Part shown: piece after piece, positions 1 through 64,000 of the stretch | Layout: each line of letters begins with the position of its first letter | How positions within the stretch are numbered: position 1 is the first letter of the stretch | Virus record (IMG/VR): IMGVR_UViG_3300035698_029839 | Span: 233,711-297,710 of that record | Length of the DNA stretch: 64,000 bases | Direction: 5' to 3' (one strand) | The notes under the pieces: generated by a model | Told to the model about the DNA's origin: nothing | The model's database searches: none | The model's input: the letters and a program-made list of their open reading frames with translations, nothing else | Translations under genes and position numbers: made by a program

Positions 1-23
1 TGCATATTATACGGAGAAAAACG

Positions 24-209
24 ATGAAAAAGAATAGAAAAGGATTCACATTTATTGAAGTAATAATTGTTATAGCTATAATAGTTATAGTATTTTCGCT
101 TATCTCAAAGATGGCGTGGTACCTTGCTGTTGGACCAATTTTGAGCAATATAATACCCCTAGTAATAGGGGGAGTTATAGGTTATCTTGTCGGAAAAAAT
201 AAAAAGTAA
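24..209 (+). CDS. small protein with prepilin-type N-terminal cleavage/methylation motif
   Basis: KG|FTFIEVIIVIAII class III signal motif, GGAG RBS, second hydrophobic helix. Confidence 0.7.
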   Translation: MKKNRKGFTFIEVIIVIAIIVIVFSLISKMAWYLAVGPILSNIIPLVIGGVIGYLVGKNKK

Positions 210-391
210 GATTTTTTACCTAACTCTGAAATAAAACTCTGAAACTTTTAGATTTTGTAAAAGTGAAAGTAAGAGTAAGAGAATACATAACTCCTTTTAT
301 AGCAAGGGGTTATATATTTTTTTATATTATAGTTGACTTTTTTCTAAAAGTGATTATAATAAATTGGTAAAGTATAAATATTGAGGTAATA

Positions 392-1204
392 ATGACAGGT
401 CCAAACTTAAAAGAAAAATTTGCTCAAATTGACAAGCTGATGGACACAGAGGGACTGGTTGAAGTAGAAAGATCTGGCAAACCAGGCGGCACTGAGAATG
501 CTATTTGTGTAGTATCAGTATCGTCTATTGGAGAGATTGAAGTTATAACTATTATCAATAAGAAAGATGCAGACGATTATTATCAGGAAGAATGTCAAGA
601 TTCGATTGCTTATGATTTTAATGAAGTCCCTGGTATTTATCTTATTGAGTTTAAAATAGAGGGTTCTGGCCCTGATCATAACGGAGAATATGATTCATGG
701 GCAGTATTTGTAAATGTTATAAAATATAAAGTCTCTATTGTAAATAAAAAAGATCAATTCGATAAAGAGACCTATTTTAAAAGTTTTGAGTCCAAAATAT
801 ATAATGATGATCCTGGCTCTGAATTCCCGCGTGTTCTATTTATAATTAATGATAATGGAAAAGGTGTTATACTTGATATTTTAAATGAAGAAGTTGCTTA
901 TAAAAGTATTATTCAAGAGATGATAGGATATATGAACGAGATGGATCTTCGCATCGGTGTTTCTCCAGCATTAGAAGCTATGGGGCTATATACGGCATCA
1001 TTTTCTATTATCGGAGATATGGTTAATCTTTTTGATCGCGATCTAAATGAAGATATTAAAATTTTTGATATAAAATGTCTCTCTTTAATTCTGGAAGATG
1101 AACCTATCAAAATAATATCAAGAGAAGAGAAACAAAAAAAAGAATGGGATGGTTTCAGTAAATATGTAGATGAATTACGAATGAAAGAAGAACATATTAT
1201 ATGA
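392..1204 (+). CDS. hypothetical acidic protein
   Basis: 270 aa ORF, GAGG RBS, TTGACT-N17-TATAAT upstream. Confidence 0.8.
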   Translation: MTGPNLKEKFAQIDKLMDTEGLVEVERSGKPGGTENAICVVSVSSIGEIEVITIINKKDADDYYQEECQDSIAYDFNEVPGIYLIEFKIEGSGPDHNGEYDSWAVFVNVIKYKVSIVNKKDQFDKETYFKSFESKIYNDDPGSEFPRVLFIINDNGKGVILDILNEEVAYKSIIQEMIGYMNEMDLRIGVSPALEAMGLYTASFSIIGDMVNLFDRDLNEDIKIFDIKCLSLILEDEPIKIISREEKQKKEWDGFSKYVDELRMKEEHII

Positions 1205-1728
1205 TTGGAATAATTATCAATACACTACTTGTTATAGTTGTTATTATAATAGCTATTTATTTGCATATTGTTAATAAAAAGAGAATAAAAACATGGCAAC
1301 AGTTTTTGGGTCAAACTGCTACGTGTTTAAGGGATGTGGTTGAAACACAAAAACAAATTAGAGTTCAAATGAAACAGGTAGAAAAAAATAAAGAAAAATC
1401 AATAAGTTTAAGTAGTTTAAATAAAGCATATAAGGAAGTTGCTGATGAAGACGAAGAAAAAAACCAAAAAGAAAAGACAATAATTAAAACTTGTTTAGAT
1501 TGTCCTGATCATAAAATTATTCACGATCCTGATCCACATGATTGGTATTCCAACCATGATATGGCGGTAGTATGTAAACTTGTTAAAAATCCTAATATAG
1601 AACCTGATTCTAACTATACTTCGGACAGACAAGAATTTAGAAAATCGGCTTCTTCTTGCCGCCCATATAATTTAAAAAAAAAATCAACAATTCCAGATTG
1701 GTGTCCTAGAAATAAAAAGAGGAAATAA
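1201..1728 (+). CDS. hypothetical membrane-anchored Cys-containing protein
   Basis: N-terminal TM segment, CxxC, ATGA overlap with previous gene. Confidence 0.7.
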   Translation: MIGIIINTLLVIVVIIIAIYLHIVNKKRIKTWQQFLGQTATCLRDVVETQKQIRVQMKQVEKNKEKSISLSSLNKAYKEVADEDEEKNQKEKTIIKTCLDCPDHKIIHDPDPHDWYSNHDMAVVCKLVKNPNIEPDSNYTSDRQEFRKSASSCRPYNLKKKSTIPDWCPRNKKRK

Positions 1729-1732
1729 GATC

Positions 1733-2059
1733 ATGTTCGATTTTTGCGTTAAAATATGGAATGATTATCATAAAAAAATAGCTAAACGAAAAGTTGAAAA
1801 AGCTGTGAAGATGTTTGGTGAACTGGCTTCTAAAATAGATATCTTCAAGAGCCAGCAGTGTAATAGCCTTTATGTAGGAGAGGAAAAAGCCACTCAAAAT
1901 AAGGTGATATTAGAAGATTTTAAAAAAGATCTCGAAAAATCAAAGCAAGAGACATGTATTTTAATAAAAGCTGTTGATGCTGTTGATAGGAAATTGTTAA
2001 CTTCCGTTGTAATGGATTTTTATGACAGACATGCTACCAAAAATATAGATAAGGAGTAA
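1733..2059 (+). CDS. hypothetical protein
   Basis: RBS, operon packing. Confidence 0.65.
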   Translation: MFDFCVKIWNDYHKKIAKRKVEKAVKMFGELASKIDIFKSQQCNSLYVGEEKATQNKVILEDFKKDLEKSKQETCILIKAVDAVDRKLLTSVVMDFYDRHATKNIDKE

Positions 2060-2061
2060 AA

Positions 2062-2286
2062 ATGAACAACATTATCAGACAGGCTAAAAAGTTTTGGGGC
2101 TTAGATGGATTTGTGGCCATTATATTCTCTATATTCACAATCAGCGCTTTGTTGAGAGGAAGCATTCTAGGATCTATCTTAATGGGTATATTCTCCTACT
2201 GGTGGATAAAGAGAGTGTTAGGTAAACCTGCAAAACATAAGGGAGGTTATTCAACCTGCCAAAGTCCAAGAGATTTAGACTTATGA
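2062..2286 (+). CDS. small membrane protein
   Basis: AAGGAG RBS, two hydrophobic helices, ends PRDLDL. Confidence 0.65.
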   Translation: MNNIIRQAKKFWGLDGFVAIIFSIFTISALLRGSILGSILMGIFSYWWIKRVLGKPAKHKGGYSTCQSPRDLDL

Positions 2287-2380
2287 AAAATCTAACAAAA
2301 CAATACGTAGATGTTAATAAGGTATCAATAACAAAAATATTTTCTATCTCTGTAGTGACAATAAAACGGAGTAAAATTAA

Positions 2381-2782
2381 ATGAGTATAATAGGACAACA
2401 AATAGCAGAAGGCAAACGCAGATATGATTACATGGATAGAACAGATAAAAAAATACTAATGGATTGCGTGATGGGTTTCCATAAGCCAGAAGAACAATAT
2501 CATCAAGGTGTATGTGGAAATTCTTTAAAAGATTTTTTCCCAAGAAGATGTAAACATTGCGGAGAACTATTGTATCCTGACAAATGGGAGCCAGTAGAAT
2601 TTGTTGAATCAGATTGTGAGCATGAGGCTATAGGATATTATCATTCTGATAAAGAAGATGAGAAATTAGTTAACAGATTTCCACAACAATGTAAAAAATG
2701 CGGAATAGATTTAAAACCCAAAACGTGGATATCAGTAGAAAAGTGGGTGTTATTAAAAGAAATAGAACAATTACAAGAATAA
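2381..2782 (+). CDS. Zn-ribbon repeat protein
   Basis: two FPxxCKxCG repeats. Confidence 0.7.
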   Translation: MSIIGQQIAEGKRRYDYMDRTDKKILMDCVMGFHKPEEQYHQGVCGNSLKDFFPRRCKHCGELLYPDKWEPVEFVESDCEHEAIGYYHSDKEDEKLVNRFPQQCKKCGIDLKPKTWISVEKWVLLKEIEQLQE

Positions 2783-2813
2783 CAAAAATCTTAAATTAAG
2801 GAAGGACAATATT

Positions 2814-3647
2814 ATGTCAAAAAAACAAAAACAAGAAGAAAAACAGGGACAGGTACAAAAACAAATTGATAAGTGTGTTTTTGTTCTAGATGTCCCAAAA
2901 TTAGAAGAAAAATCAAAGACAATAGCAGATGTTATGTACAATGTAGAAGGGGATAACTTCAAAGATTCTCTTTACACTATGATCAAAGCTAGAACACCTA
3001 TAATTGCTATTCAGACGATAGAAGAAAAAAGATTTATGACCTATCTACAATATTTCAGGATATGTAAAAGTCTACAATTATTTACCTGGGACATTGTTGA
3101 TGGAGTGATAGACTACCAGAAACAGGATACGATAGATATTGATAATAAATGGACTAGAGATACAGGAACAGAACAAGAAAGAATTCTATCTTATATCACA
3201 GCACAATCTTCAAATTTAAGAAAAGAACATCTTAAAGAATATAAGGATAAGGGTTTGAGGGGAGATTTGTATGTTCTGCTCGATTTTCAAGGTTATTTAG
3301 ATGTTCCAAGAATTGTAAGAAGATTAAAAACTCTTTCTAATATTAACTCTTTGACAACTACCATAATAGTTGGTCCTCAAATCAAGAATGAACTTGATTT
3401 AGAAATGAGAAAAATAATTCCTACGTTATGTCCACCAGATCCACAAGATGAAGATTTCAAGTTGGCTATCTATGAAATGGCAGATATAATCGAAAACTCT
3501 GTGCCAGGAATTATTGATCACACAAAAGCAAATGAAGATCAATTACTAAAAGTGTTGCAAGGCAAAACAATCTATGAAGCACAATCATGGATGGCTAATA
3601 ACGTAGTAAAATATATGAATCTTTTAGGGAAAAAAGAAGAAGAATAA
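2814..3647 (+). CDS. protein resembling the N-terminal degenerate domain of Ycf46-type AAA ATPases
   Basis: IKARTPII..T.EE.R, FTWD..DG, LLDF..YL..P.IVRRLK; no Walker A/B seen. Confidence 0.55.
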   Translation: MSKKQKQEEKQGQVQKQIDKCVFVLDVPKLEEKSKTIADVMYNVEGDNFKDSLYTMIKARTPIIAIQTIEEKRFMTYLQYFRICKSLQLFTWDIVDGVIDYQKQDTIDIDNKWTRDTGTEQERILSYITAQSSNLRKEHLKEYKDKGLRGDLYVLLDFQGYLDVPRIVRRLKTLSNINSLTTTIIVGPQIKNELDLEMRKIIPTLCPPDPQDEDFKLAIYEMADIIENSVPGIIDHTKANEDQLLKVLQGKTIYEAQSWMANNVVKYMNLLGKKEEE

Positions 3648-3976
3648 TGGGAAATATAAATACTATTAAAGATAAAGATGGGAATCTGATAGCAGAGGCA
3701 GATATGGGACTAGCATGTTTCTCAATGGTTGTGGATATTATCCAAAAATATAATCCGACTAAGGTCGTAGGATTTCCTCGTCAAGAAGAACTTGATGAAC
3801 TACTCAACCCATGTTATGAAAAAGGAGAAGATTTTGAAGTAGTTCAACTTTTAACATTTATGAGCGATAAATCAATGTTTACAAAGGAAGATATAAAAGC
3901 ATTTGAAGAGGCAATTGAAAAGTGCAAATTTACGAATAGGGATAAAGGACCAAAGAAAATGCTCAGGAATATATGA
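3647..3976 (+). CDS. hypothetical protein
   Basis: TAATG coupling. Confidence 0.6.
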   Translation: MGNINTIKDKDGNLIAEADMGLACFSMVVDIIQKYNPTKVVGFPRQEELDELLNPCYEKGEDFEVVQLLTFMSDKSMFTKEDIKAFEEAIEKCKFTNRDKGPKKMLRNI

Positions 3977-4132
3977 GATATATAAGTCATTGCAATATTA
4001 AACTTATTGCCTGTACTATCAAAAAAGAATGGATTACTGAAATCGGAAAAGAAAGAACAAATGGAGATGGATCGGGAATTGTTTTTATTGTTAAAAAAGC
4101 AATTTTTCCAAATTTTAAAGAGGATGTAGAAA

Positions 4133-4489
4133 ATGAGCCATGTGTGGATCAAAAAAACTGCTTGGAATAAAATCTTAAATGACATAGTTAAGATACGAAA
4201 ATTAGCTGATTCTAAGCCAGAATATAGATTATATTTTTATGGAATAGAAGTTTATTCTATAAATTATGCAAGAGCCAAATCTACAAAAGAAAATGAGTGG
4301 CTTAGTATATTAATCTGTGCCGTTGGAAAAACATGTCAAAATCCCGACTTTGATAGGCAAAGAGGAATTACAGTAAATACCATTGCCGCTTTTGATAAAT
4401 GGTACATGGAAGAAAAAGAGATCAGAGAAAGATTATCACATTTAGAAGTTAGAAAAGTTGATACTATAAAAACATGTGGAGAAAAATAG
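4133..4489 (+). CDS. hypothetical protein
   Basis: ORF in operon. Confidence 0.6.
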   Translation: MSHVWIKKTAWNKILNDIVKIRKLADSKPEYRLYFYGIEVYSINYARAKSTKENEWLSILICAVGKTCQNPDFDRQRGITVNTIAAFDKWYMEEKEIRERLSHLEVRKVDTIKTCGEK

Positions 4490-4492
4490 ACA

Positions 4493-4921
4493 ATGTGTTT
4501 AGATAGATTAAAGACAAAAGAAGAAAAAAAAGAAATACTTAAGGACATGCCTAAAAAAAGTATAGTTGTTTATAAGGTTGTGAATAAATGTGAAGGTAAA
4601 TATTTTCCACCTTGTCGTTATTGTGACTCATATGTAGAAGGACTAAACAAGGTTCCTATTTTTAGAAGATATATATCAACTTGTTGTCCAAATTATAAGG
4701 GAATTTTTTTAGATTATAAGGTAGGTTTTCATTCTTTTAAATATAAAAATGATGCTCAAAAATATTCTAATCATATAACATTAAATACTTCAACAGTTAT
4801 CGAATGTCAAATAAATCAATCTTGGATTACAGAAATAGGAGAACAAAATTTAGGTGCTATAACATATTTCGGTATCTGTTTTGTAACCAATAAGATAATT
4901 TTTCCAAAATATGAGGAATAA
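4493..4921 (+). CDS. hypothetical protein, local paralog family 1
   Basis: MCL..VYKV..GFH.FK..C.I..SWI.EIG..KIIFP shared with 5900 and 6370. Confidence 0.8.
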   Translation: MCLDRLKTKEEKKEILKDMPKKSIVVYKVVNKCEGKYFPPCRYCDSYVEGLNKVPIFRRYISTCCPNYKGIFLDYKVGFHSFKYKNDAQKYSNHITLNTSTVIECQINQSWITEIGEQNLGAITYFGICFVTNKIIFPKYEE

Positions 4922-5329
4922 GAATTATAGATAGCTACGGAGAATATGATGTACAAATCATTATATAAAGATGAAAAAATGCAACAACTAGTTGACCAAC
5001 TTATGAACGGAGAAATCACCGAAAAATAATATGAAAAAGAGATAAAACTGCTTAAACAATAATGATGGCAATTTCAGTAGTATAAAGTGAAAAAGAATGG
5101 CAATTCACAATCAAAAATAGAAAAATATCACTTTTTACCACCTTACTCTTGACAATGACAAAATATAGGCTATAATGAGAGTATAACTTTTTAAAATATT
5201 TTAAAATATTTATCTGAATAAAGGCTATTATGATGTTCTATGTAAGTGTTGACGGAAAAAGATAAGGGATATGGTTGAGAGCATTAACTACTCATAAAAA
5301 ATGTTGGATAAAAACAAAAGGATGTAAAA

Positions 5330-5560
5330 ATGAAAAATTATTTAAAGAATTTTATAAAAATGGCATGGCCTGCTCTCATAGGATTCTCAATAGGACAATC
5401 AATAGGTTTTTTCATCAGACCAATTTATACATTTATACATTTTATACATCTTATAACAGATTTAATAATATTCACAATTTTAATTTTTATTCTATATAAT
5501 ATAGTAATTGGTATTGCTAAATTATGTAGAAGGGAGAAATCAAATAATGAAAATTCTTGA
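5330..5560 (+). CDS. small membrane protein
   Basis: hydrophobic; similar to 7134..7340. Confidence 0.6.
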   Translation: MKNYLKNFIKMAWPALIGFSIGQSIGFFIRPIYTFIHFIHLITDLIIFTILIFILYNIVIGIAKLCRREKSNNENS

Positions 5561-5675
5561 TAAAATTAAAAAAGCATGGAAAAAAGCACTACTCAACTAT
5601 GTAAGTTATGTAATGAAGAAATAAAAGTTATAAAAACTAAAATAGACCACCCAATTATAGAAACAAGGACTAAAG

Positions 5676-5897
5676 ATGAGTAAAGAAGAAAAACAAATAA
5701 GGATACCAACAGTTAAAGATATGCAACTTATTAATGATTACGCAGACGAACAAGATTTCTGGAAAAAAGATACTAAAGAAGAGGTGCTAGATTTATTTGT
5801 AGTCTTAGTAGGATATGGATTAGAACCACAAAAAGCAATTAATAATATAAATGGTATGATAACTGCTATGAAAAATGAATATAGAAAGGGAAAATAA
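5676..5897 (+). CDS. hypothetical protein
   Basis: AAGGA RBS. Confidence 0.6.
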   Translation: MSKEEKQIRIPTVKDMQLINDYADEQDFWKKDTKEEVLDLFVVLVGYGLEPQKAINNINGMITAMKNEYRKGK

Positions 5898-5899
5898 TT

Positions 5900-6379
5900 A
5901 TGTGCTTAAGTATATTATTAACAAAAAAAGAAAAAGATAAAATATTAAAAAATATATCGAGAAAAGGATTGACCGTTTATAAGGTTGTAGAAGTGTGTAA
6001 TAGGGAATATTATCCTATATATAGAGAACTCGATATAGAGAAATCACATTTTTCAGAAGGAAAAAATGTTGATATTCCTAGAGTTAAAAAGATAAGGACA
6101 GAAGATAAAATACCAACCTACTATAAGGCAGGATTCCACTTTTTCAAGAAATATAAAGATGCTCTAAAATCATTAAAATATTTAACTAATATTCATAAAA
6201 ATAAAAAATTTAAATTTATTGAATGTAAAATACATAAATCATGGATTATCGCTATGGGAATGAATTTCATAGAAATTACAGGAGGAGGAGAAGAATCATT
6301 TGGAGTTAGTATAGTAGCTAATAAAGCTATTTTCCCAGATAAGAATGTGGAAAATGAGAAGGACCAAAAATGTGCCTAA
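5900..6379 (+). CDS. hypothetical protein, paralog family 1
   Basis: shared motifs with 4493 and 6370. Confidence 0.8.
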   Translation: MCLSILLTKKEKDKILKNISRKGLTVYKVVEVCNREYYPIYRELDIEKSHFSEGKNVDIPRVKKIRTEDKIPTYYKAGFHFFKKYKDALKSLKYLTNIHKNKKFKFIECKIHKSWIIAMGMNFIEITGGGEESFGVSIVANKAIFPDKNVENEKDQKCA

Positions 6380-6786
6380 ATAGATTATTAACAGAAAAAC
6401 AAAAAACAAAAATATTAGACAAAATTACAAGAAAAGGTATTACTGTCTATAAGGTAATAAAAGTAATTAATTCTAAATTTTATCCTAGCTATCAAGATAA
6501 TGAGACTGCTTTTGAAGAAGGAACGAATATAGATGTTAATAAGACTAATAAATATTTGCATTTGTGGGAAGGCCCTGGAGAACAGAGAATATATAAGTCA
6601 GGTTATCATTCTTACAAAACTAAAAAAGCAGCAGAGAAATTACTAAGACATTTGAAGAATAACTGTATTGATTATAGGCTTATCCATTGTAAAATTCATA
6701 AATCATGGATACTAGAAATAGGCTTTGATCATGGTATTACTTTTGTAACAAGTAAAATAATTTTCCCTAAAAAAGAGAAGGACTAA
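6370..6786 (+). CDS. hypothetical protein, paralog family 1
   Basis: shared motifs with 4493 and 5900. Confidence 0.8.
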   Translation: MCLNRLLTEKQKTKILDKITRKGITVYKVIKVINSKFYPSYQDNETAFEEGTNIDVNKTNKYLHLWEGPGEQRIYKSGYHSYKTKKAAEKLLRHLKNNCIDYRLIHCKIHKSWILEIGFDHGITFVTSKIIFPKKEKD

Positions 6787-6787
6787 A

Positions 6788-7102
6788 ATGACTATATATG
6801 AAAAAAGATGGGACAGAGTTAAAGAACTAGCTACGCAGATAATAGAACTACGAAAAGAAGCTGAAAAAGAATTCGGAAATGATACTATATTTATGTACCA
6901 AGATGAACGAGTAACAGGAGAACTACTTATAAGAGAATCAGATATATCTATAATAGATGAAGGTTGTACCTATAATCTGTTTGAGAATAATCCAGATTGG
7001 GACAATGGCTCTAATAGCACAATGAAAGAAATAAAACAAATCTTCGACGATATTAAAATCTATGTCCCATATAAAAAAAGGACCAAAAATGTGCCTAAAT
7101 AG
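6788..7102 (+). CDS. hypothetical protein
   Basis: AAGGA RBS. Confidence 0.65.
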   Translation: MTIYEKRWDRVKELATQIIELRKEAEKEFGNDTIFMYQDERVTGELLIRESDISIIDEGCTYNLFENNPDWDNGSNSTMKEIKQIFDDIKIYVPYKKRTKNVPK

Positions 7103-7133
7103 AATATTATCAAAACATAAGGAAAACTAAAAA

Positions 7134-7340
7134 ATGATATCTAAAATATCTAAAAAATCTTATCAATATATAAAGAAATTTATAAAAAAGACATATCCTA
7201 TGCATGTTGGAATCGCTGTAGGACAAGTATTGTGTCTAATATTTATCCCTGCTCATACAATAGCATTATCGTTAATAATACAATTGTTCTTATCGATAGT
7301 TACTTTTATGCTATATACTATGAGTATATTTACTAAATAG
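7134..7340 (+). CDS. small membrane protein
   Basis: similar to 5330..5560. Confidence 0.55.
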   Translation: MISKISKKSYQYIKKFIKKTYPMHVGIAVGQVLCLIFIPAHTIALSLIIQLFLSIVTFMLYTMSIFTK

Positions 7341-7348
7341 AAATAAAA

Positions 7349-7446
7349 ATGTTAGAAATAATAACTCTTATAATATCTTTCCAAATATGATAGATATTAA
7401 CAATAATTATTGTAAAATTATTTTCCCAAAAAATGAGGAAGAATAA
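7349..7446 (+). pseudogene. decayed duplicate of the 5' end of 7449..7664 joined to a paralog-family-1 tail
   Basis: aligns codon by codon with 7449; TGG TGG became TGA TAG; followed by sequence encoding KIIFPKNEEE*. Confidence 0.65.
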
Positions 7447-7448
7447 CA

Positions 7449-7664
7449 ATGTTAGAAATAATAGCCCTAATAGTATCTTTTCAAGTATGGTGGTTACTAG
7501 CAATAATTACTGTAGTATCCTTCCTAATCACCTATATTATATCTCCTCCTCCCGTAGATGGATCTGGTATAATGCCCTTTCCTGACCCTACAGGAGCTAT
7601 ATATTTTGTAATATGTATAATACTAAACCTTATAATGTGGTTGATCTACTTCATAGCAACTTAA
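7449..7664 (+). CDS. small two-TM membrane protein
   Basis: GAGG RBS, hydrophobic. Confidence 0.7.
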   Translation: MLEIIALIVSFQVWWLLAIITVVSFLITYIISPPPVDGSGIMPFPDPTGAIYFVICIILNLIMWLIYFIAT

Positions 7665-7700
7665 TCGCGGAAAATTAATAATAACTAATACAAAGGAACA

Positions 7701-8018
7701 ATGATGAAAAACATTATAACAGAATGGACAGCATGTAATACAGGAAACACATGGACTGATGAAGATATAGAGCTAGTACTATCTGCTCCTCCTCTATCCT
7801 CTAATTTCCATAAAATAGGAAGAGCTATTGGTAGATCATATAAAGCTATAGAATTTGTCTATATTGTAGCTTCTACTCCAGTACCTACTCTAAAAGAAAC
7901 AGGAAGATGGAGTAATCCTTATATAAGACATATAGCGAGAGTTAGCCGTAAAGTAGGATGGAGAAAAGGCTGGGGATGGAAAAAATCTAATTTGTTGGAA
8001 AATGATGAAAATGAATAA
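7701..8018 (+). CDS. hypothetical protein, possible HTH/Myb-like
   Basis: WTDEDIELV...IGRAIGRS..AI. Confidence 0.55.
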   Translation: MMKNIITEWTACNTGNTWTDEDIELVLSAPPLSSNFHKIGRAIGRSYKAIEFVYIVASTPVPTLKETGRWSNPYIRHIARVSRKVGWRKGWGWKKSNLLENDENE

Positions 8019-8499
8019 ACCTATAAAACAGAAACCAAAACCATTAAAAACTCTTACTAAAGAACAAATAAGAGAATCTATACAATATACTATAAAGAAT
8101 GATATTTGTTATGGAATATTCAAAGCACCAAATAATAACTAATAATGATAATAATCAATGTGTAATAAGATATATAATAATACCTTATAATAACTAATAA
8201 TAGAAACACATAATATCTCTCTTATGAAGAGATCCATAATAAGAAATAATACAATATGATTAGTCCTAATAGGCTAGCACTCTGTCGATATTTAGATTTT
8301 TTATCTATTGTCGATAGTCCTGACCTATTAGAGAGATCAATATATTTGATAGGATATACAGATATTTAACAGGTAAAATACTGGTTTATAACATAGAAAA
8401 TACTGGTTCTCGATGAATCTTTATAAAAAAGAGAAAAAATATCTGGAAAATTAATAGATTTTTTTATTAAAATTTAAGATTATCCTATCGAAAAATCGA

Positions 8500-8632
8500 T
8501 TGTCTGGAATATCGACAGTATCGAAAAAATTCCAGACAAGCAGGAATTTTCTTGCAAAAGTGAATGAAAAATGGTAAGATATAGAAAATAGGTTGTCTGG
8601 AAAAGAGGGAGTGATTAACTAATTCCAGACAA
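8500..8632. promoter_or_regulatory. two inverted pairs TTGTCTGGAA-N20-TTCCAGACAA flanking a sigma70-type promoter
   Basis: pairs 8500-8539 and 8593-8632; TTGCAA 8552 N17 TAAGAT 8575 between them. Confidence 0.75.
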
Positions 8633-8660
8633 GTGGTTCTTTGATAGAAAGGTAGCAACA

Positions 8661-9365
8661 ATGGTAGAAATTATGTATAGGCCCTCAGATGTGGGTAAAG
8701 AGGTAAGGAATAGTCATGGAAAGATAATAAAAATAAGAAAATATCATTTAACAGAAAAGGAAAAAAAGATAGCACAAAACAAGTGGTCAAAAGTTACAGA
8801 TAATACGGACAAAAGGATAGTCAAGAGAGCAGGAGAGATCTTTTTCAATCCATTCCGCAAGGGAGTCTATTATTATCAGATATGTTCTTTATTTTTATTA
8901 GGAGCAAATAAGTGGCATAGTCTGAACTCTATCCTTAAAAAGATGGAGAAAATAATGTCAGAGGTAATAGTCAGAAAAGATGGAATTAGAATGACATCAT
9001 GGGAGAAATTCAGAGGTAAGTCTCAAAGAGTCCATGCTCTTCGCTGTAAGGATTATAAGGGAAGGGTACAGGAGAATATGGTTCTTCTTCAAAGATTGAC
9101 TAAATTCCATCCTTACGGATATAAGCTAAGACAAGTATGTAGTGCAATAGATATCATGAGAGTTACTAAGAGAGGATTTCCTAATGGTTGTTACTCTTAT
9201 AGGCTACATACTTATGATAATGAGAATCAAGCACTGCCTATGAGAGATTATAGTCAATTTGTTTTTCCTCGACATGAGAGAAAATATGTAAGTTACAAGT
9301 TTATAGGAACTGTTATAACAATGGACAAGGTTATAACTGAAGGGAAAGTAAATGAGATGTCATAA
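8661..9365 (+). CDS. basic protein, candidate DNA-binding regulator
   Basis: K/R-rich 234 aa ORF directly after the operator-like locus; function inferred only. Confidence 0.7.
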   Translation: MVEIMYRPSDVGKEVRNSHGKIIKIRKYHLTEKEKKIAQNKWSKVTDNTDKRIVKRAGEIFFNPFRKGVYYYQICSLFLLGANKWHSLNSILKKMEKIMSEVIVRKDGIRMTSWEKFRGKSQRVHALRCKDYKGRVQENMVLLQRLTKFHPYGYKLRQVCSAIDIMRVTKRGFPNGCYSYRLHTYDNENQALPMRDYSQFVFPRHERKYVSYKFIGTVITMDKVITEGKVNEMS

Positions 9366-9870
9366 ATGCAATCAAGATAGTATAAAGATTGTCATGGATG
9401 ATGATTTGTCGAAATCTACAATTCACATTATATGTGATATATGTGGTTTAGATATCGATAGTGGTGATAACCCAATGCTCTGTGATCTGTTTATTTATAA
9501 TGAGAATCTAGAGGCAGCAGAGAAATTAGGTATAGAAGCCTATATAGAAGATAAAAAGATAGGAGATAATCCTTATACTTTACTTCAATCTGATCAGATC
9601 CTTCTTAATAAGAGATGGGAGATAGGATTTAATAAGGAAAAAGATAGTTATGAGAAAGAGGCCTTATTAATTTCTGCCGAAAATTTAAAATATGCTCTAG
9701 AAAAAATGGAAGAAGAAAAAACTATTCTTACAGAACAACAAGCAGAACTATCTAAAAACCATACAAAACTATCTAAAAAGGTTAAGAAGCTCTCTAAGAT
9801 AGGATACTTGATGGGTTATAAGTATAAAAAAGACCTATTAAAGATAGTCTTAGAAATTCCAGACAAGTGA
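9352..9870 (+). CDS. Zn-ribbon plus coiled-coil protein
   Basis: CxxC..CxxC; C-terminus IPDK* is encoded by the repeat. Confidence 0.75.
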   Translation: MRCHKCNQDSIKIVMDDDLSKSTIHIICDICGLDIDSGDNPMLCDLFIYNENLEAAEKLGIEAYIEDKKIGDNPYTLLQSDQILLNKRWEIGFNKEKDSYEKEALLISAENLKYALEKMEEEKTILTEQQAELSKNHTKLSKKVKKLSKIGYLMGYKYKKDLLKIVLEIPDK

Positions 9871-9913
9871 TTTTCTAATCCTATATATAAAGAACATATA
9901 TAAAGGAGAAATC

Positions 9914-10267
9914 ATGAGTGATAAGAAAGCATATGTAGACGGTAATTTTGTTGTAGGAGTAGGGTCATATTATCTGTTACGCTGGGCGATAGCCTTTTAC
10001 CCTGCTTTGGTATTTGCAGCATGGATAGTAGAATTAACAAGGCCTGAGGCAGGAGAAAAAGAGACACTCCTTTACTTATTAACTGGCCCTTTATTCTGTA
10101 TAGTCTTTACTTTTTGTATATCTAGAATGTTGTTAGTTATTAAGGAATCATGGCCTTTCCTTGTGGGTCTTTATGCTATTACCTTATACCCGTTTATTAA
10201 ATTTATGCAGTGGCATGGTAGTTCTGGTGATACTCCTTTTCCTGGAGTTGACTGGTTTCCTTGGTAA
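9914..10267 (+). CDS. membrane protein
   Basis: three hydrophobic segments, AAGGAG RBS. Confidence 0.8.
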   Translation: MSDKKAYVDGNFVVGVGSYYLLRWAIAFYPALVFAAWIVELTRPEAGEKETLLYLLTGPLFCIVFTFCISRMLLVIKESWPFLVGLYAITLYPFIKFMQWHGSSGDTPFPGVDWFPW

Positions 10268-10310
10268 TTCCAGACAAGTGGTTTTTTAATAGTATCATAT
10301 GGAGGTAATT

Positions 10311-11273
10311 ATGAATAATAATGTTAAAAAGTTATCAGATATTGAAGCAAGTCCTGTTATTAGGAACAGAACATGGTTTAATGATCTTGATCAAGTATAT
10401 GGAACGAGTATTTCTCCTACTCATAATCTTGGTATGCCTAAAGGTAAGATTAGCTTATGGGCAGGAGAAAGAGGAGTTGGTAAGAGTAGATTGTGTATTG
10501 AGGTAGTCAAGAAATTTACTACTAACTATTCTGATGGTAAGGTTTTATATTTTCTAACAGAAGCTCCTTTGAATGATTTTGCTCAATGGGCAGTTGATGA
10601 TAATTGGCATTATAAGCATATGGTAGAATGTAGTGGTGCTAATAAGATAGATGAGATGGTTGAAATTATTTATCAAGTTAGGCCAAAACTTATATTTATT
10701 GATAGTGTTAACCAGATTGAAGATTTTACAGGCACTGCCAAATCTGCTAAAAGGCTTATAGATGGTGTTGAAGATATAAAAGGTTTAAGAGAAGCTACTT
10801 ATGATGTAGGTGCTCACTTAATCTTATTAGGTCAGATGAATGGAGATGGAAAGACTATTAAAGGTGGTTCAAGTTTGCCTCACTTGGTAGATATAGAGTT
10901 ATATGTAGTTATTGAAGATAAGAATAAGGGTTTATTTAGAATAGAAGTAGGTACAAAGCATAGATATGGCAGAACAGATAGAACTGCTAGGTTCCTGCAT
11001 ACTGACTATGGAGTAAATGAGGCATCTGAATCAGTTACTAATGATTTACCTGATGGTTATAGAAGAGTTTCAGGTTTGAGTCAGAGTGGTTTTATTACTG
11101 TTGGTCCTGATGGCTTGGCAGATACCAATGATCCTGAGTTTTTAGAGCATTTGGAGGCACATAGGTTAATTAACAATATGAACTCTGAATCTGTCTATGA
11201 TCCTGGTGATCCTGGTTTAGGATTACATATTAAGAACAGGGTTCCTACTTTATGGGAAAGATTTATTGGATAA
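10311..11273 (+). CDS. RadA/Sms-like RecA-superfamily ATPase
   Basis: Walker A GERGVGKS, Walker B IFIDS, GGSSLPHLVD and KHRYG matching RadA LEHxVD and KNRFG; GGAGG RBS favours ATG 10311. Confidence 0.8.
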   Translation: MNNNVKKLSDIEASPVIRNRTWFNDLDQVYGTSISPTHNLGMPKGKISLWAGERGVGKSRLCIEVVKKFTTNYSDGKVLYFLTEAPLNDFAQWAVDDNWHYKHMVECSGANKIDEMVEIIYQVRPKLIFIDSVNQIEDFTGTAKSAKRLIDGVEDIKGLREATYDVGAHLILLGQMNGDGKTIKGGSSLPHLVDIELYVVIEDKNKGLFRIEVGTKHRYGRTDRTARFLHTDYGVNEASESVTNDLPDGYRRVSGLSQSGFITVGPDGLADTNDPEFLEHLEAHRLINNMNSESVYDPGDPGLGLHIKNRVPTLWERFIG

Positions 11274-11543
11274 AGTTCTTGTAAAGTGAAAGAGCTTTGG
11301 TTATAATTTTTTTAAAGAAGAGCCCATTCTTATGTAAAATGAGTAAGGATAGGTACTTGAGTCTTTTTTCTATTAACAAATTTAACAATTCGTTAATATA
11401 TTCTTTAAAAAAATTAAAAAGTAGAGATAAAGTTATTGAAAAGTGAAAGTGAGTTAGTATAATAAGAGATATTGTATCACCCCTCCTCCTTTGGGGAGAA
11501 TGATATTTTTTATTGTTTTCCCCAAAATTTTTAAATTAGGGGG

Positions 11544-11572
11544 TTGACAAGTGAAAGTAGATGTGATAGTAT
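11544..11572 (+). promoter_or_regulatory. sigma70-type promoter with AAGTGAAAG spacer box
   Basis: TTGACA-N17-TAGTAT with TG extended -10. Confidence 0.75.
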
Positions 11573-11578
11573 AGAGAT

Positions 11579-11762
11579 TCGCGATAGGAGGTTCTTAATT
11601 GAACTGGCTTATCTATGCGGGTCGATGATTCGTGAATAAGGGGAGAATAGGGATATTAATTTATCTCTATTACTCCTAACTATAAATGGGACTTAGACGG
11701 TTCCCATCGTTACTATGGTTATAGTAGTGAGAGGTACTGGGTTACTTCTCGCTACTATTTTT
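11579..11762 (+). ncRNA. unknown structured small RNA
   Basis: strong promoter, several hairpins, long terminal hairpin plus T run, no long ORF. Confidence 0.5.
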
Positions 11763-11864
11763 AAAAAAGATTAAAGAAAAAAAAAGGATTATCCGATAGT
11801 AGTTAATAAATAGAAAGTAATTAGTTTTTGTTCGAGAAAATACAAATTAAGGAATAAACAAGAG

Positions 11865-12017
11865 ATGACTATCTCAACCAGAAATCCTGTTGTCGCAAAT
11901 TTACGAAGAAGAAACCATACCTTGGCAGTGCAGCCGATAAGCTGTGCCTTTATTGGTCAAAGGTATGCGGATATGCTCTGGTCCAATTGTCCTGAAAAGA
12001 AACATGGATCGGGGTAG
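11865..12017 (+). CDS. putative attenuator leader peptide, 50 aa
   Basis: MTISTRNPVVANLRRRNHTLAVQPISCAFIGQRYADMLWSNCPEKKHGSG*; AAGGA RBS; stop lies inside the antiterminator arm. Confidence 0.7.
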   Translation: MTISTRNPVVANLRRRNHTLAVQPISCAFIGQRYADMLWSNCPEKKHGSG

Positions 12018-12078
12018 TCGCTTTTGAATTTATAGTTCCTCGTTCAAAGGCGATTACCAAAGGTAATCGTCTTTTTTT
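12013..12078 (+). terminator. mutually exclusive antiterminator/terminator (attenuator)
   Basis: 12013-12028 pairs with 12043-12058 (16 bp); alternatively 12046-12058 pairs with 12062-12074, with T run to 12078. Confidence 0.85.
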
Positions 12079-12236
12079 ATTAGAAAAAAGTAAAGAGAAA
12101 AATGGAAACAATAGAAATGTTTAGAGAAATAGCGAAAGTTGATAAGATTCAGGAAAATCATAATGATTTTTATGAAATGGCTGAGAAGTATGGATTTTGT
12201 ACTCCTTGGAGTAATTGTGAAGAGGGTAATGAGTAT

Positions 12237-12274
12237 AGTTCTTTAAAAACGTAATGAATATAGTTCTTTAAAAA
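12237..12274 (+). promoter_or_regulatory. tandem boxA-like antitermination sites
   Basis: AGTTCTTTAAAAA twice; similar at 13263 and 16084. Confidence 0.55.
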
Positions 12275-12298
12275 GTAAATAGTATTATCACTTAAAAT

Positions 12299-12371
12299 TG
12301 TCCTTTAGTGTAATGGCTTAGCACGATTGCCTTTGACGCAATCAGTCGAAGTTCGAATCTTCGGAGGACAG
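12299..12371 (+). tRNA. tRNA-Gln(TTG)
   Basis: cloverleaf; ATTGC-CT TTG AC-GCAAT. Confidence 0.9.
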
Positions 12372-12468
12372 CTATGAATAGGATAATGTATAAAAATAAA
12401 AAAAGGAGTATTCCCCTATTATCAGAATATATATAATATAAAGTACATTTTAATAATAGGAGATTGTA

Positions 12469-13182
12469 ATGAAACAAAAAACAGGGCCTAAAAGGACTAG
12501 TATTATATGGCAGATGTCAAAAAAAGATTTTACAGAAAATGTGAAAAAAAGTTCTACTTTTAAAGAGATATTAAAATATTTTGGATTAGAAAATAAAGGT
12601 AGCAATTACAAAACATTAAAAAAAAGATTAGAGGAAGAAAATATAAATTATTCTCATATTCCTACAGGAGTAGGATGTAACAAAGGAATGAAAATAAATA
12701 GAAAAGCTATCTCATTAGAAAAAGTAATGATAGAAAATTCTACTTATTGCAGGGGGACTCTTAAAAAAAGATTATTAAAGAATGGTATGTTAGAAAATAA
12801 ATGTATGATCTGTGATCAACTACCTGAACATAATGGGATTAAATTAGTAATGGTTTTAGATCATATTAATGGAACTCCTAATGATCATAGATTAGAAAAT
12901 TTAAGATTACTTTGTCCTAATTGCAATAGCCAACAATCAACTTTTGCTGGAAAAAGGCATAAAAAACATTATTATTGTGAAAAATGTGGGAATAAAAGAA
13001 AAAATAAACAAAGTAAATATTGTTTTAGTTGTTCTGTTAAATTAAATGGGCAAAATAGAAGAAAAGTTAAAAATAGACCATCTAAAGAAAAATTATTAAA
13101 AGAAATAAAAGAAACTAATTATTGTGCTGTTGGTAGAAAATATGATGTAAGTGATAGTGCTATTAGAAAATGGTTGAAATGA
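12469..13182 (+). CDS. HNH homing endonuclease
   Basis: LDHING..DHRLENLRLLCPNCNS; paralog of 15078. Confidence 0.9.
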   Translation: MKQKTGPKRTSIIWQMSKKDFTENVKKSSTFKEILKYFGLENKGSNYKTLKKRLEEENINYSHIPTGVGCNKGMKINRKAISLEKVMIENSTYCRGTLKKRLLKNGMLENKCMICDQLPEHNGIKLVMVLDHINGTPNDHRLENLRLLCPNCNSQQSTFAGKRHKKHYYCEKCGNKRKNKQSKYCFSCSVKLNGQNRRKVKNRPSKEKLLKEIKETNYCAVGRKYDVSDSAIRKWLK

Positions 13183-13185
13183 TAT

Positions 13186-13259
13186 TCCCATGTAACTCAA
13201 TTAGGCAGAGTGGCACGCTGTTAACGTGTTGGTTGTAGGTTCGATTCCTACCGTGGGAG
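13186..13259 (+). tRNA. tRNA-Asn(GTT)
   Basis: cloverleaf. Confidence 0.9.
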
Positions 13260-13371
13260 TTCGATTCTTTGAAAAGTAAATAGGGGTTCCAAAAGGAACA
13301 CACATTGTGTTAAGTTTTAATTACTAACACATGGAGAGGTATAGCACTGAGTGGTATCTCTCCATGTTTTC

Positions 13372-13445
13372 TGACCTATAGCTTATGTGGGAAAAGCATT
13401 CGTCTTATAAGCGAAAGAGTCCAGGTTCGAATCCTGGTGGGTCAA
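13372..13445 (+). tRNA. tRNA-Ile(TAT)
   Basis: TTCGT-CT TAT AA-GCGAA. Confidence 0.85.
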
Positions 13446-13448
13446 TAT

Positions 13449-13521
13449 AGGCATAAAGCTCAGCAGGCAGAGCATCGTGCTGATATCACGAAGGCCGTTG
13501 GTTCGAATCCAGCTATGCCTA
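13449..13521 (+). tRNA. tRNA-Ile(GAT)
   Basis: cloverleaf. Confidence 0.9.
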
Positions 13522-13589
13522 TTAGAAAGAGGAATTCTTCTTTTTTTCCCGAAATAATATAGAATAAAGGACAAAAGGGAGAATTCATC

Positions 13590-13808
13590 ATGAAAGAAGT
13601 CTTGATAGAATTAGTAAAAAGGGTAAGTAGGAAAGCAGTTATATTAGCAATAGCTATGGTGTTGGTATATATGGTTATTATAACACCGAATGCCGTAAAT
13701 GCAGTGATAGCTATAGGGGTGATTTCTGGTTTATCAATAGTAGGAGCAGGACTTCAATTTTATTTAGATCTTAAAAAGATCAAAGATGACGAAACAGATA
13801 AAATTTAA
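13590..13808 (+). CDS. small two-TM membrane protein (holin-like topology)
   Basis: two TM helices, charged tail, AGGA-N17-GAAA promoter. Confidence 0.6.
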   Translation: MKEVLIELVKRVSRKAVILAIAMVLVYMVIITPNAVNAVIAIGVISGLSIVGAGLQFYLDLKKIKDDETDKI

Positions 13809-13947
13809 GCAGGTTGAATGTGAGTAAGTTATCGCTTATGGAGCCTGATGTGGATGGTTCGATTCCTCCTCTCTCGATTACAAATTGTTCGAGAGATAGC
13901 TTAACGGTAGAGCGCAGTAAAAACACTTATTCCTCCCACATATCTGC
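13809..13947 (+). ncRNA. Y-RNA(YrlA)-like RNA 1 with permuted tRNA module
   Basis: GCAGGTTGA..GTTATCG / CATATCTGC terminal stem; T arm, loop-closed acceptor TCTCTCGA/TCGAGAGA, then D arm. Confidence 0.75.
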
Positions 13948-13960
13948 TTTTTTAAACTTA

Positions 13961-14052
13961 GAAATATGGTGATAGGGCCTACAAAGCTTGGGTCAGCCAA
14001 CTACCCTAGGGACGCAAGTCATTGGTCTGGGGTCGAGTCCCAGTCATATTTC
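13961..14052 (+). ncRNA. non-canonical tRNA-like RNA
   Basis: 9-bp acceptor GAAATATGG/TCATATTTC, T arm CTGGG-GTCGAGT-CCCAG, atypical D and anticodon arms. Confidence 0.5.
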
Positions 14053-14060
14053 TCTTTTTT

Positions 14061-14134
14061 ACCCGCTTCGCTTAGTTGGCTAAAGCATCTGTCCTACAAA
14101 CAGAAGATCGTAGGTTCGAGTCCTATCGCGGGTA
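14061..14134 (+). tRNA. tRNA-Val(TAC)
   Basis: cloverleaf, C33. Confidence 0.85.
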
Positions 14135-14136
14135 TT

Positions 14137-14260
14137 ACACAGGTTGATCGCATGAAGGTTATCGGATAAAACATTTTTTCTTCAAACAAAAAATGCAAGT
14201 AGGGTTCAAACCCTTACAACCCAGAAATGGGAAAATTCTTCTGCACTAACATATCTGTGT
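14137..14260 (+). ncRNA. Y-RNA-like RNA 2
   Basis: ACACAGGTTGA..GTTATCG / CATATCTGTGT; T-arm-like hairpin and short closed stem. Confidence 0.7.
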
Positions 14261-14263
14261 TTT

Positions 14264-14334
14264 CCCCTATTGGTGTAATGGGAGCACGTGGCACTGTCGA
14301 TGCCAGGGCAGCAGATCGAAACTGCTATGGGGGG
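14264..14334 (+). tRNA. tRNA-Asp(GTC)
   Basis: cloverleaf, T loop ATCGAAA. Confidence 0.8.
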
Positions 14335-14339
14335 TTTTT

Positions 14340-14421
14340 GAGAGTATTGAGCAATTGGTGGCTTATCTGGCTGTAACCCAGATTCTGAAAAGACTTGTAG
14401 GTTCGAATCCTTCTGCTCTCA
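14340..14421 (+). tRNA. tRNA-Tyr(GTA)
   Basis: cloverleaf with variable arm. Confidence 0.85.
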
Positions 14422-14546
14422 TTTGGAGTTACTATGAATAAGAATTCTAGAAACTTATTTTAGTACTTTAGTCGTCTAAGGGCAAGGATACCTGTGCAAG
14501 CAGGAGATATGGTGTTCGAGTCGTCATCTAAATATTACTCCTAAAT

Positions 14547-14637
14547 GGTAAGTTGGCAGAGTCTGGCTTATTGCACTTGGTTGCTAACCAAGAGGGCCTT
14601 GAATAAGGTCCCATAGGTTCAAATCCTATACTTACCG
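14547..14637 (+). tRNA. tRNA-Ser(GCT)
   Basis: long variable arm, G73. Confidence 0.9.
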
Positions 14638-14719
14638 TTAGTGTGGAAAGCCGCACACGTAGTTACTTCCTTTTCGAAGGAGCAGACTAGGCTTGACGAA
14701 GGGGAAGAGACTCCTAACT

Positions 14720-14806
14720 GGATGAGCAAGCAGATTGGTGACTGCACTGGTTTTGAAAACCAACGAGCCTTTAAAAGCCTTGAGAGTTCGATTCCCTCCT
14801 CATCCG
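14720..14806 (+). tRNA. tRNA-Ser(TGA)
   Basis: long variable arm, G73. Confidence 0.85.
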
Positions 14807-14812
14807 CTTATT

Positions 14813-14885
14813 AGCGATATGGTGAAAATGGTAATCATAGATCCTTCATAAGGATCAGTTCCTGGTTCGATTCCAGATATCGCTA
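14813..14885 (+). tRNA. tRNA with CAT anticodon (elongator Met likely)
   Basis: GATCC-TT CAT AA-GGATC. Confidence 0.8.
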
Positions 14886-14893
14886 TTTATCAA

Positions 14894-14969
14894 CTGAACG
14901 TGGGGAAGTTTGGCCTAACCCGCCTGGTCTGGAGCCAGGAGAACGCTGGTTCAAATCCAGCCGTTCAGA
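14894..14969 (+). tRNA. tRNA-Pro(TGG) variant 1
   Basis: loop TC TGG AG. Confidence 0.8.
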
Positions 14970-15077
14970 TTTTGTAACACCGAATAGAAAATAAGCAGTC
15001 AAGACATATGTTTTATTAAAGGAATCCTGTCTTTTATGTCGAATATATAGATATAAGTTATTTAGATAGGAGATAAA

Positions 15078-15767
15078 ATGAGAAAAAGAACAAGTGTTGT
15101 GTGGAAGATATCAATAGAAGAATTAAAAAAGATAGTAAAAAAGAATGATAGTTTTGCAAAAATTTTAAAACATTTTGGGATGGCAATAGCAAGTGGAAAC
15201 TATAAAACATTAAAAAAAAGATTAAATTATGAAAATATAAGTTATTCTCATATATCTCAAGGGCTTAATAATAATAAAGGAAGAAAATTTCCAGAAAGAG
15301 CTATTCCCTTAAAAGAAGTAATGGTAAAAAACTCTACCTATTGTAGGGGAACTCTTAAAAAAAGATTATTAAAAAAGGGTTTATTAGAAAATAAATGTAA
15401 TATTTGTGGACAAATTTCTGAACATAATAATATTAAGTTAATAATGGTTTTAGATCATATAAATGGAGTTTCTAATGATCATCGCGTAGAGAATTTAAGA
15501 TTGCTTTGTCCTAATTGTAATAGCCAACAAAAAACATTTGCGGGAAGAAATTCTGTAAGAAAAAAATATAACTGTATTACTTGTGGTAAAAAAATTACAA
15601 AACATTCAAAATTGTGTAAAAGTTGCAGTGCTAGATTGCAAAAAAGAAAAGTTAAAAATAGACCTTCAGTAGAACAATTATTAAAAGAAATAAAAGAAAC
15701 TAATTATTGTGTTGTTGGTAGGAAATATGAAGTAAGTGATAATGCAGTAAGAAAATGGTTAAAATAA
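15078..15767 (+). CDS. HNH homing endonuclease
   Basis: LDHING..DHRVENLRLLCPNCNS. Confidence 0.9.
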   Translation: MRKRTSVVWKISIEELKKIVKKNDSFAKILKHFGMAIASGNYKTLKKRLNYENISYSHISQGLNNNKGRKFPERAIPLKEVMVKNSTYCRGTLKKRLLKKGLLENKCNICGQISEHNNIKLIMVLDHINGVSNDHRVENLRLLCPNCNSQQKTFAGRNSVRKKYNCITCGKKITKHSKLCKSCSARLQKRKVKNRPSVEQLLKEIKETNYCVVGRKYEVSDNAVRKWLK

Positions 15768-15769
15768 AA

Positions 15770-15841
15770 GGCCCATTCTTCTAGTGGCTAGGATATCAGG
15801 GTTTCATCCTGAAAACAGCGGTCCGACTCCGCTATGGGCTA
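15770..15841 (+). tRNA. tRNA-Glu(TTC)
   Basis: cloverleaf. Confidence 0.85.
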
Positions 15842-15890
15842 TTTAATCAAGGCAGAAACTGAGGGTTCGAGTCCCTTCCAGAGTATTCCT

Positions 15891-15962
15891 GCTCTTCTGG
15901 TGTAACGGTTAGCATCCGTGATTCTCAGTCACGAGATAGGGGTCCGACTCCCCTGAAGAGTA
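15891..15962 (+). tRNA. tRNA-Glu(CTC)
   Basis: cloverleaf. Confidence 0.85.
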
Positions 15963-16030
15963 TTTTTCCTCTTATAAGTCCTTGTCTTTTATGGATTTAA
16001 AAAAATATTAAAAAAATTGGAAAAAAGTTA

Positions 16031-16096
16031 TTGAAAAGTGAAAGAAAATCCGATATAGTAATATCATCATAACGAAAGTTATGACTTCTTTTACAA
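16031..16096 (+). promoter_or_regulatory. promoter plus boxB/boxA-like leader for the ncRNA operon
   Basis: TTGAAA-N17-TATAGT; TCATAAC-GAAA-GTTATGA hairpin then ACTTCTTTTACAA. Confidence 0.6.
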
Positions 16097-16115
16097 GTTA
16101 ATAGAGAGAAAAAAG

Positions 16116-16186
16116 AAACGGGTTGAAGTCTAAAAGTTATCGATCCTTGAAAATCAAACACACTTTTTGACACACCATATCCGTTT
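16116..16186 (+). ncRNA. Y-RNA-like RNA 3 (minimal)
   Basis: ACGGGTTGA..GTTATCG / CATATCCGT. Confidence 0.65.
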
Positions 16187-16201
16187 TTTCTAAAATATGC
16201 A

Positions 16202-16456
16202 TGTGGGTTGATTGATATTGGTTATCGATAATTACTGTGAAAAAGTGCAAGTAAGGATCAAAAAAGAGATTTAGGTAAAGTTAGATTGAGATCACGCCAA
16301 TCAATAAATCTAATGGGAAGACTGAAGATCTTTAAGAGAACCTAGGTTGAAACATACTAAAGGCTTTGTACTGTAAATTTCCCAAAACTTTGTTTAGTCC
16401 TTAGATATCCATGAGATATAAAAAAGGACATCTCCAATTTCTCCAACATATCCACA
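16202..16456 (+). ncRNA. Y-RNA-like RNA 4 with about 200-nt insert
   Basis: TGTGGGTTGA..GTTATCG / CATATCCACA. Confidence 0.65.
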
Positions 16457-16465
16457 GGCGTTTAT

Positions 16466-16537
16466 CTGAGGGTCGTCTAATCAGGATACCTCCTGTTAGG
16501 GGAGGAGATGTAGGTGTGACTCCTACTCCTTAGACCA
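16466..16537 (+). ncRNA. non-canonical tRNA-like RNA A, CCA-encoded
   Basis: cloverleaf, D loop lacks GG, T loop TGTGACT, anticodon loop TGTTAGG. Confidence 0.7.
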
Positions 16538-16540
16538 TTT

Positions 16541-16632
16541 TGCTCGGTAGTTTAAATATAAAACAGTTGCTCTGTTAATCATTTATGATTGCTTGCAACA
16601 GATGGTAGGAGTGATGCCTACCCTGAACACCA
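16541..16632 (+). ncRNA. non-canonical tRNA-like RNA B, extended anticodon arm, CCA-encoded
   Basis: GTTGC/GCAAC stem with distal hairpin; GGTAGG/CCTACC T stem. Confidence 0.65.
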
Positions 16633-16639
16633 AAATTAT

Positions 16640-16709
16640 ATTAGAGTAGTCTAATCAAGATACCCCCGTTGAGGGGGAGATGTAGGTGTGACTCCTACCT
16701 CTAATGCCA
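16640..16709 (+). ncRNA. non-canonical tRNA-like RNA C, paralog of A
   Basis: ATTAGAG/CTCTAAT-G-CCA; T arm identical to A; 5-nt anticodon loop. Confidence 0.7.
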
Positions 16710-16715
16710 ATATAT

Positions 16716-16895
16716 GTTAGGGTCTGCTCGAAAGAATTTATTCAGAGATGGGCTGTGAGCTATAAGTTTTGTTAAATGAGTTGGATGACTTGTTTAACGA
16801 AATGGGTTCGCAAAGTCAAAGAGGAAGTGTCTTACACATCCAAAGGTGAGCATGGATCAGAGACTTCGGAGGTTTGAATCCTCCCCCCAACACCA
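16716..16895 (+). ncRNA. 180-nt RNA with tRNA-like acceptor, T arm and CCA
   Basis: GTTAGGG/CCCCAAC-A-CCA, GGAGG-TTTGAAT-CCTCC, internal long hairpin. Confidence 0.6.
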
Positions 16896-16911
16896 ATTTT
16901 CATTTTTTTAC

Positions 16912-16998
16912 TGTTAGGTAGTTTAAGTAAAAAACAGTTATTAAGGCACACCCCTGTTTTGATAGCAGATGATAGGTGAGATACCTATCCCTTACACA
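16912..16998 (+). ncRNA. non-canonical tRNA-like RNA E, paralog of B
   Basis: 10-bp anticodon arm, GATAGG/CCTATC T stem. Confidence 0.6.
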
Positions 16999-17104
16999 TT
17001 GGGTAGCTTATGGGTAAAGTTGGTTATTGAGTCGATTAAAGGTTTATAGTGCTTTTAGTCAATGCCTTAATAACAGAAGGATGGGTCCGATTCCCTCCCC
17101 CGAT
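16998..17104 (+). ncRNA. non-canonical tRNA-like RNA F, very long anticodon arm
   Basis: ATTGGG/CCCGAT, D arm, GTTATTGAG/CTTAATAAC, T loop TCCGATT. Confidence 0.55.
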
Positions 17105-17135
17105 ATTTTTCTCTCTATCAGTTTAAAAAAATAAT

Positions 17136-17209
17136 TGCGGAGTAGAGCAGTCTGGCAGCTTGTCAGCCTCATAAGCTGAAGGTCGGAGGTTCAAATCCTT
17201 CCTCCGCTA
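17136..17209 (+). tRNA. tRNA-Met(CAT), initiator-like
   Basis: 1:72 mismatch, fMet-like D arm; lacks the three G-C anticodon-stem pairs. Confidence 0.8.
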
Positions 17210-17211
17210 TT

Positions 17212-17349
17212 GAAGTAAGTGGTTGTTGATATTCGTCAGATAAGGCAAATTCTAATTTTTCTCATGTCAAAAATAAGAGGCCTTTGTTATAATTCAAACA
17301 TGATTGGATTATGATGATTCGGAATATTGACTGGCCAGCCACTTACTTC
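17212..17349 (+). ncRNA. unknown rod-shaped RNA
   Basis: 14-bp terminal stem GAAGTAAGTGGTTG/CAGCCACTTACTTC plus inner stems. Confidence 0.5.
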
Positions 17350-17379
17350 TTCATTTTTCTTACACCGAATCATTATTTC

Positions 17380-17454
17380 CTGAACGTGGGAAAGCTTGGC
17401 CTAATCCGCGAGCTTTGGAAGCTCGAGACGCCAGTTCAAATCTGGCCGTTCTGA
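17380..17454 (+). tRNA. tRNA-Pro(TGG) variant 2
   Basis: loop TT TGG AA. Confidence 0.85.
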
Positions 17455-17457
17455 TAA

Positions 17458-17531
17458 CTCTCAGTGGGAAAGCTTGGTATTCCGTCTGGTTTGGGACCAG
17501 AAGATCAGAGGTTCGAATCCTCTCTGAGAGA
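17458..17531 (+). tRNA. tRNA-Pro(TGG) variant 3
   Basis: loop TT TGG GA. Confidence 0.85.
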
Positions 17532-17540
17532 TTAACCAAA

Positions 17541-17667
17541 GTGGGTTGATAGATAGTAGGTTATCGCTTATAACGAAGTGGTTGTGAGTTCGAGTCTCAC
17601 CGCGGAGGCAACTCTGTGTAGCTCAATGGCAGAGCACTAAAAATTCTATTGTCGCTAACACATCCAC
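17541..17667 (+). ncRNA. Y-RNA(YrlA)-like RNA 5 with permuted tRNA module
   Basis: T arm GTGAG-TTCGAGT-CTCAC, acceptor CGCGGAG-GCAA-CTCTGTG, D arm GCTC-AATGGCA-GAGC. Confidence 0.8.
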
Positions 17668-17700
17668 GGTTTTTTTAATAGTATAGCACTGAATAGTGTT

Positions 17701-17771
17701 GGGGGTATCGTCCAACGGGAAGACATCTGGTTTGCAACCAGAAAATAAGAGTTCGATTCTCTTTACCTCCA
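17701..17771 (+). tRNA. tRNA-Ala(TGC)
   Basis: G3:U70. Confidence 0.9.
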
Positions 17772-17778
17772 TTCTCTT

Positions 17779-17852
17779 GGGGACGCATGTGCCAAGGGTG
17801 GCGAGAGACCTTTGCAAGGTATCTGTGGTCAGTTCGATTCTGATCGTCTCCA
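17779..17852 (+). tRNA. tRNA-Ala(TGC), second copy
   Basis: G3:U70. Confidence 0.8.
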
Positions 17853-17854
17853 TT

Positions 17855-17963
17855 AAACAGGTTGATTGGTTAAAAGTTATCGATAAGTTCGACTCTTATT
17901 CTCCCCTTCTTTCATGGGGAGAAATGGCCTGGGGCCACCTTTTCTCCTACCACACATCTGTTT
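17855..17963 (+). ncRNA. Y-RNA-like RNA 6
   Basis: AAACAGGTTGA..GTTATCG / CACATCTGTTT; T arm then closed acceptor TCTCCCC/GGGGAGA. Confidence 0.7.
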
Positions 17964-18041
17964 TTTATAAAAAAAGGAAATTCTAAGTATATGTCGAAAT
18001 AGTAAGTAGTAAGCTATTTAACAATTACTTAGGATTTCAAT

Positions 18042-18449
18042 ATGAACTATAAGACAGGAAAATATGCAAAGAAAAAATGTATTGGATGTGGATTAAAAAC
18101 ATTAAACATAAAATTTTGTAGTAATAAATGCCAGCAATTATATTTTTGGGAAAAAAGAAAAAAAGAGATAAAAAAAACAGGAGAGATCCCAGAAAGAAGA
18201 GTTGGTATACGATATCTTAAAGAGGTCAGGGGAGATAAATGTGAGATATGTGATCTTAAAGAATGGAATGGAAAAGATATTACTATGATCATGGATCATA
18301 TCGATGGAGACTCATTAAATAATAAAGATCTAAATCTTAGATTGATTTGTCCTAACTGTGACTCTCAGTTATCAACCTATAAAAATAGGAATAAAGGTAA
18401 TGGTAGACATTCAAGAAGAGTAAGATATGCAGAAGGTAAAAGTTATTAA
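18042..18449 (+). CDS. HNH endonuclease
   Basis: MDHIDG..NN...NLRLICPNCDS. Confidence 0.85.
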   Translation: MNYKTGKYAKKKCIGCGLKTLNIKFCSNKCQQLYFWEKRKKEIKKTGEIPERRVGIRYLKEVRGDKCEICDLKEWNGKDITMIMDHIDGDSLNNKDLNLRLICPNCDSQLSTYKNRNKGNGRHSRRVRYAEGKSY

Positions 18450-18450
18450 T

Positions 18451-18523
18451 GCTGGTGTAGCTCAATTGGCAGAGCGCCTCATTTGTAATGAGGATGTTGT
18501 GGGTTCGACTCCTATCACCAGCT
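18451..18523 (+). tRNA. tRNA-Thr(TGT)
   Basis: cloverleaf. Confidence 0.9.
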
Positions 18524-18528
18524 TTAAA

Positions 18529-18600
18529 GGTGCGATAGCTGAGGCGGTTTAGCGCGAGACTGAAAATCTTGAGACGGAGGTTCGAGTCCTCTTCGTACCA
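18529..18600 (+). tRNA. tRNA-Phe(GAA)
   Basis: cloverleaf. Confidence 0.9.
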
Positions 18601-18614
18601 CTTTGTAGCACTGA

Positions 18615-18687
18615 GGGCCTGTAGCTCAATTGGCAGAGCGCCAAGCTCATAACTTGTGGATTGTAGGTTCGAGTCCTTCCTGGCCCA
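18615..18687 (+). tRNA. tRNA with CAT anticodon, probably Ile2 (lysidine)
   Basis: GGGCCTGTAGCTCA start typical of Ile2. Confidence 0.75.
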
Positions 18688-18749
18688 TTAATAATTTTTT
18701 TTAGGAGAAAGATCATGAAACGTAAGAAAGAAAAATCTGGTAAAATGTA

Positions 18750-18824
18750 GGGTGTGAAGCTTATTCTGGTAAAGCACGCGACTTTTAATCGCGAGTCTTG
18801 GGAGTTCGAATCTCCCTACACCCA
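18750..18824 (+). tRNA. tRNA-Lys(TTT)
   Basis: cloverleaf. Confidence 0.9.
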
Positions 18825-18829
18825 TTAGT

Positions 18830-18903
18830 GCCTTTGAAGCTTATTTGGCAAAGCACCTGGTTCTTACCCAGGAGTCTTGAGCGTTCGAATCGCTCCAGAG
18901 GCA
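18830..18903 (+). tRNA. tRNA-Lys(CTT)
   Basis: cloverleaf. Confidence 0.85.
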
Positions 18904-18909
18904 TTTCCT

Positions 18910-18982
18910 GTCAGAGGTGATGTAATTGGCAGCATATCAGACTGTGAATCTGAGTGAGCGAGTTCAAATCTCGTCCTTTGAC
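18910..18982 (+). tRNA. tRNA-His(GTG)
   Basis: G-1:C73. Confidence 0.9.
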
Positions 18983-19068
18983 CTTTTAAAAGGATTTGAA
19001 AATAAATAAAGGATTCAGATCCCTATTTTAGAATATAAGGTATAAACTATTTTTTTTGGAGAATAGAA

Positions 19069-19398
19069 ATGCCTTATAAAAATAAAGAAGATCAGTTAGA
19101 ATGTCAGAGAAGGTACTATCGTAATCATAGAAAAACTATGATCGAAAGAACCAATAAAAGAGCCAAAGAAATACGAAAATGGTGGAAAGAGTATAAAAAA
19201 ACACAAAAATGTGAAAAATGTGGAGAAAATCACCCAGCTTGTATTTGTTTTCATCATAGAGATCCAGAAGAAAAAGATATAGATCTATCCACTGCCGTTA
19301 CTCATAATCATTGGGGAGAAAAGAGAATAAAAAAAGAGTTATTAAAATGTGATGTTATTTGTTCTAATTGTCATCTTAAAATTCATTGGAATGATTAA
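19069..19398 (+). CDS. HNH endonuclease
   Basis: CxxC, FHHRDP, CDVICSNCH. Confidence 0.85.
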   Translation: MPYKNKEDQLECQRRYYRNHRKTMIERTNKRAKEIRKWWKEYKKTQKCEKCGENHPACICFHHRDPEEKDIDLSTAVTHNHWGEKRIKKELLKCDVICSNCHLKIHWND

Positions 19399-19404
19399 TT
19401 TTTC

Positions 19405-19475
19405 GCTCGGGTGGTCTAATGGAATGATGACAGATTGCAAATCTGTAGGCGAGAGTTCGATTCTCTCCCTGAGCT
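19405..19475 (+). tRNA. tRNA-Cys(GCA)
   Basis: U73. Confidence 0.9.
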
Positions 19476-19900
19476 TTTCCAGACAAGTGGTTTTTTATTA
19501 TTATTAAGTATAAATATTAATTTTTGGTAAAAAGGATTAAAAGATGGTAAAATATGTATTAACTGAAGAACAAGAAAAGAAGTTAAACGATGCAGATCTT
19601 GGACAATGGAAGAAACTAAATAATAAGGGTCAACAAGCTATTAAACAGAGAATGGCGATTGCTGACAGAATTGGACTAAAATTATCTGAAATAAAAAGAA
19701 TAGATTTATGAAGAAATCAGATGAAGACAGTTGTAGTGGTTTTAAAAGAGGATGGACTTCTGATCATGAAGAGTGCATAACATGTAAGAAGAATAGTCCT
19801 GCCAGATATAAAAAGTGCATGCAAGCAGTTAAAAAGTCGTTAAAAGAGAACTTTAGCACCGATGAAGAGATAGAGAAGTGGAAAAAAAAGAAAGTGAGAA

Positions 19901-20164
19901 ATGAAGATGAAAAGCTATAAATCGATACCTGTCGAAGTAGAAGCAATTCAATTTTTCGATACTAAAGAAAGTTTTGATGAAACTAAAGAGATTTTTGGAG
20001 AAAGATTATCTTCTAGTCTCCGAAATTTTCCTAGAGCTTTTTTTAGAGTAGAAAATGGGAAAACTGTCCCTTTATATAATAATTCATGGATCGTGAAAAA
20101 AGATAATAAATTAGAGATTTTGGATGATGAAACATTTAAAAAAACATATGAAGAGAAAGGGTAA
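19901..20164 (+). CDS. hypothetical phage protein
   Basis: YK..PVEVEAIQF...FKKTYE motif. Confidence 0.7.
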   Translation: MKMKSYKSIPVEVEAIQFFDTKESFDETKEIFGERLSSSLRNFPRAFFRVENGKTVPLYNNSWIVKKDNKLEILDDETFKKTYEEKG

Positions 20165-20556
20165 AAAATGGTATTTTTTAAAAGGTATAAAATAAATGGG
20201 ATGTTATTGTTTTGGAACATTTGGTTATGGGCTATTCTTTTCATAACAGGATGTAGCACTGTCAAAACTCCTCCTTGGAGTGAGAATGAAGTTTCAAGAA
20301 TGTCTGAAGTAGGACAAAATAAAACAGTTCCTATAGTTTTAATAAAGGTAGATTGATGGATATATCTAAAATATTTTGTTTTTTAGGACTTCATGACTGG
20401 TATTATGGAAATTTCCAGACAGGAGAGATGTCAAAATGGACAGGAGATCATGTTGGAGTTAGAGGAAGATCCTGTGTAAATTGTAATAAAAACCAAATAA
20501 AGAAAAAGAAGAAATATGTAACTGTTGATAGTTTTGAAAAACAATCAAATGAATAA

Positions 20557-20588
20557 GCGGGTGTGGTATAATGGCAAAATGCAAGGTT
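20557..20588 (+). pseudogene. 5' half of a tRNA (Gly-like), truncated at the anticodon loop
   Basis: GCGGGTG-TG-GTAT-AATGGCA-AAAT-G-CAAGG-TT ends at the HNH stop codon. Confidence 0.65.
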
Positions 20589-21250
20589 TATATATTTAAA
20601 AATCCATGATCTAAATCCCAGTGATGATTGGGACAAAGAAACATTAAATTTTTAATATCATTAACAACTTTTAATTTTGTGTTTTTGTTAAATTGATTAA
20701 TAGCTTTAATATGACACAAATCTAATTTGTTATTATATGAACAAAGTGGACATTTATTTGGTTTAAGATTATAAAATTTTGCTATTTGATGAGCATGATT
20801 TCTGATGGATTGATATTTGTGTCTTGCATAGGTAGATGTAAAATCTTTAATATATTTCTCTCCATATTGTTCTATTCTGTTAAGAGTAAGACATTTTTGA
20901 CAATAATGGGTTTTTGATTGAGTTAGATTTTGACATCTTAAACATTTTCTTTTAGGGCGTTTTGGAAAAAGACTATTATTTGTTTTTGCAGCACAGGATC
21001 TAGAACAGTATTTAGGGTTTTTAGTTTTTGTTCCACAAGTAAAACAATTAATTATAGGTCTATTAGGAGCTTTTATTTTTATTATTTCTCCAAAACATTC
21101 TTTTAAAGCATTATTCCATGATCCGAATCTTTTGCTTACAGTCCATTTATCAAAAGATCCATATTTATTATAATCATTTAATGATGGAATTTTTTTTATT
21201 TTAATTTTAACTCTTTTAAGGTCTTCTATAAGTTTATTAGTTGTTATCAT
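20588..21250 (-). CDS. HNH homing endonuclease
   Basis: KRFGSWNNAL homing-endonuclease-associated repeat, LCHIK..NLMFLCPNHH. Confidence 0.85.
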   Translation of the reverse strand: MITTNKLIEDLKRVKIKIKKIPSLNDYNKYGSFDKWTVSKRFGSWNNALKECFGEIIKIKAPNRPIINCFTCGTKTKNPKYCSRSCAAKTNNSLFPKRPKRKCLRCQNLTQSKTHYCQKCLTLNRIEQYGEKYIKDFTSTYARHKYQSIRNHAHQIAKFYNLKPNKCPLCSYNNKLDLCHIKAINQFNKNTKLKVVNDIKNLMFLCPNHHWDLDHGFLNI

Positions 21251-21273
21251 TATTACTCCTATAGTTTATTTAT

Positions 21274-21346
21274 GGGAATGAAACTCAATTGGACGAGTCT
21301 CACACTTCCACTGTGGGTGTTGCGAGTTCGAATCTCGTCATTCCCT
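21274..21346 (+). tRNA. tRNA-Gly(TCC)
   Basis: divergent cloverleaf, U73. Confidence 0.8.
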
Positions 21347-21438
21347 TTACTTATATTTCGGCATAAATGATTTGAATTCCTTTATTTTTATGGAAAAATA
21401 ATAAATTCATTTTCGAAAATGGATAAAATAAATTTAAT

Positions 21439-21510
21439 GCGAAATTGGTGTTAATGATAGCACATATGCTTGCCGAGCATAAGGTAAGAGTTTGAATCTC
21501 TTATTTCGCT
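21439..21510 (+). tRNA. tRNA-Gly(GCC)
   Basis: cloverleaf, U73. Confidence 0.85.
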
Positions 21511-21515
21511 TTCAA

Positions 21516-21588
21516 GCCCCTGTACCAGAATTGGCATATGGACTGCGTTTAGACCGCAGGGATGGAGGTTCGAGTCCTCTCGGGGGCA
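21516..21588 (+). tRNA. tRNA-Leu(TAG), short variable arm
   Basis: CTGCG-TT TAG AC-CGCAG. Confidence 0.8.
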
Positions 21589-21649
21589 TTATTTCCAGAC
21601 AAGTGGTTTTTTAATATTATATGATGTTAACTATGTAAAAGAGGTAATC

Positions 21650-22030
21650 ATGAAACGTGTACTAACAATGGATGATATTAGAAAAGGGATGTATGTTACT
21701 GTTCTTCAAGGTAAGATAGAGCAGAAAGTAATCCCTACTCTTAATGGTCCTAGAATCGTTGATAAAGAAAATGATTATTGGAACGGAAAAATTTTAGAAG
21801 TTACTGCTGTTGATATGCCTTATATTGTAGTTAAACTCCATACAAACATGAGTTGTTCTACATATTCTCTTGATGTTAGGATTGTCCAGTTTATGCTTCT
21901 TTCTCCAGAATATATTAAAGCTTGTTGTCCTGATATAAAGATTTCTAAAGATCTTTTTTGGAAGGATATTAAAGATGATTCTATAAAGAATGTTAATACT
22001 ACTATTGAAGAGATTTTTAAGGATCTCTAA
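21650..22030 (+). CDS. hypothetical protein
   Basis: repeat promoter, GAGG RBS. Confidence 0.75.
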   Translation: MKRVLTMDDIRKGMYVTVLQGKIEQKVIPTLNGPRIVDKENDYWNGKILEVTAVDMPYIVVKLHTNMSCSTYSLDVRIVQFMLLSPEYIKACCPDIKISKDLFWKDIKDDSIKNVNTTIEEIFKDL

Positions 22031-22209
22031 CACTGATTTTATGGATATAGAATTACAACAATTAAAAGATGAATTAAGCGTGGTCTCTATGAGATTAGTT
22101 TATGTAACTGAAGATATTTCTATTAAAATGGCTGAAGGGGACAAATTAAATCAAAGAAAAATTGATTTAGTTGAAAAAATAATGAAATTAGAAGATTAAC
22201 AAAGATAAA

Positions 22210-22283
22210 GCACCTGTAGTCTAATTGGAGAGGCACTGCGCTTCTAACGCAGATACATGCGGGTTCGAGTCCTGCCAGGTGTA
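22210..22283 (+). tRNA. tRNA-Arg(TCT)
   Basis: cloverleaf. Confidence 0.9.
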
Positions 22284-22288
22284 ATCAA

Positions 22289-22363
22289 GCTCCCGAAGCT
22301 TAAATGGATAAGCATCTCTCTCCTAAAGAGAAGTTTTTGTAGGTTCGAGTCCTATCGGGAGTA
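22289..22363 (+). tRNA. tRNA-Arg(CCT)
   Basis: cloverleaf. Confidence 0.85.
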
Positions 22364-22368
22364 TTAAA

Positions 22369-22441
22369 GCCCCTATAGTATAATCGAATAGAACATCGGC
22401 CTACGAAGCCGAAGATGGGAGTTTGAGTCTTCCTAGGGGCA
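22369..22441 (+). tRNA. tRNA-Arg(ACG)
   Basis: cloverleaf. Confidence 0.85.
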
Positions 22442-23074
22442 TTATATTAGTTTTTTAATAATGTTTTTTATATCATTAAAAGCTTGTTTTAGTATTTTGT
22501 CATTAGATACTAAATCTGGAATAACTATTAAGTTGATGTTTTTGTTAGTTGCTATTTTAGTTTTTTTAGAGTCTATGTTTTGTATTTTATTTAATTTAGT
22601 TTGACCATAGATAGGTTTGAAATGAACTATACCATTCCATTCAATAGCCAATTTAAGACTAGGGATAGCAACATCTGTTTCTAATCCATTTAACATAATT
22701 TTATCGTTAGCTAAAATAGTTAAATTAGGAAATTCTTTTACAAGTAAATTGTAAAATTTAGTTTCTATTTTAGATCTACGAGATTTCCTTTTTAATTTGT
22801 TATTATAAGTGGCAGCGCAAGATTTAGAACAAAAAGATTTACCTGATTTAGATTTTTTTATTTCTGATGGAAGAGTTGTTATTTTTTTATTACAAGATCC
22901 ACAAAAGGTTTTTACGAGGTTTATTTGTTTTTTATGATTATTAAAGCATTTTCTATTGCAAAAAGTGTGTTTATATCTATAACTATATTTTCTTATATTG
23001 CGAGTATGATCAGCTAAAATTCTTTCAAATAATTTTTTACAGTAGTAACATTTTAATTTAATAACTTTTCGCAT
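22442..23074 (-). CDS. Zn-finger plus PD-(D/E)xK-type putative homing endonuclease
   Basis: CxxC/FCxxxC repeats; ETDVAIPSLKLAIEWNG.VH. Confidence 0.8.
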   Translation of the reverse strand: MRKVIKLKCYYCKKLFERILADHTRNIRKYSYRYKHTFCNRKCFNNHKKQINLVKTFCGSCNKKITTLPSEIKKSKSGKSFCSKSCAATYNNKLKRKSRRSKIETKFYNLLVKEFPNLTILANDKIMLNGLETDVAIPSLKLAIEWNGIVHFKPIYGQTKLNKIQNIDSKKTKIATNKNINLIVIPDLVSNDKILKQAFNDIKNIIKKLI

Positions 23075-23173
23075 AGTTTATATCCTGAATTTATTTTTCT
23101 TATTATTTATATATTCTATTAAAAAATCTTAAATCCTTTTTATTTTTTTTCGAGTCCTGAGTGGGACGTTAAT

Positions 23174-23245
23174 AGGTCGGTGGTGTAATGGCTAGCATAT
23201 TGGTCTCCAAAACCGAAGATTAGGGTTCGACTCCCTACCTTCCTG
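23174..23245 (+). tRNA. tRNA-Trp(CCA)
   Basis: G73. Confidence 0.85.
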
Positions 23246-23371
23246 TTTATTCCAGACAACTGGTTTTTCGTAATGATAGAATAAGAGTAGTTAAAAGAGG
23301 TAGTTTGACATTTCTTTCACTTTTTTATTTTTCTCTTGAAAGTGAAAGGGTGCTGCCATATAATAGATGAT

Positions 23372-23512
23372 GAGCAGTGGTAGAAATTGGTATGGCTACA
23401 ATAACATTAGGTAGTTGTATATATCTAGTGGTTGTGTAAGCATTTATATTGTGAACCCCCTTTTTTAAGGTCAGCGGGTCCAAACCGAAACAGGTTTAAG
23501 CCCTGTCTGCTC
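23372..23512 (+). ncRNA. tRNA-like RNA with large central insertion
   Basis: GAGCAG/CTGCTC, Leu-like D loop, ACAGG/CCTGT T stem; own TTGAAA-N17-TATAAT promoter. Confidence 0.45.
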
Positions 23513-23681
23513 TTTATAAGTTAAATAAGAAATGAGATAGTAGTTTGGTAAGCTAAAAATTAATGACACGGCTGAGGCAGGGCGACCCCCTACTACGTAG
23601 AGATCGACACTTACTTAGATTTATTTTTACCAGAATAAATTGAAAAAGTTAGTTTTTATCTATCTTATTTCTTTTTTATAT

Positions 23682-23754
23682 GCCCAGGTAGGCCAACGGC
23701 AGAGTCAACGGTCTTAAAAGCCGTAAAGTGGAGGTTCAAATCCTCTCCTGGGCA
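23682..23754 (+). tRNA. tRNA-Leu(TAA), short variable arm
   Basis: cloverleaf. Confidence 0.85.
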
Positions 23755-23784
23755 TTACGGTTTTTTAAATGTAAGGAGTAAGAA

Positions 23785-23997
23785 ATGTTAGTATTGAGTA
23801 GACAAAAAAATGAATCGATTATGATTAATGATGGAGATAGACTTATAGAGATCTGTATCGTTGATGTGCGTGGTGATAAGGTTCGACTTGGAATAACGGC
23901 TCCAAAAGATATCCCTGTTCATAGAAAAGAAATTTATGAAGCGATTCAAAGAGAAAAAGAAGAAGAACAGAATAAGGATATTTCAGATCCTCTTTAA
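23785..23997 (+). CDS. csrA: carbon storage regulator CsrA
   Basis: [34 protein letters not shown]. Confidence 0.95.
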
Positions 23998-24003
23998 AGA
24001 TAA

Positions 24004-24076
24004 GCCCAGGTAGCCCAACGGCAGAGGCGGTAGACCCAAAATCTATTTAGTGAGAGTTCGAATCTCTCTCTGGGTA
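24004..24076 (+). tRNA. tRNA-Leu(CAA), short variable arm
   Basis: cloverleaf, C33. Confidence 0.8.
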
Positions 24077-24414
24077 TTTCCAGACAACTGGTTTTTAGAA
24101 AATATAGAATATGGTAAAAAAGAAAAAAGAAGCTAAAAAAGAAGAGCTAAGAGAACATATTCTCTCAGAACAAGAGATGTCGGAATTAGCTAAGGCTAAT
24201 GTCAAAAAAGATATGACAGATGGAGACATTTTCAAGATGGTTAGAAATCTTGAAATAGATGGAGTGGACCAAGGATTCAAATTAATCAATAGTTCAGAGT
24301 TCTATTGGGTATTAATGGAATCAAGAGACAAAATTCCAGACAAGTGATTTTTCTTAACATAGTGTTATTGTGTTGTAAAAATAATAATAGTATTTTGATG
24401 GAGGTCAAAAAACG

Positions 24415-26088
24415 ATGATTAAGACAGAGAAAAGAAATTTTGGTATGCATCCTAAGCTCTTGATGGATACCATTCAGAGACAAGCAGGAACACTCCAAAA
24501 AGCCAACCTTGAAGGTGTTATGAATGCTATTGAGGCAGGTAGTCCTGTAGTAAGAATCGAATTTGTAGTAAAGAATGGTATTGCAAGACTTTCCATCGGA
24601 GACGATGGGCGTGGTATTGAATCAAAAAAAGAGGTCGAAGATTTCTTCGAGACCTTTGGAACCCCTCACACTGAAAATGAAACGACTATATGGAAACAAT
24701 TCCGTATGGGTCGTGGCCAAATGTTTGCTTTTGGAAAAAATGTTTGGAGAACATCAACATTCAAAATGATTGTTGATATTAAAAAGCATGGTTTGGAATA
24801 TGAGTTACAAGAAAACCTGCCTTTTGTCAATGGTTGTCAAATCGACATTGAGCTTTATAAAAATCCTGTCGGTTATTCTCATAATAGTATTGAATCATAT
24901 AAAGAATGTATCATGGAACAGGTCAAATTCATGGAAGGTACAATTCTTTTTAATGGGGAGCAAATAAACACTCCTGCTTCTGAATGCTCCTGGGATTTTG
25001 AAGATAAGAATTCCTATTACCTGTTTAATATTGGTGCAGATTTCAAGATATATAATCTTGGAGCATTTGTTATGAAACCCTCTCCCACTGATATGGGAAT
25101 GATGGGCGTAGCTGTTTCCAAGAAACAGTTGAAAGTAAATTTTGCAAGAAATGATATTCAGCATGATTGTGTTACCTATAATGAAATGAAAGCTGTTATC
25201 AAAAAGAATCGTATCAAGAAAACACGGCAGAACAGAAGAAACCTTAATACTTGGGAAAGAATTGCTACCCTCAAAGATTTAAGGGATGGTGGGCAGGAAT
25301 TAAAAGACATACAAACCTTATCTCTTATTCCTACCGCACAAGGGAAATGTATTTCTCTCAATGCTATAAGAAAGTTAAAACAGCAATGGTGTTTTGCTCC
25401 GTTAGGAGACAGATATGCCGATAAGTTAATGGAGAGAGAACAGGCTGTTTGCCTTAACAAGGGAATACTTTCAGACCTTGGTTATACAGGAAAGAAATCT
25501 ATGTTCTTTGTTTGGCTCACAGGTAGTGAAAATGCGTATAGTTATGGTAACACCGAATGGGACGATATCGGAAAACTTTTTGTTGATTTCAAGAGATTGA
25601 GAGACGGAGTATCTGATTCTTATAATATTTTGCCGAATAAAAAATATACTCCCACTGAAAGAAGAATAATCAATGTTATACAAAAGATGAATTGTTGGAC
25701 AGGGAGACAGATATTACTTGGTTATTCTGATACTGCCTCTGCTTGGACAGATGGTTCTACATATATCTGTTTAGACCGTTCCTATCTCAAAGGTAAGAGT
25801 ATGAGTTGGGGTAGAGATATTGGTAGGGTATTATTAACTATGACTCACGAAATGGCTCATGATGAAGATTCAAGAAGAACCCATATTCATGGCCCTGAAT
25901 TTTATGAGAACATGGTGCAAATATTACAGTCTAACAATTCTCCTTTGGCTTATTGTGCTGATTTCAAATATGCTATGGAGAAAAGCAAAATAGAAGAGAA
26001 AAGAACTAAAGAATTAAATAAAATCAAAAAAGCAGAACAAAAAGTAGATGCTAAATTAGGTATTGCAGCAAAAGAAAAGAAAGCATAA
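24415..26088 (+). CDS. GHKL (HSP90/MORC-like) ATPase with C-terminal HExxH motif
   Basis: EGVMNAIEA, DDGRGI, FRMGRG; THEMAH near C-terminus. Confidence 0.8.
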   Translation: MIKTEKRNFGMHPKLLMDTIQRQAGTLQKANLEGVMNAIEAGSPVVRIEFVVKNGIARLSIGDDGRGIESKKEVEDFFETFGTPHTENETTIWKQFRMGRGQMFAFGKNVWRTSTFKMIVDIKKHGLEYELQENLPFVNGCQIDIELYKNPVGYSHNSIESYKECIMEQVKFMEGTILFNGEQINTPASECSWDFEDKNSYYLFNIGADFKIYNLGAFVMKPSPTDMGMMGVAVSKKQLKVNFARNDIQHDCVTYNEMKAVIKKNRIKKTRQNRRNLNTWERIATLKDLRDGGQELKDIQTLSLIPTAQGKCISLNAIRKLKQQWCFAPLGDRYADKLMEREQAVCLNKGILSDLGYTGKKSMFFVWLTGSENAYSYGNTEWDDIGKLFVDFKRLRDGVSDSYNILPNKKYTPTERRIINVIQKMNCWTGRQILLGYSDTASAWTDGSTYICLDRSYLKGKSMSWGRDIGRVLLTMTHEMAHDEDSRRTHIHGPEFYENMVQILQSNNSPLAYCADFKYAMEKSKIEEKRTKELNKIKKAEQKVDAKLGIAAKEKKA

Positions 26089-26207
26089 AGCACTGAATAG
26101 ACAAGAGTTATAAAAAGTTTCTTTATTTCTTATTTTTACTCTTGACAAAAAAGTGAAATTAAGTATAATAGTAACATTGAAAGTGATTTATATAGAAAGG
26201 GTTTGTT

Positions 26208-26495
26208 ATGTATCCAGTATTCGTCCTGTTGGGGCTATTAATATTAGCCATATGGTTAGTTGTTAAGTTGCTAAAAAGTGCAAAGTTTGACAAGTGGGTT
26301 AAAGACTTGTGTAGTGGGAAAGTTAACACCGAATCACCCAAAGATATTATCAAAGATATTACTAAAGATGAAGATGTTCTTGGGAAAAAGGTAGAGAAGA
26401 ATAAGGAAGTGGCTAAAAAGCTCACAGAAGAATCATCAGGTATTACAGATTTTCTTGGTAGAAAAGAAGAATCAACAGAGAAGGAGGGCAGTTGA
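26208..26495 (+). CDS. small membrane-anchored protein
   Basis: N-terminal TM; TTGACA/TATAAT promoter. Confidence 0.7.
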   Translation: MYPVFVLLGLLILAIWLVVKLLKSAKFDKWVKDLCSGKVNTESPKDIIKDITKDEDVLGKKVEKNKEVAKKLTEESSGITDFLGRKEESTEKEGS

Positions 26496-26603
26496 TGGTA
26501 TAGACTATGGAGGTTGTCTTACATGTGTATGGTAGTAAATGTTGTAGTAAACGTTGTAGTTAAACAAAAATGTTAATATTAAATTAAATTTGGAGCAAAG
26601 GTT

Positions 26604-27938
26604 ATGAAACCTAAACACATTATTATTTTAGCGATTATCGCAATCGCGTGTATCATCGTGGTCTCGTTATTCACAGGTTTTGTTAGTGTTAACGATGGTC
26701 AAAATTGGGTATATCTCCAGTATGTCAACGGAACAGTTAGAATTGTTGATGAGCCTGGGATGTATATGAAAGCTTTTGGTAAGACAAGGGTTTATCCTCG
26801 ATTTATTGAATTTCGTTACAATGATGATCCAGATGACGGAGATAAATCTAAAGAGTCTATCGAAGTTACATATAATGATGGTGGTATGGCAGATGTATCG
26901 ACTTACATTCGTTTAGCAACACCATCATTGAAAGAAAACCGTATCAAATTTCATCAGCAGTTTGGTGGTAATAAGGACAACATTAAGGCATCGACAAAAT
27001 CTTATATGATTGATTGTCTAAAATCGACAGCACCGTTAATGAGTTCTTCAGAAAACCAGTCGGCTCGTAAAGCAGAATTTAAGCAAGTTGTAGAAGGCCA
27101 ATTGAAAAAAGGCACATTCAAAATGCGTAAAGAGCAGATTGTTAGAAAAGACGTAACAGACAAGACGGGTGAAGGCATTACTATTTTTAAGACCGAGATA
27201 GTTAATGATAAAGATGGAATGCCTATTGTCGTTACCTCTTCTCCTATTACTGAAGATTTCGGAATGACAGTTGTTCAGTTTTCTGTTACAGCAACAAATT
27301 ATGACCCAGATACAAAGAAACAGTTTTCAGCTAAGAAAGCATCGTTCTTACTTACGGAACAGGCTAAAGCTGATCGTGAGAAAGAGACTCAAGAACGTCT
27401 GATGGTTGTAGAGAGAGGCTTAAGAGAGAAAGCTGAAGAGACTGCAAAAGCTAATGTATTGAAAGCTAAAGCAGTTATTGCGGCTGAGTTAAAAGCTGAA
27501 GTTGCTCTTCAAACTAAACTTCAAGCTGAAACCGCGGCGGCTATGCAATTATCTGTTGCAAAAATTAACAAAGCAGAACTGTTGATGATTGCAAGTGCTA
27601 AGCTTGAAGTAGCTCAGATTAAGGCTAAAGAAGCTGAACAGGAAAAGATTGCAGCAATCCTGAGAGCAGAAGGTCGTAAGGAAGCTATCGAATTATCAGG
27701 TGATATTACTGAACTCGAAGAAGCTGTGATTGCCGCTGAAGTTAATAAAGCAGCAGCAGTTGCCGAAGCTATGGCTAAGATGCGTGGTCCTGAAGTTGTA
27801 ATCTTTGGTTCAAAAAGTGAAGGTGGTGGCGGTAACGATATCACTCAAGCTCTTTTTCAGTTAAGATTAATGCAAGATGCAGGTCTTATCAAGAAAGTTA
27901 ATGTTGATTCATCAAAGGTTCAGCGTAAAGTTAGGTAA
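26604..27938 (+). CDS. SPFH/band-7 (flotillin-like) membrane protein
   Basis: N-terminal TM, PG.Y.K.FG, AEA-rich coiled coil. Confidence 0.8.
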   Translation: MKPKHIIILAIIAIACIIVVSLFTGFVSVNDGQNWVYLQYVNGTVRIVDEPGMYMKAFGKTRVYPRFIEFRYNDDPDDGDKSKESIEVTYNDGGMADVSTYIRLATPSLKENRIKFHQQFGGNKDNIKASTKSYMIDCLKSTAPLMSSSENQSARKAEFKQVVEGQLKKGTFKMRKEQIVRKDVTDKTGEGITIFKTEIVNDKDGMPIVVTSSPITEDFGMTVVQFSVTATNYDPDTKKQFSAKKASFLLTEQAKADREKETQERLMVVERGLREKAEETAKANVLKAKAVIAAELKAEVALQTKLQAETAAAMQLSVAKINKAELLMIASAKLEVAQIKAKEAEQEKIAAILRAEGRKEAIELSGDITELEEAVIAAEVNKAAAVAEAMAKMRGPEVVIFGSKSEGGGGNDITQALFQLRLMQDAGLIKKVNVDSSKVQRKVR

Positions 27939-27972
27939 TATATTACACCCCATGACCTCCATGGGATACTAT

Positions 27973-28007
27973 AAGCCCCTCTATCGTAATGGTAGCGGGG
28001 TTTTTTT
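27973..28007 (+). terminator. intrinsic terminator
   Basis: GC hairpin plus T run. Confidence 0.75.
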
Positions 28008-28087
28008 ATAATTCCAGACAAGTGGTTTTTTATTGCGGTGGTATGAGAAATGAAATAAAATGAAATTATTAGAAATGGAGAAATGAA

Positions 28088-28849
28088 ATGTTAAAAAAAG
28101 ACGTGCCAAACGGAGTTATTATCTATGAAGGGCCTAGTGTTATAGATGGTGAGCCAATTGTAGTAATTGCTAATAGTTTCAAGACTAATAAGAACCGTAA
28201 AATAGGGGATATGATACAAACATGGATTTTACGATCTGATATTCATCCTAATGACGCTCTTAAAAGTGGTGACGATTTTAGTATTTGTGGGGATTGTATT
28301 CATCGTGGGAAGTACGTAAAAGAAACTGATACAGTTACAAATAGGACTTGTTATGTAAACTTATATCAGCAAGGCGTTTTCTCTATTTACAATGCTTATA
28401 AACGTGGCTCTTATCCTGTTTGTGATATTAAGTATTTACAACTCTTTCGCAATAGGCATGTTAGAATTGGTTCATATGGTGACCCTGCAGCAGTGCCTAT
28501 TTATGTATGGGATAGTATTACAAAATTCAGCAAAGATTATACTGGGTATACACACCAATGGAAATTTTGCGATTACCAATATTCTATGTATTGTATGGCT
28601 AGTTGTGAAACTGAAACCGAACAAAATCTTGCTGATATTCATGGGTGGAGAACTTTCAGGATTATCAAAGATGTTGACACCGAATTAATAGATGGGGAAA
28701 TGCGTTGTCCTGCTCAAACTCATGGGACTCATTGCGACAAGTGCGGTATTTGTAATGGTTCTATGTCAAACCGTAAAAATATAGTTGTAGTCTTTCATGG
28801 TGCGCAAGGTCGTGAAAAACAATATCTTTCTAAAGTATCATGTAAATAA
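28088..28849 (+). CDS. Cys-rich conserved phage protein (gp88-like, possibly Fe-S)
   Basis: N.KIG, ICGDC, TCYV, RIGSYGDPAAVP, GYTHQW, CPAQ..CDKCGIC. Confidence 0.65.
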   Translation: MLKKDVPNGVIIYEGPSVIDGEPIVVIANSFKTNKNRKIGDMIQTWILRSDIHPNDALKSGDDFSICGDCIHRGKYVKETDTVTNRTCYVNLYQQGVFSIYNAYKRGSYPVCDIKYLQLFRNRHVRIGSYGDPAAVPIYVWDSITKFSKDYTGYTHQWKFCDYQYSMYCMASCETETEQNLADIHGWRTFRIIKDVDTELIDGEMRCPAQTHGTHCDKCGICNGSMSNRKNIVVVFHGAQGREKQYLSKVSCK

Positions 28850-28912
28850 TTCCAGACAACTGATTTTTTAATAGTATAGGTTGTTAATGATAATAAATTT
28901 TGGAGAAACAAA

Positions 28913-29302
28913 ATGACTGAAAATGAAAAGAATAAAGGTCCTTTATATGTGTATTGCCATGATTGTGAAACATTATTGGCAAAATGCTATGACATAAGCT
29001 CTGCTCACGTTGTATGCGCTGCTCATCGTAAGGACGAGCATAGTGGTTGCACAGTTACTACTGGTAATAAGTATTATTTTGATAATGTTTTTCCTCATAT
29101 AGAGTTAGAGCCTAATAAGGTTCTTCTTACTGTTCTTGGTGGTGTTGTTGATCTTGTTAATAAGCCTTTTGGTATTGAGGTTGAGATCAGGGATTTTGAT
29201 GTTGAGGGTATAGATGCAGAGGGTGATGAGCGTTGTAAAAAAGACTCTAATGGTGACTGGTATCAAGAAATGCTTTGGGAATCAACAGTAGAAGTATTAT
29301 AA
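28913..29302 (+). CDS. hypothetical protein
   Basis: C-terminal V.GG..DFDV.G.D motif shared with 37007. Confidence 0.75.
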   Translation: MTENEKNKGPLYVYCHDCETLLAKCYDISSAHVVCAAHRKDEHSGCTVTTGNKYYFDNVFPHIELEPNKVLLTVLGGVVDLVNKPFGIEVEIRDFDVEGIDAEGDERCKKDSNGDWYQEMLWESTVEVL

Positions 29303-29805
29303 TAATTCCAGACAAGTGGTTTTTTACTTGACTATAAAGTGAAAGTAAAGTATAATTAAATTTTTGGAGTAAATAAAATGAGTGAATATACAAGATTATA
29401 TAAAGAAGATGTCAGAGCTCCTATTTGGAAAAATATGATAAAAGAGTTAGAATTGCCTAAAGATACAAATGAGATATCAATAAAAATGATATCTTATATG
29501 ACAGAAAGAAATAAGCAGCAAGCAATAGAATTTCAAAAAAACCAGAGTGCTAAAAGCTTAAAAAGTAGTGTGAAATAGAATTAAATTTTTTGGAAAAAAA
29601 TGAAAAAAGATAGAGAAATAAAACTTAAAAAAATAGAGAATTATGTTAAAGACAAAATGAAACTTTTTGGTAATTCAGAAGATATTAGAGGAAAAGCAAT
29701 TATGGAAGTTCTTCAAAATATTGATGCTATTTCAAAAGGTATTATATAATCTAGGAGTGTGTTTTTTGTTATTATATGCTGTTAATATGATTTTTGGAGA
29801 AAAAA

Positions 29806-30546
29806 ATGAAAAACAAGAAAAAGTGGAAGATTTTAATAATAGGTATAATAGTTTTTATGTTGATTAATATTTCTTATGGGGATGATAAACTTAAAACACG
29901 AGAAGATTATGAGAATTTTATAAAACAACAACAGGTAAAAATAGAAACATTGGAAAAAACAGTTTCTGAGCTAAAAAAACAAGTACTTGATTTAGGATGG
30001 GAATTACATCCTCTTAAATATGGAATGGATCCGAATATAACTGAGCGATTAAAAGAAGAAAATGGAAAATTACAAATTATTATAAAAGATCAAAAGACAG
30101 AAATTCAGCGGCTACTGTCCCTGTTTCAACAGATAAGAATTGACCCAAATTCAGAACCGAATAATATTCAAAAACTCATGATTGAAAAGGAAGAAAAGGA
30201 GTATCAGAAACGATTAGTAAATTATAAGAAATATAGTAGAAGAGAAAACCCACCGCAAACAAGGGAAGAAATTTTGAGGAAAGAATTAGAAGAGTTTTTT
30301 ATGGATATCACGGAAGTTAAGTGGGTTAAATTTAATGATAACACTATATATGTCGGTTTTAATTCTTATCCTCTTGATGGAAATGCTATACTTCGAGGGG
30401 CAGCTCTTCACGGTAATAAAGCAATAAATTTTGGATGTCATGTATGGGCAGTACATGAAGATCAAAAAAATAATTATCCATATTATGGAACCCTTAATGG
30501 TAAATGGTATGATGAGATAACAGCGAGATATGGAAAAATTAAATAA
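29806..30546 (+). CDS. secreted or membrane-anchored coiled-coil protein
   Basis: signal-like N-terminus, GGAG RBS. Confidence 0.7.
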   Translation: MKNKKKWKILIIGIIVFMLINISYGDDKLKTREDYENFIKQQQVKIETLEKTVSELKKQVLDLGWELHPLKYGMDPNITERLKEENGKLQIIIKDQKTEIQRLLSLFQQIRIDPNSEPNNIQKLMIEKEEKEYQKRLVNYKKYSRRENPPQTREEILRKELEEFFMDITEVKWVKFNDNTIYVGFNSYPLDGNAILRGAALHGNKAINFGCHVWAVHEDQKNNYPYYGTLNGKWYDEITARYGKIK

Positions 30547-30872
30547 TATAAATATTTGATTTTTATTTATAGAGTGCTTAAATAGAATAAATCAACGTAT
30601 GGATTCACTGGAGATTGAGAAGTTAGCAGATTAATTTTGGAGTTAATAAGATGTTAAATGTAGAGTGTGTAGATAAAAAAGAAAACGGTGTGGAGATAGT
30701 CTTTTCAGATCCAGATGGAGATGAGGCTATTAAGGTGTGTGTTTCTGAGAAAACTGCTTGGAATTTGGAGAGAGAAATTCAAAGACAACGCTATGCGGCG
30801 AAAAAAGAATAATTCCAGACAAGTGGTTTTTTATTATTATAAGTTGTTAATATAATTTTTTAGGAGAAAAAA

Positions 30873-32207
30873 ATGCCAGTAGTAATAGAACATAAAAAAT
30901 TTAGTTGCACAAAGTTGGGTAGCAATAATAATAAGTTTTGGAACGTAACACTTTATGATAATGATGATGTTATGTCAGAATGGGGAAGACAGGGGAAAAC
31001 CTCACAATCTAAAACTTGGCCAGGTGTGGGTCGTTCTTTTATGGAAAAGAAGATAGAAGAAAAGAACAAAAAAGGGTATCATGAAAACCAAGTAGTCGAA
31101 GGGTCTGGGGAAGTTTCAATATCAGGACATAAAGTTGCTAACACTGAATTAAAAGATATAGCAGCTAAGCAAATAAAATCTAAAAATCCTATCGTAGCAA
31201 AATTAGTTAGTTTTTTAGTCGATGTAAACGCTCATGCTATACATAAAGCAACAGGCGGTAAAATTACATATGATACAAGCTCCGCTACGTTCAAAACTAC
31301 ACAAGGAGTAGTTATACCATCGCAAGTTACAAGGGCAAGAGATTTGTTATCTACTATGTACGATTATGTTAAAAATAACAAATTTGATATGATAGAGGAT
31401 AATTTGAACGAATACTTATCTTTGATTCCGAGAGATTTTGGTATGCACAAGATGAGTCCTTCTGATATTCTTCCAGATGTTGCAGCTGTTGGAGCAGAGA
31501 ATGATATTTTAGATGGTTTGGATTCTTCTTTTGCAGGATTACAAACGTCCACACCGAAAAAGAAAACGACGAAGAAAACAACAAAGAAAAAAGATACTCC
31601 ACAGATTTTTGATGTAGAAATGGGTATTGTTACAGATAAGAAAATCATATCTCATGTCAAACATCTTTATCAATCAACACGCAGAAGTATGCACCAGTCC
31701 AACAGTTTATCTGTACAAACAGTTTACTCTGTAACTATCAAGACAGTAAAAAATGCTTTTGATAGTCATGGAGCAAAGATGAAAAATATTTGGCAGTTGT
31801 GGCATGGTACAAAAGCAAGTAACCTTTTGTCTATTATGAGACAAGGTTTGATTATACCACCGTCAAGCTCTGGACATGTAACAGGTCGTATGTATTCAGA
31901 TGGTGTTTATTTTTCTGATATTAGTACTAAAGCATTAAATTATGCCACTAATTATTGGGGAGGTGGGGGTAGTACTGATAAAACATTTATGTTCTTAGCA
32001 GATGTTGCGATGGGAAAATATCATATAGCTAAAGATTCATGGACTAATTATCCTGTCTCTGGTTCAGATAGCACTTGGGCTAAAGGTAGAGACAAGGGAG
32101 GTGTTAATAGTGGCGTAATAAATGATGAAATGATAGTATATCGTACCGATCAGTGTAATTTGGTTTACCTTGTCGAATTTGTACCAAGGAATCAGCTTAG
32201 GAAATAA
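30873..32207 (+). CDS. WGR-domain PARP-like ADP-ribosyltransferase
   Basis: NNNKFW..EWGRQG (WGR), YLSLIP (regulatory domain), LWHGT / G.MY.DGVYFSD..K..NY / DEMIVY (H-Y-E triad). Confidence 0.9.
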   Translation: MPVVIEHKKFSCTKLGSNNNKFWNVTLYDNDDVMSEWGRQGKTSQSKTWPGVGRSFMEKKIEEKNKKGYHENQVVEGSGEVSISGHKVANTELKDIAAKQIKSKNPIVAKLVSFLVDVNAHAIHKATGGKITYDTSSATFKTTQGVVIPSQVTRARDLLSTMYDYVKNNKFDMIEDNLNEYLSLIPRDFGMHKMSPSDILPDVAAVGAENDILDGLDSSFAGLQTSTPKKKTTKKTTKKKDTPQIFDVEMGIVTDKKIISHVKHLYQSTRRSMHQSNSLSVQTVYSVTIKTVKNAFDSHGAKMKNIWQLWHGTKASNLLSIMRQGLIIPPSSSGHVTGRMYSDGVYFSDISTKALNYATNYWGGGGSTDKTFMFLADVAMGKYHIAKDSWTNYPVSGSDSTWAKGRDKGGVNSGVINDEMIVYRTDQCNLVYLVEFVPRNQLRK

Positions 32208-32867
32208 ATTCCAGACAAGTGTTTTTTGTTTTAGTAGAATGTAAATAATAATATTAATTTTTCGGCGAAATAGAATGACATATACAGAAACTTACAAAAT
32301 AAAAGTAACAACTTATATAAGAATTAAGTATGATGATGGAGCAAGAGATGGAATTCTTATTGAGAATGAAAAGGATAGTGATTATGTGAAAGTGTTTTTT
32401 CCTGTAGAGATGACAATAGAAGTAATTACTAGAGATATGATTTATAAAGCAGGGAAAATGATGGAAATTAATTTTAATAATTCTGGTTTGTGGGAATAAT
32501 AAAATCCAGATGAATAAAAATTAGTTTGTATGAAATGTTGAAGTAAATAATAATCTTTCGGAGAAAATCATGAATGTGAGAAAAATAGAAATATATATAA
32601 ATCTTTGTGATAGTAGGCGTAGATTCCAAGTTGTAGATGATGATAGCTTTAGTAAGGACATTAAATGTGCCTATGATCTTACTAAAAATTGTTCTCCTGA
32701 ATGTGCAACATGTAGGATATGGGGATCTTCCAAGAAAGCGTCATGCGACAGGGTAGGAGAGGGTTTTGATATAGGCTCTCTTGAATAATTCCAGACAAGT
32801 GGTTTTTCAATAGTATGGTATAGTGAAGTATAAAAACTAATAATATTAAATAATGGAGAAACGAAAA

Positions 32868-33452
32868 ATGTGTACAGTATTAGCAGCAACATCAATTTTA
32901 GAAATTCTTCAAGAAGGAATGAAGAATGGAGAGGTTTTTACCTCTTTTGATATCACTGTTGGAGCAAGGGCCGTAGTCTCTGATAAGGTCTTTCACAGTG
33001 ATGTTAGACGTATCGTTAATGGAGAATTTGATAATGGCGAAATGGCTAGCTATAATAGAGAGCTTTGTTCTCTTAATATTCCTTCAAGCCCCCAAGCTTT
33101 TGTCTTTTTCCCTGATGGAAAATTGGCAACTGACCATCCTCTCGTATCAGACAGCACCGACCCTAATGATGGTACGGATGATGGTACGGATGGCACTGTA
33201 TCGGTTGTCCTCGATGATGATGAGTATAAGCTCACCAAAGATGGACGTGTCAACATTCCTAAGAAACTTTTCAGCCAGATCGTGCCTAGTGCGGGTAGTT
33301 ACGATGTGCTTGTGAACGGCAGTTTGAAAAGTGTTGCACCGAACAAAGACGGACGTGTAAGGCTCTGCCTTATACGAATCGGTATCAATGACAGCAAAGT
33401 TAAACTTTCAGTCGATACCACAAACAATACTATCAATCTTGAAACTATTTAA
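32868..33452 (+). CDS. hypothetical protein with AbrB-like C-terminal repeats
   Basis: TKDGRVNIPK and NKDGRVRL. Confidence 0.6.
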   Translation: MCTVLAATSILEILQEGMKNGEVFTSFDITVGARAVVSDKVFHSDVRRIVNGEFDNGEMASYNRELCSLNIPSSPQAFVFFPDGKLATDHPLVSDSTDPNDGTDDGTDGTVSVVLDDDEYKLTKDGRVNIPKKLFSQIVPSAGSYDVLVNGSLKSVAPNKDGRVRLCLIRIGINDSKVKLSVDTTNNTINLETI

Positions 33453-33568
33453 TAGTTTCGACTAATTCCTACTGATAAGGGCAAGTTAATAGCTTGCCCT
33501 TATAATTCCAGACAAGTGATTTTCTATTTTGGTATAGTGTTAATGTTATTTTATATTGGAGAAATAAG

Positions 33569-34270
33569 ATGAATAGAAATATGTTATATGTAGAATATCC
33601 TTTGGCAAGGTCATTATTTGAAGCTATTGAGTGTCTGGAAAATGGAGGAAGTGTCTGGCAGGAAATATCAGATGATTTTCCTGATTGTGCAGGATTTGAT
33701 ACTTCCGAAGATTTAGCAGATAATTTTCCTGATGATGAAATTGAGGAGTATGATTTGATTCATCTTGTTCCTAAGGGGTTGGAATCAATTCCAGCAAGAC
33801 CTTTCGTAATAGAAGAAACGGTCTGGGCAACAGAAAGATTCTTCATTACAAATGATTTATATATGCACAAGGGAGACTCTTATAAGATAGTCGAAATTAG
33901 TGATGATGGTAAGAGTATCAAACTTGATGTTCCTAAAAATGAACAAAAGGACACGATGTGGCCTGCTGATAAATTTTGCAGATGTGTACTTCCTGTAGAT
34001 AAGAAAAAAGTCTATGCTCTGGCTGATATGACAAGTAGTAGTGTAGGATATGATTTGGACAATGTTTATGAAGATTTGAGTTTCCTCAAGGAAGAGTGTG
34101 ATGGAGATACTGTTTGGTCTGATAGTTATCAAAATGAAGATGAATTCATAGATTATATGAAATCATTGGGACATAGTGTATCAGGAATAAATTGGGATAT
34201 TGTAGGATATGGTAGAGAAACAGGAGAATTAGTCTATGCGATTCAGCAATGTTTCTTGAGAACAAGATAA
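33569..34270 (+). CDS. hypothetical acidic protein
   Basis: repeat promoter, GGAG RBS. Confidence 0.75.
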   Translation: MNRNMLYVEYPLARSLFEAIECLENGGSVWQEISDDFPDCAGFDTSEDLADNFPDDEIEEYDLIHLVPKGLESIPARPFVIEETVWATERFFITNDLYMHKGDSYKIVEISDDGKSIKLDVPKNEQKDTMWPADKFCRCVLPVDKKKVYALADMTSSSVGYDLDNVYEDLSFLKEECDGDTVWSDSYQNEDEFIDYMKSLGHSVSGINWDIVGYGRETGELVYAIQQCFLRTR

Positions 34271-34589
34271 TTTTTATTGATTTTATTTCTCCAACATGAG
34301 GAGCGTGGTTGATTCCATGCTCCTCACTCCATTTCCAGACAAGTGGTTTTTTATATTGGTAGATTATGATAAAAGAAATAAAAAAACTTAGAGAGCAAAC
34401 AAATAAAGCAGAAGTTGCTTTGTATCAGGCAGTTATGGATTTAGGCAATCATATGAATAAGTGCAATTGTGATGATTTGCATTTTTCGAGTTCAGTTAGA
34501 TATGATTTTGTTAATACTATTTCTCATCATGAGGTTCATACATTTTGTCTTAATTGTGGTGGATTTATTACTTTAACGGAGATATAAAA

Positions 34590-35162
34590 ATGCCAGTAAA
34601 AGAAAATCCTACAAGAGATGTCAAATGCAGATGTGGTAAAACAACTACTGTTAATATTGAGCCTGCAATAGCATATTGCAAAACTACAAGATTTGTTTGT
34701 GAGTGTAAGAAAGTGGTTCATATTACAGATTATTGCAATGGCTGTATCACTTATATGTTTCCCTCTAAAGAGGTAGATGAAGCTTTTCTCAAAATGAGGG
34801 AAGAAGATGAGGAAAGAAAGAATAAAGATAGGAAGAGATGTACGGGTCGTATAGCAGATTTTTACACTTTTATAGATGAAATACCTGTTGGTACAAGACT
34901 TTCTACTATTGAAGATTGTAAAAAGTGCGATGGAATGAAAGGTTGTGGAGTATCACAGCATTGTTTAATAACAGAAAAACAGATACAAAGAAAATGTTTT
35001 AATCATTGTCCTAGATGTGATGCTGGTGAAAATGATATTGAGTGGGGAGAAAAAGATTGGTCTGATGAATCAGCTTGGCAAGACGCTGTTTGTAAGAAAT
35101 GTGGGTGTATGTTTTCAGAAGTATATATTTATAGTTGTTCAGAAATTGATGCACCGATATAG
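34590..35162 (+). CDS. Cys-rich Zn-finger protein
   Basis: multiple CxC/CxxC; GGAG RBS before ATG 34590. Confidence 0.7.
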   Translation: MPVKENPTRDVKCRCGKTTTVNIEPAIAYCKTTRFVCECKKVVHITDYCNGCITYMFPSKEVDEAFLKMREEDEERKNKDRKRCTGRIADFYTFIDEIPVGTRLSTIEDCKKCDGMKGCGVSQHCLITEKQIQRKCFNHCPRCDAGENDIEWGEKDWSDESAWQDAVCKKCGCMFSEVYIYSCSEIDAPI

Positions 35163-35221
35163 TTTCCTAATGGATAATTCCAGACAAGTGATTTTTTGTT
35201 ATTATAGGTTGTTAATAAGAA

Positions 35222-35338
35222 AAAAGAATAAGGTTGTAGTTCAACTGTCAGAATGATGGACTAGGCTCTGTTGAGAAGTCGCAATTTTCTATCCTAGTTA
35301 CAAGATGTGGAATCGAGACCACCAATTCTTATTCTTTT
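35222..35338 (+). ncRNA. tRNA-like RNA in a repeat cassette
   Basis: 11-bp outer stem, D-arm-like TAGTTCAACTGTCAGAAT, T-arm-like GTGG/CCAC. Confidence 0.45.
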
Positions 35339-35362
35339 ACTAATTTATTTTTTGGAGAAAAA

Positions 35363-35677
35363 ATGAGTAATTTAGCTTATATACAAACAGTTGAAGTAAA
35401 GAAAACCTATGCAGAAGAAATAGTTATAGATGTAAGAGTCTGGGATAATTTTACTGAGGGAGACTCTTATATAGGAGAAAAGGGACAAGTAGGAGATAGG
35501 GGAGTTGATGTAAAAGATGATATGTCTATTCTCCAGTATTGTAAAGATATTGGTTCTGATGATAGTGCTAGTATTTGTAGTGTAATAGATAGTATTCTCG
35601 AAAATAAAAAGGGTGTAGAAATCAATGGCACTTTTTATGAGTGGGACGAAATAAAACATATATTTCCAGACAACTGA
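35363..35677 (+). CDS. hypothetical protein
   Basis: ends FPDN* inside the repeat. Confidence 0.7.
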   Translation: MSNLAYIQTVEVKKTYAEEIVIDVRVWDNFTEGDSYIGEKGQVGDRGVDVKDDMSILQYCKDIGSDDSASICSVIDSILENKKGVEINGTFYEWDEIKHIFPDN

Positions 35678-35955
35678 TTTTTTAATAGGGTAGAATATGG
35701 ATGATAAAATTCTAAAAAATTTAATAGCTATCATAGAGAATTTTGATTTTCAGGTTATGTGGAATGCTGATTTTGGAAAATATTGTGTTCTTCGTCATAT
35801 AGTCCATTATATTGATGGTGAAGCAATGGTTAATTTTAGAGATTTTAGAGCAAAACATATAGACTTATATAATTGTTCTATGGATGATTTTATATTTTTT
35901 CGGAAATCACAAATGACAGAAATATTAAAACATATAAAAAAGTGAGGGTATTAAA

Positions 35956-36729
35956 ATGACTAATGGAACATTAAAAACAGTAGTAGGCGATGTTACTAAT
36001 CCTCAAAGACTGACACCGAATGAGGTAGTAATTATACCTCATTGTTGTAATAATAAAGGTGTGATTGGTGCAGGAGTAGCTTTAGCACTTAAAAAGAAAT
36101 GGCCAGAAGTAGAAAAAGAGTATATGTCTGGTTCTTTAGAGCTTGGTTCTGTTTCTTGTGCTGTATTAGATGATGGAGTAGTTGGCCCGAATCAGGAAAA
36201 TCCTAAAGTAACAACTGTCATTTATAATATGATAGGTCAAGATGGAACTGTTTCTACTATTAATTCTAAACCTGTTAAGTATTGGGCTTTAGTAAAGGCA
36301 ATGAAAATTATTGAGGGAAGATGTGAAAATATAAGAAATTGGAATTGGTTTCCTGGATGGAGTCCTAATCCTGTTATCCATTGTCCTAAATTTGGTTCTG
36401 ATCTCGCTGGTGGCAATTTCGATTTCATATTAGAGTTAATAAGAGAAATATGGATAGAGAATGGTATAGATGTAGTCGTGTATGAGTTTGTACCTAAAAT
36501 AAATGGAGAAAAAATGAGTAAACAAATTTGTAAAGTATTAATTAGGAATTTACATGGAGATCCACAAGTTATTGGATGGATCAATGAATCTGAGGTTGCC
36601 CCGATGTTAAGGCTTAATCAGCAATATAAGATTAAGGGGAAGCCGATGTTTATGGTTCAAGCTATTCCTTATCTCGATATTACTGATGCTGTTCAAATAG
36701 TTTTATCATCTGATGAGTTTGACAAGTAA
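35956..36729 (+). CDS. macrodomain (ADP-ribose binding/hydrolase) protein
   Basis: VGDVT, HCCNNKG.IGAGVA.AL.KKWP, PKFGS.LAGG. Confidence 0.85.
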   Translation: MTNGTLKTVVGDVTNPQRLTPNEVVIIPHCCNNKGVIGAGVALALKKKWPEVEKEYMSGSLELGSVSCAVLDDGVVGPNQENPKVTTVIYNMIGQDGTVSTINSKPVKYWALVKAMKIIEGRCENIRNWNWFPGWSPNPVIHCPKFGSDLAGGNFDFILELIREIWIENGIDVVVYEFVPKINGEKMSKQICKVLIRNLHGDPQVIGWINESEVAPMLRLNQQYKIKGKPMFMVQAIPYLDITDAVQIVLSSDEFDK

Positions 36730-37006
36730 TTCCAGACAACTGATTTTTTAGTTATGTAGGTTGTTAATGATAATTTTTCTTGGAGATAAAAATGAGTAAA
36801 ATGAAAATTGCTATTTTGTTTGAAGCCAACGGTTCTGGAGATACAATAAATAGAACTTGGGGAGAAGATATTATCGAATATAGTAAAACCGATGATATAC
36901 AAAACATTCTTGATGAAGCAATAAATAAAACAAATGAAGCATTAGAGGAAGTCCAAACTTCTGATAGGGCTGTACACTCTTTTGTTTTAGAATTTTTGGG
37001 GAAATA

Positions 37007-37300
37007 ATGAAAAAATTTGCGATAGTAGATAGTTTCGGAAAAATAGTAAGTGGCGATGATATTAAAGCTGAAAATGAGTTAGAAGCTCATAGGCTTATTA
37101 GAAAAGCAAATGAGGAAAAACTTGTTGAGTTGCCAAGTCTTATCATAATTGAGGTGGGTGGAGGTCTTATTCAGGACGTTTCAATACCCGATTCAGCAAA
37201 TGTAGTTATTGAAGTGCATGATTTTGATGTTGATGGTGCTGATGAAGAACTCCATACAGATGCAGATAATAGACAATATAGAAAATCGGAGTGGGTCTAA
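37007..37300 (+). CDS. hypothetical protein
   Basis: C-terminus paralogous to 28913. Confidence 0.7.
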   Translation: MKKFAIVDSFGKIVSGDDIKAENELEAHRLIRKANEEKLVELPSLIIIEVGGGLIQDVSIPDSANVVIEVHDFDVDGADEELHTDADNRQYRKSEWV

Positions 37301-38165
37301 TGAAGTTGTCGGTTAATATAGATGAAAAAACAGCAGAAGTTAATTTTGGTTCTCTTACATTTGATTCTGGCAAAAAAATAATACTTGATAAAGGAGAAGT
37401 AGAAGAAGTAAGAGCACGTCTCAAATTAGCAAAGGCAGAGGGTAAGCTCTGTGCAACAGATTCTTTAGAACCTATCGCTCATGATAAAGAATTCTTTGTT
37501 ACAGGAGCTTATGTAAAGGGAGTCAAGTTTGGGACAAAGAGCCTGTTAGTGGTAACAAGCATAGATTCTGATACATTTTGCGATGGAGCAGAATGCAATG
37601 ATAGAGTAGAAAAAGAATACGGACTGTGATAATTCCAGACAAGTGGTTTTTTACTTGTGTATAAAGTGAAAGTAAGGTATAATTAAATTTTTGGAATTGG
37701 ATAATTTTAATCTTGTATTTATATGTTGCAGTTTGCTTTATGGTAGAGCTTAGTAAAACTAATATATATAAAGAGAATAAGGAAAGAGTAGGACTTCGAG
37801 TCATTGCCTTAATTATTATAGGGTTGATCTGGTTACCTGCTGTTATCGCAAAGATTGTTCCTAATATGCTGGAAGATTGGGCATCTTAATTTTTGCAGAA
37901 AGAAGAGAATAATATACTACTATGAATATCATGTGGAAAATAGAAACAGTCTTGAAGGTTGATGGGACTAAGACAACAGTGAAGGTAGCCCCCACACAGG
38001 TATGGGAAGGTATAAACGTCTCAGATTCGATCCTGAACCATTTAAGAGGTACTTCAACAGCACATATAACCTATAATAACCAGATTTTCAAAGATATACC
38101 TATAAACTGGTATTTAATAGAGAATTAACTAATTCCAGACAAGTGATTTTTTAATAGGATAGATT

Positions 38166-38516
38166 ATGATTATTAAACAAAAAATGGATACTAAGCCAGT
38201 AGTTATTGAAACTACAAAGTCTATGAAAAAAGATGTTGATATATTTTTTTATGAGGATAATGAGGAACAGGAACAGAAACAAATTATAACACTGAATATA
38301 TATTATGAAGATAGAGATGGGGAAAATTGGTTAGACCATTTTACAGTTAATGAAGATGTAACTCAAATTGAGGATAGAGCAGATGTTGCAAGTGAAGTGC
38401 TTGACCATTTACACGAAGAAATATCACAACAATCGGAGATACAATCAGTCTGTGATACTGTTGATAGAATAGTAGATGAAACAATTAAGAGACTTAAGAT
38501 TCAAGAGGTAAACTAA
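38166..38516 (+). CDS. hypothetical protein
   Basis: follows repeat. Confidence 0.65.
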   Translation: MIIKQKMDTKPVVIETTKSMKKDVDIFFYEDNEEQEQKQIITLNIYYEDRDGENWLDHFTVNEDVTQIEDRADVASEVLDHLHEEISQQSEIQSVCDTVDRIVDETIKRLKIQEVN

Positions 38517-39031
38517 TGGGAGAAAAAATAAGAGATAGAAAAACACTTATATACCTCAATGCAAAAGATTTAACTCAAGTAGAGATAGAAGCTCTTGGAG
38601 ATATGGAGTTAGGTACTTGTGATAATTGTGGAGAGATAGATAGTTCAATGAGATTGAAGTGGATTGATGGTGAAGATTTTTATGATGATGCTCATTGTGT
38701 TGCTCTTGTAGCGAGTGGAATGTATTCGATTTGTGATAAATGTTATGAAAGACGAATAGTATATATATCATTATGCGGTAGTTGTGATAAATATTTTATA
38801 GTATCTGAAAAAGGAAATAAAGAATGTCCTAATTGCCATAGCGAGAATTTGGTTTATGGCTGTGTCGAAGAAATAGAATCAGGGACATTTGTAATTTATA
38901 ATAAAATAAATGATTTGTATTGGAGTAATGAATATGGGTGGGTAAATAAAAAGAGCGCTACTATCTTTAAGAAAGAAGAGAAACAGACAATAGATTTACC
39001 TATTGATGGGGAAATTAAAGAAAATCAATAA
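38516..39031 (+). CDS. Zn-finger protein
   Basis: four CxxC. Confidence 0.7.
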   Translation: MGEKIRDRKTLIYLNAKDLTQVEIEALGDMELGTCDNCGEIDSSMRLKWIDGEDFYDDAHCVALVASGMYSICDKCYERRIVYISLCGSCDKYFIVSEKGNKECPNCHSENLVYGCVEEIESGTFVIYNKINDLYWSNEYGWVNKKSATIFKKEEKQTIDLPIDGEIKENQ

Positions 39032-39064
39032 TTCCAGACAAATGAAAATTTGATTAGGTAGGTT

Positions 39065-39916
39065 ATGAAGATACAAACATTTTCAGTTGTAGTCGGTGGT
39101 AAAAAATGTAATGCTCATTGTCCTTATTGTGTTTCTAAAATGACTGGGTTAGAAGATTGTTCAGAAACAGGATATATTAATGAGCGTAATTTTCACAAGG
39201 CCTGTCAGTTTGCAAAACAATCTGGAGTTAGTACTGTATTATTAACAGGTAAGGGAGAACCTACTCTTTATATGAATCAGATTGATAGGTACCTTAACAT
39301 ATTAGAACAGTATGATTTTCCTTTTATAGAGCTTCAAACAAATGGAATGGATTTGCCATTACATAATGAAGAGTTATTTAATTGGTATAATAAGGGTATG
39401 ACTACTGTTTGTCTTTCTTGTGCTCACTGGTTGACAGATAGGAATAGAGAAATTTTTGGAGAGTTATTTGAACCTTTGGAGAAGAATATAAACCGCTTGC
39501 ACCGAGCAGGACTTTCTGTGAGAGCAAGTTGTGTAATGTGTAAGGATTATATTGATAATGCATCATCAGTAGGGGCTTTTGCTTTGTGGTGTAAAGAACA
39601 TAAAGTAGAACAATTCACTGCTCGTCCTGTCGGCATTGATGAAAATAGTGATAATGAGAAAATCAAAGAATGGGTTAGAGAACATTCTATATCTAAAATA
39701 CAACAAAAAGAAGTAGAAACACTTTTTGAAAAGGTTGGTTTTCTTTTGTTGGAATTAGCTCATGGTGCTAAAGTATATGACTATTATGGACAAAATGTCT
39801 CTATAAATAGTTGTCTCACTCATAGTCCAGATCCTGATGATATTAGACAGTTGATATTTTCTCCTGATGGTCATTTAAGATATTCTTGGGTGTATGATGG
39901 TGCTATTATAATCTAA
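39065..39916 (+). CDS. radical SAM protein
   Basis: CNAHCPYC, TGKGEP, LQTNG. Confidence 0.9.
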   Translation: MKIQTFSVVVGGKKCNAHCPYCVSKMTGLEDCSETGYINERNFHKACQFAKQSGVSTVLLTGKGEPTLYMNQIDRYLNILEQYDFPFIELQTNGMDLPLHNEELFNWYNKGMTTVCLSCAHWLTDRNREIFGELFEPLEKNINRLHRAGLSVRASCVMCKDYIDNASSVGAFALWCKEHKVEQFTARPVGIDENSDNEKIKEWVREHSISKIQQKEVETLFEKVGFLLLELAHGAKVYDYYGQNVSINSCLTHSPDPDDIRQLIFSPDGHLRYSWVYDGAIII

Positions 39917-39973
39917 TTCCAGACAAATGGTTTTATGTTTATGTAGGTTGTTAATTAAACTTTCGGAGTAAAT

Positions 39974-40453
39974 ATGGGAACTAATTTTTACATAAAAGGA
40001 TATGAACATCAAGGGAATGAAGCCCATACAGACCCACAATGGCATATAGGTAAAAGAAGTGCTGCTGGGCTTTTTTGTTATGATTGTGGTATATCTCTTT
40101 GTAAGGGAAAAGTACATTCTGGCGATGAATTTCACACCGCTTGCCCTAAATGTGGCAAAACTCCCACAAAGGAAACTTTGCTAGAAAGCTCTGGTGGTCT
40201 GGAGTTAGGTTTTAATTCAGATGATACAAAGATAAAAGAGGGTGTAGCAACTGCTAGCTCTTTCACTTTTGCTATGTCTAGGCTTAAAGTACCTATAAGG
40301 GTTCTTGATTCATTTGCAAAATATCCTAACGATGCAAAAGTTATAGTAGATGAATATGGTAGGGAATTTAATTATGGGGAATTTTGGAGGTTGTTAAAAC
40401 CGATACCAAAGGTCTTACAATTTACACACATGGTAGGCAAGGAGTTTTGTTAA
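39974..40453 (+). CDS. conserved phage protein
   Basis: MGTNFY, HIGKRS.AG, DEYG motifs. Confidence 0.75.
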   Translation: MGTNFYIKGYEHQGNEAHTDPQWHIGKRSAAGLFCYDCGISLCKGKVHSGDEFHTACPKCGKTPTKETLLESSGGLELGFNSDDTKIKEGVATASSFTFAMSRLKVPIRVLDSFAKYPNDAKVIVDEYGREFNYGEFWRLLKPIPKVLQFTHMVGKEFC

Positions 40454-40946
40454 TTCCAGACAAGTGATTTTTTGATAGGGTAGATTATGAAAATCTTTAC
40501 TAAACAAAATATCACCATTTTGATTATTACTTTTATTATTGCAATAATTCCTTGTTGTATAGGATTAAAGAGAGGAAAACAAATAAAATTACAAAAAGAG
40601 TATATAATAGTATTGGAGAAAAAATTAAATGGCTAAACAAAAGAATTTTTTATGTAAGTTTAATGTTACGAACTGTGATACTGAAATAAATTTTTTCTAT
40701 ATCGATCAGGGGAAGAATGAAGAAGAAGTTATTGAAAAAAACGAAGTAGAACACGATGCTTGCGGTCTTGATACCGAAGAATCTCCTGTTGGTGGTTGTA
40801 TTGGTGAAAAATGCACAGAACTTTGTAATGTTTATCCTATCACCGAATCACAGAAGAAATTTTTGAACAGTGTGGGTATCTTCTAATTCCAGACAAGTGG
40901 TTTTCTATTTGTGTAGGTTGTTAATATTATTTTTCGGAGAAACAAG

Positions 40947-41240
40947 ATGACTGACATAGAGAAAATGACAAAAATTTTGAGTGACTTAAGGTTAATTAGT
41001 AATACTGACTGCCTTGGGCAAATAGCAACGACAGCAAAAAATCGTAAAAGTGACTTAATGAGGTGGGCTACATTGTCGTGGGAAAAAGAAGATAATGTTC
41101 AGTTGTTACCTGAATACCAACACCGTAAACCGTACGATGCAATTGGTAAAATCGTGAAAATCAACAAAGTTAAGATGCAAGTCAATTTTAGTGGAGTGGT
41201 TTGGAATGTACCTAAAACAATGTTAGTCAAAGCCAAATAA
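40947..41240 (+). CDS. small SH3-like protein
   Basis: GKIVKIN..K..V.....WNVP..ML. Confidence 0.6.
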   Translation: MTDIEKMTKILSDLRLISNTDCLGQIATTAKNRKSDLMRWATLSWEKEDNVQLLPEYQHRKPYDAIGKIVKINKVKMQVNFSGVVWNVPKTMLVKAK

Positions 41241-42229
41241 ATAGTGTAGCCCTGCGAGATTATACTTTTTGGAGAAAAAATGAAAGTTAAAAAGACAATT
41301 TATAGAGTAGGAAATGGTTGGTATAATTTTGAAAATGTCCCACAAGGTTTTGTTAAGATTTGTAATCTTGCTTGCGGAACTGATATAAAAGCGTTAAATC
41401 AAGCTAAAAGAATGAACTCAAATTGCGAATATGAAATTAAGACGATGGAGAATTAAAATGACAGAAAAAGAAAAAATAGAAGAACAGAAACAAGAGCAAC
41501 AATGTAGAATTACTGCTGAAATTCTTAAAATTAAAGATAAGAATATTTTGATAAATCTTCAATCAGTAATAGATGTAAAATTACAAAAAATACTGAAGAA
41601 TTAAAAATGAAAATGAGAATATATTATGCAGGACTTGATGGCGCAATTGGTTGTATAGCTATTGAGGGAAGTGGTGAATGGAATCTTTTAGAGTTAAATA
41701 GTAGAGATGGAAGTGTTTGTAGACTAGGTGAACATATACTTAAAAAACTTAAAGATAATGATAATTAAACCTTATAATTCCAGACAAGTGGTTTTGTGCT
41801 TGTGTAGGTTGTTAATGTTAATTTATATTGGAGAAAAAAATGGTTCATATAACTGTTGCTAAAATAAATGGAGAAGAAGTTAGATATGATGCTTGTGTAG
41901 AAAAAGGGAAAAAACCAGATTGGTTGGAGACTTTTACATATCTTGGAGAAGGGACAATTTATTCTATCAACGGGATATTACAATTTGAATGTAATGTATG
42001 TGATTTTTATAAAAAGAATCTTTAAGAGTAAATTATGATAGATAAATATAAACCATATAAACAAGGTGTTATGTTAATTGGTGGTCAAGAAAAATTTAAT
42101 GCTTTAGAGCAGATATGGAGAAATATCACTACCTATATTGATAAGGTAGAAATATTCAAAAAAAGAGCAACAAAAGCAGGATATAATTATAATCAAATTA
42201 TGTGCTTTTTAGAAATGTAGGAGAAAATA

Positions 42230-42604
42230 ATGTCAACAGCAGCAACAATACAAATAGGTAAAGAGTATTTTTATTGTTCTAGTGATGGTTATCCTAAAGA
42301 TGTCATAGAAGATAATCTCAAACCACTTATCAAACAAGCAAAAGAAAAAGACAAAAGAAATCCTGATTTTTCTTTTATTAAGATTTTACAAATGTTGATG
42401 AAAGATGTCGATTTTGAAAATCCTGATTATTGTGCTTCTAGCCAATACTATTATAGTATAGATGATGATGGAAAAGTTTTTGTCCAGAATAGGGTTGGTA
42501 AAATGGTAGAATGTGCTTTTGTCGATGATGGAATGTTTATTGTTGATGATGGGAACACTACAAAATGGAAAGATTGGCAACAATATGAAGATGTTTTTAA
42601 GTAA
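42230..42604 (+). CDS. hypothetical phage protein
   Basis: MST.A.I..SDGYP motif. Confidence 0.7.
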   Translation: MSTAATIQIGKEYFYCSSDGYPKDVIEDNLKPLIKQAKEKDKRNPDFSFIKILQMLMKDVDFENPDYCASSQYYYSIDDDGKVFVQNRVGKMVECAFVDDGMFIVDDGNTTKWKDWQQYEDVFK

Positions 42605-42664
42605 TTCCAGACAAATGGTTTTTTTCTCTTATAGATTGTTAATGATAACTTTTGGAGAAATAGA

Positions 42665-43279
42665 ATGAGTGAAACAGTAGAAACAATTAGATGCAAAGGC
42701 CATACAATCGAAATCAAACAAGATGATTGTGGTTATAACCCTCGTGAAAACGATAATATCTGTATTATCCATACCGCTCATAGAAATTATAGTTTTGGAG
42801 ATAAAAGCTATAATGATAGTGATAGCATACACGAGGCCGAAAGAGAAGCAGTAAGAAATGGAGATATAGTTTTACCATTATATATGTATGAACATAGTGG
42901 TATAACAATATCACTTTCACCTTTTTCTTGTCGTTGGGATTCTGGGCAAGTAGGTTTTGTTCAAGTGCCTCGTAAGAAAATAATAGAAGAATTTGGTAAG
43001 AAAATATTTACAAAGAAACTTAAAGAAAAAGCGTTAAAATGGGCGAATATAGAAGTAACAGAATTAGACAGCTATTTAAGAGGGGAAGTTTATGGTTTTG
43101 TCATTGATGATGGTGATAGCTGCTGGGGATATATCGGAGATATGAAGTATTGTATTGAAGAAGCAAAAGGGACAGTTAATTGTATTGTTAAACACAATAT
43201 AAAAGAACATTGTGAAATAGTTAAACAGTGGATTAAGAACAAAGTCCCGTTACAATATAGAAAAACCCTTGCAATGTAA
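42665..43279 (+). CDS. conserved phage protein
   Basis: LPLYMYEHSGITIS..WDSGQVG..YLRGEVYGF..DSCWGY. Confidence 0.8.
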   Translation: MSETVETIRCKGHTIEIKQDDCGYNPRENDNICIIHTAHRNYSFGDKSYNDSDSIHEAEREAVRNGDIVLPLYMYEHSGITISLSPFSCRWDSGQVGFVQVPRKKIIEEFGKKIFTKKLKEKALKWANIEVTELDSYLRGEVYGFVIDDGDSCWGYIGDMKYCIEEAKGTVNCIVKHNIKEHCEIVKQWIKNKVPLQYRKTLAM

Positions 43280-43342
43280 TTCCAGACAACCGATTTTTTG
43301 CTTTGGTAGGTTGTTAATACTACTTATTTATGGAGAAATAAA

Positions 43343-44398
43343 ATGAGTGATTTAGTAGACTGGAATAGACCTGAAAAAGGCGTAGCAAGAAACTTTGCTA
43401 TGGAATATGAGGGAAAAATATATAATACTTTCCTTTGTTTGCCTGCTCATTCTTGTTTAGACCTTAGACAAGGGCTGAAAAATGGTTCTGTGAGAAAAAC
43501 TGATAGGATTATTGCTGTTGATAATAATCCTGATAATTGGATGAGAACCGAAAGATTCTTGCAAAGGAATTTTGGAGCTAATTACATTTTCTTCAAGGGT
43601 AATGTTGAAGATTTTCCAATGGCTCGAATGATGAAAGAAAGAAACTTCCCTAAGATTGATTTTTCTTTCTTTGATTTGTGTGGACAACTTTGCCCTACAA
43701 GAGTAAAATGGCTTTTTGACAATAGGGTATGTTTTGCACCGAATTGTCGTTTTGGTTTGACAGTATCAGCGGCTCAACGATGGATGAAACAATGGGAAAA
43801 AATAATCTGTAATATTGCTACGGAAATGTTTTATTCCGATGACCTTGAAACACTTTTGACTAATGCTAAAAATAACCTTGCAAAAGATATTTTTGGATTA
43901 CCTATTGATATTAAAAAACGGCAAAAACTGAAAAAGAATAAGATAACAGAATTTACAAATGTTATTAAAAGTATTAAAGCATCGTGTTCTATTTTTATGA
44001 TGGCAATGAATAATTTTAATATGACAATCAATCGTGTCTATCGTTATAAAGAATCAAATGATGATGAAAAGCATACTGAAATGGTCTTTATTGATTTCCG
44101 CTTCGATGGAAACGATATAGGTGATGATATTTGTCTTGATGTTATTGAAGAATTTAAGTCAAGTGGATATTATTCCAATAGAAAGAAAAGACCTGTTGAC
44201 AAACCAAAAATTGTGCTAAAAAATGCTAATGCTATTGCTCGGCATATGGGTATCTATGGAAACTTTGAAAGTATTTTTGATATGAAACCTTGTTCAAGAG
44301 CGCATATTAAAATCAATGCTAAAAAGTTCGGTCTTAATCCTAAGAATGTTACTACAAAGATTGAAAAAAGACTTAAAAAGTATGGTTTGAAAGCATAG
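43343..44398 (+). CDS. hypothetical protein, possible SAM-dependent methyltransferase fold
   Basis: IIAVD and IDFSFFDLCG strands. Confidence 0.55.
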   Translation: MSDLVDWNRPEKGVARNFAMEYEGKIYNTFLCLPAHSCLDLRQGLKNGSVRKTDRIIAVDNNPDNWMRTERFLQRNFGANYIFFKGNVEDFPMARMMKERNFPKIDFSFFDLCGQLCPTRVKWLFDNRVCFAPNCRFGLTVSAAQRWMKQWEKIICNIATEMFYSDDLETLLTNAKNNLAKDIFGLPIDIKKRQKLKKNKITEFTNVIKSIKASCSIFMMAMNNFNMTINRVYRYKESNDDEKHTEMVFIDFRFDGNDIGDDICLDVIEEFKSSGYYSNRKKRPVDKPKIVLKNANAIARHMGIYGNFESIFDMKPCSRAHIKINAKKFGLNPKNVTTKIEKRLKKYGLKA

Positions 44399-45005
44399 GA
44401 TATATTTTTCCAGATGTTTGTATACAGTATAAAGACCATTTATTTTTAATTTAAGAAAGAATGGTGAAGCAAGAAAGACAAGAGTATATAAGAATAAAAG
44501 CAAAGTATAATTTATAATTTATAAATCATAAAAACAATGTAACTAGATAAGGAGAGAAAATGGACCCGAATGATTTAATCAATTATGATCCTGAAGATGT
44601 TCAAAATGTATTTGAGTAATTCCAGACAATCGGTTTTATGAAAAGGTAAGGTATGATATTTAAACATAGAGAAACTCAGAAACCTGCATTATGGATAACT
44701 CCTTATAATGCAAACTGGCGGGATCAAGATGATCCTAATTTGTATAAAATTACAGACTGGACAGATTTGCCAGACTCTCAGCCTTTTTATTCACAACTAG
44801 GAATACCTATAGAAATATGGAAAGGGCAAGGAAAGAAAGCTCTTTGGTTCTATTTTCTGGCTTTCCTAAAAGAAGATCATAGGTTTGTACATGATTTTTG
44901 GTTCTTTCTTTTGCCCTCTGGTTTTCCTGATAAGATTATTGGTTAATTCCAGACAAGCGATTTTTTATTATTATAGGTTGTTAATACTATTTTTGGAGAG
45001 AAAAA

Positions 45006-45470
45006 ATGGAAACTATGCAACAGTTTAATAATGTTTGTGTTGAAGAAATAGAAAATTACTATAAAAAAAGAAAAGAAATTGAAGAAGATATAAAAAATTT
45101 AGAAACAAAAAAAGAAAATTTAAGATACCCTCGTATGAAAAGCATTTTTACGTCAATAGCTGAGCAAATACAAAAGAGATTAAAAGCAAGTGGATATGTT
45201 TTTTATGGGCCTTTTGGGTTATGTTGTGAAACTACTATTTATTGGTTAAAAGATATGGAAAAAGATATAATAAAAGATGATAATATTTTGGGGGGTTTAA
45301 CTCTTATATCTAATGGTAACGAATGGGCGATTAGAGATAAAAATAAAGTTAATGACAATTATGCAAAAGGAAGTATAGCAGAAATGAATGGTATGAATTA
45401 TGCCACTGTACAAATAGAAGAAAAAATGAATATTGATTGGCTTGTAGAATTTGCAAAAGAAGATGGTTAA
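45006..45470 (+). CDS. hypothetical protein
   Basis: repeat cassette, GGAG RBS. Confidence 0.75.
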   Translation: METMQQFNNVCVEEIENYYKKRKEIEEDIKNLETKKENLRYPRMKSIFTSIAEQIQKRLKASGYVFYGPFGLCCETTIYWLKDMEKDIIKDDNILGGLTLISNGNEWAIRDKNKVNDNYAKGSIAEMNGMNYATVQIEEKMNIDWLVEFAKEDG

Positions 45471-45923
45471 TTCCAGACAAGTGATTTTCCGATGTTATAG
45501 AGTATGGCAAAAGGAAAAAAACATTCTGTTTTGAGAGTAAGAAAAAAGAGTTTAACGGATAGAACTCGTCTCAATACTATGGTTATTCCTGACAAAAAGA
45601 AAACAAAAAACAAAAAGAAATGCAGAAAGAAGGTAAATTATGACGACTAGAAAGGACACATTCGGAGTATTTGTCTACACGAAAAAAAATGATAGAAATG
45701 TTTCTTATGAGTATTTCTCAGAAAATAAAAAAGCAGTTACAGCTGCTAAAAAAACCTTTTCTGACCTGCCGAATAAGAAAGATTGTTATGTAGAAGTATG
45801 GGAACAGGACGAGAGAGGGATGTGGGGAAGTGTTGGAGAGCCTATTTGGAAATCAGATAAGTAATTCCAGACAAGTGATTTTTTCTTTCTATAACTTGTT
45901 AATGTTAATTTAATGGAGAAATA

Positions 45924-46229
45924 ATGATAGAAATAATGATAGAAATAATGATTGGTGCATTGCTTGCGATTGTTGCTTATTTGTTTTTGGGTTATCTTTG
46001 GAAACAAAGGAAACAGAAGAAACAGTACAAAAAATGTGTTTATCAGGTGGTTGAAATGCTTAGAGCATACAACAGAAACCCTGCTGATATAAAAAATTGC
46101 GAAACACAATATGAGGCTGTTTGTAAGGCAACTGAATATTTGACTGCTACTGTTTGTGAAGAAATGTTGCAATATCTCCCTAAAGAAGAACAAATAGATT
46201 ATGAAAAACAGTTTAAGAGAGATAAGTAG
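45924..46229 (+). CDS. small membrane-anchored protein
   Basis: TM segment; ATGATAGAAATA tandem at start. Confidence 0.65.
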   Translation: MIEIMIEIMIGALLAIVAYLFLGYLWKQRKQKKQYKKCVYQVVEMLRAYNRNPADIKNCETQYEAVCKATEYLTATVCEEMLQYLPKEEQIDYEKQFKRDK

Positions 46230-48231
46230 ATTATGAGAACATTAAACAAAAGACAAAAGAAAATTCTGGACAAATGGTTCGAGACAATAAAAAACGAGCC
46301 AGGACTAGGTGTGGCAGATGTTGTTGAAGACTTATTGCCATATGATATATGGAAAGAACTCGAGAGGCTAAACGATCACGAGACTATCTACCAGAATATC
46401 AACAGATATATCAATGACAAAGCTATGGCAGACTAGTTTCCAGACAACTGATTTTCAGGAGAGATATATTATGACAGATAAGATAAAACAAATATTTGAG
46501 CATTTTATGGCCCTGAGATTTGCTCATATAAAAGTTGCTGATCCTTATTATAAAGAGTGGCAAGATAGATTTGAAACTGGTATAGAGTGGCAAAAGTCAG
46601 ACTACTCTAATCGGTTTGCACTAAAAACTCTTGCTCCAGATCTTTATCCTGATGATAAAGATGATTTCTTTATAAGAGAGTAATTCCAGACAACTGATTT
46701 TTTACTCTTATAGGTTGTTAATCGCAACACCGAATAGGAGAAACAAATGCAAACTGCTACAAAATTACAATATGATTATTGATTGTTATAATTCCAGACA
46801 AATGGTTTTCTGGAACAGTATAATGTAAATAGACGAGATATAACCCTAAAGTAAAGCCTGAAAGAGAGGTGCTAGATGCGAAGTTAAACTAACTATTTAT
46901 TAATGGGATATTTTTAGAGAATTTTTGAACTTCGAGTTTTTGTGGTCTTCTCAAGCAAGTAAAAAGACCACCAGCAATTATTCTTTTTAGCTTGTTTTTG
47001 ATTTGTCAAAAGTCCCTCATTTTGAGGAGAGATGAGGGACTATTCCTTTTCCAGACAAGTGATTTTCTCTTATTGTAAGTTGTTAATGATTATCTTTTGG
47101 AGATAAAAAATGTTTATAATATTAGCAACAGGAAATTGGCCAGGAGCTTTCACGATAGTCGGTGTTGCTTTTGCTTTTGCTTGGTAGATGAGGGGCACTT
47201 AAAATGAGTAAAGTAAGAAGATGTCCTTGGTGTAATAAAGTTGTTGTAGGACACCCTAATAAGAAATTCTGTAACACTAAACACAAAGATAAATATCATA
47301 ACACTAAAAACCCTAGAGGAATATACAAACACTTGCACCCTGATAATATCTCAATAGAAGATGAAATGCACCCTTGCGATCCGCACTCGTTAGGTCAAGA
47401 ATAGTTTTCCAGACAAATGGTTTTTTGTTTCTCTAATGTATGGCAAAGAAAAAGAAAATTAAAATAAGACGACCATTTTTAGGCTTTGAAAATAAAGCAA
47501 AAGATGAGATAATAATTGATGAAGAAAAGATAAAACAAACTTTCCCTGATATACAACAAAGATTAGAATATGTTAATGCACTAATAAATAAATTCTAGAA
47601 AAAAGAAAAATGAAAGTTGAAAAAGCAATACAATACTATAAAGAACGTCTTATCCGCAAGGCAAAGAAAAACGGATTGTGGGAAAACTTTGGACAAGAAG
47701 AAATAGGTATATTAGAAGAGATTTACTCCAAACATAAATACAAAGATGATGGAGTTTGGGATAAGATAGAAGCTTTTGATAATTGGTGTATGAATTGTGA
47801 TTTAGGAGTACTAAAAAATGAATAATGGAACAATCAGAGTGCTAGGAGATATGCCAACAGAGTTAAGATGTCCGTATGGCTGCGATGGTGGTGATGTTAC
47901 AGTCGATTCTAAAACAGGAAAATGTAAAATTTGCGGCAGAGTTTACAATATAGAACCTACGCAAATAATAGTAGGGGTTTTTCCAGACAACTGATTTTTT
48001 GCTTTTGTAGGTTGTTAATCGAAACCTTGCGGAGATATAAAATGGACTGGTTAGATAAGAAAATACAAGAACAAAAACATAATATTGATATTATGAAAAG
48101 AGTTTGCGATCCTTTTGAACCTGCTGATTTACAGGAAAAAAAAGAACGCGGAGAGCTTGACGAATAACTTCCAGACAAGTGGTTTTGTGCTTGTGTAGGT
48201 TGTTAATCGAAACCTTTTAGGAGTAAACGAA

Positions 48232-48543
48232 ATGAAGTTAATGACAAAAGAAATCCTGGATAAAATACCTGCTTTGTATGCAGACGAAAACATTCCACTT
48301 GGTGAAAAAATCTGTTATGTTAGATTCTTTCACCCTTTTTCAAGTTGGAAATGGTTCGCAACGGAATTTGACCCCGAAACAGGTATATTTTTTGGATGGG
48401 TTGATGGTTCTTTTCCTGAATGGGGAAATTTTTCTCTTGAAGAAATGCAAGGTGTTAAGGTTAGAGGTTTGGGAATTGAAAGAGATATGCACTTTACCCC
48501 CAAACCAATGAAAGAAATATCCGAATATAAAGAAAGAGGTTAA
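48232..48543 (+). CDS. DUF2958-family protein
   Basis: WKWFATE.D....FFGWVDG...EWG.FSL.E....IERD.HF. Confidence 0.8.
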
Positions 48544-48692
48544 AACAGAAGCCTTGTTATCCTTTCCCGATAGTCTTTAGTTGCAAGTCGGTAATAAATT
48601 AAAGATGAAGGATAGCAAGGCATTTTTCCAGACAAGTGGTTTTTTGTTTGTGTAGGTTGTTAATCGAAACCTTTTTTTAGGAGTAAACGAAA

Positions 48693-48959
48693 ATGGCAAA
48701 AAAATCATTCAGAACGGACGAGGCTTTTGCAAGTATTGCGACAGCAATCAATTTAGTTGCAGCCGAAATGGAAAAGCCAAAAGAACAGCAAAACGAAAAA
48801 AGAGCGGGACAGGTTGCTTTGGCAGCAGTCAAAGTTATTGTTGATTCTGAAGCAGCATCAATGAATAGTGATAAATTTGACCTTGCCCCGATAGCAGAAA
48901 TTGAGGGAAAAATTGAGCAAGCAGTCGGGACAATCGAACCGCCGCCACTAACATTTTAA
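48693..48959 (+). CDS. hypothetical protein
   Basis: AGGAG RBS, terminator downstream. Confidence 0.75.
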   Translation: MAKKSFRTDEAFASIATAINLVAAEMEKPKEQQNEKRAGQVALAAVKVIVDSEAASMNSDKFDLAPIAEIEGKIEQAVGTIEPPPLTF

Positions 48960-49649
48960 GGTTTTCGGTTTGCCCCCTGTCTGATGCAGGGGGTTTTTCT
49001 TTTCCAGACAAGTGGTTTTTTACTATTATAGATTGATAAGTTAATAATCTTTTTTAGGAGTAAAAAATGATACAAGTAAAAACAACAAAAAAACCTATCG
49101 AACTTGGGGCAATTCCAAAAAACACGATGGCGCATACAAAAGGTCTCGATGAGATTGATTTGTGGGCGGCAAAAGTCGGAAAAGCAGAAAAAAGAAAAAG
49201 AGAAATAACACCCGTTAAAAAACATATTGTTTGTACTTAATACCTCAAAACCTTGCCTCTGCTTATCTAATAAATAAGCAGGGGCACCTTTTCCAGACAA
49301 GTGGTTTTTTACTCTTATAGATTGTTATTTGAAAAGTAAATAAAAGAGCCGAAAGAAATTAGTGAGATATTGTTTAAGGCATAGGGTTACAGACCTAAAG
49401 AATGCGCAAGGGCGAAGCCCCTGAGAACTAACTAACAAGTCTGATTAGTCTTTTCTGTAAGAAGATAGCATATATAGACAATATCCTACTACTTCCTTTC
49501 TGCCCAATTTTGGAAACTACTAATTTTGTTTTTCATAGCCCCATCCAGCGGTGGGTAATAACACTGGACGTAATAAGGAATAAATTCCAGACAGGTGGTT
49601 TTTTATTATTATAGTTTGTTAATGATAACCTTTTTTTAGGAGTGAAAAA

Positions 49650-49943
49650 ATGTTAGGGAAAAAAACAAATTGTGATTTATCAGCAGGGATAGCAAAACTT
49701 GACCTTGAAAAACTTACAAAACAGGTAGAAATTCACTTTTATTCTCTTATGGAGAAAATAAGACGAAAATCATCTAGTATAATAAACGATAGTCTAAAAA
49801 TAGAAGATAGAAAAGATAGTTTATCTTCTATGTCGGCAACGGGTGCTGATGAATTTACTAGATTATCTGAAAGCCTCGCAGAGACAACCGAATTATTACA
49901 TACATTATACAACACAACAGATAGAGAAATAATTATCGAATAA
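49650..49943 (+). CDS. hypothetical protein
   Basis: repeat cassette. Confidence 0.7.
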   Translation: MLGKKTNCDLSAGIAKLDLEKLTKQVEIHFYSLMEKIRRKSSSIINDSLKIEDRKDSLSSMSATGADEFTRLSESLAETTELLHTLYNTTDREIIIE

Positions 49944-50295
49944 TAAAAATTTGGCAACTTTCCAGACAGATGGTTTTTTGTTATAGTAGGTTGTTAATGA
50001 TAACCTTTTTTTAGGAGAAAAAAACAATGTTAGACTTTATTGATGTTATAGATTTAACAAGTGAAAAAGATGAGGGAAGAAATAGACAAACATCTTTGTC
50101 AATAAGTGATAAAAAACCTCTTGAATTAGGTGTTGTCGGTGGAATATCTCACAATACAAATATTACTTTTGATAAAATCAATGCTCAAAAGATGATTGAT
50201 TTTTGTCAAACGATAATAAATAAAGAATAATTCCAGACAGGTGGTTTTTTGTTATAGTAGGTTGTTAATGATAACCTTTTTTTAGGAGTAAAAAA

Positions 50296-51030
50296 ATGAC
50301 AGAAAAAACAACAAAAACAGCAGTAAAAGCGGTTGACAGTGGATTAAAAGTCAACCTCCCAATTACGACAAAACCTGTCGTGATTGAAAGAAAAATGTCG
50401 TCAAAAGGTATTGCTGACGATATGACAAGTCGTATTATGGGAAAATTGATTGGTTTTGGGGATTTATACGACCCTAAAACTCAACAATTTTTGAGTGAAG
50501 ATGAATTGAAAGCAAAAGGCGCGGTGTTTATTACAGTGTCGTTGAATAAAATCTTGATTGTTGGCAAAGATACAAACGCAAAAAGCAGACTCACGAAAGA
50601 ACCGACTCCATATATCAGAAAAACGACAAAAATTCAGGTCATTGGCAACGTAAATTGGACCCCTTTTATCAACAAACGTGGTTCAAAAGACTTTGTATCG
50701 GCTGAGCAAAGAGCAAACAAGGTCGAAAATTACGAGAATTGCAAAGCAATCGGAAAAAAAGATGATTTTCGTTATGTTTGCGGCGTAGTTTTTCAGGTTT
50801 TGGAAAGTGCAAAGTATTACGATGAAAATGGTAAGGAATACGATAAAGACAAACTTACTGCTGAATATCTCAAAACAGCAAGCAAAGCAAGCAAGCAGAA
50901 AGAAGCCGACAAACACGGTATAGAATTAAAGTTTGACCCTCAGTATAGGACAACACGTATCGACAGTTGCGACTATCTCAGGGGGTTCGGCTTTGAGTAT
51001 AAGCCGACAGACAATCACCACAACTCCTGA
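50296..51030 (+). CDS. hypothetical protein
   Basis: last repeat cassette, AGGAG RBS. Confidence 0.8.
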   Translation: MTEKTTKTAVKAVDSGLKVNLPITTKPVVIERKMSSKGIADDMTSRIMGKLIGFGDLYDPKTQQFLSEDELKAKGAVFITVSLNKILIVGKDTNAKSRLTKEPTPYIRKTTKIQVIGNVNWTPFINKRGSKDFVSAEQRANKVENYENCKAIGKKDDFRYVCGVVFQVLESAKYYDENGKEYDKDKLTAEYLKTASKASKQKEADKHGIELKFDPQYRTTRIDSCDYLRGFGFEYKPTDNHHNS

Positions 51031-51050
51031 ATAGGTTGTTGCCTATTTTA

Positions 51051-51088
51051 ACCCTACCTATCTTAACCCGATAGGTAGGGTCTTTTTT
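51051..51088 (+). terminator. intrinsic terminator
   Basis: ACCCTACCTATC/GATAGGTAGGGT plus T run. Confidence 0.85.
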
Positions 51089-51302
51089 ATTCTCCTGATA
51101 AAATAATTCTGGATAGAGATCATTCAGGATATAAAAGATCAATTTGCGTAAGGGTGACCCTTACCTACTTAGTCTCATACCTCCCCTATATTCTTATCGT
51201 TTTGAAAAATCGGTCATATTAGCAAAGGAATTTTACATTTAAAACTTTTTAAATATTTTTATTAAAGGGATTTTAATATAAAAAATAGAATTATACTCTA
51301 TT

Positions 51303-52016
51303 ATGGCATTAACTAACTCAGAAAGACAGAAAAGATACAAATTAAGAAATCCTAAAAAAGCGAGATCTGGAAGAGTTAAAAATAGAAAAATTATTAGAGA
51401 ATTTTTATCTAATAATAAATGTGAATGTGGAGAATATAACCCAAATAAGCTATGTTTTCATCACAAGAATAATTCAGAAAAAGATTTTAAAATAACAAAT
51501 CTTGTATCATATAGTACAAATCGATTATTATCGGAGATATCCAAATGTATTGTATTATGTCAAAATTGTCATGCTAAATTACATATAGAACTAAAATATA
51601 AAGATCGATTATTTTTATTGCTAAATAGCTATAAGAACTCTCCTAGATATAAAAGATATAATAAAGAATCAAAACTTCTTTTATATTTCTATAAAGAGAC
51701 TTGTAATTGTTTAAATTGTAACCACGATTATAACGCCTCTCTTTGCTTTCATCATATAGATTTTGCTACAAAAAAGAAAGCAGTATCTCTCTTAAAAACT
51801 ATCCCTTCAATTAATAAAGAATTATCAAAAACTATATGTTTATGCAGAAATTGCCATGAAGATTTTCACTGTAAATATGGAAGAAAAACCAATCAATCTC
51901 AATTAGAACAATATATAGGTAAAAATGTAGAACCACTCAAAGTGGATATAAAAGATTACTTACCTCTTATCGAACAAAACATTTCTAAATACTACAACCT
52001 ATCTTTTTCCCTATAA
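51303..52016 (+). CDS. tandem-HNH endonuclease
   Basis: two LCFHH...LC.NCH units. Confidence 0.85.
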   Translation: MALTNSERQKRYKLRNPKKARSGRVKNRKIIREFLSNNKCECGEYNPNKLCFHHKNNSEKDFKITNLVSYSTNRLLSEISKCIVLCQNCHAKLHIELKYKDRLFLLLNSYKNSPRYKRYNKESKLLLYFYKETCNCLNCNHDYNASLCFHHIDFATKKKAVSLLKTIPSINKELSKTICLCRNCHEDFHCKYGRKTNQSQLEQYIGKNVEPLKVDIKDYLPLIEQNISKYYNLSFSL

Positions 52017-52368
52017 AGAGACTCCTTTTATCGAAATATCGATTAGTGGACCCTAAAAACAAAATCTAGGAAAATTCTGCCGAAAAAATAATAGATTTTT
52101 AATCTATCTCTCTAATAAATAGGCAAAAGTGAGTTTTATAACTTGAAAGTGAAAGTGATAAGATTATAATTTTGGGATAAGAAATAAGAGAGAAATCGGT
52201 AAAACGGAGATAAATGAATGAAAACAAATGATATAATCGAAAAGATATCAGAAGAAATGGTTTGTGAGAATGCTTGTCCTCAATTTCAACAAATACATTA
52301 TGAAATAGAAAAATGCACTTGTTATAAAAAAGAAGTAATCGAATCAGTTAAAGAGCTTGGGAATAAGA

Positions 52369-52740
52369 ATGGGTAAAAATATTGCCGACATAAGAAGAGA
52401 AAATGAGATAATCTATGGGACAAAGGACAACACATTTGATGATTTTCCTATAGCAATCAGGGTTAAGGTAATAACTCCTTGTGAAGATTTCACATTCTTT
52501 GATGGAGAGACTGGCGTAGTTACTCAAAATACAGGAGATTATTTAGGTATATCTGTAGAGTTTGATGATCCTCATCGTTATAGGGACGGTAGTGTGTTGA
52601 CAGGGTTTAATTTTAATCCCAAGAGCTTATGTGTTCTAAATAAGATAACAGAAGAAATAGCAGAATCGATAAGAGAAAAGATCGGTTTGGATGAATTTCA
52701 GAAAGAACGATCAGCCAGATTTATGATATTAGACTTATGA
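52369..52740 (+). CDS. hypothetical protein, ILDL-tagged
   Basis: ends RFMILDL. Confidence 0.75.
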   Translation: MGKNIADIRRENEIIYGTKDNTFDDFPIAIRVKVITPCEDFTFFDGETGVVTQNTGDYLGISVEFDDPHRYRDGSVLTGFNFNPKSLCVLNKITEEIAESIREKIGLDEFQKERSARFMILDL

Positions 52741-53054
52741 ATTATAAAGTCGGAGATAAGATTAAGATAAAAACATGGGAAGAGATGGAAAAAGAGTTTG
52801 GATTCGGAAATAATAACAAAACTATCATAACTTGTTCTGGACTTTTTAATTCTACAATGGAAAAAGAAATTGAAGAATTAAAAACTAATAGAATATTAAC
52901 AGTTAAAGAAGTAGAAATTAATCATCGTTATAGAATGAAAGAAAGAACTAGTGAAATAGCATGGACTTGGTCAGATGATATGATTAGGTGTTTAGTAAAA
53001 GACTATAAAGTACCTGACCCTATAAAATCACGATTGGAGATATTAGACTTATGA
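52737..53054 (+). CDS. SH3-like protein, ILDL-tagged
   Basis: YKVGDK..IKTW; ends RLEILDL; paralog of 53266. Confidence 0.8.
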   Translation: MNYKVGDKIKIKTWEEMEKEFGFGNNNKTIITCSGLFNSTMEKEIEELKTNRILTVKEVEINHRYRMKERTSEIAWTWSDDMIRCLVKDYKVPDPIKSRLEILDL

Positions 53055-53265
53055 CAGATGAACAGATAATAAAAAGATTTAGAAAAAGAGAAAAAATATT
53101 AGGAGTATGGTCAGCAGAAAGAGGTTATGATGCTTGGGATATTTTTATTAAAAAAGAAAAATGGTGTCAGCTATCGGCAGTTACAACAACACCATTAAAA
53201 GATATGTTAAGAAATTATCCAACAGCTAATATCGATTGGGATACAGTTACAGCTAGGAAATTAAC

Positions 53266-53598
53266 ATGAGATATAAAGTAGGAGATAAAGTAAGAATAAA
53301 GACTTGGAAACAGATGAAGAAAGAATTTAGACTAATAAAATCATCGACAGGGAAGTCTCATATGAGCATAGATATAGGTCATTATCATATAGCTTTTAAT
53401 CCAAGCACAGAAATAAAACTTAATAAATTAAATACTAATAGAATAGTAACTATTGCAAAAGTAAAAGAAACCATAAATAACAGATATTATATTATGAAAG
53501 AAATATCAAATCATATGTTTGATGAAAAAGTAATAAAGAATATAGTAAAAGAAATATATGAACCTATTTGTAGTAGATTAGAGATATTAGACTTATGA
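53266..53598 (+). CDS. SH3-like protein, ILDL-tagged
   Basis: ends RLEILDL. Confidence 0.8.
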   Translation: MRYKVGDKVRIKTWKQMKKEFRLIKSSTGKSHMSIDIGHYHIAFNPSTEIKLNKLNTNRIVTIAKVKETINNRYYIMKEISNHMFDEKVIKNIVKEIYEPICSRLEILDL

Positions 53599-53864
53599 TA
53601 AATTGGATCAATACAAAAGAAGAACTTCCCAGAGCGGGAGATTTAGTTATTATTTATAGTGAAGATAAAACAGTGATAGAAACAGAAATAGAAAAAACAA
53701 AATATTGGGCAGGTGTATGGAATGCTGAATATACTAAAGAATGGGAAAAATATAAAGAAAAATCATTATATTGTTTTTGGGCTCCAATAAATAAACCAGC
53801 ATTAGATATGCCAGTAAGGTTTATAGAATCTATAGAAAACAGATCGGATATATTAGACTTATAA
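53595..53864 (+). CDS. DUF551-like protein, ILDL-tagged
   Basis: WI...E.LP start; ends RSDILDL. Confidence 0.7.
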   Translation: MINWINTKEELPRAGDLVIIYSEDKTVIETEIEKTKYWAGVWNAEYTKEWEKYKEKSLYCFWAPINKPALDMPVRFIESIENRSDILDL

Positions 53865-54130
53865 TGACAAAAGATACTACACTTTTTAATAATAGTACTA
53901 TAGCAGAAGTACAGGAAGGTGAATACTTTCCACCTGTGAGTATAGCATGGGATAAGGATGGAAGAAGTATGTATCTTCCTGTTCATTATGAAAAGAAATT
54001 AGTGCAATACGATATATCAGTAGGACAATATGTTTATTCTGATGGAAGATTTGGAGCAACATTTTTTAAGATAAGAATAGATAATTCCAAGAACATTATA
54101 AAAGACAGATTTGAGATTTTGGACTTATGA
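53864..54130 (+). CDS. hypothetical protein, ILDL-tagged
   Basis: ends RFEILDL. Confidence 0.75.
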   Translation: MTKDTTLFNNSTIAEVQEGEYFPPVSIAWDKDGRSMYLPVHYEKKLVQYDISVGQYVYSDGRFGATFFKIRIDNSKNIIKDRFEILDL

Positions 54131-54426
54131 TAATTTGGAATAAAATAGCAGAAAAATTACCAAAGATAAATAAAAATATTTTTCTTTTTGGAGAAGAACT
54201 GCAACATATAAGATATGGTTGTTTACGTATTTTTGATCCAAAAAAATCTGAACTTTTAGATCCTAAAAAAAAGCTCAAAGAAGGAGATACTTATTGGCAG
54301 GTTCATATGAAAATAGGAGAACAATTTTGGGTATTACCAGAAAGATATCCTTATTGGTTAACTAATAAAGAATTAGTTGCACAAATAATAGAAAAAACAG
54401 ATAGACTTAATATTTTAGACTTATAA
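54127..54426 (+). CDS. hypothetical protein, ILDL-tagged
   Basis: ends RLNILDL. Confidence 0.75.
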   Translation: MIIWNKIAEKLPKINKNIFLFGEELQHIRYGCLRIFDPKKSELLDPKKKLKEGDTYWQVHMKIGEQFWVLPERYPYWLTNKELVAQIIEKTDRLNILDL

Positions 54427-54923
54427 TGCAGAATAATTTAGTAGGAAAAATGGTAACTTTTGAACAAGGCGATGATGGAATAGAAGTCACAGGAGAAGTC
54501 ATGACTCTTACTACTGACAATCATGGTAATTTACGTTTGTATGTATGGATAGCAAAAGAAAAAAAATTATTTCATGTCCCTTCTCATATTATAAAAGATA
54601 TTATTCCAAATAGAAAAGAAATAAATACTTACAAGTGGTATTCAATATTAGAAATTAAACCGCCGCTAAGTCATGCTGTTGTTGGTTTTTTCACAGAAGG
54701 AAAATACGAAAACCAAATAAGACTTTTACATCGTTATGAAGAGGCTGACGAGGAAAAGACAATAATTTTATGGACATCTATTAGTCTAAAAAATTCTGAT
54801 GAAGTTGCAGATGATGAATGGATTCCTCCTAATAGTACTATGTGGAGATTCATAGATACAGATATTCCATTAGAAATAATAGATAACCAACAAATAGATA
54901 GATTACACATATTAGATTTATAA
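54426..54923 (+). CDS. hypothetical protein, ILDL-tagged
   Basis: ends RLHILDL. Confidence 0.75.
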   Translation: MQNNLVGKMVTFEQGDDGIEVTGEVMTLTTDNHGNLRLYVWIAKEKKLFHVPSHIIKDIIPNRKEINTYKWYSILEIKPPLSHAVVGFFTEGKYENQIRLLHRYEEADEEKTIILWTSISLKNSDEVADDEWIPPNSTMWRFIDTDIPLEIIDNQQIDRLHILDL

Positions 54924-54932
54924 GGAGTAAAA

Positions 54933-55325
54933 ATGAATAAAAAAATAGATATTAAAGCAACAAGTGAAAAGATTAACCTTGCTATTATAGGTAAAACAAT
55001 GTATGATATATTTACGAGAAAGATAATAAGGCCTCCTTACTTACTCATTAGATATGCCTATAATACTAAAAGTGGCCTTATGATTTCTTTTATATTACTT
55101 CTTGTCTTATTAAGCTTATTTATATGGCTTGTAGCAGGAAACGTTTTTTGGATATCTCTTTTTCTAATGTTTATATGGTTTGTTAGTCTTATAGCTATGT
55201 TTTGTCATCATGATGATAATTATTTCCGTACTCTTGATACCGAACCCAAATGGGTTTTAAAATTTATAAAATCTTTAACTCAAATGAAAGAAGATATCAT
55301 AACAACAGATAAAGAAAGAGAGTAA
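54933..55325 (+). CDS. membrane protein
   Basis: two TM; resembles 57223 but untagged. Confidence 0.7.
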   Translation: MNKKIDIKATSEKINLAIIGKTMYDIFTRKIIRPPYLLIRYAYNTKSGLMISFILLLVLLSLFIWLVAGNVFWISLFLMFIWFVSLIAMFCHHDDNYFRTLDTEPKWVLKFIKSLTQMKEDIITTDKERE

Positions 55326-55691
55326 AAAATGCATAAACAAAAACCTGGAGACGTTAAAATAAGAATACCCAAAAGCAGACAAAAAGAGATATTTAATATA
55401 CTAATAGAATTCTTTAACAAGCATCAAATGTACGACGGAGAAAGTATTTGTCAATCAGATGACGCTATTATAGATTCTCCTGATCTTGTTGGGGACTTAG
55501 CGGATCTTTTATTTAAGGACACAGAGATAGATTATGAATAATCCGACATTAGATAAAATAAAGAATTTTGCGGTAAAAGAATTAAAGAATAAATATGGTT
55601 TCTGTGGTCTAGCTGATGGTGATGATATGTGTATAATCAATGCTACCGATTCGGAAAACAAAGATATAATTATTAAGATAGAGATTAAAAA

Positions 55692-56093
55692 ATGAAAACT
55701 TGTCCTAATCCTAAATGTGGTAGTCATAAAATAATCATATTTGACTCTGATAATAATTATTGTCAAAAATGTAATGAATGGTTTCCAGCCGTAGCTGAAG
55801 AGGAATGTATAGCAGGATGTAGAGTATATGCAAATGAAGAAATAAAACATCATAAAGATTGTCTCTATTACCCAGAAAGCTTATCAAAAATGCATGATGA
55901 TTTCAAAACAAAACATATGGAACTTATTACTAAATTAGCAGATGATATATGGGCAGTAGGAAAGAAATTAGAGTCAAGAGAATTTGAAACAAGTAAAGAA
56001 TTAAAAGTTATTTCAGGTTGTCTTCATGATATTAGAGCAGAACGTGATACTGAATGGTACAAAAAATTCAAAATAGATGAGGAAAAATCATGA
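55692..56093 (+). CDS. Zn-ribbon protein
   Basis: CPNPKC, CQKC. Confidence 0.7.
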   Translation: MKTCPNPKCGSHKIIIFDSDNNYCQKCNEWFPAVAEEECIAGCRVYANEEIKHHKDCLYYPESLSKMHDDFKTKHMELITKLADDIWAVGKKLESREFETSKELKVISGCLHDIRAERDTEWYKKFKIDEEKS

Positions 56094-57226
56094 CAACAGC
56101 AATATATGCATTTAGTGGCGACCCTATAACATATGGTCATATTGACATAATCAACAGAGCTAGAGCAACATTCGACCAGGTTATAGTAGCCATCGGAGAG
56201 AACCCTGATAAAAATTATACTTTTTCTTTAGAGGAAAGAGAAAGTATGGCTAAGCAGTGCTTCAATGATTCATCAATCAGGGTTCTCTCATTTTCTAACT
56301 TACTAGTGGACTTTGCTTATGAACAAGGAGCAAGTGTAATAATCAAAGGAGTAAGAAACTCTGCTGATTTTGACTATGAAAGTATCTTACATTCTATTGG
56401 TCAAAGTCAAGAAGTTGGAATAGATACTCACATACTCTTCGCTGACCCCAGATTGGCACACATTAGCAGTAGTGTAGTTAAGGCAATAGCACAGCATAGT
56501 GGATCGATACACGAATACGTACCACTACACGTTAAACAAGCTATTGAAGAAAAGATATATGACCAAACTATCATAGGAGTAACAGGAGAGATTTGTGCTG
56601 GCAAATCTCATATATGTAAAATGTTAAGTAGATATCAACATTTTACAGGTGGTTATCAAAACATCCACAATATAGAATTGGATCAGATTGGTCATGATAT
56701 TCTTTCTAAACTCACAGATCCACCTTATGTACAAATAAGAAAAGAGATAGGCGAATTTGCACCTACATCTATTGAAGAGGATGGTTTTATCAACAGATCA
56801 GTATTAGGATCAATAGTATTTAATGATTCTAATAAACTACAAAAATTAAACGACATAATGACTAAACCTATAATGATTAGATTAAGAAAAGAAATTTCGG
56901 GAAAGAAAGGAATAATTTTAATCAATTGTGCCTTATTGGCAGAAGCTCATATACTCCACACATGCAACAACAACACCATTCTAATAAAGGTGGATAAAGA
57001 CACTCAAAGAAAAAGATTATTGGATCGTAGGCTAACTGAAGAGCAAATAGAGACACGTCTGAATAGTCAATACACTTATGATCGTAAGAAGTATCAAATA
57101 GAAGAAAATATCTATCATAATCGACATGGTAAGTTTTGGGAAATTGATAATACTAGTATGATAACTATGGAAGATTTACATAAGGAATTTGAAAAGATAC
57201 TAACAGATATAAGAAAGAAAAATTGA
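56090..57226 (+). CDS. coaD: phosphopantetheine adenylyltransferase fused to dephospho-CoA kinase (CoaD-CoaE)
   Basis: AIY.FS.DPITYGHIDII.RA, KGVRN..DFDYE, ISSSVVK; then IGVTG.I.AGKS, D.IGH, INRS.LG.IVF, RL.SQ. Confidence 0.9.
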   Translation: MTTAIYAFSGDPITYGHIDIINRARATFDQVIVAIGENPDKNYTFSLEERESMAKQCFNDSSIRVLSFSNLLVDFAYEQGASVIIKGVRNSADFDYESILHSIGQSQEVGIDTHILFADPRLAHISSSVVKAIAQHSGSIHEYVPLHVKQAIEEKIYDQTIIGVTGEICAGKSHICKMLSRYQHFTGGYQNIHNIELDQIGHDILSKLTDPPYVQIRKEIGEFAPTSIEEDGFINRSVLGSIVFNDSNKLQKLNDIMTKPIMIRLRKEISGKKGIILINCALLAEAHILHTCNNNTILIKVDKDTQRKRLLDRRLTEEQIETRLNSQYTYDRKKYQIEENIYHNRHGKFWEIDNTSMITMEDLHKEFEKILTDIRKKN

Positions 57227-57657
57227 TGAATACATTATATTATTTTATCACGCGAAAAATAATTAGGAGTACTTTTGCTAATATACATATAGTATTTAAA
57301 TCTTTATTTTACATGTTGTCAATAGCAAGTTTATCAACTATTCTTCCTATTATTTTTAGGACATATTTATTTTTTCCTACTCCAAATGCAATGGGAATTC
57401 TTACTATTATATATCTTGCTATTTTTGGAATTCTTCTTTTTATACGTCTTATACAGATATTAGATTGGTATGATATAGAGGATGAACCACATTTTGTCCA
57501 ACAATTTATTGAAGATTGCTGTCGTTCTGATAATAATTTAGAAGAAAAGTATAAACAAGAAAAAGAAGTAAGATTACAAGTAATAAAACAAAAGAAAGAA
57601 GCAAAAAGACTCAAAGCAGAACTAATTAATAATAGAACTGATATATTAGACCTATAA
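57223..57657 (+). CDS. membrane protein, ILDL-tagged
   Basis: ends RTDILDL. Confidence 0.75.
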   Translation: MMNTLYYFITRKIIRSTFANIHIVFKSLFYMLSIASLSTILPIIFRTYLFFPTPNAMGILTIIYLAIFGILLFIRLIQILDWYDIEDEPHFVQQFIEDCCRSDNNLEEKYKQEKEVRLQVIKQKKEAKRLKAELINNRTDILDL

Positions 57658-58151
57658 AAAAGTTTTAAATAGAAAAGGAGTAAATAATGTCAAGACATGC
57701 AGAATTAAGAAAAGAAGAGGGAGTAGAGCATGTATCAACAAAAGAAGATGGAGCTTTGAAGTGCTGGAGAGATCAACATAGAATATGTTCTTCTCAATGT
57801 GTTGCTTGGGTAAAGATGGGAACTACTAGAAAGATCTATTGTAAAGCCTTGCCATCAGGACAACATGAGATTGCCGAATATGTTGAAGAAGAGAATGGAG
57901 CATAATACGCCATTTAAAGAACAAAATATTAAATATGTCACGATTGAGGGTAAAGAGCCTATTTGTTTTTCTTGGGGAATAAATAGCTTTGGTTTTGGTA
58001 CAACAACTTTCTTTTATGAAGATGATAAATTAAAGTGTGATAATGAAACTCTTAGTAAAGATAGTATAAAAAAGATTCTTTGTGCTTTGGTCGATGAAGC
58101 AGAGTTTATAGATAAATAGAACCAGTTTAATCTTATTCCCGAAAAAATATT

Positions 58152-58523
58152 ATGATACTTAATTTTATTTTATATGGTTATATTGTTCCATTGATATGGG
58201 CTATTATTATTGGTCAGGTTGTGATTTATTTTGATTCTGAATATCGATCATGGGAGATAGGGAAAAAAATAGGGATTCATCTCCATTATTTTGTGATATC
58301 TTTTATTCCTGTTGCTGCTCCTGTTGCTCTTACTCTCATAGCAGGAATAGATTTGAGAGAACATTATAAGCGTAGACACAATGATGATGGAGAAAATTTT
58401 GACAATTATAGAACATTTAGGGAATCAGAAGAGGCAGAACTTGCAAAGAATATTGGTATTAAAATAGTTAAAAATGAGAAGATCAACCCTATAACTGATC
58501 GATTAGAGATATTGGACTTATAA
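58152..58523 (+). CDS. membrane protein, ILDL-tagged
   Basis: ends RLEILDL. Confidence 0.75.
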   Translation: MILNFILYGYIVPLIWAIIIGQVVIYFDSEYRSWEIGKKIGIHLHYFVISFIPVAAPVALTLIAGIDLREHYKRRHNDDGENFDNYRTFRESEEAELAKNIGIKIVKNEKINPITDRLEILDL

Positions 58524-58699
58524 TGCGTTGTCATATTTGTAAAAAAGAAATAGAAGGAAATTATCATAAACACACTTGCGATATTGATGGTATAGATGAA
58601 GAATTTTATACTCATCCTGGAGATTGTGATAAAAAATTTCTTGATGAATCTACAAATAAAAAACCTGCAAATAGTAGGTTTGAGATATTAGACTTATGA
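58523..58699 (+). CDS. 58-aa Zn-finger protein, ILDL-tagged (absent from ORF track)
   Basis: MRCHICKKEI...FYTHPGDCD...RFEILDL; paralog of 58696. Confidence 0.75.
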   Translation: MRCHICKKEIEGNYHKHTCDIDGIDEEFYTHPGDCDKKFLDESTNKKPANSRFEILDL

Positions 58700-58896
58700 T
58701 GGAATTTGGAAATACATTTAAATGTCATACTTGCAGAAAAGAAATAAACAAAGATTATCATAGATATCATCATAGTCTCGATAATATAGAGCTAAATTTT
58801 TATACTCATCATGGGATTTGTGATACAATATTTCGTGGTAAATATGTTAAACCTTTTGAAGAAATAGATAATCGATTAGAGATATTGGACTTATGA
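58696..58896 (+). CDS. Zn-finger protein, ILDL-tagged
   Basis: ends RLEILDL. Confidence 0.75.
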   Translation: MMEFGNTFKCHTCRKEINKDYHRYHHSLDNIELNFYTHHGICDTIFRGKYVKPFEEIDNRLEILDL

Positions 58897-59255
58897 AGAA
58901 TAACTTTTTAAAATTAAAAAAGAATAAACATTATAAATTTGTTTTATTAGATCCTGATCGAATGATATCATTAACGATATCGAAACCTGATAAGAAAAAA
59001 TTTTTTAAGTCCTCCACAAAAAATAAAACGGCAGCAAAAACAACACATTCTTCTTATGGAACTTATTCTAGGAATCTTATGATGGGTCATGCAACCCTTG
59101 TATCTATTCAAGATGCATTAGGCAGTTGTGAAACTTTAAGACAGATGGAGGCAGATATGATAAAAGATACAGAACAAGGCATAAATAAGAAAATATTTTG
59201 TCCTCATTGTGAGGCAGAAAAGATACATGACAGATTCGAGATATTGGACTTATGA
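58893..59255 (+). CDS. hypothetical protein, ILDL-tagged
   Basis: ends RFEILDL. Confidence 0.75.
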   Translation: MKNNFLKLKKNKHYKFVLLDPDRMISLTISKPDKKKFFKSSTKNKTAAKTTHSSYGTYSRNLMMGHATLVSIQDALGSCETLRQMEADMIKDTEQGINKKIFCPHCEAEKIHDRFEILDL

Positions 59256-59596
59256 GTGTAATAACAATTATATTAATAATATATCTAATTCAATTAATGG
59301 TATCTTGTCCAATTTTTTCAATAATTTGGTACAGGGATAATATAAAAAATGGAAAAAGAAAAGCAATACTTGAAGCTTGTAAGGGAGGACTTATAAGTTT
59401 TGTACCAGTAATACCTATAATGGCAATAACGTATTTAATTTATATAGAAACTGGAAATGAATTTAAAAAATGGTTAAAAAATGATCCTACTTCTCCTGAC
59501 AATATGAATGATCCAGATTTTATTCTTCCGCAAAAAAAGATCAAGAAAATAATTTTAGAACCAATAAAAAACAGAACAGATATTTTAGATTTATAA
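59252..59596 (+). CDS. membrane protein, ILDL-tagged
   Basis: ends RTDILDL. Confidence 0.75.
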   Translation: MSVITIILIIYLIQLMVSCPIFSIIWYRDNIKNGKRKAILEACKGGLISFVPVIPIMAITYLIYIETGNEFKKWLKNDPTSPDNMNDPDFILPQKKIKKIILEPIKNRTDILDL

Positions 59597-59613
59597 TACT
59601 GGAGATAAAAATT

Positions 59614-59922
59614 ATGTCTTTTTTATATTTTTATATTATTTCGTCATTATGGTGTGTAATAATCGGCCAGATTATAGCTTTTTTTGAATGGAAATCAGAT
59701 CCAGGAAGGCCAAGGATAGTTATTCATATCGGAATTTTTGTTTTGTCTTTTGTCCCTATTATTAGCCCTTTTATAGCAACTCTTGCATTGATTGTTAAAT
59801 CAATTGATTATTCATATAAGAAAATTTTGGAATGGGTTCAGACAGCCCCATTTCCTAAAGTTATTAAGAATAAAAAACCAATCGATTTTATCGAAGAACG
59901 TGTTAATATTTTAGATTTGTGA
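59614..59922 (+). CDS. membrane protein, ILDL-tagged
   Basis: ends RVNILDL; similar to 58152. Confidence 0.75.
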   Translation: MSFLYFYIISSLWCVIIGQIIAFFEWKSDPGRPRIVIHIGIFVLSFVPIISPFIATLALIVKSIDYSYKKILEWVQTAPFPKVIKNKKPIDFIEERVNILDL

Positions 59923-59929
59923 GAAAAAT

Positions 59930-60418
59930 ATGGTTAGAAAGAAAATATTTAAAGATTTATTTGATCGAGAAATAAAAGTTGAGGATATTGTTCTTAATGT
60001 TTGGGCAAATAATGAGAGTTATAGGATGCAAGGAGAAGGAGATCCAGGAGTTGTCCAATATAGGACAGCTAAAGTAATAAAATTCTGTCCTCAGAGTATT
60101 AGAATAGAATATATGCAAGGTAAAACCTTAAAAGATAGTAGTATCTATAATACTCATAATAGGATTATTGTCATGACAAAAAATAAAGAAATTGTTGATA
60201 CTTCCGATATAGACAAGGAAATGGAAATAAAAAACGCTGAAATAGAAGTGAGAAATAAAACAATAAAAAGATTAATGAAAGATTTAGGAACGAATGCCAA
60301 ATATAAAAAAGAAGCAGATGAAGAAATAGAAAATTATATAGAAAAAATAGAAGAGTTAGAAAGTACTATTGATAAGTTGATACAAGATTATAAAAGATTT
60401 AGTTTATTAGATTTATAA
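59930..60418 (+). CDS. coiled-coil protein, LLDL-tagged
   Basis: ends RFSLLDL. Confidence 0.75.
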   Translation: MVRKKIFKDLFDREIKVEDIVLNVWANNESYRMQGEGDPGVVQYRTAKVIKFCPQSIRIEYMQGKTLKDSSIYNTHNRIIVMTKNKEIVDTSDIDKEMEIKNAEIEVRNKTIKRLMKDLGTNAKYKKEADEEIENYIEKIEELESTIDKLIQDYKRFSLLDL

Positions 60419-60431
60419 GAACGGAGTTATT

Positions 60432-60977
60432 ATGGAAGAATACGCTTCAGAACAAGAACAAATAGATTATGAAAGGATTAAGGATGGTGACTATTTATTT
60501 TCTTTAGGTATAGATATTACTCCTCTTTTAGAAGAACTGCTTAAACAAGATACAGAAGGTTTAACTATAAGTCCATTAAAAGAAGGAGAAGAAATAGAAT
60601 ATGAAGGTAAATTAGAAGATTTGAGAGTTATGTGTAAAAATGAAGAAATGTCTTTATGTGCTATAAAATATGTTATTCCTCTTGATAACGAAAAAAGAGA
60701 GAATTATCATGTTTTGAGTCATTATATAGTAGTTTTAGTAAAAGAAATTGACATAGAAGATGAAAGTAGTTTAATGCATAAAATAAAATTTCAAGAACAA
60801 GTTCTTATTACTCTTAGGAAAATTACAGATTATTTTGAGATGGGAAGACCTCCATTATGTTTTTATTTATATTTCCCAGAAAATATAATTATTGATAATG
60901 ATGGTAATAAATTATGTAAGATTGAAGCACAAACGGAATGGGAGCATCACGAAGAATTTGGAGAACATAAAGATTAA
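60432..60977 (+). CDS. hypothetical acidic protein
   Basis: GGAG RBS; followed in frame by MLEILDL*. Confidence 0.75.
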   Translation: MEEYASEQEQIDYERIKDGDYLFSLGIDITPLLEELLKQDTEGLTISPLKEGEEIEYEGKLEDLRVMCKNEEMSLCAIKYVIPLDNEKRENYHVLSHYIVVLVKEIDIEDESSLMHKIKFQEQVLITLRKITDYFEMGRPPLCFYLYFPENIIIDNDGNKLCKIEAQTEWEHHEEFGEHKD

Positions 60978-61006
60978 ATGTTAGAGATATTAGATTTATG
61001 AATAGA

Positions 61007-62137
61007 TTATCTATATTCTATTTTACAAGCAGCAGAAATTCTTAATATATCCAAACCAGACAAATCATCATTAACTGAAAATCTTAATATATCATTATCT
61101 TCTGGTTTTAGAATTATAGGTTCTAGTATTGTGTTTCTTACTGACAACCATGTATTTGTTTTTCCTGCGCTTCCATGTGCAACTATTTCTGCTCCTGATA
61201 ATTGCAAGATGTCAGATAATTGTTGAGCAATTGCAGCAAAAGCAACTTCCCCATTTATTATTCTCTGGTATACTATTCCAGAGGCTGCTGATACCCCTAG
61301 AAAAGAATCGTATGGGATATAGGGCATTGTAGGAGAAGTTATGTTATCAACTCCTCCGTCTATTGTGCTGTCAAAGGTATTATTTGCCAAAAAATAAGAA
61401 AGTTCATGAACATGTACCCATGTTCCTAATTTAGGGGTAATATCAAAATTCCCAGATCCAGGGATGTTAGAAATTCCTTCAAACTGTATATCGTCCATAT
61501 AAAATTTAGGTAATTTGCCTTCTTCGTCAATAATTTCTACTCGTAAAGCATTTAAGGTTTCTCCTGTTAGTGCCATATCTTCTAATGGAATAGTTATTCG
61601 TTGCCAAACTTTGAAGATATTCCAACTAAAATAATCTTCTAAACCAACACTATTTCCTACCATTGTTCCTGCTCCTACGTCCCATCCATAAACTTCAATA
61701 CTATCTCCTGCTTTCCAGTCTTTATCTACATATATCCATATTATTAAAAATTGATAATTTGTTAAAATTAGATCAGAACCTTTAGCTATTTGCAAAGTAT
61801 CATTAAGGTCTCCATTATCATATTTTATACTTTGAGTTCCTCCTCCTGTATGATTTTGATCTGTGCTATCAATATCCCATTTTCTTCCACTAATTATAGA
61901 AGCGGTCCAATAAGAATTGTCTGTTCCATCATTAATATTTTCTGTATAATCAACAGTTCTTCCTATATTCATATCAATACCATATTCAGAACTGGTAAAG
62001 TATCGAATACTATTTTCATATTTTTTGAGTGGATGGGTTGCTACTACTAAACCATTATTGCTATCTTTATCATCATGAGTGATGACATGAGCATTTTTGT
62101 GATTTTTAGGATCTGTTATATAACTATCTATTCCCAT
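61007..62137 (-). CDS. putative virion protein with carbohydrate-binding-like beta domain
   Basis: G/T/D-rich, W..I.IPL.D..FY.DDIQF pattern. Confidence 0.6.
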   Translation of the reverse strand: MGIDSYITDPKNHKNAHVITHDDKDSNNGLVVATHPLKKYENSIRYFTSSEYGIDMNIGRTVDYTENINDGTDNSYWTASIISGRKWDIDSTDQNHTGGGTQSIKYDNGDLNDTLQIAKGSDLILTNYQFLIIWIYVDKDWKAGDSIEVYGWDVGAGTMVGNSVGLEDYFSWNIFKVWQRITIPLEDMALTGETLNALRVEIIDEEGKLPKFYMDDIQFEGISNIPGSGNFDITPKLGTWVHVHELSYFLANNTFDSTIDGGVDNITSPTMPYIPYDSFLGVSAASGIVYQRIINGEVAFAAIAQQLSDILQLSGAEIVAHGSAGKTNTWLSVRNTILEPIILKPEDNDILRFSVNDDLSGLDILRISAACKIEYR

Positions 62138-62139
62138 AA

Positions 62140-62727
62140 TTATCCTATTGAAGATGCGCTATGATAATTAAATATTAATGTTATATCTACTTCTGTTCCT
62201 GTTTGGGAGGTATATATAGTAATTATATTATTTTTTGGGACAATAATATCCTGATCAAAGTTAAAAGAATTTATATCATCAGAAGATCCGACATAAATTC
62301 TTTCAAGTTCAGTTCCTCCTGAAAGTCCTGTTATATTGTCTCCAGTTAAAAAAGTTCCTGTTGCAGTTTTACCACTTCCTAAATTTAAATTAGATGGAGT
62401 GGCTGCTATCCCTCCAATTGGAGTTCCTGTATCTTTTCCTTCTATTTTTATTATTTCTGATTGTCCAGTTCCTGCTAATCTATAATGTATTCCTTCAAGA
62501 ATCATGTCGGTATTATCAGTATTTTTTATATAACAAATACAAACATCTCCAGTATCAGCCGAAGGATCAGCATATGTGGGAGTTTGTTGAAGAATTAGAT
62601 TAAAAGCTAGTCCTTCTTCATGATTAACATGATGTTCTGTTGATGAAGTAATAGCTATTGTTTTTAACCTATTTTCAGTATTAACTCCAGCCGAAAATCC
62701 TGTCCCTTGGCCATCTTCAATTAGCAT
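62140..62727 (-). CDS. putative virion protein, IEDG.G.G family
   Basis: paralog of 63380 and 62759. Confidence 0.65.
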   Translation of the reverse strand: MLIEDGQGTGFSAGVNTENRLKTIAITSSTEHHVNHEEGLAFNLILQQTPTYADPSADTGDVCICYIKNTDNTDMILEGIHYRLAGTGQSEIIKIEGKDTGTPIGGIAATPSNLNLGSGKTATGTFLTGDNITGLSGGTELERIYVGSSDDINSFNFDQDIIVPKNNIITIYTSQTGTEVDITLIFNYHSASSIG

Positions 62728-62758
62728 TGTATTTTCTCCTTATTTTCTTTATATTTAA

Positions 62759-63366
62759 TTACTCTTCGAACCAGTCTATTGTTACTCTTGTTTTTGTCCC
62801 AGCGGATTCAGCCGATCCTTTAATCCCTATTGATTGATTTCTTCCTAAAATTATAGCATCATTAAAATTAACAGTAAAAGAATTAGATCCGCTTATTCTA
62901 ATAGTATATATACTATCTCCTCCAGAGATTATAAGAGGAGTTGTAACGTCATTATGTATACAAGTTGTTTCTGATGTTAAGGCAGATGTTGCATTCATAT
63001 TAGAAGGTATTTTTTCTTCTCCACCTGATAAGGTTGTTGGTTTTAACCATACTCCGAATTTTGTTAATCCAGTTAATGGCTCTTCTGTAGAAAAAGTCAT
63101 TCCATGTACATATAATTTATCATCTCCCGTATATGTTATATATCCCACTCCTTCTGTTGCTCCTCCTAAAAGTTGTGTTGCTGGTAAGTTTATAACAAAA
63201 GCTTTTTGCTCATCTTTTGAAACATAATAAATACGAGCATTAGATCTAGCACTAGTATCTAATCTATTAGTGTCAGTTACACCAGCTTTTTTCCCTGACC
63301 CCTTGCCATCTTCTATAACTGAAATAATACACCTTGCCTTTCTTTATACTTGAGAATGTATCCCAT
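62759..63366 (-). CDS. putative virion protein, IEDG.G.G family, frameshifted N-terminus
   Basis: RBS+ATG at 63366 stops at 63313; IEDGKGSGKKAG frame is open from about 63343 to 62759. Confidence 0.5.
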
Positions 63367-63379
63367 TTATTTTCTCCTA

Positions 63380-63967
63380 TTATTCACTTGCATATCCTAA
63401 TATATTAATAGATCCTTCTCCTGTTTCTTCTCCTTTTAAGTTTACCGATAATGTATCGTTTGTACCTAAAATAATACTGCCATCGGTATGATAATAAGCA
63501 GGAGCTTTACTATAGCACCAATAAAAAGCAGTGGTTCCTGGAGTATGTCCTATCATTCCATCACCAGCAGAATCGTCCCAATATAAAACAGTTAGATCTA
63601 TTGTATTTACTGAGGTTCTGTTTAAATTTCCTGCTCCTCCTATTATTATATTGGTATCTGGAACTGTATCTCCGAAAATTAATTCCCCAAAACAACATGT
63701 ATTATGACTGGCAGTTCCTCCGTTCCAGTTAAACCAAAGATCTGTAATAAAAAATTTTGAAGAAGAAGATGTATTTTTAATAAATAACATTCTTCCACCT
63801 GTTGTTGTTACTGTTAGCATAGGCGTAGAAATACCAAAAGCACTATCAAATTCATGACTTTTATGAGATAAGGTGCTTTCAGTAACCGCCTTTGTTAGTA
63901 AAAGATTATTTGCATCAATTTGAGCTTTCTTACCTGATCCCTTACCATCTTCTATTATAATTCCCAT
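63380..63967 (-). CDS. putative virion protein, IEDG.G.G family
   Basis: MGIIIEDGKGSGKKA. Confidence 0.65.
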   Translation of the reverse strand: MGIIIEDGKGSGKKAQIDANNLLLTKAVTESTLSHKSHEFDSAFGISTPMLTVTTTGGRMLFIKNTSSSSKFFITDLWFNWNGGTASHNTCCFGELIFGDTVPDTNIIIGGAGNLNRTSVNTIDLTVLYWDDSAGDGMIGHTPGTTAFYWCYSKAPAYYHTDGSIILGTNDTLSVNLKGEETGEGSINILGYASE

Positions 63968-64000
63968 ATTCTATTCCCTATTTAATCTTTATCTCTATAT

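Follow-up and report, generated by a model that had tools for sequence, protein, structure and literature searches.

Y-like and tRNA-like RNAs encoded together in the tRNA island of a Ro60-encoding phage

The operon described here is located within the tRNA island of a 298-kb phage contig from IMG/VR, which is of salt-lake source and only 62% complete. The window, that is, the whole stretch of 64,000 nucleotides that was analysed, contains 33 canonical tRNAs, which together serve all 20 amino acids (ARAGORN). Between positions 15964 and 17134 of the window there are no open reading frames of 60 or more amino acids, and no tRNAs are called there by ARAGORN at its default settings or by Rfam, either at the gathering score or in sensitive mode. 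The features found in this gap are listed below in window coordinates; the spacers between the RNAs of the operon measure only 3-17 nt.

16031-17104, + strand: operon of tRNA-like and Y-like RNAs, starting at contig position 249741
16031-16059, + strand: putative sigma-70-type promoter, TTGAAA-17 nt-TATAGT with the conserved spacer AGYGAAAG (pattern scan)
16067-16109, + strand: leader, a GAAA-capped hairpin (16067-16084) followed by a conserved block (16085-16109) resembling the rrn boxA (sequence reading)
16118-16190, + strand: Y-like RNA H, about 70 nt (frame motifs, covariation of the terminal helix)
16198-16460, + strand: Y-like RNA R, about 260 nt (frame motifs, alignment A3)
16466-16537, + strand: tRNA-like RNA A, A-type (81.5 bits with model R1; covariation)
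16541-16632, + strand: tRNA-like RNA B, B-type (alignment A6 and pair counts; 41.6 bits with R1)
16640-16709, + strand: tRNA-like RNA C, A-type, a paralog of A (80.5 bits with R1; compensatory differences from A)
16716-16895, + strand: tRNA-like RNA D (helix scan, fold, ortholog in L007)
16912-16997, + strand: tRNA-like RNA E, B-type, a paralog of B (alignment A6 and pair counts; orthologs in L012 and L013)
16998-17104, + strand: tRNA-like RNA F (alignment A7)

The initial annotation had described this stretch as a dedicated operon, in which a promoter and a leader precede two Y-like RNAs and six tandem cloverleaf-like RNAs. All the listed elements were found, each where it had been placed or a few bases away, and the six cloverleaf-like RNAs are A to F. 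The reading as a dedicated operon is upheld, and the phage's own Ro60 gene adds weight to it.

Related loci were retrieved with a profile of the RecA-like ATPase; a search for related loci seeded by a single 557-aa protein returned nothing. In nine or more related phages from metagenomes (L007, L008, L012, L013, L015, L017, L035, L038 and L059), the operon recurs in this same gap, flanked by tRNA-Glu(CUC) and tRNA-Met; the neighbouring proteins of these phages are just 42-72% identical. A blastn comparison of the region with 50,697 phage records gave matches to the tRNA-Met only, an exact 20-mer of the A-type T arm had no match in IMG/VR, and matches to 'Acinetobacter phage MD-2021a' proved to be of bacterial origin. 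In DNA contigs of four salt-lake runs, the identical sequence and fragments of related phages were present, with no usable compensatory micro-variation.

With 13 sites found and 12.4 expected, the promoter consensus by itself occurs at chance level in this AT-rich DNA. A candidate for the promoter that had been proposed for the operon is nevertheless present, and its support comes from conservation of the block in ten related loci and not from the consensus match. The promoter of L007 is identical, and TTGAMA with TATAGT or TATAAT is kept in L009 and in the other eight loci named above. The leader block at 16085-16109 is conserved and reads TTTKACAAGTWAATAGAGAGA in the relatives; the leader of L007 lacks the GAAA-capped hairpin.

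The first two RNAs, H and R, were correctly recognised as Y-like, since the YrlA-like RNAs of this clade share with both of them three sequence blocks and a covarying terminal helix. Ro60/Rsr has YrlA-type Y RNAs as its partners in bacteria and phages (Chen et al. 2014, PMC4201824; Thermus phage phiLo Yrl1/2, PMC12135203). H consists of the terminal Y frame only, 5' ACGGGUUGAAG..AAGUUAUCGA ... CAUAUCCGU followed by a U run, and has no tRNA module. All three of its frame motifs are the top-scoring ones in the window, and it is duplicated in L038 and L059. In R, the terminal frame, GUGGGUUGAUUGA..GGUUAUCGA ... CAUAUCCAC, encloses a large structured insert. The alignment of R from seven phages (A3) has 52 predicted pairs, 18 of which show compensatory changes. 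R has no match in Rfam, which gives no support to its being RNase P RNA, GOLLD/ROOL, 6S RNA or a riboswitch, and the P4-like motifs matched in it by eye conflict with the covarying helices. Over 55 instances, the terminal helix of the Y frame covaries by A-U/G-C, C-G/U-A and G-C/A-U exchanges. Both H and R contain a conserved GUUAUCGA(U/A) block. Compared with GNCGAAN0-1G (CGAA), the motif expected near the 5' end in the terminal stem of a YrlA RNA, it has the CGA core, lacks the first G and varies at the fifth base.

The tRNA island holds six Y-like RNAs in all. The full YrlA layout, consisting of the terminal stem, the T arm, a closed acceptor-like hairpin and the D arm, is found at 13809-13947 and 17541-17667, and the permuted tRNA-like module of the YrlA type also occurs in RNAs of 13 relatives. 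This module is absent from H, R and A to F. The best match to the Rfam YrlA family (RF02553), 37.2 bits with an E-value of 1e-5 at 17546-17664, is below the gathering score of 69 bits, as are all YrlA scores in the window. A match inside the operon (16.3 bits, E-value 3.7) spans the T arm of E and the D arm of F and is an artefact of tandem tRNAs, which can yield false YrlA matches, as Chen et al. (2014, PMC4201824) have warned. A loose Y-frame pattern gave mostly chance matches in IMG/VR, with full frames only in G001 among the loci returned. The long arms of D and F were also considered as relatives of the Y frame and were rejected, their motif scores being no better than the chance range.

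The tRNA-like RNAs belong to distinct types. The A-type (A and C) has four helices with a 7/5 acceptor/T branch, and the B-type (B and E) has a 6-bp T stem with an acceptor stem of 6 or 7 bp. In A, a 7-bp acceptor with G3.U70 is followed by A73 and CCA, the D stem has 4 bp, the T loop is UGUGACU, and the 7-nt loop at the anticodon position, UGUUAGG, has G in place of U33. C has a perfect 7-bp acceptor, G73, CCA, a CCCCC/GGGGG stem with a 5-nt loop, and the T arm of A. B is composed of a D arm, GUUU/AAAC, without GG, a 33-nt replacement of the anticodon arm, a 6-bp T stem with the T loop AGUGAUG, and a terminal ACCA. E shares the D arm of B, has a C-rich loop on a long arm, the T loop UGAGAUA and a U.U mismatch in the acceptor, lacks CCA and abuts F. 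The acceptor of D, GUUAGGG/CCCCAAC with A.C at 4:69, carries A73 and CCA. Its T arm is near-canonical with the loop UUUGAAU, and a structured insert of about 110 nt replaces the D and anticodon regions; the ends are the same in its L007 ortholog, where the T stem is compensated. Both the D loop, with GG, and the T loop, UCCGAUU, of F are canonical; F lacks CCA, and its anticodon arm, stretched to about 22 bp, carries a conserved UAUAGUG at the apex.

The canonical elbow (G18G19 with T-Psi-C) is found in F and is absent from A, B, C and E. The T loops of A, B, C and E are those originally quoted (TGTGACT in A and C, AGTGATG in B, TGAGATA in E), the D loops of the same four RNAs lack GG as described, with F as the exception, and the anticodon arm is altered in every one of the six RNAs. 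Within the paralog pairs A/C and B/E, substitutions have occurred on both strands and the helices are still paired, as had also been noticed. U is found at position -1 of five of the six RNAs. A scan for an acceptor plus T-arm helix was not discriminating, giving 18 matches as against 6.8 +/- 3.9 in shuffled sequence, with a maximum of 21. An additional, non-decoding tRNA-Ala-like RNA with the full set of G1-C72, G2-C71, G3.U70 and A73 is located at 17779-17855.

Scoring with tRNA finders, a homolog search and covariation analysis had been proposed as checks. ARAGORN calls none of the six RNAs at its defaults; with relaxed thresholds it calls A 'tRNA-Stop(tta)', at 90% only, and F 'Ser(gct) with a 22-nt intron'. 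The search for homologs revealed syntenic orthologs that preserve the structure, with compensatory changes in the cloverleaves. The A-type cloverleaf has 96% of its cells paired, both sides have changed in 15 of its 21 pairs, and compensation occurs in all four helices. The B-type (alignment A6) is 93.9% paired with both sides changed in 11 of 22 pairs, and the F-type, aligned with L008, L012 and L015 (A7), has compensatory changes in 11 of 34 pairs. None of 500 shuffles was as high in pairing or covariation, and when the 3' partners were slid, pairing was 41-55%. With the A-type model R1, members score 60-86 bits as against at most 37 for canonical tRNAs. Nothing convincing was found in the way of tertiary covariation linking the D loop and the T loop of the A-type. 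The synteny, the compensation in four helices and the retention of CCA (23 of 28 copies, see below) argue for selected mimics and against decayed tRNA genes, in agreement with the original proposal. We are highly confident that what this Y-RNA operon contains is a set of tRNA mimics that are under selection and do not decode.

That the RNAs are decaying tRNA pseudogenes, or odd decoding tRNAs with A as a UAA suppressor and F as an intron-bearing tRNA, is extremely improbable. The relaxed ARAGORN calls would agree with such a reading, and so would one A-type ortholog, that of L012, which scores 35 bits on the Rfam tRNA family (RF00005; gathering score 29 bits); the L012 ortholog of F scores 24 bits. 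It is contradicted, however, by the compensatory substitutions and the clade-wide synteny, by the lack of U33 in A and the 4-5-nt loops of its orthologs, and by the 'intron' of F, which is a conserved, continuous, covarying helix. The 33 canonical tRNAs, moreover, already cover the 20 amino acids. The genome reads well in the standard genetic code and stop-codon recoding singled out no other code, so that a suppressor or alternative-code reading of A was rejected.

Conservation of these RNAs is lowest in the anticodon loop. In orthologs this loop has 4, 5 or 7 nt, or gives way to unrelated UUCG or GNRA tetraloops or to long arms. Arbitrary hairpins, many of them closed by such tetraloops, make up the anticodon arms, and for this reason the RNAs cannot decode. 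Nor do they imitate a specific anticodon loop, since the loops of orthologs vary in length and are unrelated in sequence. Thus, of the interpretation offered initially, selected tRNA mimics stand, and decoys for anticodon nucleases, which would need to imitate the anticodon stem-loop of a target tRNA, are not supported.

Four of the RNAs, A, B, C and D, end in an encoded RCCA, and CCA follows the discriminator in none of the 33 canonical tRNAs of the window, both as first reported. When the related loci were checked in a cruder way, 19 of 250 canonical tRNAs were flagged; the two flagged in the window are not encoded CCA. In the clade, CCA is retained in 23 of 28 copies of the A-, B- and D-types (14 of 17, 7 of 9 and 2 of 2, respectively) and is missing from all four copies of the F-type. 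Because the F-type has the canonical elbow, this distribution suggests that CCA is encoded where the RNA would escape recognition by the CCA-adding enzyme or RNase Z. The CCA end is not the whole story, since E and F lack it. The phage encodes a CCA-adding/HD enzyme; RtcB was not found.

Acceptor stem, discriminator and T loop differ among the types, each of which is conserved separately, and this hints that the partners are several and specific, and not a single generic target that binds CCA. The identity of the acceptor varies across orthologs: the pair 1:72 is A-U, C-G or G-C, the pair 3:70 is U-A, G.U or U.G, and the discriminator is A or G.

Based on these findings, the operon may be pictured as follows. 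A polycistronic precursor would be transcribed from one strong promoter and processed in the manner of tRNA, with RNase P cutting at the 5' end of each acceptor and exonucleases shortening the 3' ends as far as the encoded CCA. The products would be two RNAs of the Y-RNA family and six tRNA-derived RNAs, which have kept the acceptor/T-arm helix and the overall cloverleaf and have lost everything required for decoding. The six mimics might then be present in large amounts and be bound, as decoys or as competing substrates, by proteins that recognise the 3'-CCA end or the acceptor helix of tRNA. Such proteins could be host toxins or nucleases that attack the acceptor end, or belong to the RNA-surveillance set of the phage itself (Ro60 and the CCA-adding/HD enzyme), and the mimics would act during infection without entering translation. 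The whole of this explanation, that a phage encoding Ro60 has an operon of stable RNAs in its tRNA island, with mimics working through the acceptor end, is our preferred reading, to which we give a little less than an even chance; the ligand or decoy mechanism as such is put forward tentatively. Enzymatic toxins turn over, so a decoy against them must be very abundant.

The Ro60 ortholog of the phage is encoded at contig 195013-196740 (TROVE 107 bits, vWA_Ro60 207 bits), about 53 kb upstream of the operon on the same strand. Ro60 is present in all three large records, this phage, G001 and G002, with similar spacing, and no Y RNA was found adjoining the Ro60 gene. A to F could be parts or clients of a phage Ro60/Y-RNA particle, as free-standing counterparts of the tRNA-like module that is built into bacterial YrlA. 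They might bring in exoribonucleases or enzymes that bind tRNA, or their ACCA tails might be threaded into the ring formed by Ro60. Such a role is unlikely, although A to F share an operon with two Y-frame RNAs, Ro60 is conserved in the three records, its gene has no Y RNA beside it, and full YrlA-like RNAs occur in the same island. A sequence in the insert of D, ACACAUCC, is also similar to the 3' block of the Y frame, but only weakly, its score (11.7) being within the chance range. On the other hand, the A- and B-types lack the canonical elbow that YrlA modules keep, and the operon of L035 has tRNA-like RNAs without a Y-frame RNA. A strict link between the tRNA-like RNAs and Ro60 is not supported, because G001, which has only B- and F-types, and G002, which has Y-like RNAs and almost no tRNA-like RNAs, both encode Ro60.

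Another function of an acceptor end would be to donate amino acids. Charged RNAs of this kind could be used outside the ribosome, for cell wall, lipid, peptide or protein tagging, and the missing anticodon and altered T arm would bar them from translation. The conserved CCA is consistent with this, as are G3.U70 and A73 in A and its counterparts in L015 and L017, and the full alanine set of the RNA at 17779-17855; G3.U70 is the main determinant for AlaRS. However, no single identity set of the acceptor stem is kept across orthologs, and most synthetases require the anticodon, so that aminoacyl donors seem quite improbable.

Some long RNAs are released or protected by tRNA-like elements. A to F could likewise be processing punctuation or stabilisers, tRNA-shaped RNase P sites that free and protect the Y-like RNAs or, in relatives, the G-type RNAs. 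The flanking of other non-coding RNAs by tRNA-like RNAs in one operon with spacers of 3-17 nt, and the frequent U at -1, would fit such a role, which is nonetheless very improbable: consecutive tRNA-like RNAs leave nothing between them to release, the distinct types are each conserved, and punctuation would need neither type-specific D and T loops nor an encoded CCA.

It is conceivable, though rather unlikely, that this clade has split the bacterial Y-RNA design into parts and built an RNA toolkit around its own Ro60. Such a toolkit would comprise Y-frame RNAs with and without tRNA modules and free-standing, CCA-ended mimics of at least three structural classes with a non-canonical elbow. The mimics would then be a new class of viral effector RNA, either charged and employed outside the ribosome or blunting host immunity directed against tRNA acceptor ends. 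The A-, B-, D- and F-type RNAs, R and the G-type RNAs match no Rfam family. Phage tRNA genes are now mostly read as aids to codon usage or as replacements for tRNAs cut by host defence, and neither reading fits RNAs that are clearly under structural selection and do not decode. As a conserved set of viral tRNA mimics they are open to experiment, being small, having defined ends and occurring in at least ten natural variants. They also tie Ro60 and Y RNAs to phage tRNA islands, in which the Y RNAs are arrayed among tRNAs away from Ro60; searches for Y RNAs confined to the neighbourhood of Ro60 therefore miss such RNAs.

Of the known systems, YrlA resembles the operon in combining tRNA mimicry with a genome that encodes Ro60, and H and R carry the terminal frame of the YrlA-like RNAs of the window with its CGA(A/U) motif. 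The YrlA of M. smegmatis is cleaved by RNase P and receives CCA (PMC4201824; PMC12135203). A to F, in contrast, have the normal tRNA topology, with an open acceptor and a closed 'anticodon' arm, whereas YrlA is permuted; the elbow kept in YrlA is missing in its canonical form from A, B, C and E; and the operon is about 53 kb from Ro60 on the same strand, where about 4 kb or less would be expected of a Y RNA (Chen et al. 2014). The 8/4 and 9/3 tRNAs, in which the acceptor/T-stem split is shifted as it is in the B-type, are decoding and bear an anticodon (Mukai et al. 2017, PMC5389517), which the B-type lacks.

The RNAs add to the old puzzle of stable RNAs of unknown function in phage tRNA clusters. 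RNAC and RNAD of T4 (species 1 and 2) are located in the T4 tRNA cluster and are likewise small stable RNAs encoded with phage tRNA genes. They have no sequence similarity to the operon (blastn, 50,697 phage records), and T4 lacks Ro60. The function of both is still unknown (PMC9697503).

The D and T loops are also altered in the cell-wall tRNA-Gly of staphylococci and the tRNA-Other of Bacillus cereus, which act outside normal translation. These keep a normal anticodon stem-loop, the loop of which is replaced in A to F. With tmRNA, the RNAs share an acceptor/T-arm helix with CCA, the lack of an anticodon and a degenerate D region, and the RNA at 17779-17855 shares the alanine set. They differ from tmRNA in having neither an mRNA-like reading frame nor pseudoknots, and most of A to F lack G3.U70. 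In this region ARAGORN finds no tmRNA at its defaults and gives only a spurious permuted call at 80% thresholds; the tmRNA of the phage is encoded elsewhere, at contig 177330-177679 (ARAGORN).

The 64 kb are the terminal part of a 297,710-bp IMG/VR viral contig (GC 31%, completeness 62% by CheckV), and no fewer than 16 metagenome runs from salt lakes contain the same DNA. The genome agrees with the standard genetic code, and no other code was singled out when any stop codon was recoded. The tRNA island, from 12299 to 24076, comprises 33 canonical tRNA genes serving all 20 amino acids, with homing-endonuclease ORFs in between:

12469-13182, homing-endonuclease-type ORF, HNH
15078-15767, homing-endonuclease-type ORF, HNH
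20588-21250, minus strand, homing-endonuclease-type ORF, HNH
22442-23074, minus strand, homing-endonuclease-type ORF, zf-FCS zinc finger its only match

The spacing of the island is variable between relatives because the positions of these ORFs differ. Its largest stretch without an ORF or a called tRNA, 15964-17134, contains an operon of structured RNAs, whose anatomy, as proposed in the initial annotation, was borne out by sequence reading and folding:

16031-16059, predicted promoter TTGAAA-17-TATAGT (pattern match)
16067-16084, GAAA-capped hairpin of the leader, 3' of the promoter
16085-16109, conserved leader block resembling rrn boxA in sequence
16118-16190, structured RNA H
16198-16460, structured RNA R
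16466-16537, tRNA-like A, paralog of C, 3' end ACCA
16541-16632, tRNA-like B, paralog of E
16640-16709, tRNA-like C, paralog of A, 3' end GCCA
16716-16895, tRNA-like D, tRNA-like ends with ACCA around a ~110-nt insert
16912-16997, tRNA-like E, paralog of B
16998-17104, tRNA-like F, D and T loops canonical, anticodon arm lengthened to ~22 bp

In A as in C the acceptor is 7 bp and the D stem 4 bp long, and the T arm reads GUAGG-UGUGACU-CCUAC; the loop of the 'anticodon' hairpin is 7 nt without U33 in A and 5 nt in C. In both B and E the D arm is GUUU/AAAC and lacks GG, the anticodon arm is replaced by a long one, and the T stem has 6 bp. ARAGORN calls A and F at relaxed thresholds only. At the apex of F, the conserved loop UAUAGUG (17040-17055) has the same sequence as the operon's own -10 hexamer TATAGT (16054-16059), which may be a coincidence.

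No close cultured phage was found in searches of phage databases. Metagenomes commonly contain homologs of two flanking proteins, and the related loci were reached from the DNA of these homologs and by a scan with a RecA-like ATPase profile. About ten loci have the same tRNA order: Gln, Asn, Ile, Val, Asp, Tyr, Ser, Ser, Met, Glu, Glu, a gap, Met, Pro, Pro, Ala, Thr, Phe and so on. The gap, 3' of tRNA-Glu(CUC), holds tRNA-like RNAs in nine of them; in the tenth, L009, it consists of the promoter, the H element and an ORF only, and a single A-like copy lies further downstream. DNA identity with the relatives is 70-88% for the promoter and the H-to-R region, in contrast to 42-72% identity for the flanking proteins. 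An identical operon (15960-17140) is found in salt-lake DNA runs X2, X3, X6 and X10, which also hold contig fragments of related phages with other combinations of modules; apparent joints that skip whole elements in these runs look like related strains and not deletions.

The operon of the relatives is closed by a conserved RNA of ~200 nt (L007:7621-7845, L012:~5990-6180, L015:~12140-12340, L035:~9160-9360, L059:~16195-16385) with the blocks GTAGTGGCTGAATAATCTTG, AGATAAGGTT, GCAGTGAATAT and TGACCTAGTTYTGTCTA and a closing stem; it is not in the window and has no Rfam match. In one relative, a tRNA-like sequence on the reverse strand (L012:5783-5855, minus strand; 32 bits) is inserted within the operon.

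The structure of these RNAs is under selection, and the proposal that the paired arms persist despite substitutions withstood the homolog and covariation search, with compensatory changes in the A-, B- and F-type structural classes. In an alignment of 13 short A-type copies, 96% of the cells of the cloverleaf are paired and 15 of 21 pairs have changes on both sides; none of 500 shuffles reached the observed values, and sliding the partners reduced pairing to 41-55%. The nine B-type copies are 93.9% paired, with both-side changes in 11 of 22 pairs, including the sixth T-stem pair. The four F-type copies have 11 compensatory pairs out of 34, distributed along the long arm, and for R, compared in seven phages, 18 of the 52 predicted pairs are compensatory. 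The A-type covariance model gives 60-86 bits to its own members, 25-42 to B-types and at most 37 to canonical tRNAs; when the whole contig was scanned, A-type copies were found in this operon only.

H and R belong to an RNA family of the tRNA island with the common frame 5' NNNGGUUGA..AAGUUAUCG ... CAYAUCNNN followed by a U run. The three outer pairs of the frame covary among 55 instances (A-U/G-C, C-G/U-A, G-C/A-U). In 15 frame RNAs the YrlA layout is complete, with T arm, closed acceptor-like hairpin and D arm; their alignment has 24 pairs, 17 of them compensatory. Rfam YrlA matches are significant though sub-threshold (37.2 bits, E 1e-5, at 17546-17664; 32.6 bits in the related locus L013). 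Three position-weight matrices picked exactly six frame RNAs in the window:

13809-13947, between canonical tRNAs
14139-14258, between canonical tRNAs
16118-16184, H, inside the operon
16203-16455, R, inside the operon
17541-17667, between canonical tRNAs, holding the Rfam YrlA match
17857-17961, between canonical tRNAs

Since H and R are among these six, their earlier description as Y-like was right in substance. Two of the four outside the operon have the full YrlA layout. Small ORF calls that overlap frame RNAs, e.g. 13814-13972, are probably spurious.

A 575-aa Ro60 ortholog (G000:C1:195013-196740; locus L089:1432-3159; TROVE 107 bits, Ro60-vWA 207 bits) is encoded ~53 kb upstream of the operon on the same strand of the contig. 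In the two large related records, one of 351 kb and one of 548 kb, Ro60 is likewise encoded about as far from the tRNA island. On the contig, neither a Y RNA adjoining the Ro60 gene nor RtcB was found. That the tRNA-like RNAs are partners of a Ro60/Y RNP is conceivable in this context, though unlikely. The contig also carries a tmRNA (C1:177330-177679; tag DTSYAKAA) and a CCA-adding-type enzyme of 817 aa (G000:C1:146147-148600; locus L090:886-3339), which has a PolyA_pol head, RNA-binding and HD domains, and long extensions at both ends.

The most variable part of the tRNA-like RNAs is the 'anticodon' arm, with loops of 4, 5 or 7 nt, UUCG and GNRA tetraloops, and long insertions. Because of this variability they are not ordinary decoders. 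It is scarcely credible that they are pseudogenes or odd decoding tRNAs. The suggestion that they are decoys for anticodon nucleases is ruled out as well: a decoy must imitate one particular anticodon loop, which so variable an arm cannot do.

CCA is encoded in 14 of 17 A-type, 7 of 9 B-type, both D-type and none of the four F-type copies. None of the 33 canonical tRNAs in the window encodes it, as had been noticed at the outset; a cruder check flagged 19 of 250 canonical tRNAs in the related loci, and the two that it flagged in the window do not encode CCA after all. Gene-encoded CCA thus coincides exactly with the absence of the canonical elbow. Recognition of tRNA by RNase Z and the CCA-adding enzyme uses the elbow, and a CCA 3' end therefore appears to be functionally required.

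A polycistronic precursor would be cleaved by RNase P, toward which U at -1 in five of the six tRNA-like RNAs is counted, and trimmed at the 3' side to CCA, yielding stable tRNA-shaped RNAs. That these are mere processing punctuation is very unlikely. The tentatively preferred mechanism is action through the acceptor/CCA end: proteins that recognise a tRNA by its 3' end or its shape might meet these RNAs as ligands, as competing substrates or as decoys. A role as aminoacyl donors outside translation, proposed earlier, is rather improbable; G3.U70 with A73 in A and two orthologs and another non-decoding tRNA-Ala-like RNA (17779-17855) speak for it, but acceptor identity differs among orthologs.

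The nearest known RNAs are the YrlA-type Y RNAs (PMC4201824, PMC12135203), T4 RNAC and RNAD, whose function is unknown (PMC9697503), the tRNA-like domain of tmRNA, and non-proteinogenic or pseudo-tRNAs. Judged by the features that define canonical tRNA, YrlA and tmRNA, A to F belong to none of the three, and neither they nor R nor the relatives' G-type RNA match an Rfam family. A to F are rated as tRNA-derived mimic RNAs, and their arrangement, with a Y-RNA array within a phage tRNA island, as unreported.

The RNA at 17779-17855, directly 3' of tRNA-Ala, lacks an encoded CCA and has a weak Rfam tmRNA match (21.8 bits). Its alanine acceptor set is complete (G1-C72, G2-C71, G3.U70, A73), its D and T loops are canonical, and its anticodon stem is closed by the 3-nt loop UGC. 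The island's last pair of tRNA-Leu genes flanks a CsrA homolog (82 bits; 23785-23997), likewise in relatives L003, L004 and L005. A PARP-like protein with WGR, regulatory and catalytic domains (30873-32207) is conserved downstream in the relatives.

What the first reader, a model, noticed from the sequence alone, without database searches (positions are those of the whole stretch)
30873..36729. Phage PARP1-like writer with a nearby macrodomain eraser
Seen: WGR, helical regulatory and catalytic H-Y-E domains in one ORF, with a macrodomain gene about 4 kb downstream in the same repeat-driven region. Known: H-Y-E PARPs can polymerise ADP-ribose upon DNA binding; macrodomains reverse ADP-ribosylation such as DarT marks. 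Inference: a phage-encoded reversible ADP-ribosylation circuit for host takeover or counter-defence.
Basis: partly seen in the sequence, partly recalled or inferred. Interest (0 to 1): 0.6.

Follow-up and report, generated by a model that had tools for sequence, protein, structure and literature searches.

The report
Huge-phage PARP with linked macrodomain hydrolase
A very large salt-lake bacteriophage carries a PARP2/3-like ADP-ribosyl transferase and, 3.7 kb downstream, a TARG1/SCO6735-type macrodomain hydrolase; both kinds of phage gene are already known, and that the two act as a pair is plausible but not shown.

Summary
ORF 30873-32207 encodes a 444-aa WGR / helical regulatory / catalytic PARP with H311-Y346-E419 invariant in 31 relatives. 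ORF 35956-36729 encodes a macrodomain (aa 1-180) plus a 77-aa tail. Pfam's Macro model misses it; sequence and fold searches place it with SCO6735, BT1257, TARG1, ALC1 and DarG. Both genes lie in a stretch full of one repeated intergenic cassette.

The record is a fragment (about 62% complete) of a huge phage from salt-lake metagenomes.

- **For a pair:** all seven close relatives with DNA in hand (PARP 44-78% identical) keep the macro on the same strand, six of them 1.5-6 kb downstream. Three Klebsiella phages also hold both within 6 kb. SCO6735 removes PARP-made glutamate-linked ADP-ribose in vitro.
- **Against a pair:** only 1 of 40 other viral records with this macro family has a PARP. 14 of 17 complete PARP phages have some macro, against a published base rate of 40-56%. 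This macro class also erases DarT marks on DNA, and phage macros are proven anti-DarT factors.

Verdict: new members of known kinds. The writer/eraser reading is partly supported, at about 0.4. "PARP1-like" overstates it: there are no zinc fingers or BRCT. A clade-specific, probably AbrB-like protein always follows the PARP.

The parts
30873..32207 (+). PARP gene (444 aa): WGR, helical regulatory domain, Lys/Thr-rich linker, ART domain
   Evidence: Pfam PARP 1.9e-25, WGR 1.7e-6, PARP_reg 1.1e-4; phrog_23333 4e-48; PDB PARP1/PARP2; fold match 4dqy_C TM 0.67
30906..31091 (+). WGR domain (aa 12-73), W37-G38-R39 at 30981-30989
   Evidence: Pfam WGR above the curated cut-off; G38 and R39 invariant; codons checked
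31155..31532 (+). Helical regulatory (HD) domain, about aa 95-220
   Evidence: Pfam PARP_reg aa 108-217; helices 92-219 in the model; aligned to the PARP1 HD
31533..31601 (+). Lys/Thr-rich disordered linker (aa 221-243) between HD and ART
   Evidence: pLDDT below 50; K-rich consensus kept in relatives
31605..32204 (+). ART catalytic domain (aa 245-444); H311 at 31803-31805, Y346 at 31908-31910, E419 at 32127-32129
   Evidence: H, Y and E invariant in 31 sequences; aligned to PARP1 H862, Y896 and E988; codons checked
32868..33452 (+). Clade-specific PARP-adjacent protein (194 aa from the ATG with a GGAG site; the longest ORF starts at 32853); C-terminal half probably AbrB/SpoVT/MazE-like
   Evidence: Follows PARP in L002, L003, L030, L031 and L032; family of 91 proteins, at least 15 on contigs of the same length as PARP contigs; one member hits PF04014 at 2.8e-4; weak structural leads
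35697..35945 (+). 82-aa ORF that starts inside a cassette copy and ends 10 nt before the macro ATG; probably co-transcribed with the macro
   Evidence: ORF list; cassette at 35661-35710; no family hit
35956..36495 (+). Macrodomain (aa 1-180), TARG1/ALC1-like class, SCO6735/BT1257 subclass; H29, N32, Q95 and G147 conserved
   Evidence: PDB phmmer 5e3b 1.7e-10; Foldseek 2afc/5e3b/TARG1/DarG; invariant columns; Q95 lies where DarG, TARG1 and AdfM have the catalytic Lys
36496..36729 (+). C-terminal extension of the macro protein (aa 181-257) plus the stop codon; function unknown
   Evidence: Absent from the nearest relatives; low pLDDT of 36-61; other family members carry different extensions
30810..30859 (+). 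Intergenic cassette copy upstream of the PARP gene
32205..32233 (+). Cassette copy whose TAA is the PARP stop codon
   Evidence: (family D4)
35661..35710 (+). Cassette copy upstream of the 82-aa ORF / macro pair
36727..36776 (+). Cassette copy whose TAA is the macro stop codon

Best explanation
A conserved accessory-gene block of a huge (probably about 480 kb) salt-lake phage encodes two active ADP-ribose enzymes.

Step 1 (shown by homology): the PARP has the WGR-HD-ART layout of PARP2/3 and of the bacterial PARPs from Herpetosiphon and C. difficile, with an intact H-Y-E triad.

Step 2 (inferred): its WGR domain binds DNA breaks or ends in the infected cell, for example a degraded host chromosome, phage genome ends or replication intermediates. 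This releases HD autoinhibition. The ART domain then uses NAD+ to ADP-ribosylate itself and DNA-associated host or phage proteins. Whether it makes polymer or single units is open.

Step 3 (shown by homology): the downstream macrodomain belongs to the SCO6735/BT1257 subclass of TARG1/ALC1-like hydrolases, with Gln in place of the catalytic Lys.

Step 4 (inferred): it strips the protein-proximal ADP-ribose from acidic residues. That would reset PARP-made marks and limit self-damage. The same enzyme may also erase host DarT marks on phage DNA.

No PARG is present, so any chain removal would be by the macro at the protein link or by the ARH/DraG-family hydrolase encoded about 62 kb upstream.
For: Domain and triad evidence. 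Macro class.

Linkage: the macro is present in 7 of 7 close relatives with DNA, on the same strand, 1.5-6 kb downstream in six and 15 kb away in G004. The Klebsiella phages 05F01, FBKp34 and KP13-16 also hold both genes 2-6 kb apart, and G016 holds them 8 kb apart. 14 of 17 complete PARP-bearing phage genomes have a macrodomain.

Regulation: both genes sit behind the same cassette type.

Chemistry and related genes: SCO6735 removes Glu-linked ADP-ribose from PARP1 E988Q (PMC5087735). Bacterial WGR-HD-ART PARPs are DNA-dependent and active in vitro (PMC8120803, PMC5966428). An ARH-family gene is in 4 of 5 clade genomes, and NAMPT is in the 3 complete ones.

Reality of the locus: it is collinear and near-identical in several salt-lake runs.
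Against: No activity data exist for any phage PARP in the library searched. The macro family is found without a PARP in 39 of 40 other viral records, and in none of 50 other loci is a PARP within 10 kb. Conserved order inside one clade may be plain vertical inheritance. Enrichment over the published 56% macro base rate is weak (binomial p about 0.02 without correction for relatedness). The Xanthomonas and Stenotrophomonas jumbo phages keep the two genes more than 200 kb apart. Ser904 of PARP1 is Ala354 here, so NAD+ binding may differ. Gly128 of SCO6735, whose G128E mutant is impaired, is Asp149 here, though that position varies within the family. No transcript data exist: no RNA run holds the locus.
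Confidence: 0.42

Rival explanations
1. The two genes work independently. The macrodomain is an orphan antitoxin-like counter-defence enzyme that removes host DarT2 ADP-ribose from thymidines in phage ssDNA, as AdfM of PhiKZ and AdfB of ICP1 do. The PARP acts on its own targets as a host-takeover ADP-ribosyltransferase, as T4 Alt and Mod do. Their proximity is inherited gene order within an accessory region.
For: SCO6735, the closest solved relative, efficiently reverses DarT thymidine ADP-ribosylation and rescues E. coli from DarT (PMC9411070). Phage macros are proven anti-DarTG2 factors (PMC13309987; PMC11481870). AdfM is a distant homologue (hhalign probability 95%). The macro family is nearly always PARP-less. 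Eight ORFs and several cassette copies lie between the two genes.
Against: The order PARP, conserved protein, macro is retained over PARP divergence down to 44% identity. Proximity also appears in Klebsiella phages and in G016. The host and its DarTG status are unknown. The macro has Gln, not the DarG/AdfM Lys, although SCO6735 also has Gln and still acts on DNA.
Confidence: 0.38
This would cap phage genome ends or nicks against host exonucleases. The macrodomain uncaps them before ligation, replication or packaging. The adjacent AbrB-like protein helps target DNA.
For: WGR domains of PARP2/3 read 5'-phosphorylated breaks, and the model aligns to break-bound PARP1 and PARP2. TARG1-class macros act on nucleic-acid ADP-ribose (PMC9411070). 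A probable DNA-binding protein is strictly PARP-adjacent in the clade.
Against: There is no direct evidence. The complex prediction for PARP with the adjacent protein gave no verdict. The DNA-binding fold assignment is weak.
Confidence: 0.1
3. The macrodomain serves RNA repair or NAD metabolite clean-up, as an ADP-ribose-1''-phosphate phosphatase like Poa1p or an O-acetyl-ADP-ribose deacetylase. It would be unrelated to macromolecular ADP-ribosylation.
For: The PHROG label is 'phosphatase', and JGI names relatives 'O-acetyl-ADP-ribose deacetylase'. Poa1p is among the fold matches. The phage invests heavily in tRNAs and a tRNA nucleotidyltransferase.
Against: KptA/Tpt1, the source of ADP-ribose-1''-phosphate, is found in only 1 of 5 clade genomes and far from the macro. 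The best matches are SCO6735 and BT1257, not Poa1p. The database names are automatic labels.
Confidence: 0.07
4. The PARP is catalytically dead or serves only as an NAD+ or DNA-end binder, and the locus has no ADP-ribosylation role.
For: S904 of PARP1 is replaced by Ala. The D-loop and several loops are modelled at low confidence.
Against: H-Y-E, G312, K353, N356 and Y357 are conserved across more than 30 diverged sequences, and more than 1,000 full-length relatives exist. That is the pattern of purifying selection on an enzyme.
Confidence: 0.03

Closest known systems
Bacterial PARPs (Herpetosiphon aurantiacus HaPARP, Clostridioides difficile CD160 CdPARP) and the human PARP2/PARP3 core
   Same: WGR, helical regulatory domain and ART in one chain of about 440 aa, with an H-Y-E triad. 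PARP1 K903 and E988 have conserved equivalents. The fold aligns to break-bound PARP1 WGR-CAT and to PARP2 (PMC8120803).
   Different: It is phage-encoded. A Lys/Thr-rich insert lies between HD and ART. Ala stands at the PARP1 Ser904 position and Asn at Tyr986. There are no zinc fingers or BRCT (so it is not PARP1-like in the strict sense) and no basic N-terminal extension as in PARP2. No PARG partner is present in the genome, unlike Herpetosiphon and C. difficile.
Phage PARP/PART genes already noted in jumbo phages (XacN1 BBA65562.1, Xoo-sp13, Cellulophaga phi4:1, Aeromonas Aeh1; Klebsiella FBKp34)
   Same: The same family: 30-34% identity over 95% of the length to XacN1, Xoo-sp13, CM1, RAS14 and the Klebsiella phages. 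These genes were described computationally in PMC4245714, PMC7824862 and PMC9503650.
   Different: This gene belongs to a large uncultured clade (more than 1,000 metagenomic relatives) of huge phages. That clade has its own fixed neighbourhood: PARP, an AbrB-like protein, then an SCO6735-type macro.
SCO6735 (S. coelicolor) and BT1257 macrodomains; TARG1/ALC1-like class
   Same: These are the best sequence and fold matches. Equivalents of His24, Asn27, Gln85 and Gly126 are conserved (H29, N32, Q95, G147). As in SCO6735, the catalytic Lys of TARG1 and DarG is replaced by Gln.
   Different: About 28% identity. Asp149 stands at the Gly128 position. There are two insertions (aa 66-88 and 121-137) and a 77-aa C-terminal tail. 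Activity is untested.
Phage anti-DarT macrodomains AdfM (PhiKZ gp104) and AdfB (ICP1)
   Same: A stand-alone phage macrodomain of the DarG/TARG1 superclass. It is a homologue at the profile level (probability 95%, 23% identity over 124 columns).
   Different: AdfM keeps the DarG-type Lys where this protein has Gln. AdfM phages are not reported to carry a PARP. No DarT context is known for this phage's host.
T4 Alt/ModA/ModB host-takeover ADP-ribosyltransferases
   Same: Phage-encoded NAD+-dependent modifiers, presumably of host proteins.
   Different: They belong to a different ART clade (R-S-E), have no DNA-sensing WGR or HD, make mono-ADP-ribose on Arg, and have no dedicated phage eraser.

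Membership tests
DNA-dependent PARPs (PARP1-3 / bacterial PARP type) | ART domain with the H-Y-E triad | tested here: met
   H311, Y346 and E419 align to PARP1 H862, Y896 and E988 and are invariant in 31 relatives
DNA-dependent PARPs (PARP1-3 / bacterial PARP type) | WGR domain N-terminal to the catalytic region | tested here: met
   Pfam WGR 28.5 bits against a cut-off of 22; W37-G38-R39 present; fold aligned to the WGR of 4dqy_C and 6x0l_P
DNA-dependent PARPs (PARP1-3 / bacterial PARP type) | Helical regulatory (HD) domain preceding the ART | tested here: met
   PARP_reg 22.8 bits, below the 26.8 cut-off for this sequence but recorded for most relatives; helices 92-219 in the model; aligned to the PARP1 HD
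DNA-dependent PARPs (PARP1-3 / bacterial PARP type) | DNA-stimulated NAD+-dependent (poly)ADP-ribosylation | not testable with these tools
   Needs an enzyme assay with and without activated DNA
PARP1 proper | Zinc fingers Zn1-Zn3 and a BRCT domain N-terminal to the WGR | tested here: not met
   The protein starts with the WGR at residue 1; no other Pfam domains are found
Macrodomain, TARG1/ALC1-like class (SCO6735 subclass) | Macro fold with closest similarity to SCO6735, BT1257, TARG1, ALC1 and DarG | tested here: met
   phmmer 5e3b 1.7e-10; Foldseek 2afc 8e-12 with target-normalised TM 0.85; aa 1-180 at pLDDT above 90
Macrodomain, TARG1/ALC1-like class (SCO6735 subclass) | SCO6735 active-site residues His24, Asn27, Gln85, Gly126 and Gly128 | tested here: inconclusive
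   H29, N32, Q95 and G147 are conserved and invariant in the family. The Gly128 position is Asp149 and varies in the family (D, A, N, K, E, L)
Macrodomain, TARG1/ALC1-like class (SCO6735 subclass) | Hydrolysis of Glu/Asp-linked or thymidine-linked ADP-ribose | not testable with these tools
   Needs assays on automodified PARP and on DarT-modified oligonucleotides
DarG / AdfM-type anti-DarT macrodomain | Catalytic Lys (DarG K80) in the loop after beta-5 | tested here: not met
   Gln95 aligns with the Lys of AdfM and DarG. DarG models give only 19-22 bits against cut-offs of about 250
Complete PAR cycle (PARP + PARG) | A PARG (canonical or bacterial type) in the genome | tested here: not met
   PF10021 gave no hit in G000-G004 while the Deinococcus control rang. 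PF05028 gave no hit, but its control was silent. G000 is only about 62% complete
Writer/eraser gene pair | Co-occurrence and proximity beyond what shared ancestry explains | tested here: inconclusive
   Kept in 7 of 7 close relatives and near each other in Klebsiella phages and G016. But the macro has no PARP in 39 of 40 other records, and PARP phages have a macro in 14 of 17 against a base rate of about 50% (PMC9503650)

The most novel reading that the evidence does not exclude
In this clade of huge salt-lake phages, PARP, the clade-restricted AbrB-like protein that always follows it, and the Gln-type macrodomain form one DNA-end-sensing module. The PARP is switched on by DNA ends or nicks. 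It marks DNA ends or DNA-bound proteins, with the small protein acting as co-factor or main substrate. The macro resets the mark. This would be a phage-borne, PARG-free ADP-ribosylation cycle acting on DNA transactions during infection.
Probability: 0.12. Interest if true: 0.7.

Novelty: new member of a known kind. Interest (0 to 1): 0.35.

Why it matters
PARP-like genes in phages have been catalogued since 2014, but no paper in the searched library tests one. If the phage PARP is DNA-activated and the neighbouring macrodomain reverses its marks, that would be the first viral writer/eraser pair of the PARP type in a prokaryotic setting. It would also bear on the idea that eukaryotic PARPs descend from phage or bacterial conflict systems.

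If the macro is instead an anti-DarT enzyme, the locus adds a Gln-type (SCO6735-like) member to the known phage anti-DarT macrodomains. Either outcome can be tested with two recombinant proteins. Cultured Klebsiella phages that carry both genes offer a genetic system.

Tried and rejected
- **Nucleotide search:** megablast of the locus against cultured phages found nothing. A single-sequence pattern scan of IMG/VR also found nothing; the alignment-based scan worked.
- **Pfam Macro:** it does not detect this macrodomain, so absence calls made with PF01661 alone would be wrong. I used the family profile A2 as well.
- **Neighbouring genes:** Pfam, PHROG, NCBIfam and PADLOC scans of the ORFs between and around the two genes gave no ADP-ribose-related function.
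- **PARP-adjacent protein:** PDB profile searches gave nothing usable. The Atlas gave only weak AbrB/B3-like leads.
- **Complex prediction, PARP with the adjacent 199-aa protein:** no verdict (score 0.00 against a mark of 0.32). This counts neither for nor against binding.
- **Missing partners:** no PARG of either type, no DarT, and KptA in only one relative. The PF05028 and DarT controls were silent, so those two blanks are uninformative.
- **Non-coding RNA:** Rfam on 28-40.5 kb found no match. The ORF-free stretch 35218-35345 folds no better than shuffles (z -0.9).
- **Reads:** the 'joints' reported all have short sides (under 30 nt) at copies of the intergenic cassette. I read them as repeat cross-matches, not deletions. 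No RNA run holds the locus, so expression and transcript starts could not be examined.
- **Rejected reading:** a eukaryotic giant virus origin for the PARP. The record has GGAG ribosome-binding sites, PHROG replication genes and phage relatives with terminal repeats.
- **Not used:** the large representative protein search, because family assignment was already clear.

Full report
**What is in the window.**
The window is the last 64 kb of a 297,710-bp IMG/VR virus record that CheckV rates about 62% complete. It has about 31% G+C and almost all genes on the + strand. It carries 33 tRNA genes at 12.3-24.1 kb. Elsewhere the record encodes phage-type DNA polymerase, helicase and tRNA nucleotidyltransferase. 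Genes are preceded by GGAG ribosome-binding sites. Related IMG/VR records are 300-550 kb, and several have direct terminal repeats. The same stretch is held, collinear and nearly identical, by at least 14 salt-lake metagenome runs from 2017-2019. It is therefore a real, persistent, huge phage of a salt-lake bacterium. The host is unknown.

**The PARP gene.**
ORF 30873-32207 gives a 444-aa protein.
- Pfam finds the PARP catalytic domain (E 1.9e-25), WGR (above the curated cut-off) and the PARP regulatory domain. The last is just below the cut-off here but is recorded for most relatives.
- phmmer against PDB aligns residues 12-382 to full-length PARP2 and 131-387 to the PARP1 catalytic fragment. 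In those alignments LWHG matches H862, GVYF matches Y896 and NDEMIVY matches E988.
- In an alignment of 31 relatives at 54-80% identity, H311, Y346 and E419 are invariant, as are G312, K353, N356 and Y357.
- The AlphaFold model (pLDDT 74) matches the WGR-HD-CAT chain of PARP1 on a DNA double-strand break (TM 0.67) and PARP2 on a bridged break.
- There are no zinc fingers and no BRCT. The layout is that of PARP2/3 cores and of the bacterial PARPs HaPARP and CdPARP, which are DNA-dependent and active in vitro (PMC8120803, PMC5966428).
- Features peculiar to this protein are a disordered Lys/Thr-rich linker between HD and ART (aa 221-243) and Ala at the PARP1 Ser904 position.

**The macrodomain gene.**
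ORF 35956-36729 gives 257 aa.
- Pfam's Macro model misses it. phmmer finds SCO6735 (5e3b, E 1.7e-10) and BT1257.
- The model has pLDDT above 90 for aa 1-180. It matches BT1257, SCO6735, the ALC1 macro, TARG1, Poa1p and DarG.
- The SCO6735 residues His24, Asn27, Gln85 and Gly126 are H29, N32, Q95 and G147 here, and they are invariant in 37 relatives.
- Where DarG, TARG1 and the phage anti-DarT protein AdfM have a catalytic Lys, this family has Gln, as SCO6735 does.
- SCO6735 removes Glu-linked mono-ADP-ribose from PARP1 E988Q (PMC5087735). It also removes DarT-made thymidine-ADP-ribose from ssDNA (PMC9411070).
- Residues 181-257 are an extension that the nearest relatives lack and that is poorly modelled. 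Other family members carry other tails.

**The repeats.**
A cassette, (TAA)TTCCAGACAAGTGGTTTTTT, 6-8 nt, TATAGGTTGTTAAT, 10-15 nt, GGAG, 6-8 nt, ATG, fills the intergenic gaps. It occurs 13 times in 28-40 kb, and 49 of the record's 66 + strand copies lie at window 8.5-50 kb. Its TAA is often the upstream stop codon, and that holds for both PARP and macro. The PARP gene has its own copy. The macro follows an 82-aa ORF that starts inside a copy. What the cassette is (promoter, terminator-promoter, processing site) was not resolved.

**Is the pair linked?**

*Within the clade, yes.* Seven relatives had DNA available, with PARP 44-78% identical: IMG/VR records G001-G004 and metagenome loci L030-L032. 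Every one has the macro on the same strand. In six it lies 1.5-6 kb downstream, and in G004 it is 15 kb away. A 190-212-aa protein (window 32868-33452) follows the PARP in five of the seven. Its family has only 91 members, and at least 15 sit on contigs of the same length as PARP contigs. Its C-terminal half looks AbrB/SpoVT/MazE-like, on three weak grounds: the motif GRVNIPKKL, one member hitting PF04014, and weak structural leads.

*Outside the clade, the picture is mixed.* Three Klebsiella Stephanstirmvirinae phages hold both genes 2-6 kb apart, and G016 holds them 8 kb apart. XacN1, Xoo-sp13 and RAS14 hold them more than 200 kb apart. Of 17 complete PARP-bearing genomes, 14 have some macrodomain. 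Published base rates are 56% for jumbo and 40% for medium-sized phages (PMC9503650). The binomial p is about 0.02 without allowing for relatedness.

*In the reverse direction the link fails.* Of 53 IMG/VR loci with this macro family, only the three clade members have a PARP within 10 kb. Of 40 records outside the clade, only one has a PARP domain anywhere.

**Other ADP-ribose genes.**
The clade has an ARH/DraG-family hydrolase. In this record it lies at G000:201824-202516, about 62 kb upstream of the PARP gene and outside the window. The complete genomes also have NAMPT and canonical MacroD-type macros. No bacterial-type PARG was found, and the control for that search was positive.

**Interpretation.**
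Both enzymes are very likely active, because their catalytic residues are under clear conservation. The most economical model is a DNA-break-activated ADP-ribosyltransferase whose marks can be removed at the protein link by a TARG1/SCO6735-type hydrolase kept beside it. I give this about 0.42.

Nearly as likely (0.38) is that the macro is an orphan anti-DarT, or more generally anti-host-ART, enzyme like AdfM and AdfB (PMC13309987, PMC11481870), and that gene order is simply inherited. The two readings do not exclude each other, since SCO6735 does both reactions. Minor rivals are DNA-end capping by the PARP, metabolite clean-up by the macro, and a dead PARP.

**Novelty.**
Phage PARPs were listed by Perina et al. 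2014 (PMC4245714). Iyer et al. discuss them in jumbo phages, citing the XacN1 protein that is one of the best hits here (PMC7824862, PMC9503650). TARG1-like viral macros and phage anti-DarT macros are also known. These are therefore new members of known kinds.

Two things seem undescribed in the library I could search. One is the fixed PARP, AbrB-like protein, Gln-type macro neighbourhood in a large uncultured huge-phage clade. The other is any biochemical test of a phage PARP. The library is incomplete, so this is not proof of absence.

Noticed in passing
window 8500-50300 (e.g. 28009-28058, 30810-30859, 36727-36776): A roughly 45-nt intergenic cassette, TTCCAGACAAGTGGTTTTTT..TATAGGTTGTTAAT, occurs 49 times on the + strand here and 66 times in the whole record. 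It often begins with the upstream gene's TAA stop. A sub-class has the ATG inside the cassette (GGTAGATTATG) with no ribosome-binding site. The nearest relatives share it (L030 23 copies, L003 16, L002 10). It has no sigma-70-like spacing and no real hairpin, so its role as a promoter or gene-end signal is unresolved.
   Followed up: partly
window 32868-33452 (+): A clade-restricted 194-aa protein sits directly after the PARP in most close relatives. Only 91 family members exist in 5.8 billion proteins. Its C-terminal half is probably AbrB/SpoVT/MazE-like and DNA-binding. The complex prediction with the PARP gave no verdict.
   Followed up: partly
window 24415-29302 (+): A gene block upstream of the PARP is conserved in all close relatives. 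It comprises a 557-aa protein (relatives show weak HATPase_c_3 hits), an SPFH/Band-7-like 444-aa protein (phrog_11908), a 253-aa protein (phrog_2554) and a 129-aa protein. In relatives a CsrA-like gene precedes it.
   Followed up: partly
window 12299-24076: A cluster of 33 tRNA genes, all on the + strand, covering most amino acids.
   Followed up: no
G000:C1:201824-202516 (outside the window, about 62 kb upstream of the PARP gene): An ADP-ribosylglycohydrolase (ARH/DraG family, PF03747 E 2e-34) is present in 4 of 5 clade genomes. It is a second candidate eraser.
   Followed up: partly
relatives G002 (44-47 kb), G003 (45-48 kb), G004 (141 kb): The complete relatives carry NAMPT/NAPRTase, next to a canonical MacroD-type macro in G002 and G003. 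This looks like an NAD+ salvage module. It was not found in the incomplete G000 and G001 records.
   Followed up: no
window 36496-36726 and relatives in alignment A2: Macro family members carry varied C-terminal add-ons: zinc ribbons, a YacG-like domain (PF03884), and a recurrent roughly 80-aa module ending in FFG plus an acidic tail. The window's own 77-aa tail is only faintly similar to that module.
   Followed up: no
window 39065-39916 (+): A radical SAM protein with weak MoaA/viperin-like hits lies 7 kb downstream of the PARP. Klebsiella phage 05F01 and one metagenomic relative also have a radical SAM gene near their PARP. Possibly coincidence.
   Followed up: no
window 35178-35362: A cassette copy is followed by about 185 nt without an ORF or ribosome-binding site. 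There is no Rfam hit, and the fold is no better than shuffles (z -0.9).
   Followed up: yes
window 31533-31601: A Lys/Thr-rich disordered linker (TPKKKTTKKTTKKKDTP) lies between the HD and ART domains of the PARP and is conserved in character across relatives. It may be a DNA-binding or automodification segment.
   Followed up: no

What the first reader, a model, noticed from the sequence alone, without database searches (positions are those of the whole stretch)
52357..61001. Shared C-terminal peptide tag R-x-x-(I/L)-L-D-L on 15 mostly unrelated proteins
Seen: ORFs ending at 52740, 53054, 53598, 53864, 54130, 54426, 54923, 57657, 58523, 58699, 58896, 59255, 59596, 59922 and 60418 all end in RxxILDL (one LLDL). 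Their bodies differ: membrane, Zn-finger, SH3-like, coiled coil. Codons vary synonymously (R AGA/CGA/AGG/CGT; I ATA/ATT; D GAC/GAT; L TTA/TTG/CTA) and the stop is TAA or TGA, which points to protein-level selection. Interspersed genes such as coaD-coaE are untagged. Inference: a modular docking or addressing signal, such as a degron/PDZ-type ligand, a sliding-clamp-like binding motif, or a virion/compartment loading signal. Translational coupling is a weaker alternative because most copies lack GGAG.
Basis: partly seen in the sequence, partly recalled or inferred. Interest (0 to 1): 0.85.

Follow-up and report, generated by a model that had tools for sequence, protein, structure and literature searches.

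The report
Shared C-terminal tag in huge phages
In one group of very large bacteriophages, dozens of small, otherwise unrelated proteins per genome end in the same 7-12 residue peptide (consensus [E/D]-P-I-x-[N/S/D]-R-F-[E/D]-I-L-D-L), which selection keeps at the protein level; it looks like an undescribed address or docking label whose receptor is still unknown.

Summary
Fifteen ORFs at 52357-60418 end in R-x-x-[IL]-L-D-L-stop, against 0.02 expected from shuffles. A sixteenth, broken copy lies at 60978-61001.

The tag extends far beyond the window:
- It recurs in other clusters of the same 297,710-bp phage contig.
- It occurs in 351-kb and 548-kb phage contigs and in more than 100 metagenome loci.
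- In all, 384 distinct tagged ORFs fall into 140 unrelated body families.
- Cellular genomes show it only at chance level.

The full motif is [ED]-P-I-x-[NSD]-R-F-[ED]-I-L-D-L. It is terminal in 307 of 331 cases (21 more within 8 residues of the end, 3 internal), and some lineages add 1-4 polar residues.

Variation is almost entirely synonymous. Homologues with 20-40% identical bodies keep about 90% identical tags. SH3-like homologues in other phages lack the tag. An AlphaFold model puts it on a flexible tail. It is therefore a protein-level, portable short linear motif.

A second, weaker RNA-level signal overlaps it: GAG at position -5 acts as a Shine-Dalgarno-like element where the next gene starts in TTATGA.

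Best reading: a docking or addressing peptide for one common receptor, most plausibly a many-site phage-built assembly or a catalytic machine. Clamp binding, a degron and translation-level roles remain rivals. I found no prior description.

The parts
52357..52740 (+). Tagged ORF 1 (127 aa from TTG, or 123 aa from ATG 52369); ends RFMILDL; tag codons 52717-52737
   Evidence: belongs to a family in which the tag varies (RFEIMDL, RFELMDL, RFDMMDL)
52737..53054 (+). Tagged ORF 2, SH3-like 'MxYKVGD' family (105 aa); ends PIKSRLEILDL
   Evidence: AlphaFold model pLDDT 84 with the last 15 residues at about 60. SH3_15 / Mind bomb repeat similarity
53266..53598 (+). Tagged ORF 3, paralogue of ORF 2 (110 aa); ends PICSRLEILDL
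53595..53864 (+). Tagged ORF 4 (89 aa). The DUF551 domain covers residues 4-68; the tail ...SIENRSDILDL lies beyond the domain
53864..54130 (+). Tagged ORF 5 (88 aa); ends IIKDRFEILDL
54127..54426 (+). Tagged ORF 6 (99 aa); ends EKTDRLNILDL
54426..54923 (+). Tagged ORF 7 (165 aa); ends QIDRLHILDL; followed by a gap with its own GGAG
57223..57657 (+). Tagged ORF 8 (144 aa), two membrane-spanning segments and then a 61-residue soluble tail; ends NNRTDILDL. Its weak paralogue 54933..55325 has no tag
58152..58523 (+). Tagged ORF 9 (123 aa), two membrane-spanning segments; ends PITDRLEILDL
58523..58699 (+). Tagged ORF 10 (58 aa), Cys/His Zn-ribbon-like; ends ANSRFEILDL
58696..58896 (+). Tagged ORF 11 (66 aa), paralogue of ORF 10; ends EIDNRLEILDL
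58893..59255 (+). Tagged ORF 12 (120 aa); ends KIHDRFEILDL
59252..59596 (+). Tagged ORF 13 (114 aa), two membrane-spanning segments; ends PIKNRTDILDL
59614..59922 (+). Tagged ORF 14 (102 aa), two membrane-spanning segments, paralogue of ORF 9; ends IEERVNILDL
59930..60418 (+). Tagged ORF 15 (162 aa), coiled-coil-like C-terminal half; ends DYKRFSLLDL
   Evidence: homologues in L015, L115, L155 and L119 are also tagged
60978..61001 (+). Sixteenth, broken copy: ATG TTA GAG ATA TTA GAT TTA TGA (MLEILDL-stop). It is in frame with ORF 60432..60977 and directly after its TAA; Arg is replaced by Met. Either a tag just cut off by a nonsense change or a 7-codon mini-ORF
   Evidence: The only homologue (L119) is cut by its contig end. 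The large-database search found nothing
52143..52170 (+). Best sigma-70-like promoter match of the region (TTGAAA-16-TATAAT, 11 of 12), upstream of the cluster
   Evidence: a consensus match only, and the number of such sites in the region is not above shuffles
56090..57226 (+). Untagged CoaD-CoaE fusion gene inside the cluster. It shows the tag is not a property of every gene end here; the other untagged ORFs are 53051..53269, 54933..55325, 55329..55541, 55534..55695, 55692..56093, 57687..57905, 57865..58119 and 60432..60977

Best explanation
The tag is a portable short linear motif of about 12 residues at or within a few residues of the C-terminus. Its consensus is [E/D]-P-I-x-[N/S/D]-R-F-[E/D]-I-L-D-L, optionally followed by 1-4 polar residues. 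It sits on a flexible, E/K/P-rich linker. I propose that it docks a large, fast-evolving repertoire of small accessory proteins onto one common receptor. At least 28 tagged proteins occur in the roughly 100 kb of this genome that I could see. They include SH3-like, Zn-ribbon, DUF551, coiled-coil and a few membrane proteins.

Shown: the motif exists, it is selected as protein, it is positionally constrained to the C-terminus, it is modular, and it is confined to one group of huge phages.

Inferred: it works by binding a shared partner. Many different clients are made together, so the partner should either offer very many equivalent sites or act catalytically. A many-site partner would be a phage-built assembly such as the capsid interior or scaffold (cargo that would be co-injected) or a replication or compartment shell or filament. 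A catalytic partner would be an unfoldase/protease, an export machine or a modifying enzyme. My leading concrete guess is loading onto or recruitment to a phage-built assembly. This would work like the T4 capsid-targeting sequence or encapsulin cargo peptides, but at the C-terminus and on far more proteins.

A secondary function rides on the same codons. Where the next gene starts in the TTATGA overlap, codon -5 is kept as GAG and serves as a Shine-Dalgarno-like element.

Confidence is about 0.6 for the general docking-peptide mechanism and about 0.25-0.3 for the assembly-loading version.
For: Reality and excess: 15 observed against 0.02 in shuffles.

Spread:
- Other clusters lie on the same contig, and the tag occurs on 351-kb and 548-kb phage contigs.
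- A 36-nt degenerate pattern found 105 metagenome loci.
- There are 384 distinct tagged ORFs in 702 kb, in 140 body clusters.

Protein-level selection:
- Every position varies synonymously (R is AGA/AGG/CGT/CGA/CGG; D is 99% against E 1%, although GAA is the commonest acidic codon).
- Pairs with 20-40% identical bodies keep about 90% identity in the last 7 residues, and synonymous codon differences are about 3 times the amino-acid differences.

Position: 328 of 331 motif occurrences lie within 8 residues of the C-terminus, 307 of them exactly terminal.

Modularity:
- Only 6 weak Pfam hits among 125 family representatives.
- The DUF551 domain ends before the tail.
- SH3-like homologues in other viral contigs lack the tag and have no tagged neighbours.
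- Some paralogues within tag-bearing genomes lack it.

Structure: the AlphaFold body has pLDDT 80-93, while the last 15 residues are at about 60 with a 4-residue helix. The linker is enriched in E, K and P.

Lineage-specific variants (ILDL, ILDI, ILDIR.., IMDF[DE]) cluster by genome, as expected for co-evolution with a partner.

The tag is not needed for coupling: 129 tags are followed by a gap before the next ATG (in the smaller 67-tag sample, such gaps carried a GGAG/GAG-type match), and 17 have no nearby downstream ATG.
Against: No receptor was identified. I saw only about a third of this genome, and most of its genes have no recognisable family.

No expression-timing or virion-content data exist, so assembly loading is a guess from analogy and stoichiometry. 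About 3% of tagged proteins have membrane-spanning segments, which fits capsid cargo poorly, although ejection proteins of other phages do have such segments.

The tagged clusters lie among replication and metabolism genes and behind a sigma-70-like promoter match. That pattern is more typical of early genes than of virion components.

Part of the codon uniformity within this window (GAC in 11 of 16 copies, GAG in 9 of 9) reflects recent common descent or a junction constraint rather than protein function.
Confidence: 0.6

Rival explanations
1. The tag is a sliding-clamp-binding motif. It would tether small proteins to the beta-type clamp used by the phage replisome and so to replicating DNA, or it would block the host clamp.
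For: The three most invariant tag residues, L(-3) D(-2) L(-1), equal positions 2-4 of the bacterial consensus Q-L-[S/D]-L-F (established knowledge).

E. coli Pol IV binds the clamp through its extreme C-terminus. That C-terminus reads ...LDPQMERQLVLGL. It shares D/E-P at -12/-11, R at -7, V/I at -4, L at -3 and L at -1 with the tag consensus.

T4 uses a C-terminal hydrophobic/acidic motif on unrelated proteins: gp43 ends ...SLDFLFG and gp55 ends ...SLDFLYEAND.

Relatives of this phage encode a DnaE whose C-terminal half ends exactly at the position of the E. coli internal clamp motif: [ST][VI]D[LM]FA against 920-QADMF-924. A beta-type clamp is therefore part of their replication.
Against: The Gln at position 1 and the terminal aromatic residue, the main anchor of the motif, are absent from all of about 400 tags. 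The same phages' polymerase keeps the aromatic residue.

The most conserved tag residues, R(-7) and F(-6), have no counterpart in the clamp consensus.

Dozens of co-expressed clients would compete with the polymerase for two pockets per clamp.

No clamp gene was found in the sampled 700 kb: there was no gp45 hit and no DNA_pol3_beta among the listed families.

The Pol IV resemblance was noticed post hoc.
Confidence: 0.15
2. The tag is a degradation or turnover signal. An ATP-dependent protease (FtsH, Lon, Clp, or a phage-encoded one) or its adaptor would read it, giving many accessory proteins a short, shared lifetime.
For: The motif is terminal, exposed and partly non-polar, on a flexible tail. 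It occurs on both soluble and membrane proteins, as FtsH substrates do. A catalytic receptor removes the stoichiometry problem. The carriers are small accessory proteins that may be needed only transiently.
Against: The invariant Asp at -2 and Glu/Asp at -5 are unlike known bacterial C-terminal degrons. Known examples such as ssrA end in small non-polar residues, and acidic substitutions there block ClpX recognition (established knowledge).

Variants with charged extensions (..ILDIRKD..IMDFD) are common.

The tag is found only in phages and not in cellular genomes, so no host protein uses it.
Confidence: 0.12
3. The tags bind one another, or bind the tag-like N-terminal motif M-x(1-12)-R-F-D-L-L-I-F-E-D-A-Q of two conserved Cys-rich proteins encoded next to tagged genes. 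The result would be mixed oligomers or a scaffolded complex.
For: Two untagged families (L001:7847-8191 and L001:8207-8665, with relatives) start with R-F-[DE]-[LI]-L-[IV]-F. This is the same R-F-acid-hydrophobic-L core as the tag. They lie in conserved synteny directly after tagged genes.
Against: The AlphaFold model of that family is only moderate (pLDDT 74), and its N-terminal 20 residues are of low confidence. No contact information was available. The families were seen in only some loci. The resemblance may be a recombination by-product.
Confidence: 0.08
4. The primary function is translational. The conserved codons or nascent peptide would promote termination-reinitiation coupling to the next gene.
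For: Half of the tags (190 of 375) overlap the next start codon in TTATGA. In those, codon -5 is GAG in 142/190 cases, against 31/129 when a gap follows (Fisher p = 2e-9). The background share of GAG among Glu codons is 24%.
Against: The other six or more positions are conserved as amino acids with free synonymous change.

129 tags are followed by a gap before the next ATG and 17 have no downstream ATG nearby.

Variants with 1-8 extra residues move the motif away from the stop codon.

Untagged genes in the same operon are coupled equally tightly.

Many overlapping junctions are tandem paralogues, so the counts are not independent.
Confidence: 0.04
5. The motif is a DNA-level element, such as a recombination or shuffling cassette or a promoter, or a functionless remnant of one ancestral gene end spread by duplication.
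For: An 11-copy direct repeat of about 39 nt is detectable in the window at 67-82% identity. GAC and GAG are over-used within this genome. The tags lie at gene junctions in regions of high gene turnover.
Against: Between genomes the DNA differs at nearly every synonymous site while the peptide stays fixed. Frame and position relative to the stop are constant in 384 cases. D is never replaced by E (1%), although that is a single-base change. There is no Rfam match. The motif is at chance level in 596 Gb of cellular genomes and is not clustered there.
Confidence: 0.03

Closest known systems
T4 capsid-targeting sequence (CTS) of the internal proteins IPI-III, Alt and others
   Same: A roughly 10-residue terminal peptide is shared by small, polymorphic, otherwise unrelated phage accessory proteins. 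It routes them to one phage-built structure. (Established knowledge of T4; not tested here.)
   Different: The CTS is N-terminal and is cleaved off by the prohead protease at L/I-x-E. It is carried by fewer than ten proteins. The present tag is C-terminal, shows no recognisable cleavage site, has a different sequence, and is carried by dozens of proteins per genome.
Encapsulin cargo-loading peptides
   Same: A short C-terminal peptide on a flexible linker, attached to unrelated cargo proteins, binds the inside of an HK97-fold shell.
   Different: The sequences differ: encapsulin peptides are Gly/Ser/Leu-rich, whereas this tag is R-F-[ED]-I-L-D-L. No encapsulin-type shell gene was seen near the tagged genes. 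The number and diversity of carriers is much larger here.
Bacterial beta-clamp-binding motifs (Q-L-[SD]-L-F; Pol IV C-terminal Q-L-V-L-G-L) and the T4 gp45-binding C-termini (S-L-D-F-L-[FY])
   Same: A short hydrophobic/acidic motif lies at or within 0-4 residues of the C-terminus of unrelated proteins and is read by one hub. The L-D-L core matches. The spacing of P, R, V/I, L and L matches the E. coli Pol IV tail.
   Different: The tag lacks the Gln and the terminal aromatic anchor. Its invariant R-F has no counterpart. The phages' own DnaE carries a canonical [ST][VI]D[LM]F motif distinct from the tag. The number of carriers is an order of magnitude higher.
ssrA-type C-terminal degrons and PDZ/tail-specific-protease ligands
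   Same: An exposed extreme C-terminal peptide with non-polar residues at -1 and -3.
   Different: The tag has an invariant Asp at -2 and an acidic residue at -5. 38% of the representatives of one family carry extra charged residues after the motif, so a free carboxylate at L(-1) is not required.
PeSL mobile regulatory cassettes of T4-type phages
   Same: A repeated element at the junctions of small genes in highly variable regions of large phage genomes.
   Different: PeSLs are intergenic DNA elements (a stem-loop plus an early promoter). Here the conserved unit is coding, in a fixed frame, and conserved as peptide and not as DNA.

Membership tests
Bacterial beta-clamp-binding motif (Q-L-[S/D]-L-F or Q-L-x-L-x-L) | Gln at position 1 | tested here: not met
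   The corresponding position is I (77%), L or M in the pentapeptide register, or F in the hexapeptide register; it is never Q.
Bacterial beta-clamp-binding motif (Q-L-[S/D]-L-F or Q-L-x-L-x-L) | L at position 2, S/D at position 3, L/M at position 4 | tested here: met
   L(-3) is 100%, D(-2) is 99% and L(-1) is 93% in 179 non-seed tags.
Bacterial beta-clamp-binding motif (Q-L-[S/D]-L-F or Q-L-x-L-x-L) | Aromatic or large hydrophobic residue at position 5 (pentapeptide form) | tested here: not met
   A stop codon follows L(-1) in 307 of 328 near-terminal cases; otherwise R, D, E, S or G follows. The phage DnaE keeps the F.
Bacterial beta-clamp-binding motif (Q-L-[S/D]-L-F or Q-L-x-L-x-L) | Physical binding to the hydrophobic cleft of the clamp | not testable with these tools
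   No complex prediction or assay was available, and no clamp gene was found in the sampled sequence.
T4-type gp45-binding C-terminal motif (S-L-D-F-L-[FY]) | Sequence S-L-D-F-L-[FY] within 0-4 residues of the C-terminus, together with a gp45-type clamp in the genome | tested here: not met
   T4 gp43 and gp55 tails were read; only L-D is shared. tblastn of T4 gp45, gp44, gp62, gp43 and gp55 against the window and loci gave no hit.
PDZ / tail-specific-protease C-terminal ligand | The motif must end in the free alpha-carboxylate | tested here: inconclusive
   Most tags are exactly terminal (307 of 328 near-terminal). However, 57 of the 150 best representatives of the SH3-like family carry 1-4 extra residues (ILDIR, ILDIRD, IMDFD, ILDLRGH.).
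ssrA/ClpX-type C-terminal degron | The last residues are small and non-polar (e.g. L-A-A), with no acidic residue at -1 or -2 | tested here: not met
   D at -2 is invariant.
T4 capsid-targeting sequence | N-terminal location and a prohead-protease site (L/I-x-E) after it | tested here: not met
   The motif is C-terminal in 328 of 331 cases and never N-terminal. This concerns membership only; an analogous function is not excluded.
Encapsulin cargo-loading peptide | C-terminal peptide on unrelated cargo, on a flexible linker | tested here: met
Encapsulin cargo-loading peptide | Gly/Ser/Leu-type consensus and an adjacent encapsulin shell gene | tested here: not met
   The consensus is R-F-[ED]-I-L-D-L. 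No such family appears among the Pfam hits of neighbouring genes; only the first 25 families of each scan were listed.
DNA-level junction cassette (PeSL-like) | Conserved as DNA, intergenic, with a stem-loop and promoter | tested here: not met
   The unit is coding and in a fixed frame, and variation is synonymous. The DNA repeat is only 67-82% identical over 39 nt. There is no Rfam hit.
Shine-Dalgarno element for the downstream gene | A purine-rich GAG/GGAG 5-13 nt upstream of the next start codon, enriched only where it is needed | tested here: met
   GAG at -5 lies 11 nt before the overlapping ATG. It occurs in 142/190 overlapping junctions against 31/129 gapped ones, p = 2e-9. This explains one codon, not the motif.

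The most novel reading that the evidence does not exclude
A clade of huge phages uses a proteome-wide address code. One 12-residue C-terminal peptide routes dozens of rapidly diversifying small proteins per genome (thousands of sequence clusters in metagenomes) to a single phage-built destination. That destination could be the capsid interior, so that a cocktail of ready-made effectors is injected with the DNA, or a replication compartment. This would be the first general sorting signal described for bacteriophage proteins. It would also give a one-line sequence rule for listing a phage's delivered or compartment-resident effectors.
Probability: 0.3. Interest if true: 0.92.

Novelty: new variant of a known kind. 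Interest (0 to 1): 0.8.

Why it matters
Nearly all of the several hundred tagged proteins are 'dark matter' with no recognisable family. A shared, strictly conserved terminal peptide is the first handle on them. It says they are used together, by one machine or at one place.

If the receptor is found, one experiment would assign a common fate to a large part of the accessory proteome of an uncultivated group of huge phages. That fate could be packaging, localisation, turnover or clamp tethering.

The motif is a simple regular expression, so the whole client set of any related genome can be listed from sequence alone. A short transferable peptide that directs arbitrary cargo to a phage structure or a host hub would also be a useful tool.

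The codon data also give a clean natural example of one stretch serving two readers: a peptide motif, and a ribosome-binding site for the overlapping next gene.

Tried and rejected
1. Near-identical or related GenBank phages. Megablast of the region found nothing. tblastn of a large window ORF found only a distant Acinetobacter phage ATPase.

2. Annotation of the tagged proteins. Pfam and PHROGs gave essentially nothing.

3. Search for a receptor gene (clamp, PDZ protease, Clp, encapsulin-like) among neighbours.
- Pfam on 130 and 44 neighbouring ORFs and on 30 window ORFs found replication, NAD-salvage, ADP-ribosylation, actin-like and other genes, but no obvious peptide-binding hub.

4. T4 replisome and late-transcription proteins against all the sequence I held: no hits.

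5. The broken 16th copy. The only homologue of ORF 60432 is truncated by a contig end, and the 5.8-billion-protein search returned nothing, so I could not show whether its relatives carry an intact tag.

6. ESM Atlas with the tail alone: no meaningful lead, scores about 0.5.

7. AlphaFold of the N-terminal-motif family: moderate confidence, and no contact output to judge whether the motif docks on the Cys-rich domain.

8. Literature searches for EILDL, FEILDL, RFEILD, RFDILD and descriptive phrases found no description of the motif.

9. Ideas rejected.
- Stop-codon recoding: TAG also terminates tagged ORFs, and no suppressor tRNA is present.
- A known RNA element.
- A eukaryotic-type nuclear-export-like reading of I-xxx-F-xx-L-x-L: the genomes are phage-like, with overlapping genes, Shine-Dalgarno sites and tRNA arrays.

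Full report
**1. Observation**

The ORF ending at 60418 has LLDL. There is one further copy at 60978-61001. It reads ATG TTA GAG ATA TTA GAT TTA TGA, in frame with ORF 60432..60977 and immediately after its TAA.

No other [ILVM]LDL-stop exists in the window. In 300 dinucleotide-preserving shuffles the pattern appears 0.02 times on average and never more than once.

**2. Source and spread**

An exact 18-mer from the tag located the source: the window is the last 64 kb of the IMG/VR contig IMGVR_UViG_3300035698_029839, which is 297,710 bp long. It is AT-rich (about 31% G+C) and the window carries 33 tRNA genes.

A degenerate 24-nt pattern found further tag clusters elsewhere on this contig. It also found them on a 350,866-bp contig, a 547,943-bp contig and a 33.5-kb viral contig.

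The same pattern in 596 Gb of bacterial and archaeal genomes gave 77 scattered single hits. My back-of-envelope expectation, assuming equal base frequencies, is about 50. Fifty-eight of the 77 are not at the end of any ORF of 30 codons or more. Cellular genomes therefore do not use the tag.

A 36-nt pattern encoding P-I-x-x-R-F-[ED]-I-L-D-L-stop, which has essentially no chance expectation, hit 105 metagenome loci, many with 2-4 matches. Over 125 loci (702 kb) there are 384 distinct ORFs of 30 aa or more ending in R-x-x-[ILMVF]-L-[DE]-[LIMVF]. Only three [ILMVF]-L-[DE]-[LIMVF] ends lack the Arg.

**3. Protein or DNA?**

In the 179 instances that do not match my search patterns, the consensus is:

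| Position | Residue |
|---|---|
| -12 | [ED] |
| -11 | P (34%) |
| -10 | I (63%) |
| -8 | [NSD] |
| -7 | R (fixed by the selection pattern; only 3 of 387 candidate ends lacked it) |
| -6 | F (79%; otherwise L, W, Y) |
| -5 | [ED] (86%) |
| -4 | I (77%) |
| -3 | L (100%) |
| -2 | D (99%) |
| -1 | L (93%; otherwise I) |

Every conserved residue is written with several codons (Arg with five). Asp is almost never Glu, although GAA is the commonest acidic codon of these genomes.

Among homologous pairs whose bodies are only 20-40% identical, the last seven residues are about 90% identical. Synonymous codon differences in the tag outnumber amino-acid differences about three to one. The DNA repeat itself is only 67-82% identical over 39 nt, and there is no Rfam match. 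The motif is selected as a peptide.

**4. A second reader of the same codons**

Codon -5 is GAG far more often than background: 70% of Glu codons against 24%. The excess is concentrated where the next gene's ATG is formed by the TTATGA overlap. There GAG occurs in 142/190 cases, against 31/129 where a gap follows (Fisher p = 2e-9). GAG lies 11 nt before that ATG.

I read this as a Shine-Dalgarno-like constraint superimposed on the peptide. Many overlapping junctions belong to tandem paralogues, so the counts are not independent. This cannot explain the motif as a whole, for three reasons:
- 129 tags are followed by a gap before the next ATG. In the smaller sample, such gaps carried a GGAG- or GAG-type match before that ATG.
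- 17 tags have no downstream ATG nearby.
- Untagged genes in the same operon overlap their neighbours just as tightly.

**5. Anatomy**

The motif R[FWYL][DE][ILMF][LMI]D[LIF] occurs 328 times within eight residues of a C-terminus, 307 of them exactly terminal. It occurs three times internally, and two of those look like gene fusions. It never occurs at an N-terminus.

Some lineages add a short polar extension (..ILDIR..ILDIRKD..ILDLRK..IMDF[DE]..LLDFED) or vary the hydrophobic residues (IMDL, IIDL, MMDL). Among the 150 best representatives of the SH3-like family in a 1.84-billion-protein library, 90 are exactly terminal, 57 are extended and 3 are untagged. That family has 2136 representative clusters at E <= 1e-3. 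Variants cluster by genome. The free carboxylate at L(-1) is therefore usual but not obligatory.

The 15 residues before the motif are enriched in E, K and P. In an AlphaFold model of the window's protein 52737..53054 the body scores block-mean pLDDT 80-93, while the last 15 residues score about 60 and form only a four-residue helix. The [S/N/D]-R-F-E arrangement is a helix N-capping box (my inference).

**6. The carriers**

The bodies fall into 140 BLAST clusters. The largest, with 120 members, is an SH3-like domain beginning MKYKVGD. The rest are small families or singletons.

Of 125 cluster representatives, only six have even a weak Pfam hit (DUF551, Zn ribbons). The median length is 100 aa and the maximum is 273 aa. 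Eleven of 355 have membrane-spanning segments, and four of those eleven are in this window. No enzyme or large structural protein carries the tag.

The tag is an add-on:
- The DUF551 model ends at residue 68 of the 89-aa protein 53595..53864.
- SH3-like homologues in 35 other viral contigs end differently and have no tagged neighbours.
- Some paralogues within tag-bearing genomes stop just before the linker (L212, L215).
- The weak paralogue pair 54933 (untagged) and 57223 (tagged) differs in the same way.

**7. The sixteenth copy**

MLEILDL follows a TAA in frame with ORF 60432. The usual Arg codon is ATG, and the codon before it is the stop. The simplest reading is a tag recently disconnected by a nonsense change, with the remaining codons still intact. 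A 7-codon mini-ORF cannot be excluded. The one homologue is cut by a contig end, and the large protein search found nothing.

**8. How it most likely works**

Shown: a portable, exposed, near-terminal peptide is under strong purifying selection on unrelated bodies, confined to one phage group, with lineage-specific variants.

Inferred: it is a docking or addressing motif read by one common partner.

Dozens of different clients are encoded per genome: at least 28 in the roughly 100 kb of this contig that I could see. A low-copy stoichiometric hub would be saturated. This favours one of two kinds of partner:
- a receptor with very many equivalent sites, such as the capsid interior or scaffold, a compartment shell or a filament;
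- a catalytic reader, such as an unfoldase/protease, an exporter or a modifying enzyme.

The closest phage precedent is the T4 capsid-targeting sequence on polymorphic internal proteins. The closest formal analogue is the encapsulin cargo peptide. I therefore put loading onto a phage-built assembly first, at about 0.25-0.3 within a total of about 0.6 for docking in general.

Against this version, the clusters lie among replication and metabolism genes and behind a sigma-70-like promoter match, and a few carriers are membrane proteins.

**9. The clamp lead**

Relatives of this phage encode a split, intein-bearing DnaE. Its C-terminal half ends ...GVE[ST][VI]D[LM]FA. This falls exactly where E. 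coli DnaE has its internal clamp-binding motif, 920-QADMF-924. A beta-type clamp is therefore central to their replication.

The tag's invariant L-D-L equals positions 2-4 of Q-L-[SD]-L-F. E. coli Pol IV, which binds the clamp through its extreme C-terminus, ends LDPQMERQLVLGL. It shares [DE]-P, R, V/I, L and L at the same distances from the end. T4's clamp-binding tails (SLDFLFG, SLDFLYEAND) are similar in kind.

Several points speak against clamp binding:
- The Gln and the aromatic anchor are absent from every tag, while the polymerase keeps the aromatic residue.
- R(-7) and F(-6) are unexplained.
- Competition with the polymerase would be severe.
- No clamp gene was found in the sampled DNA.

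I rate this rival at 0.15.

**10. Other rivals**

- A degron (0.12) fits the exposure of the tag and its presence on both soluble and membrane proteins. It does not fit the invariant Asp at -2 or the charged extensions.
- Tag-tag or tag-pseudotag association (0.08) is suggested by two conserved, syntenic Cys-rich families that begin with M-x(1-12)-R-F-D-L-L-I-F-E-D-A-Q. The model of that family is uninformative.
- Translation-level and DNA-level explanations (0.04 and 0.03) are contradicted by sections 3-5.

**11. Novelty**

Full-text searches for the peptide and for descriptive phrases found nothing. The kind of thing is known: a short terminal address shared by unrelated proteins. This motif, its scale and its restriction to a group of huge phages are, as far as I could find, undescribed. 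I file it as a new variant of a known kind. There is about a 0.3 chance that it is a general sorting code for phage proteins, which would be new in category.

Noticed in passing
L019:5233-7077, L193:5244-7214, L189:6041-8002; L156:429-3113: The phage group has a split DnaE with intein and LAGLIDADG insertions. The C-terminal half is truncated right after a canonical clamp-binding motif ([ST][VI]D[LM]FA), which aligns with E. coli QADMF 920-924. The OB-fold and tau-binding domains are missing.
   Followed up: partly
L001:7847-8191 and L001:8207-8665 (same contig as the window); L014:5715-6339 and relatives: Two tandem, conserved Cys-rich proteins begin with a tag-like N-terminal motif R-F-D-L-L-I-F-E-D-A-Q followed by a long helix. 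They always lie just downstream of tagged genes.
   Followed up: partly
window 12299-24076: An array of 33 tRNA genes covers most amino acids; no suppressor tRNA is among them.
   Followed up: no
window 56090-57226: A CoaD-CoaE (phosphopantetheine adenylyltransferase plus dephospho-CoA kinase) fusion gene sits inside the accessory cluster. It is conserved in related contigs (L137:1000-2226).
   Followed up: no
window 51303-52016: A 237-aa protein carries two HNH-endonuclease-like repeats directly upstream of the tagged cluster. A strong terminator-like hairpin lies at 51051-51081.
   Followed up: no
window 26604-27938: A phage-encoded SPFH/Band 7 family protein (Pfam E = 1.8e-6).
   Followed up: no
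loci around tagged genes (alignment A3): Neighbouring genes include a PARP-like ADP-ribosyltransferase, a Macro domain, a Volactin-like actin homologue, EF-Ts, a subtilase and an NAD-salvage set (NadE, NAPRTase, PRPP synthetase). I did not map which locus carries which.
   Followed up: no
L120:2476-2907, L152:1854-2303, L173:561-992: The only three internal copies of the motif. Two are followed by a similar sequence (..LDIRPKKIEAEGLT.. and ..LDIPLKKIESECLT..), as if a tagged gene had fused to its downstream neighbour by loss of the stop.
   Followed up: no
window 53575-53629 vs 54107-54161: The genes after two tags (53595.. and 54127..) share a similar N-terminus (MINWINTKEELP and MIIWNKIAEKLP). 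Tag and next-gene start have therefore been duplicated together at least once.
   Followed up: no
window 61007-64000 (minus strand): The strand switches and the GC skew reverses at about 61 kb. The four minus-strand ORFs here have no Pfam or PHROG match.
   Followed up: partly
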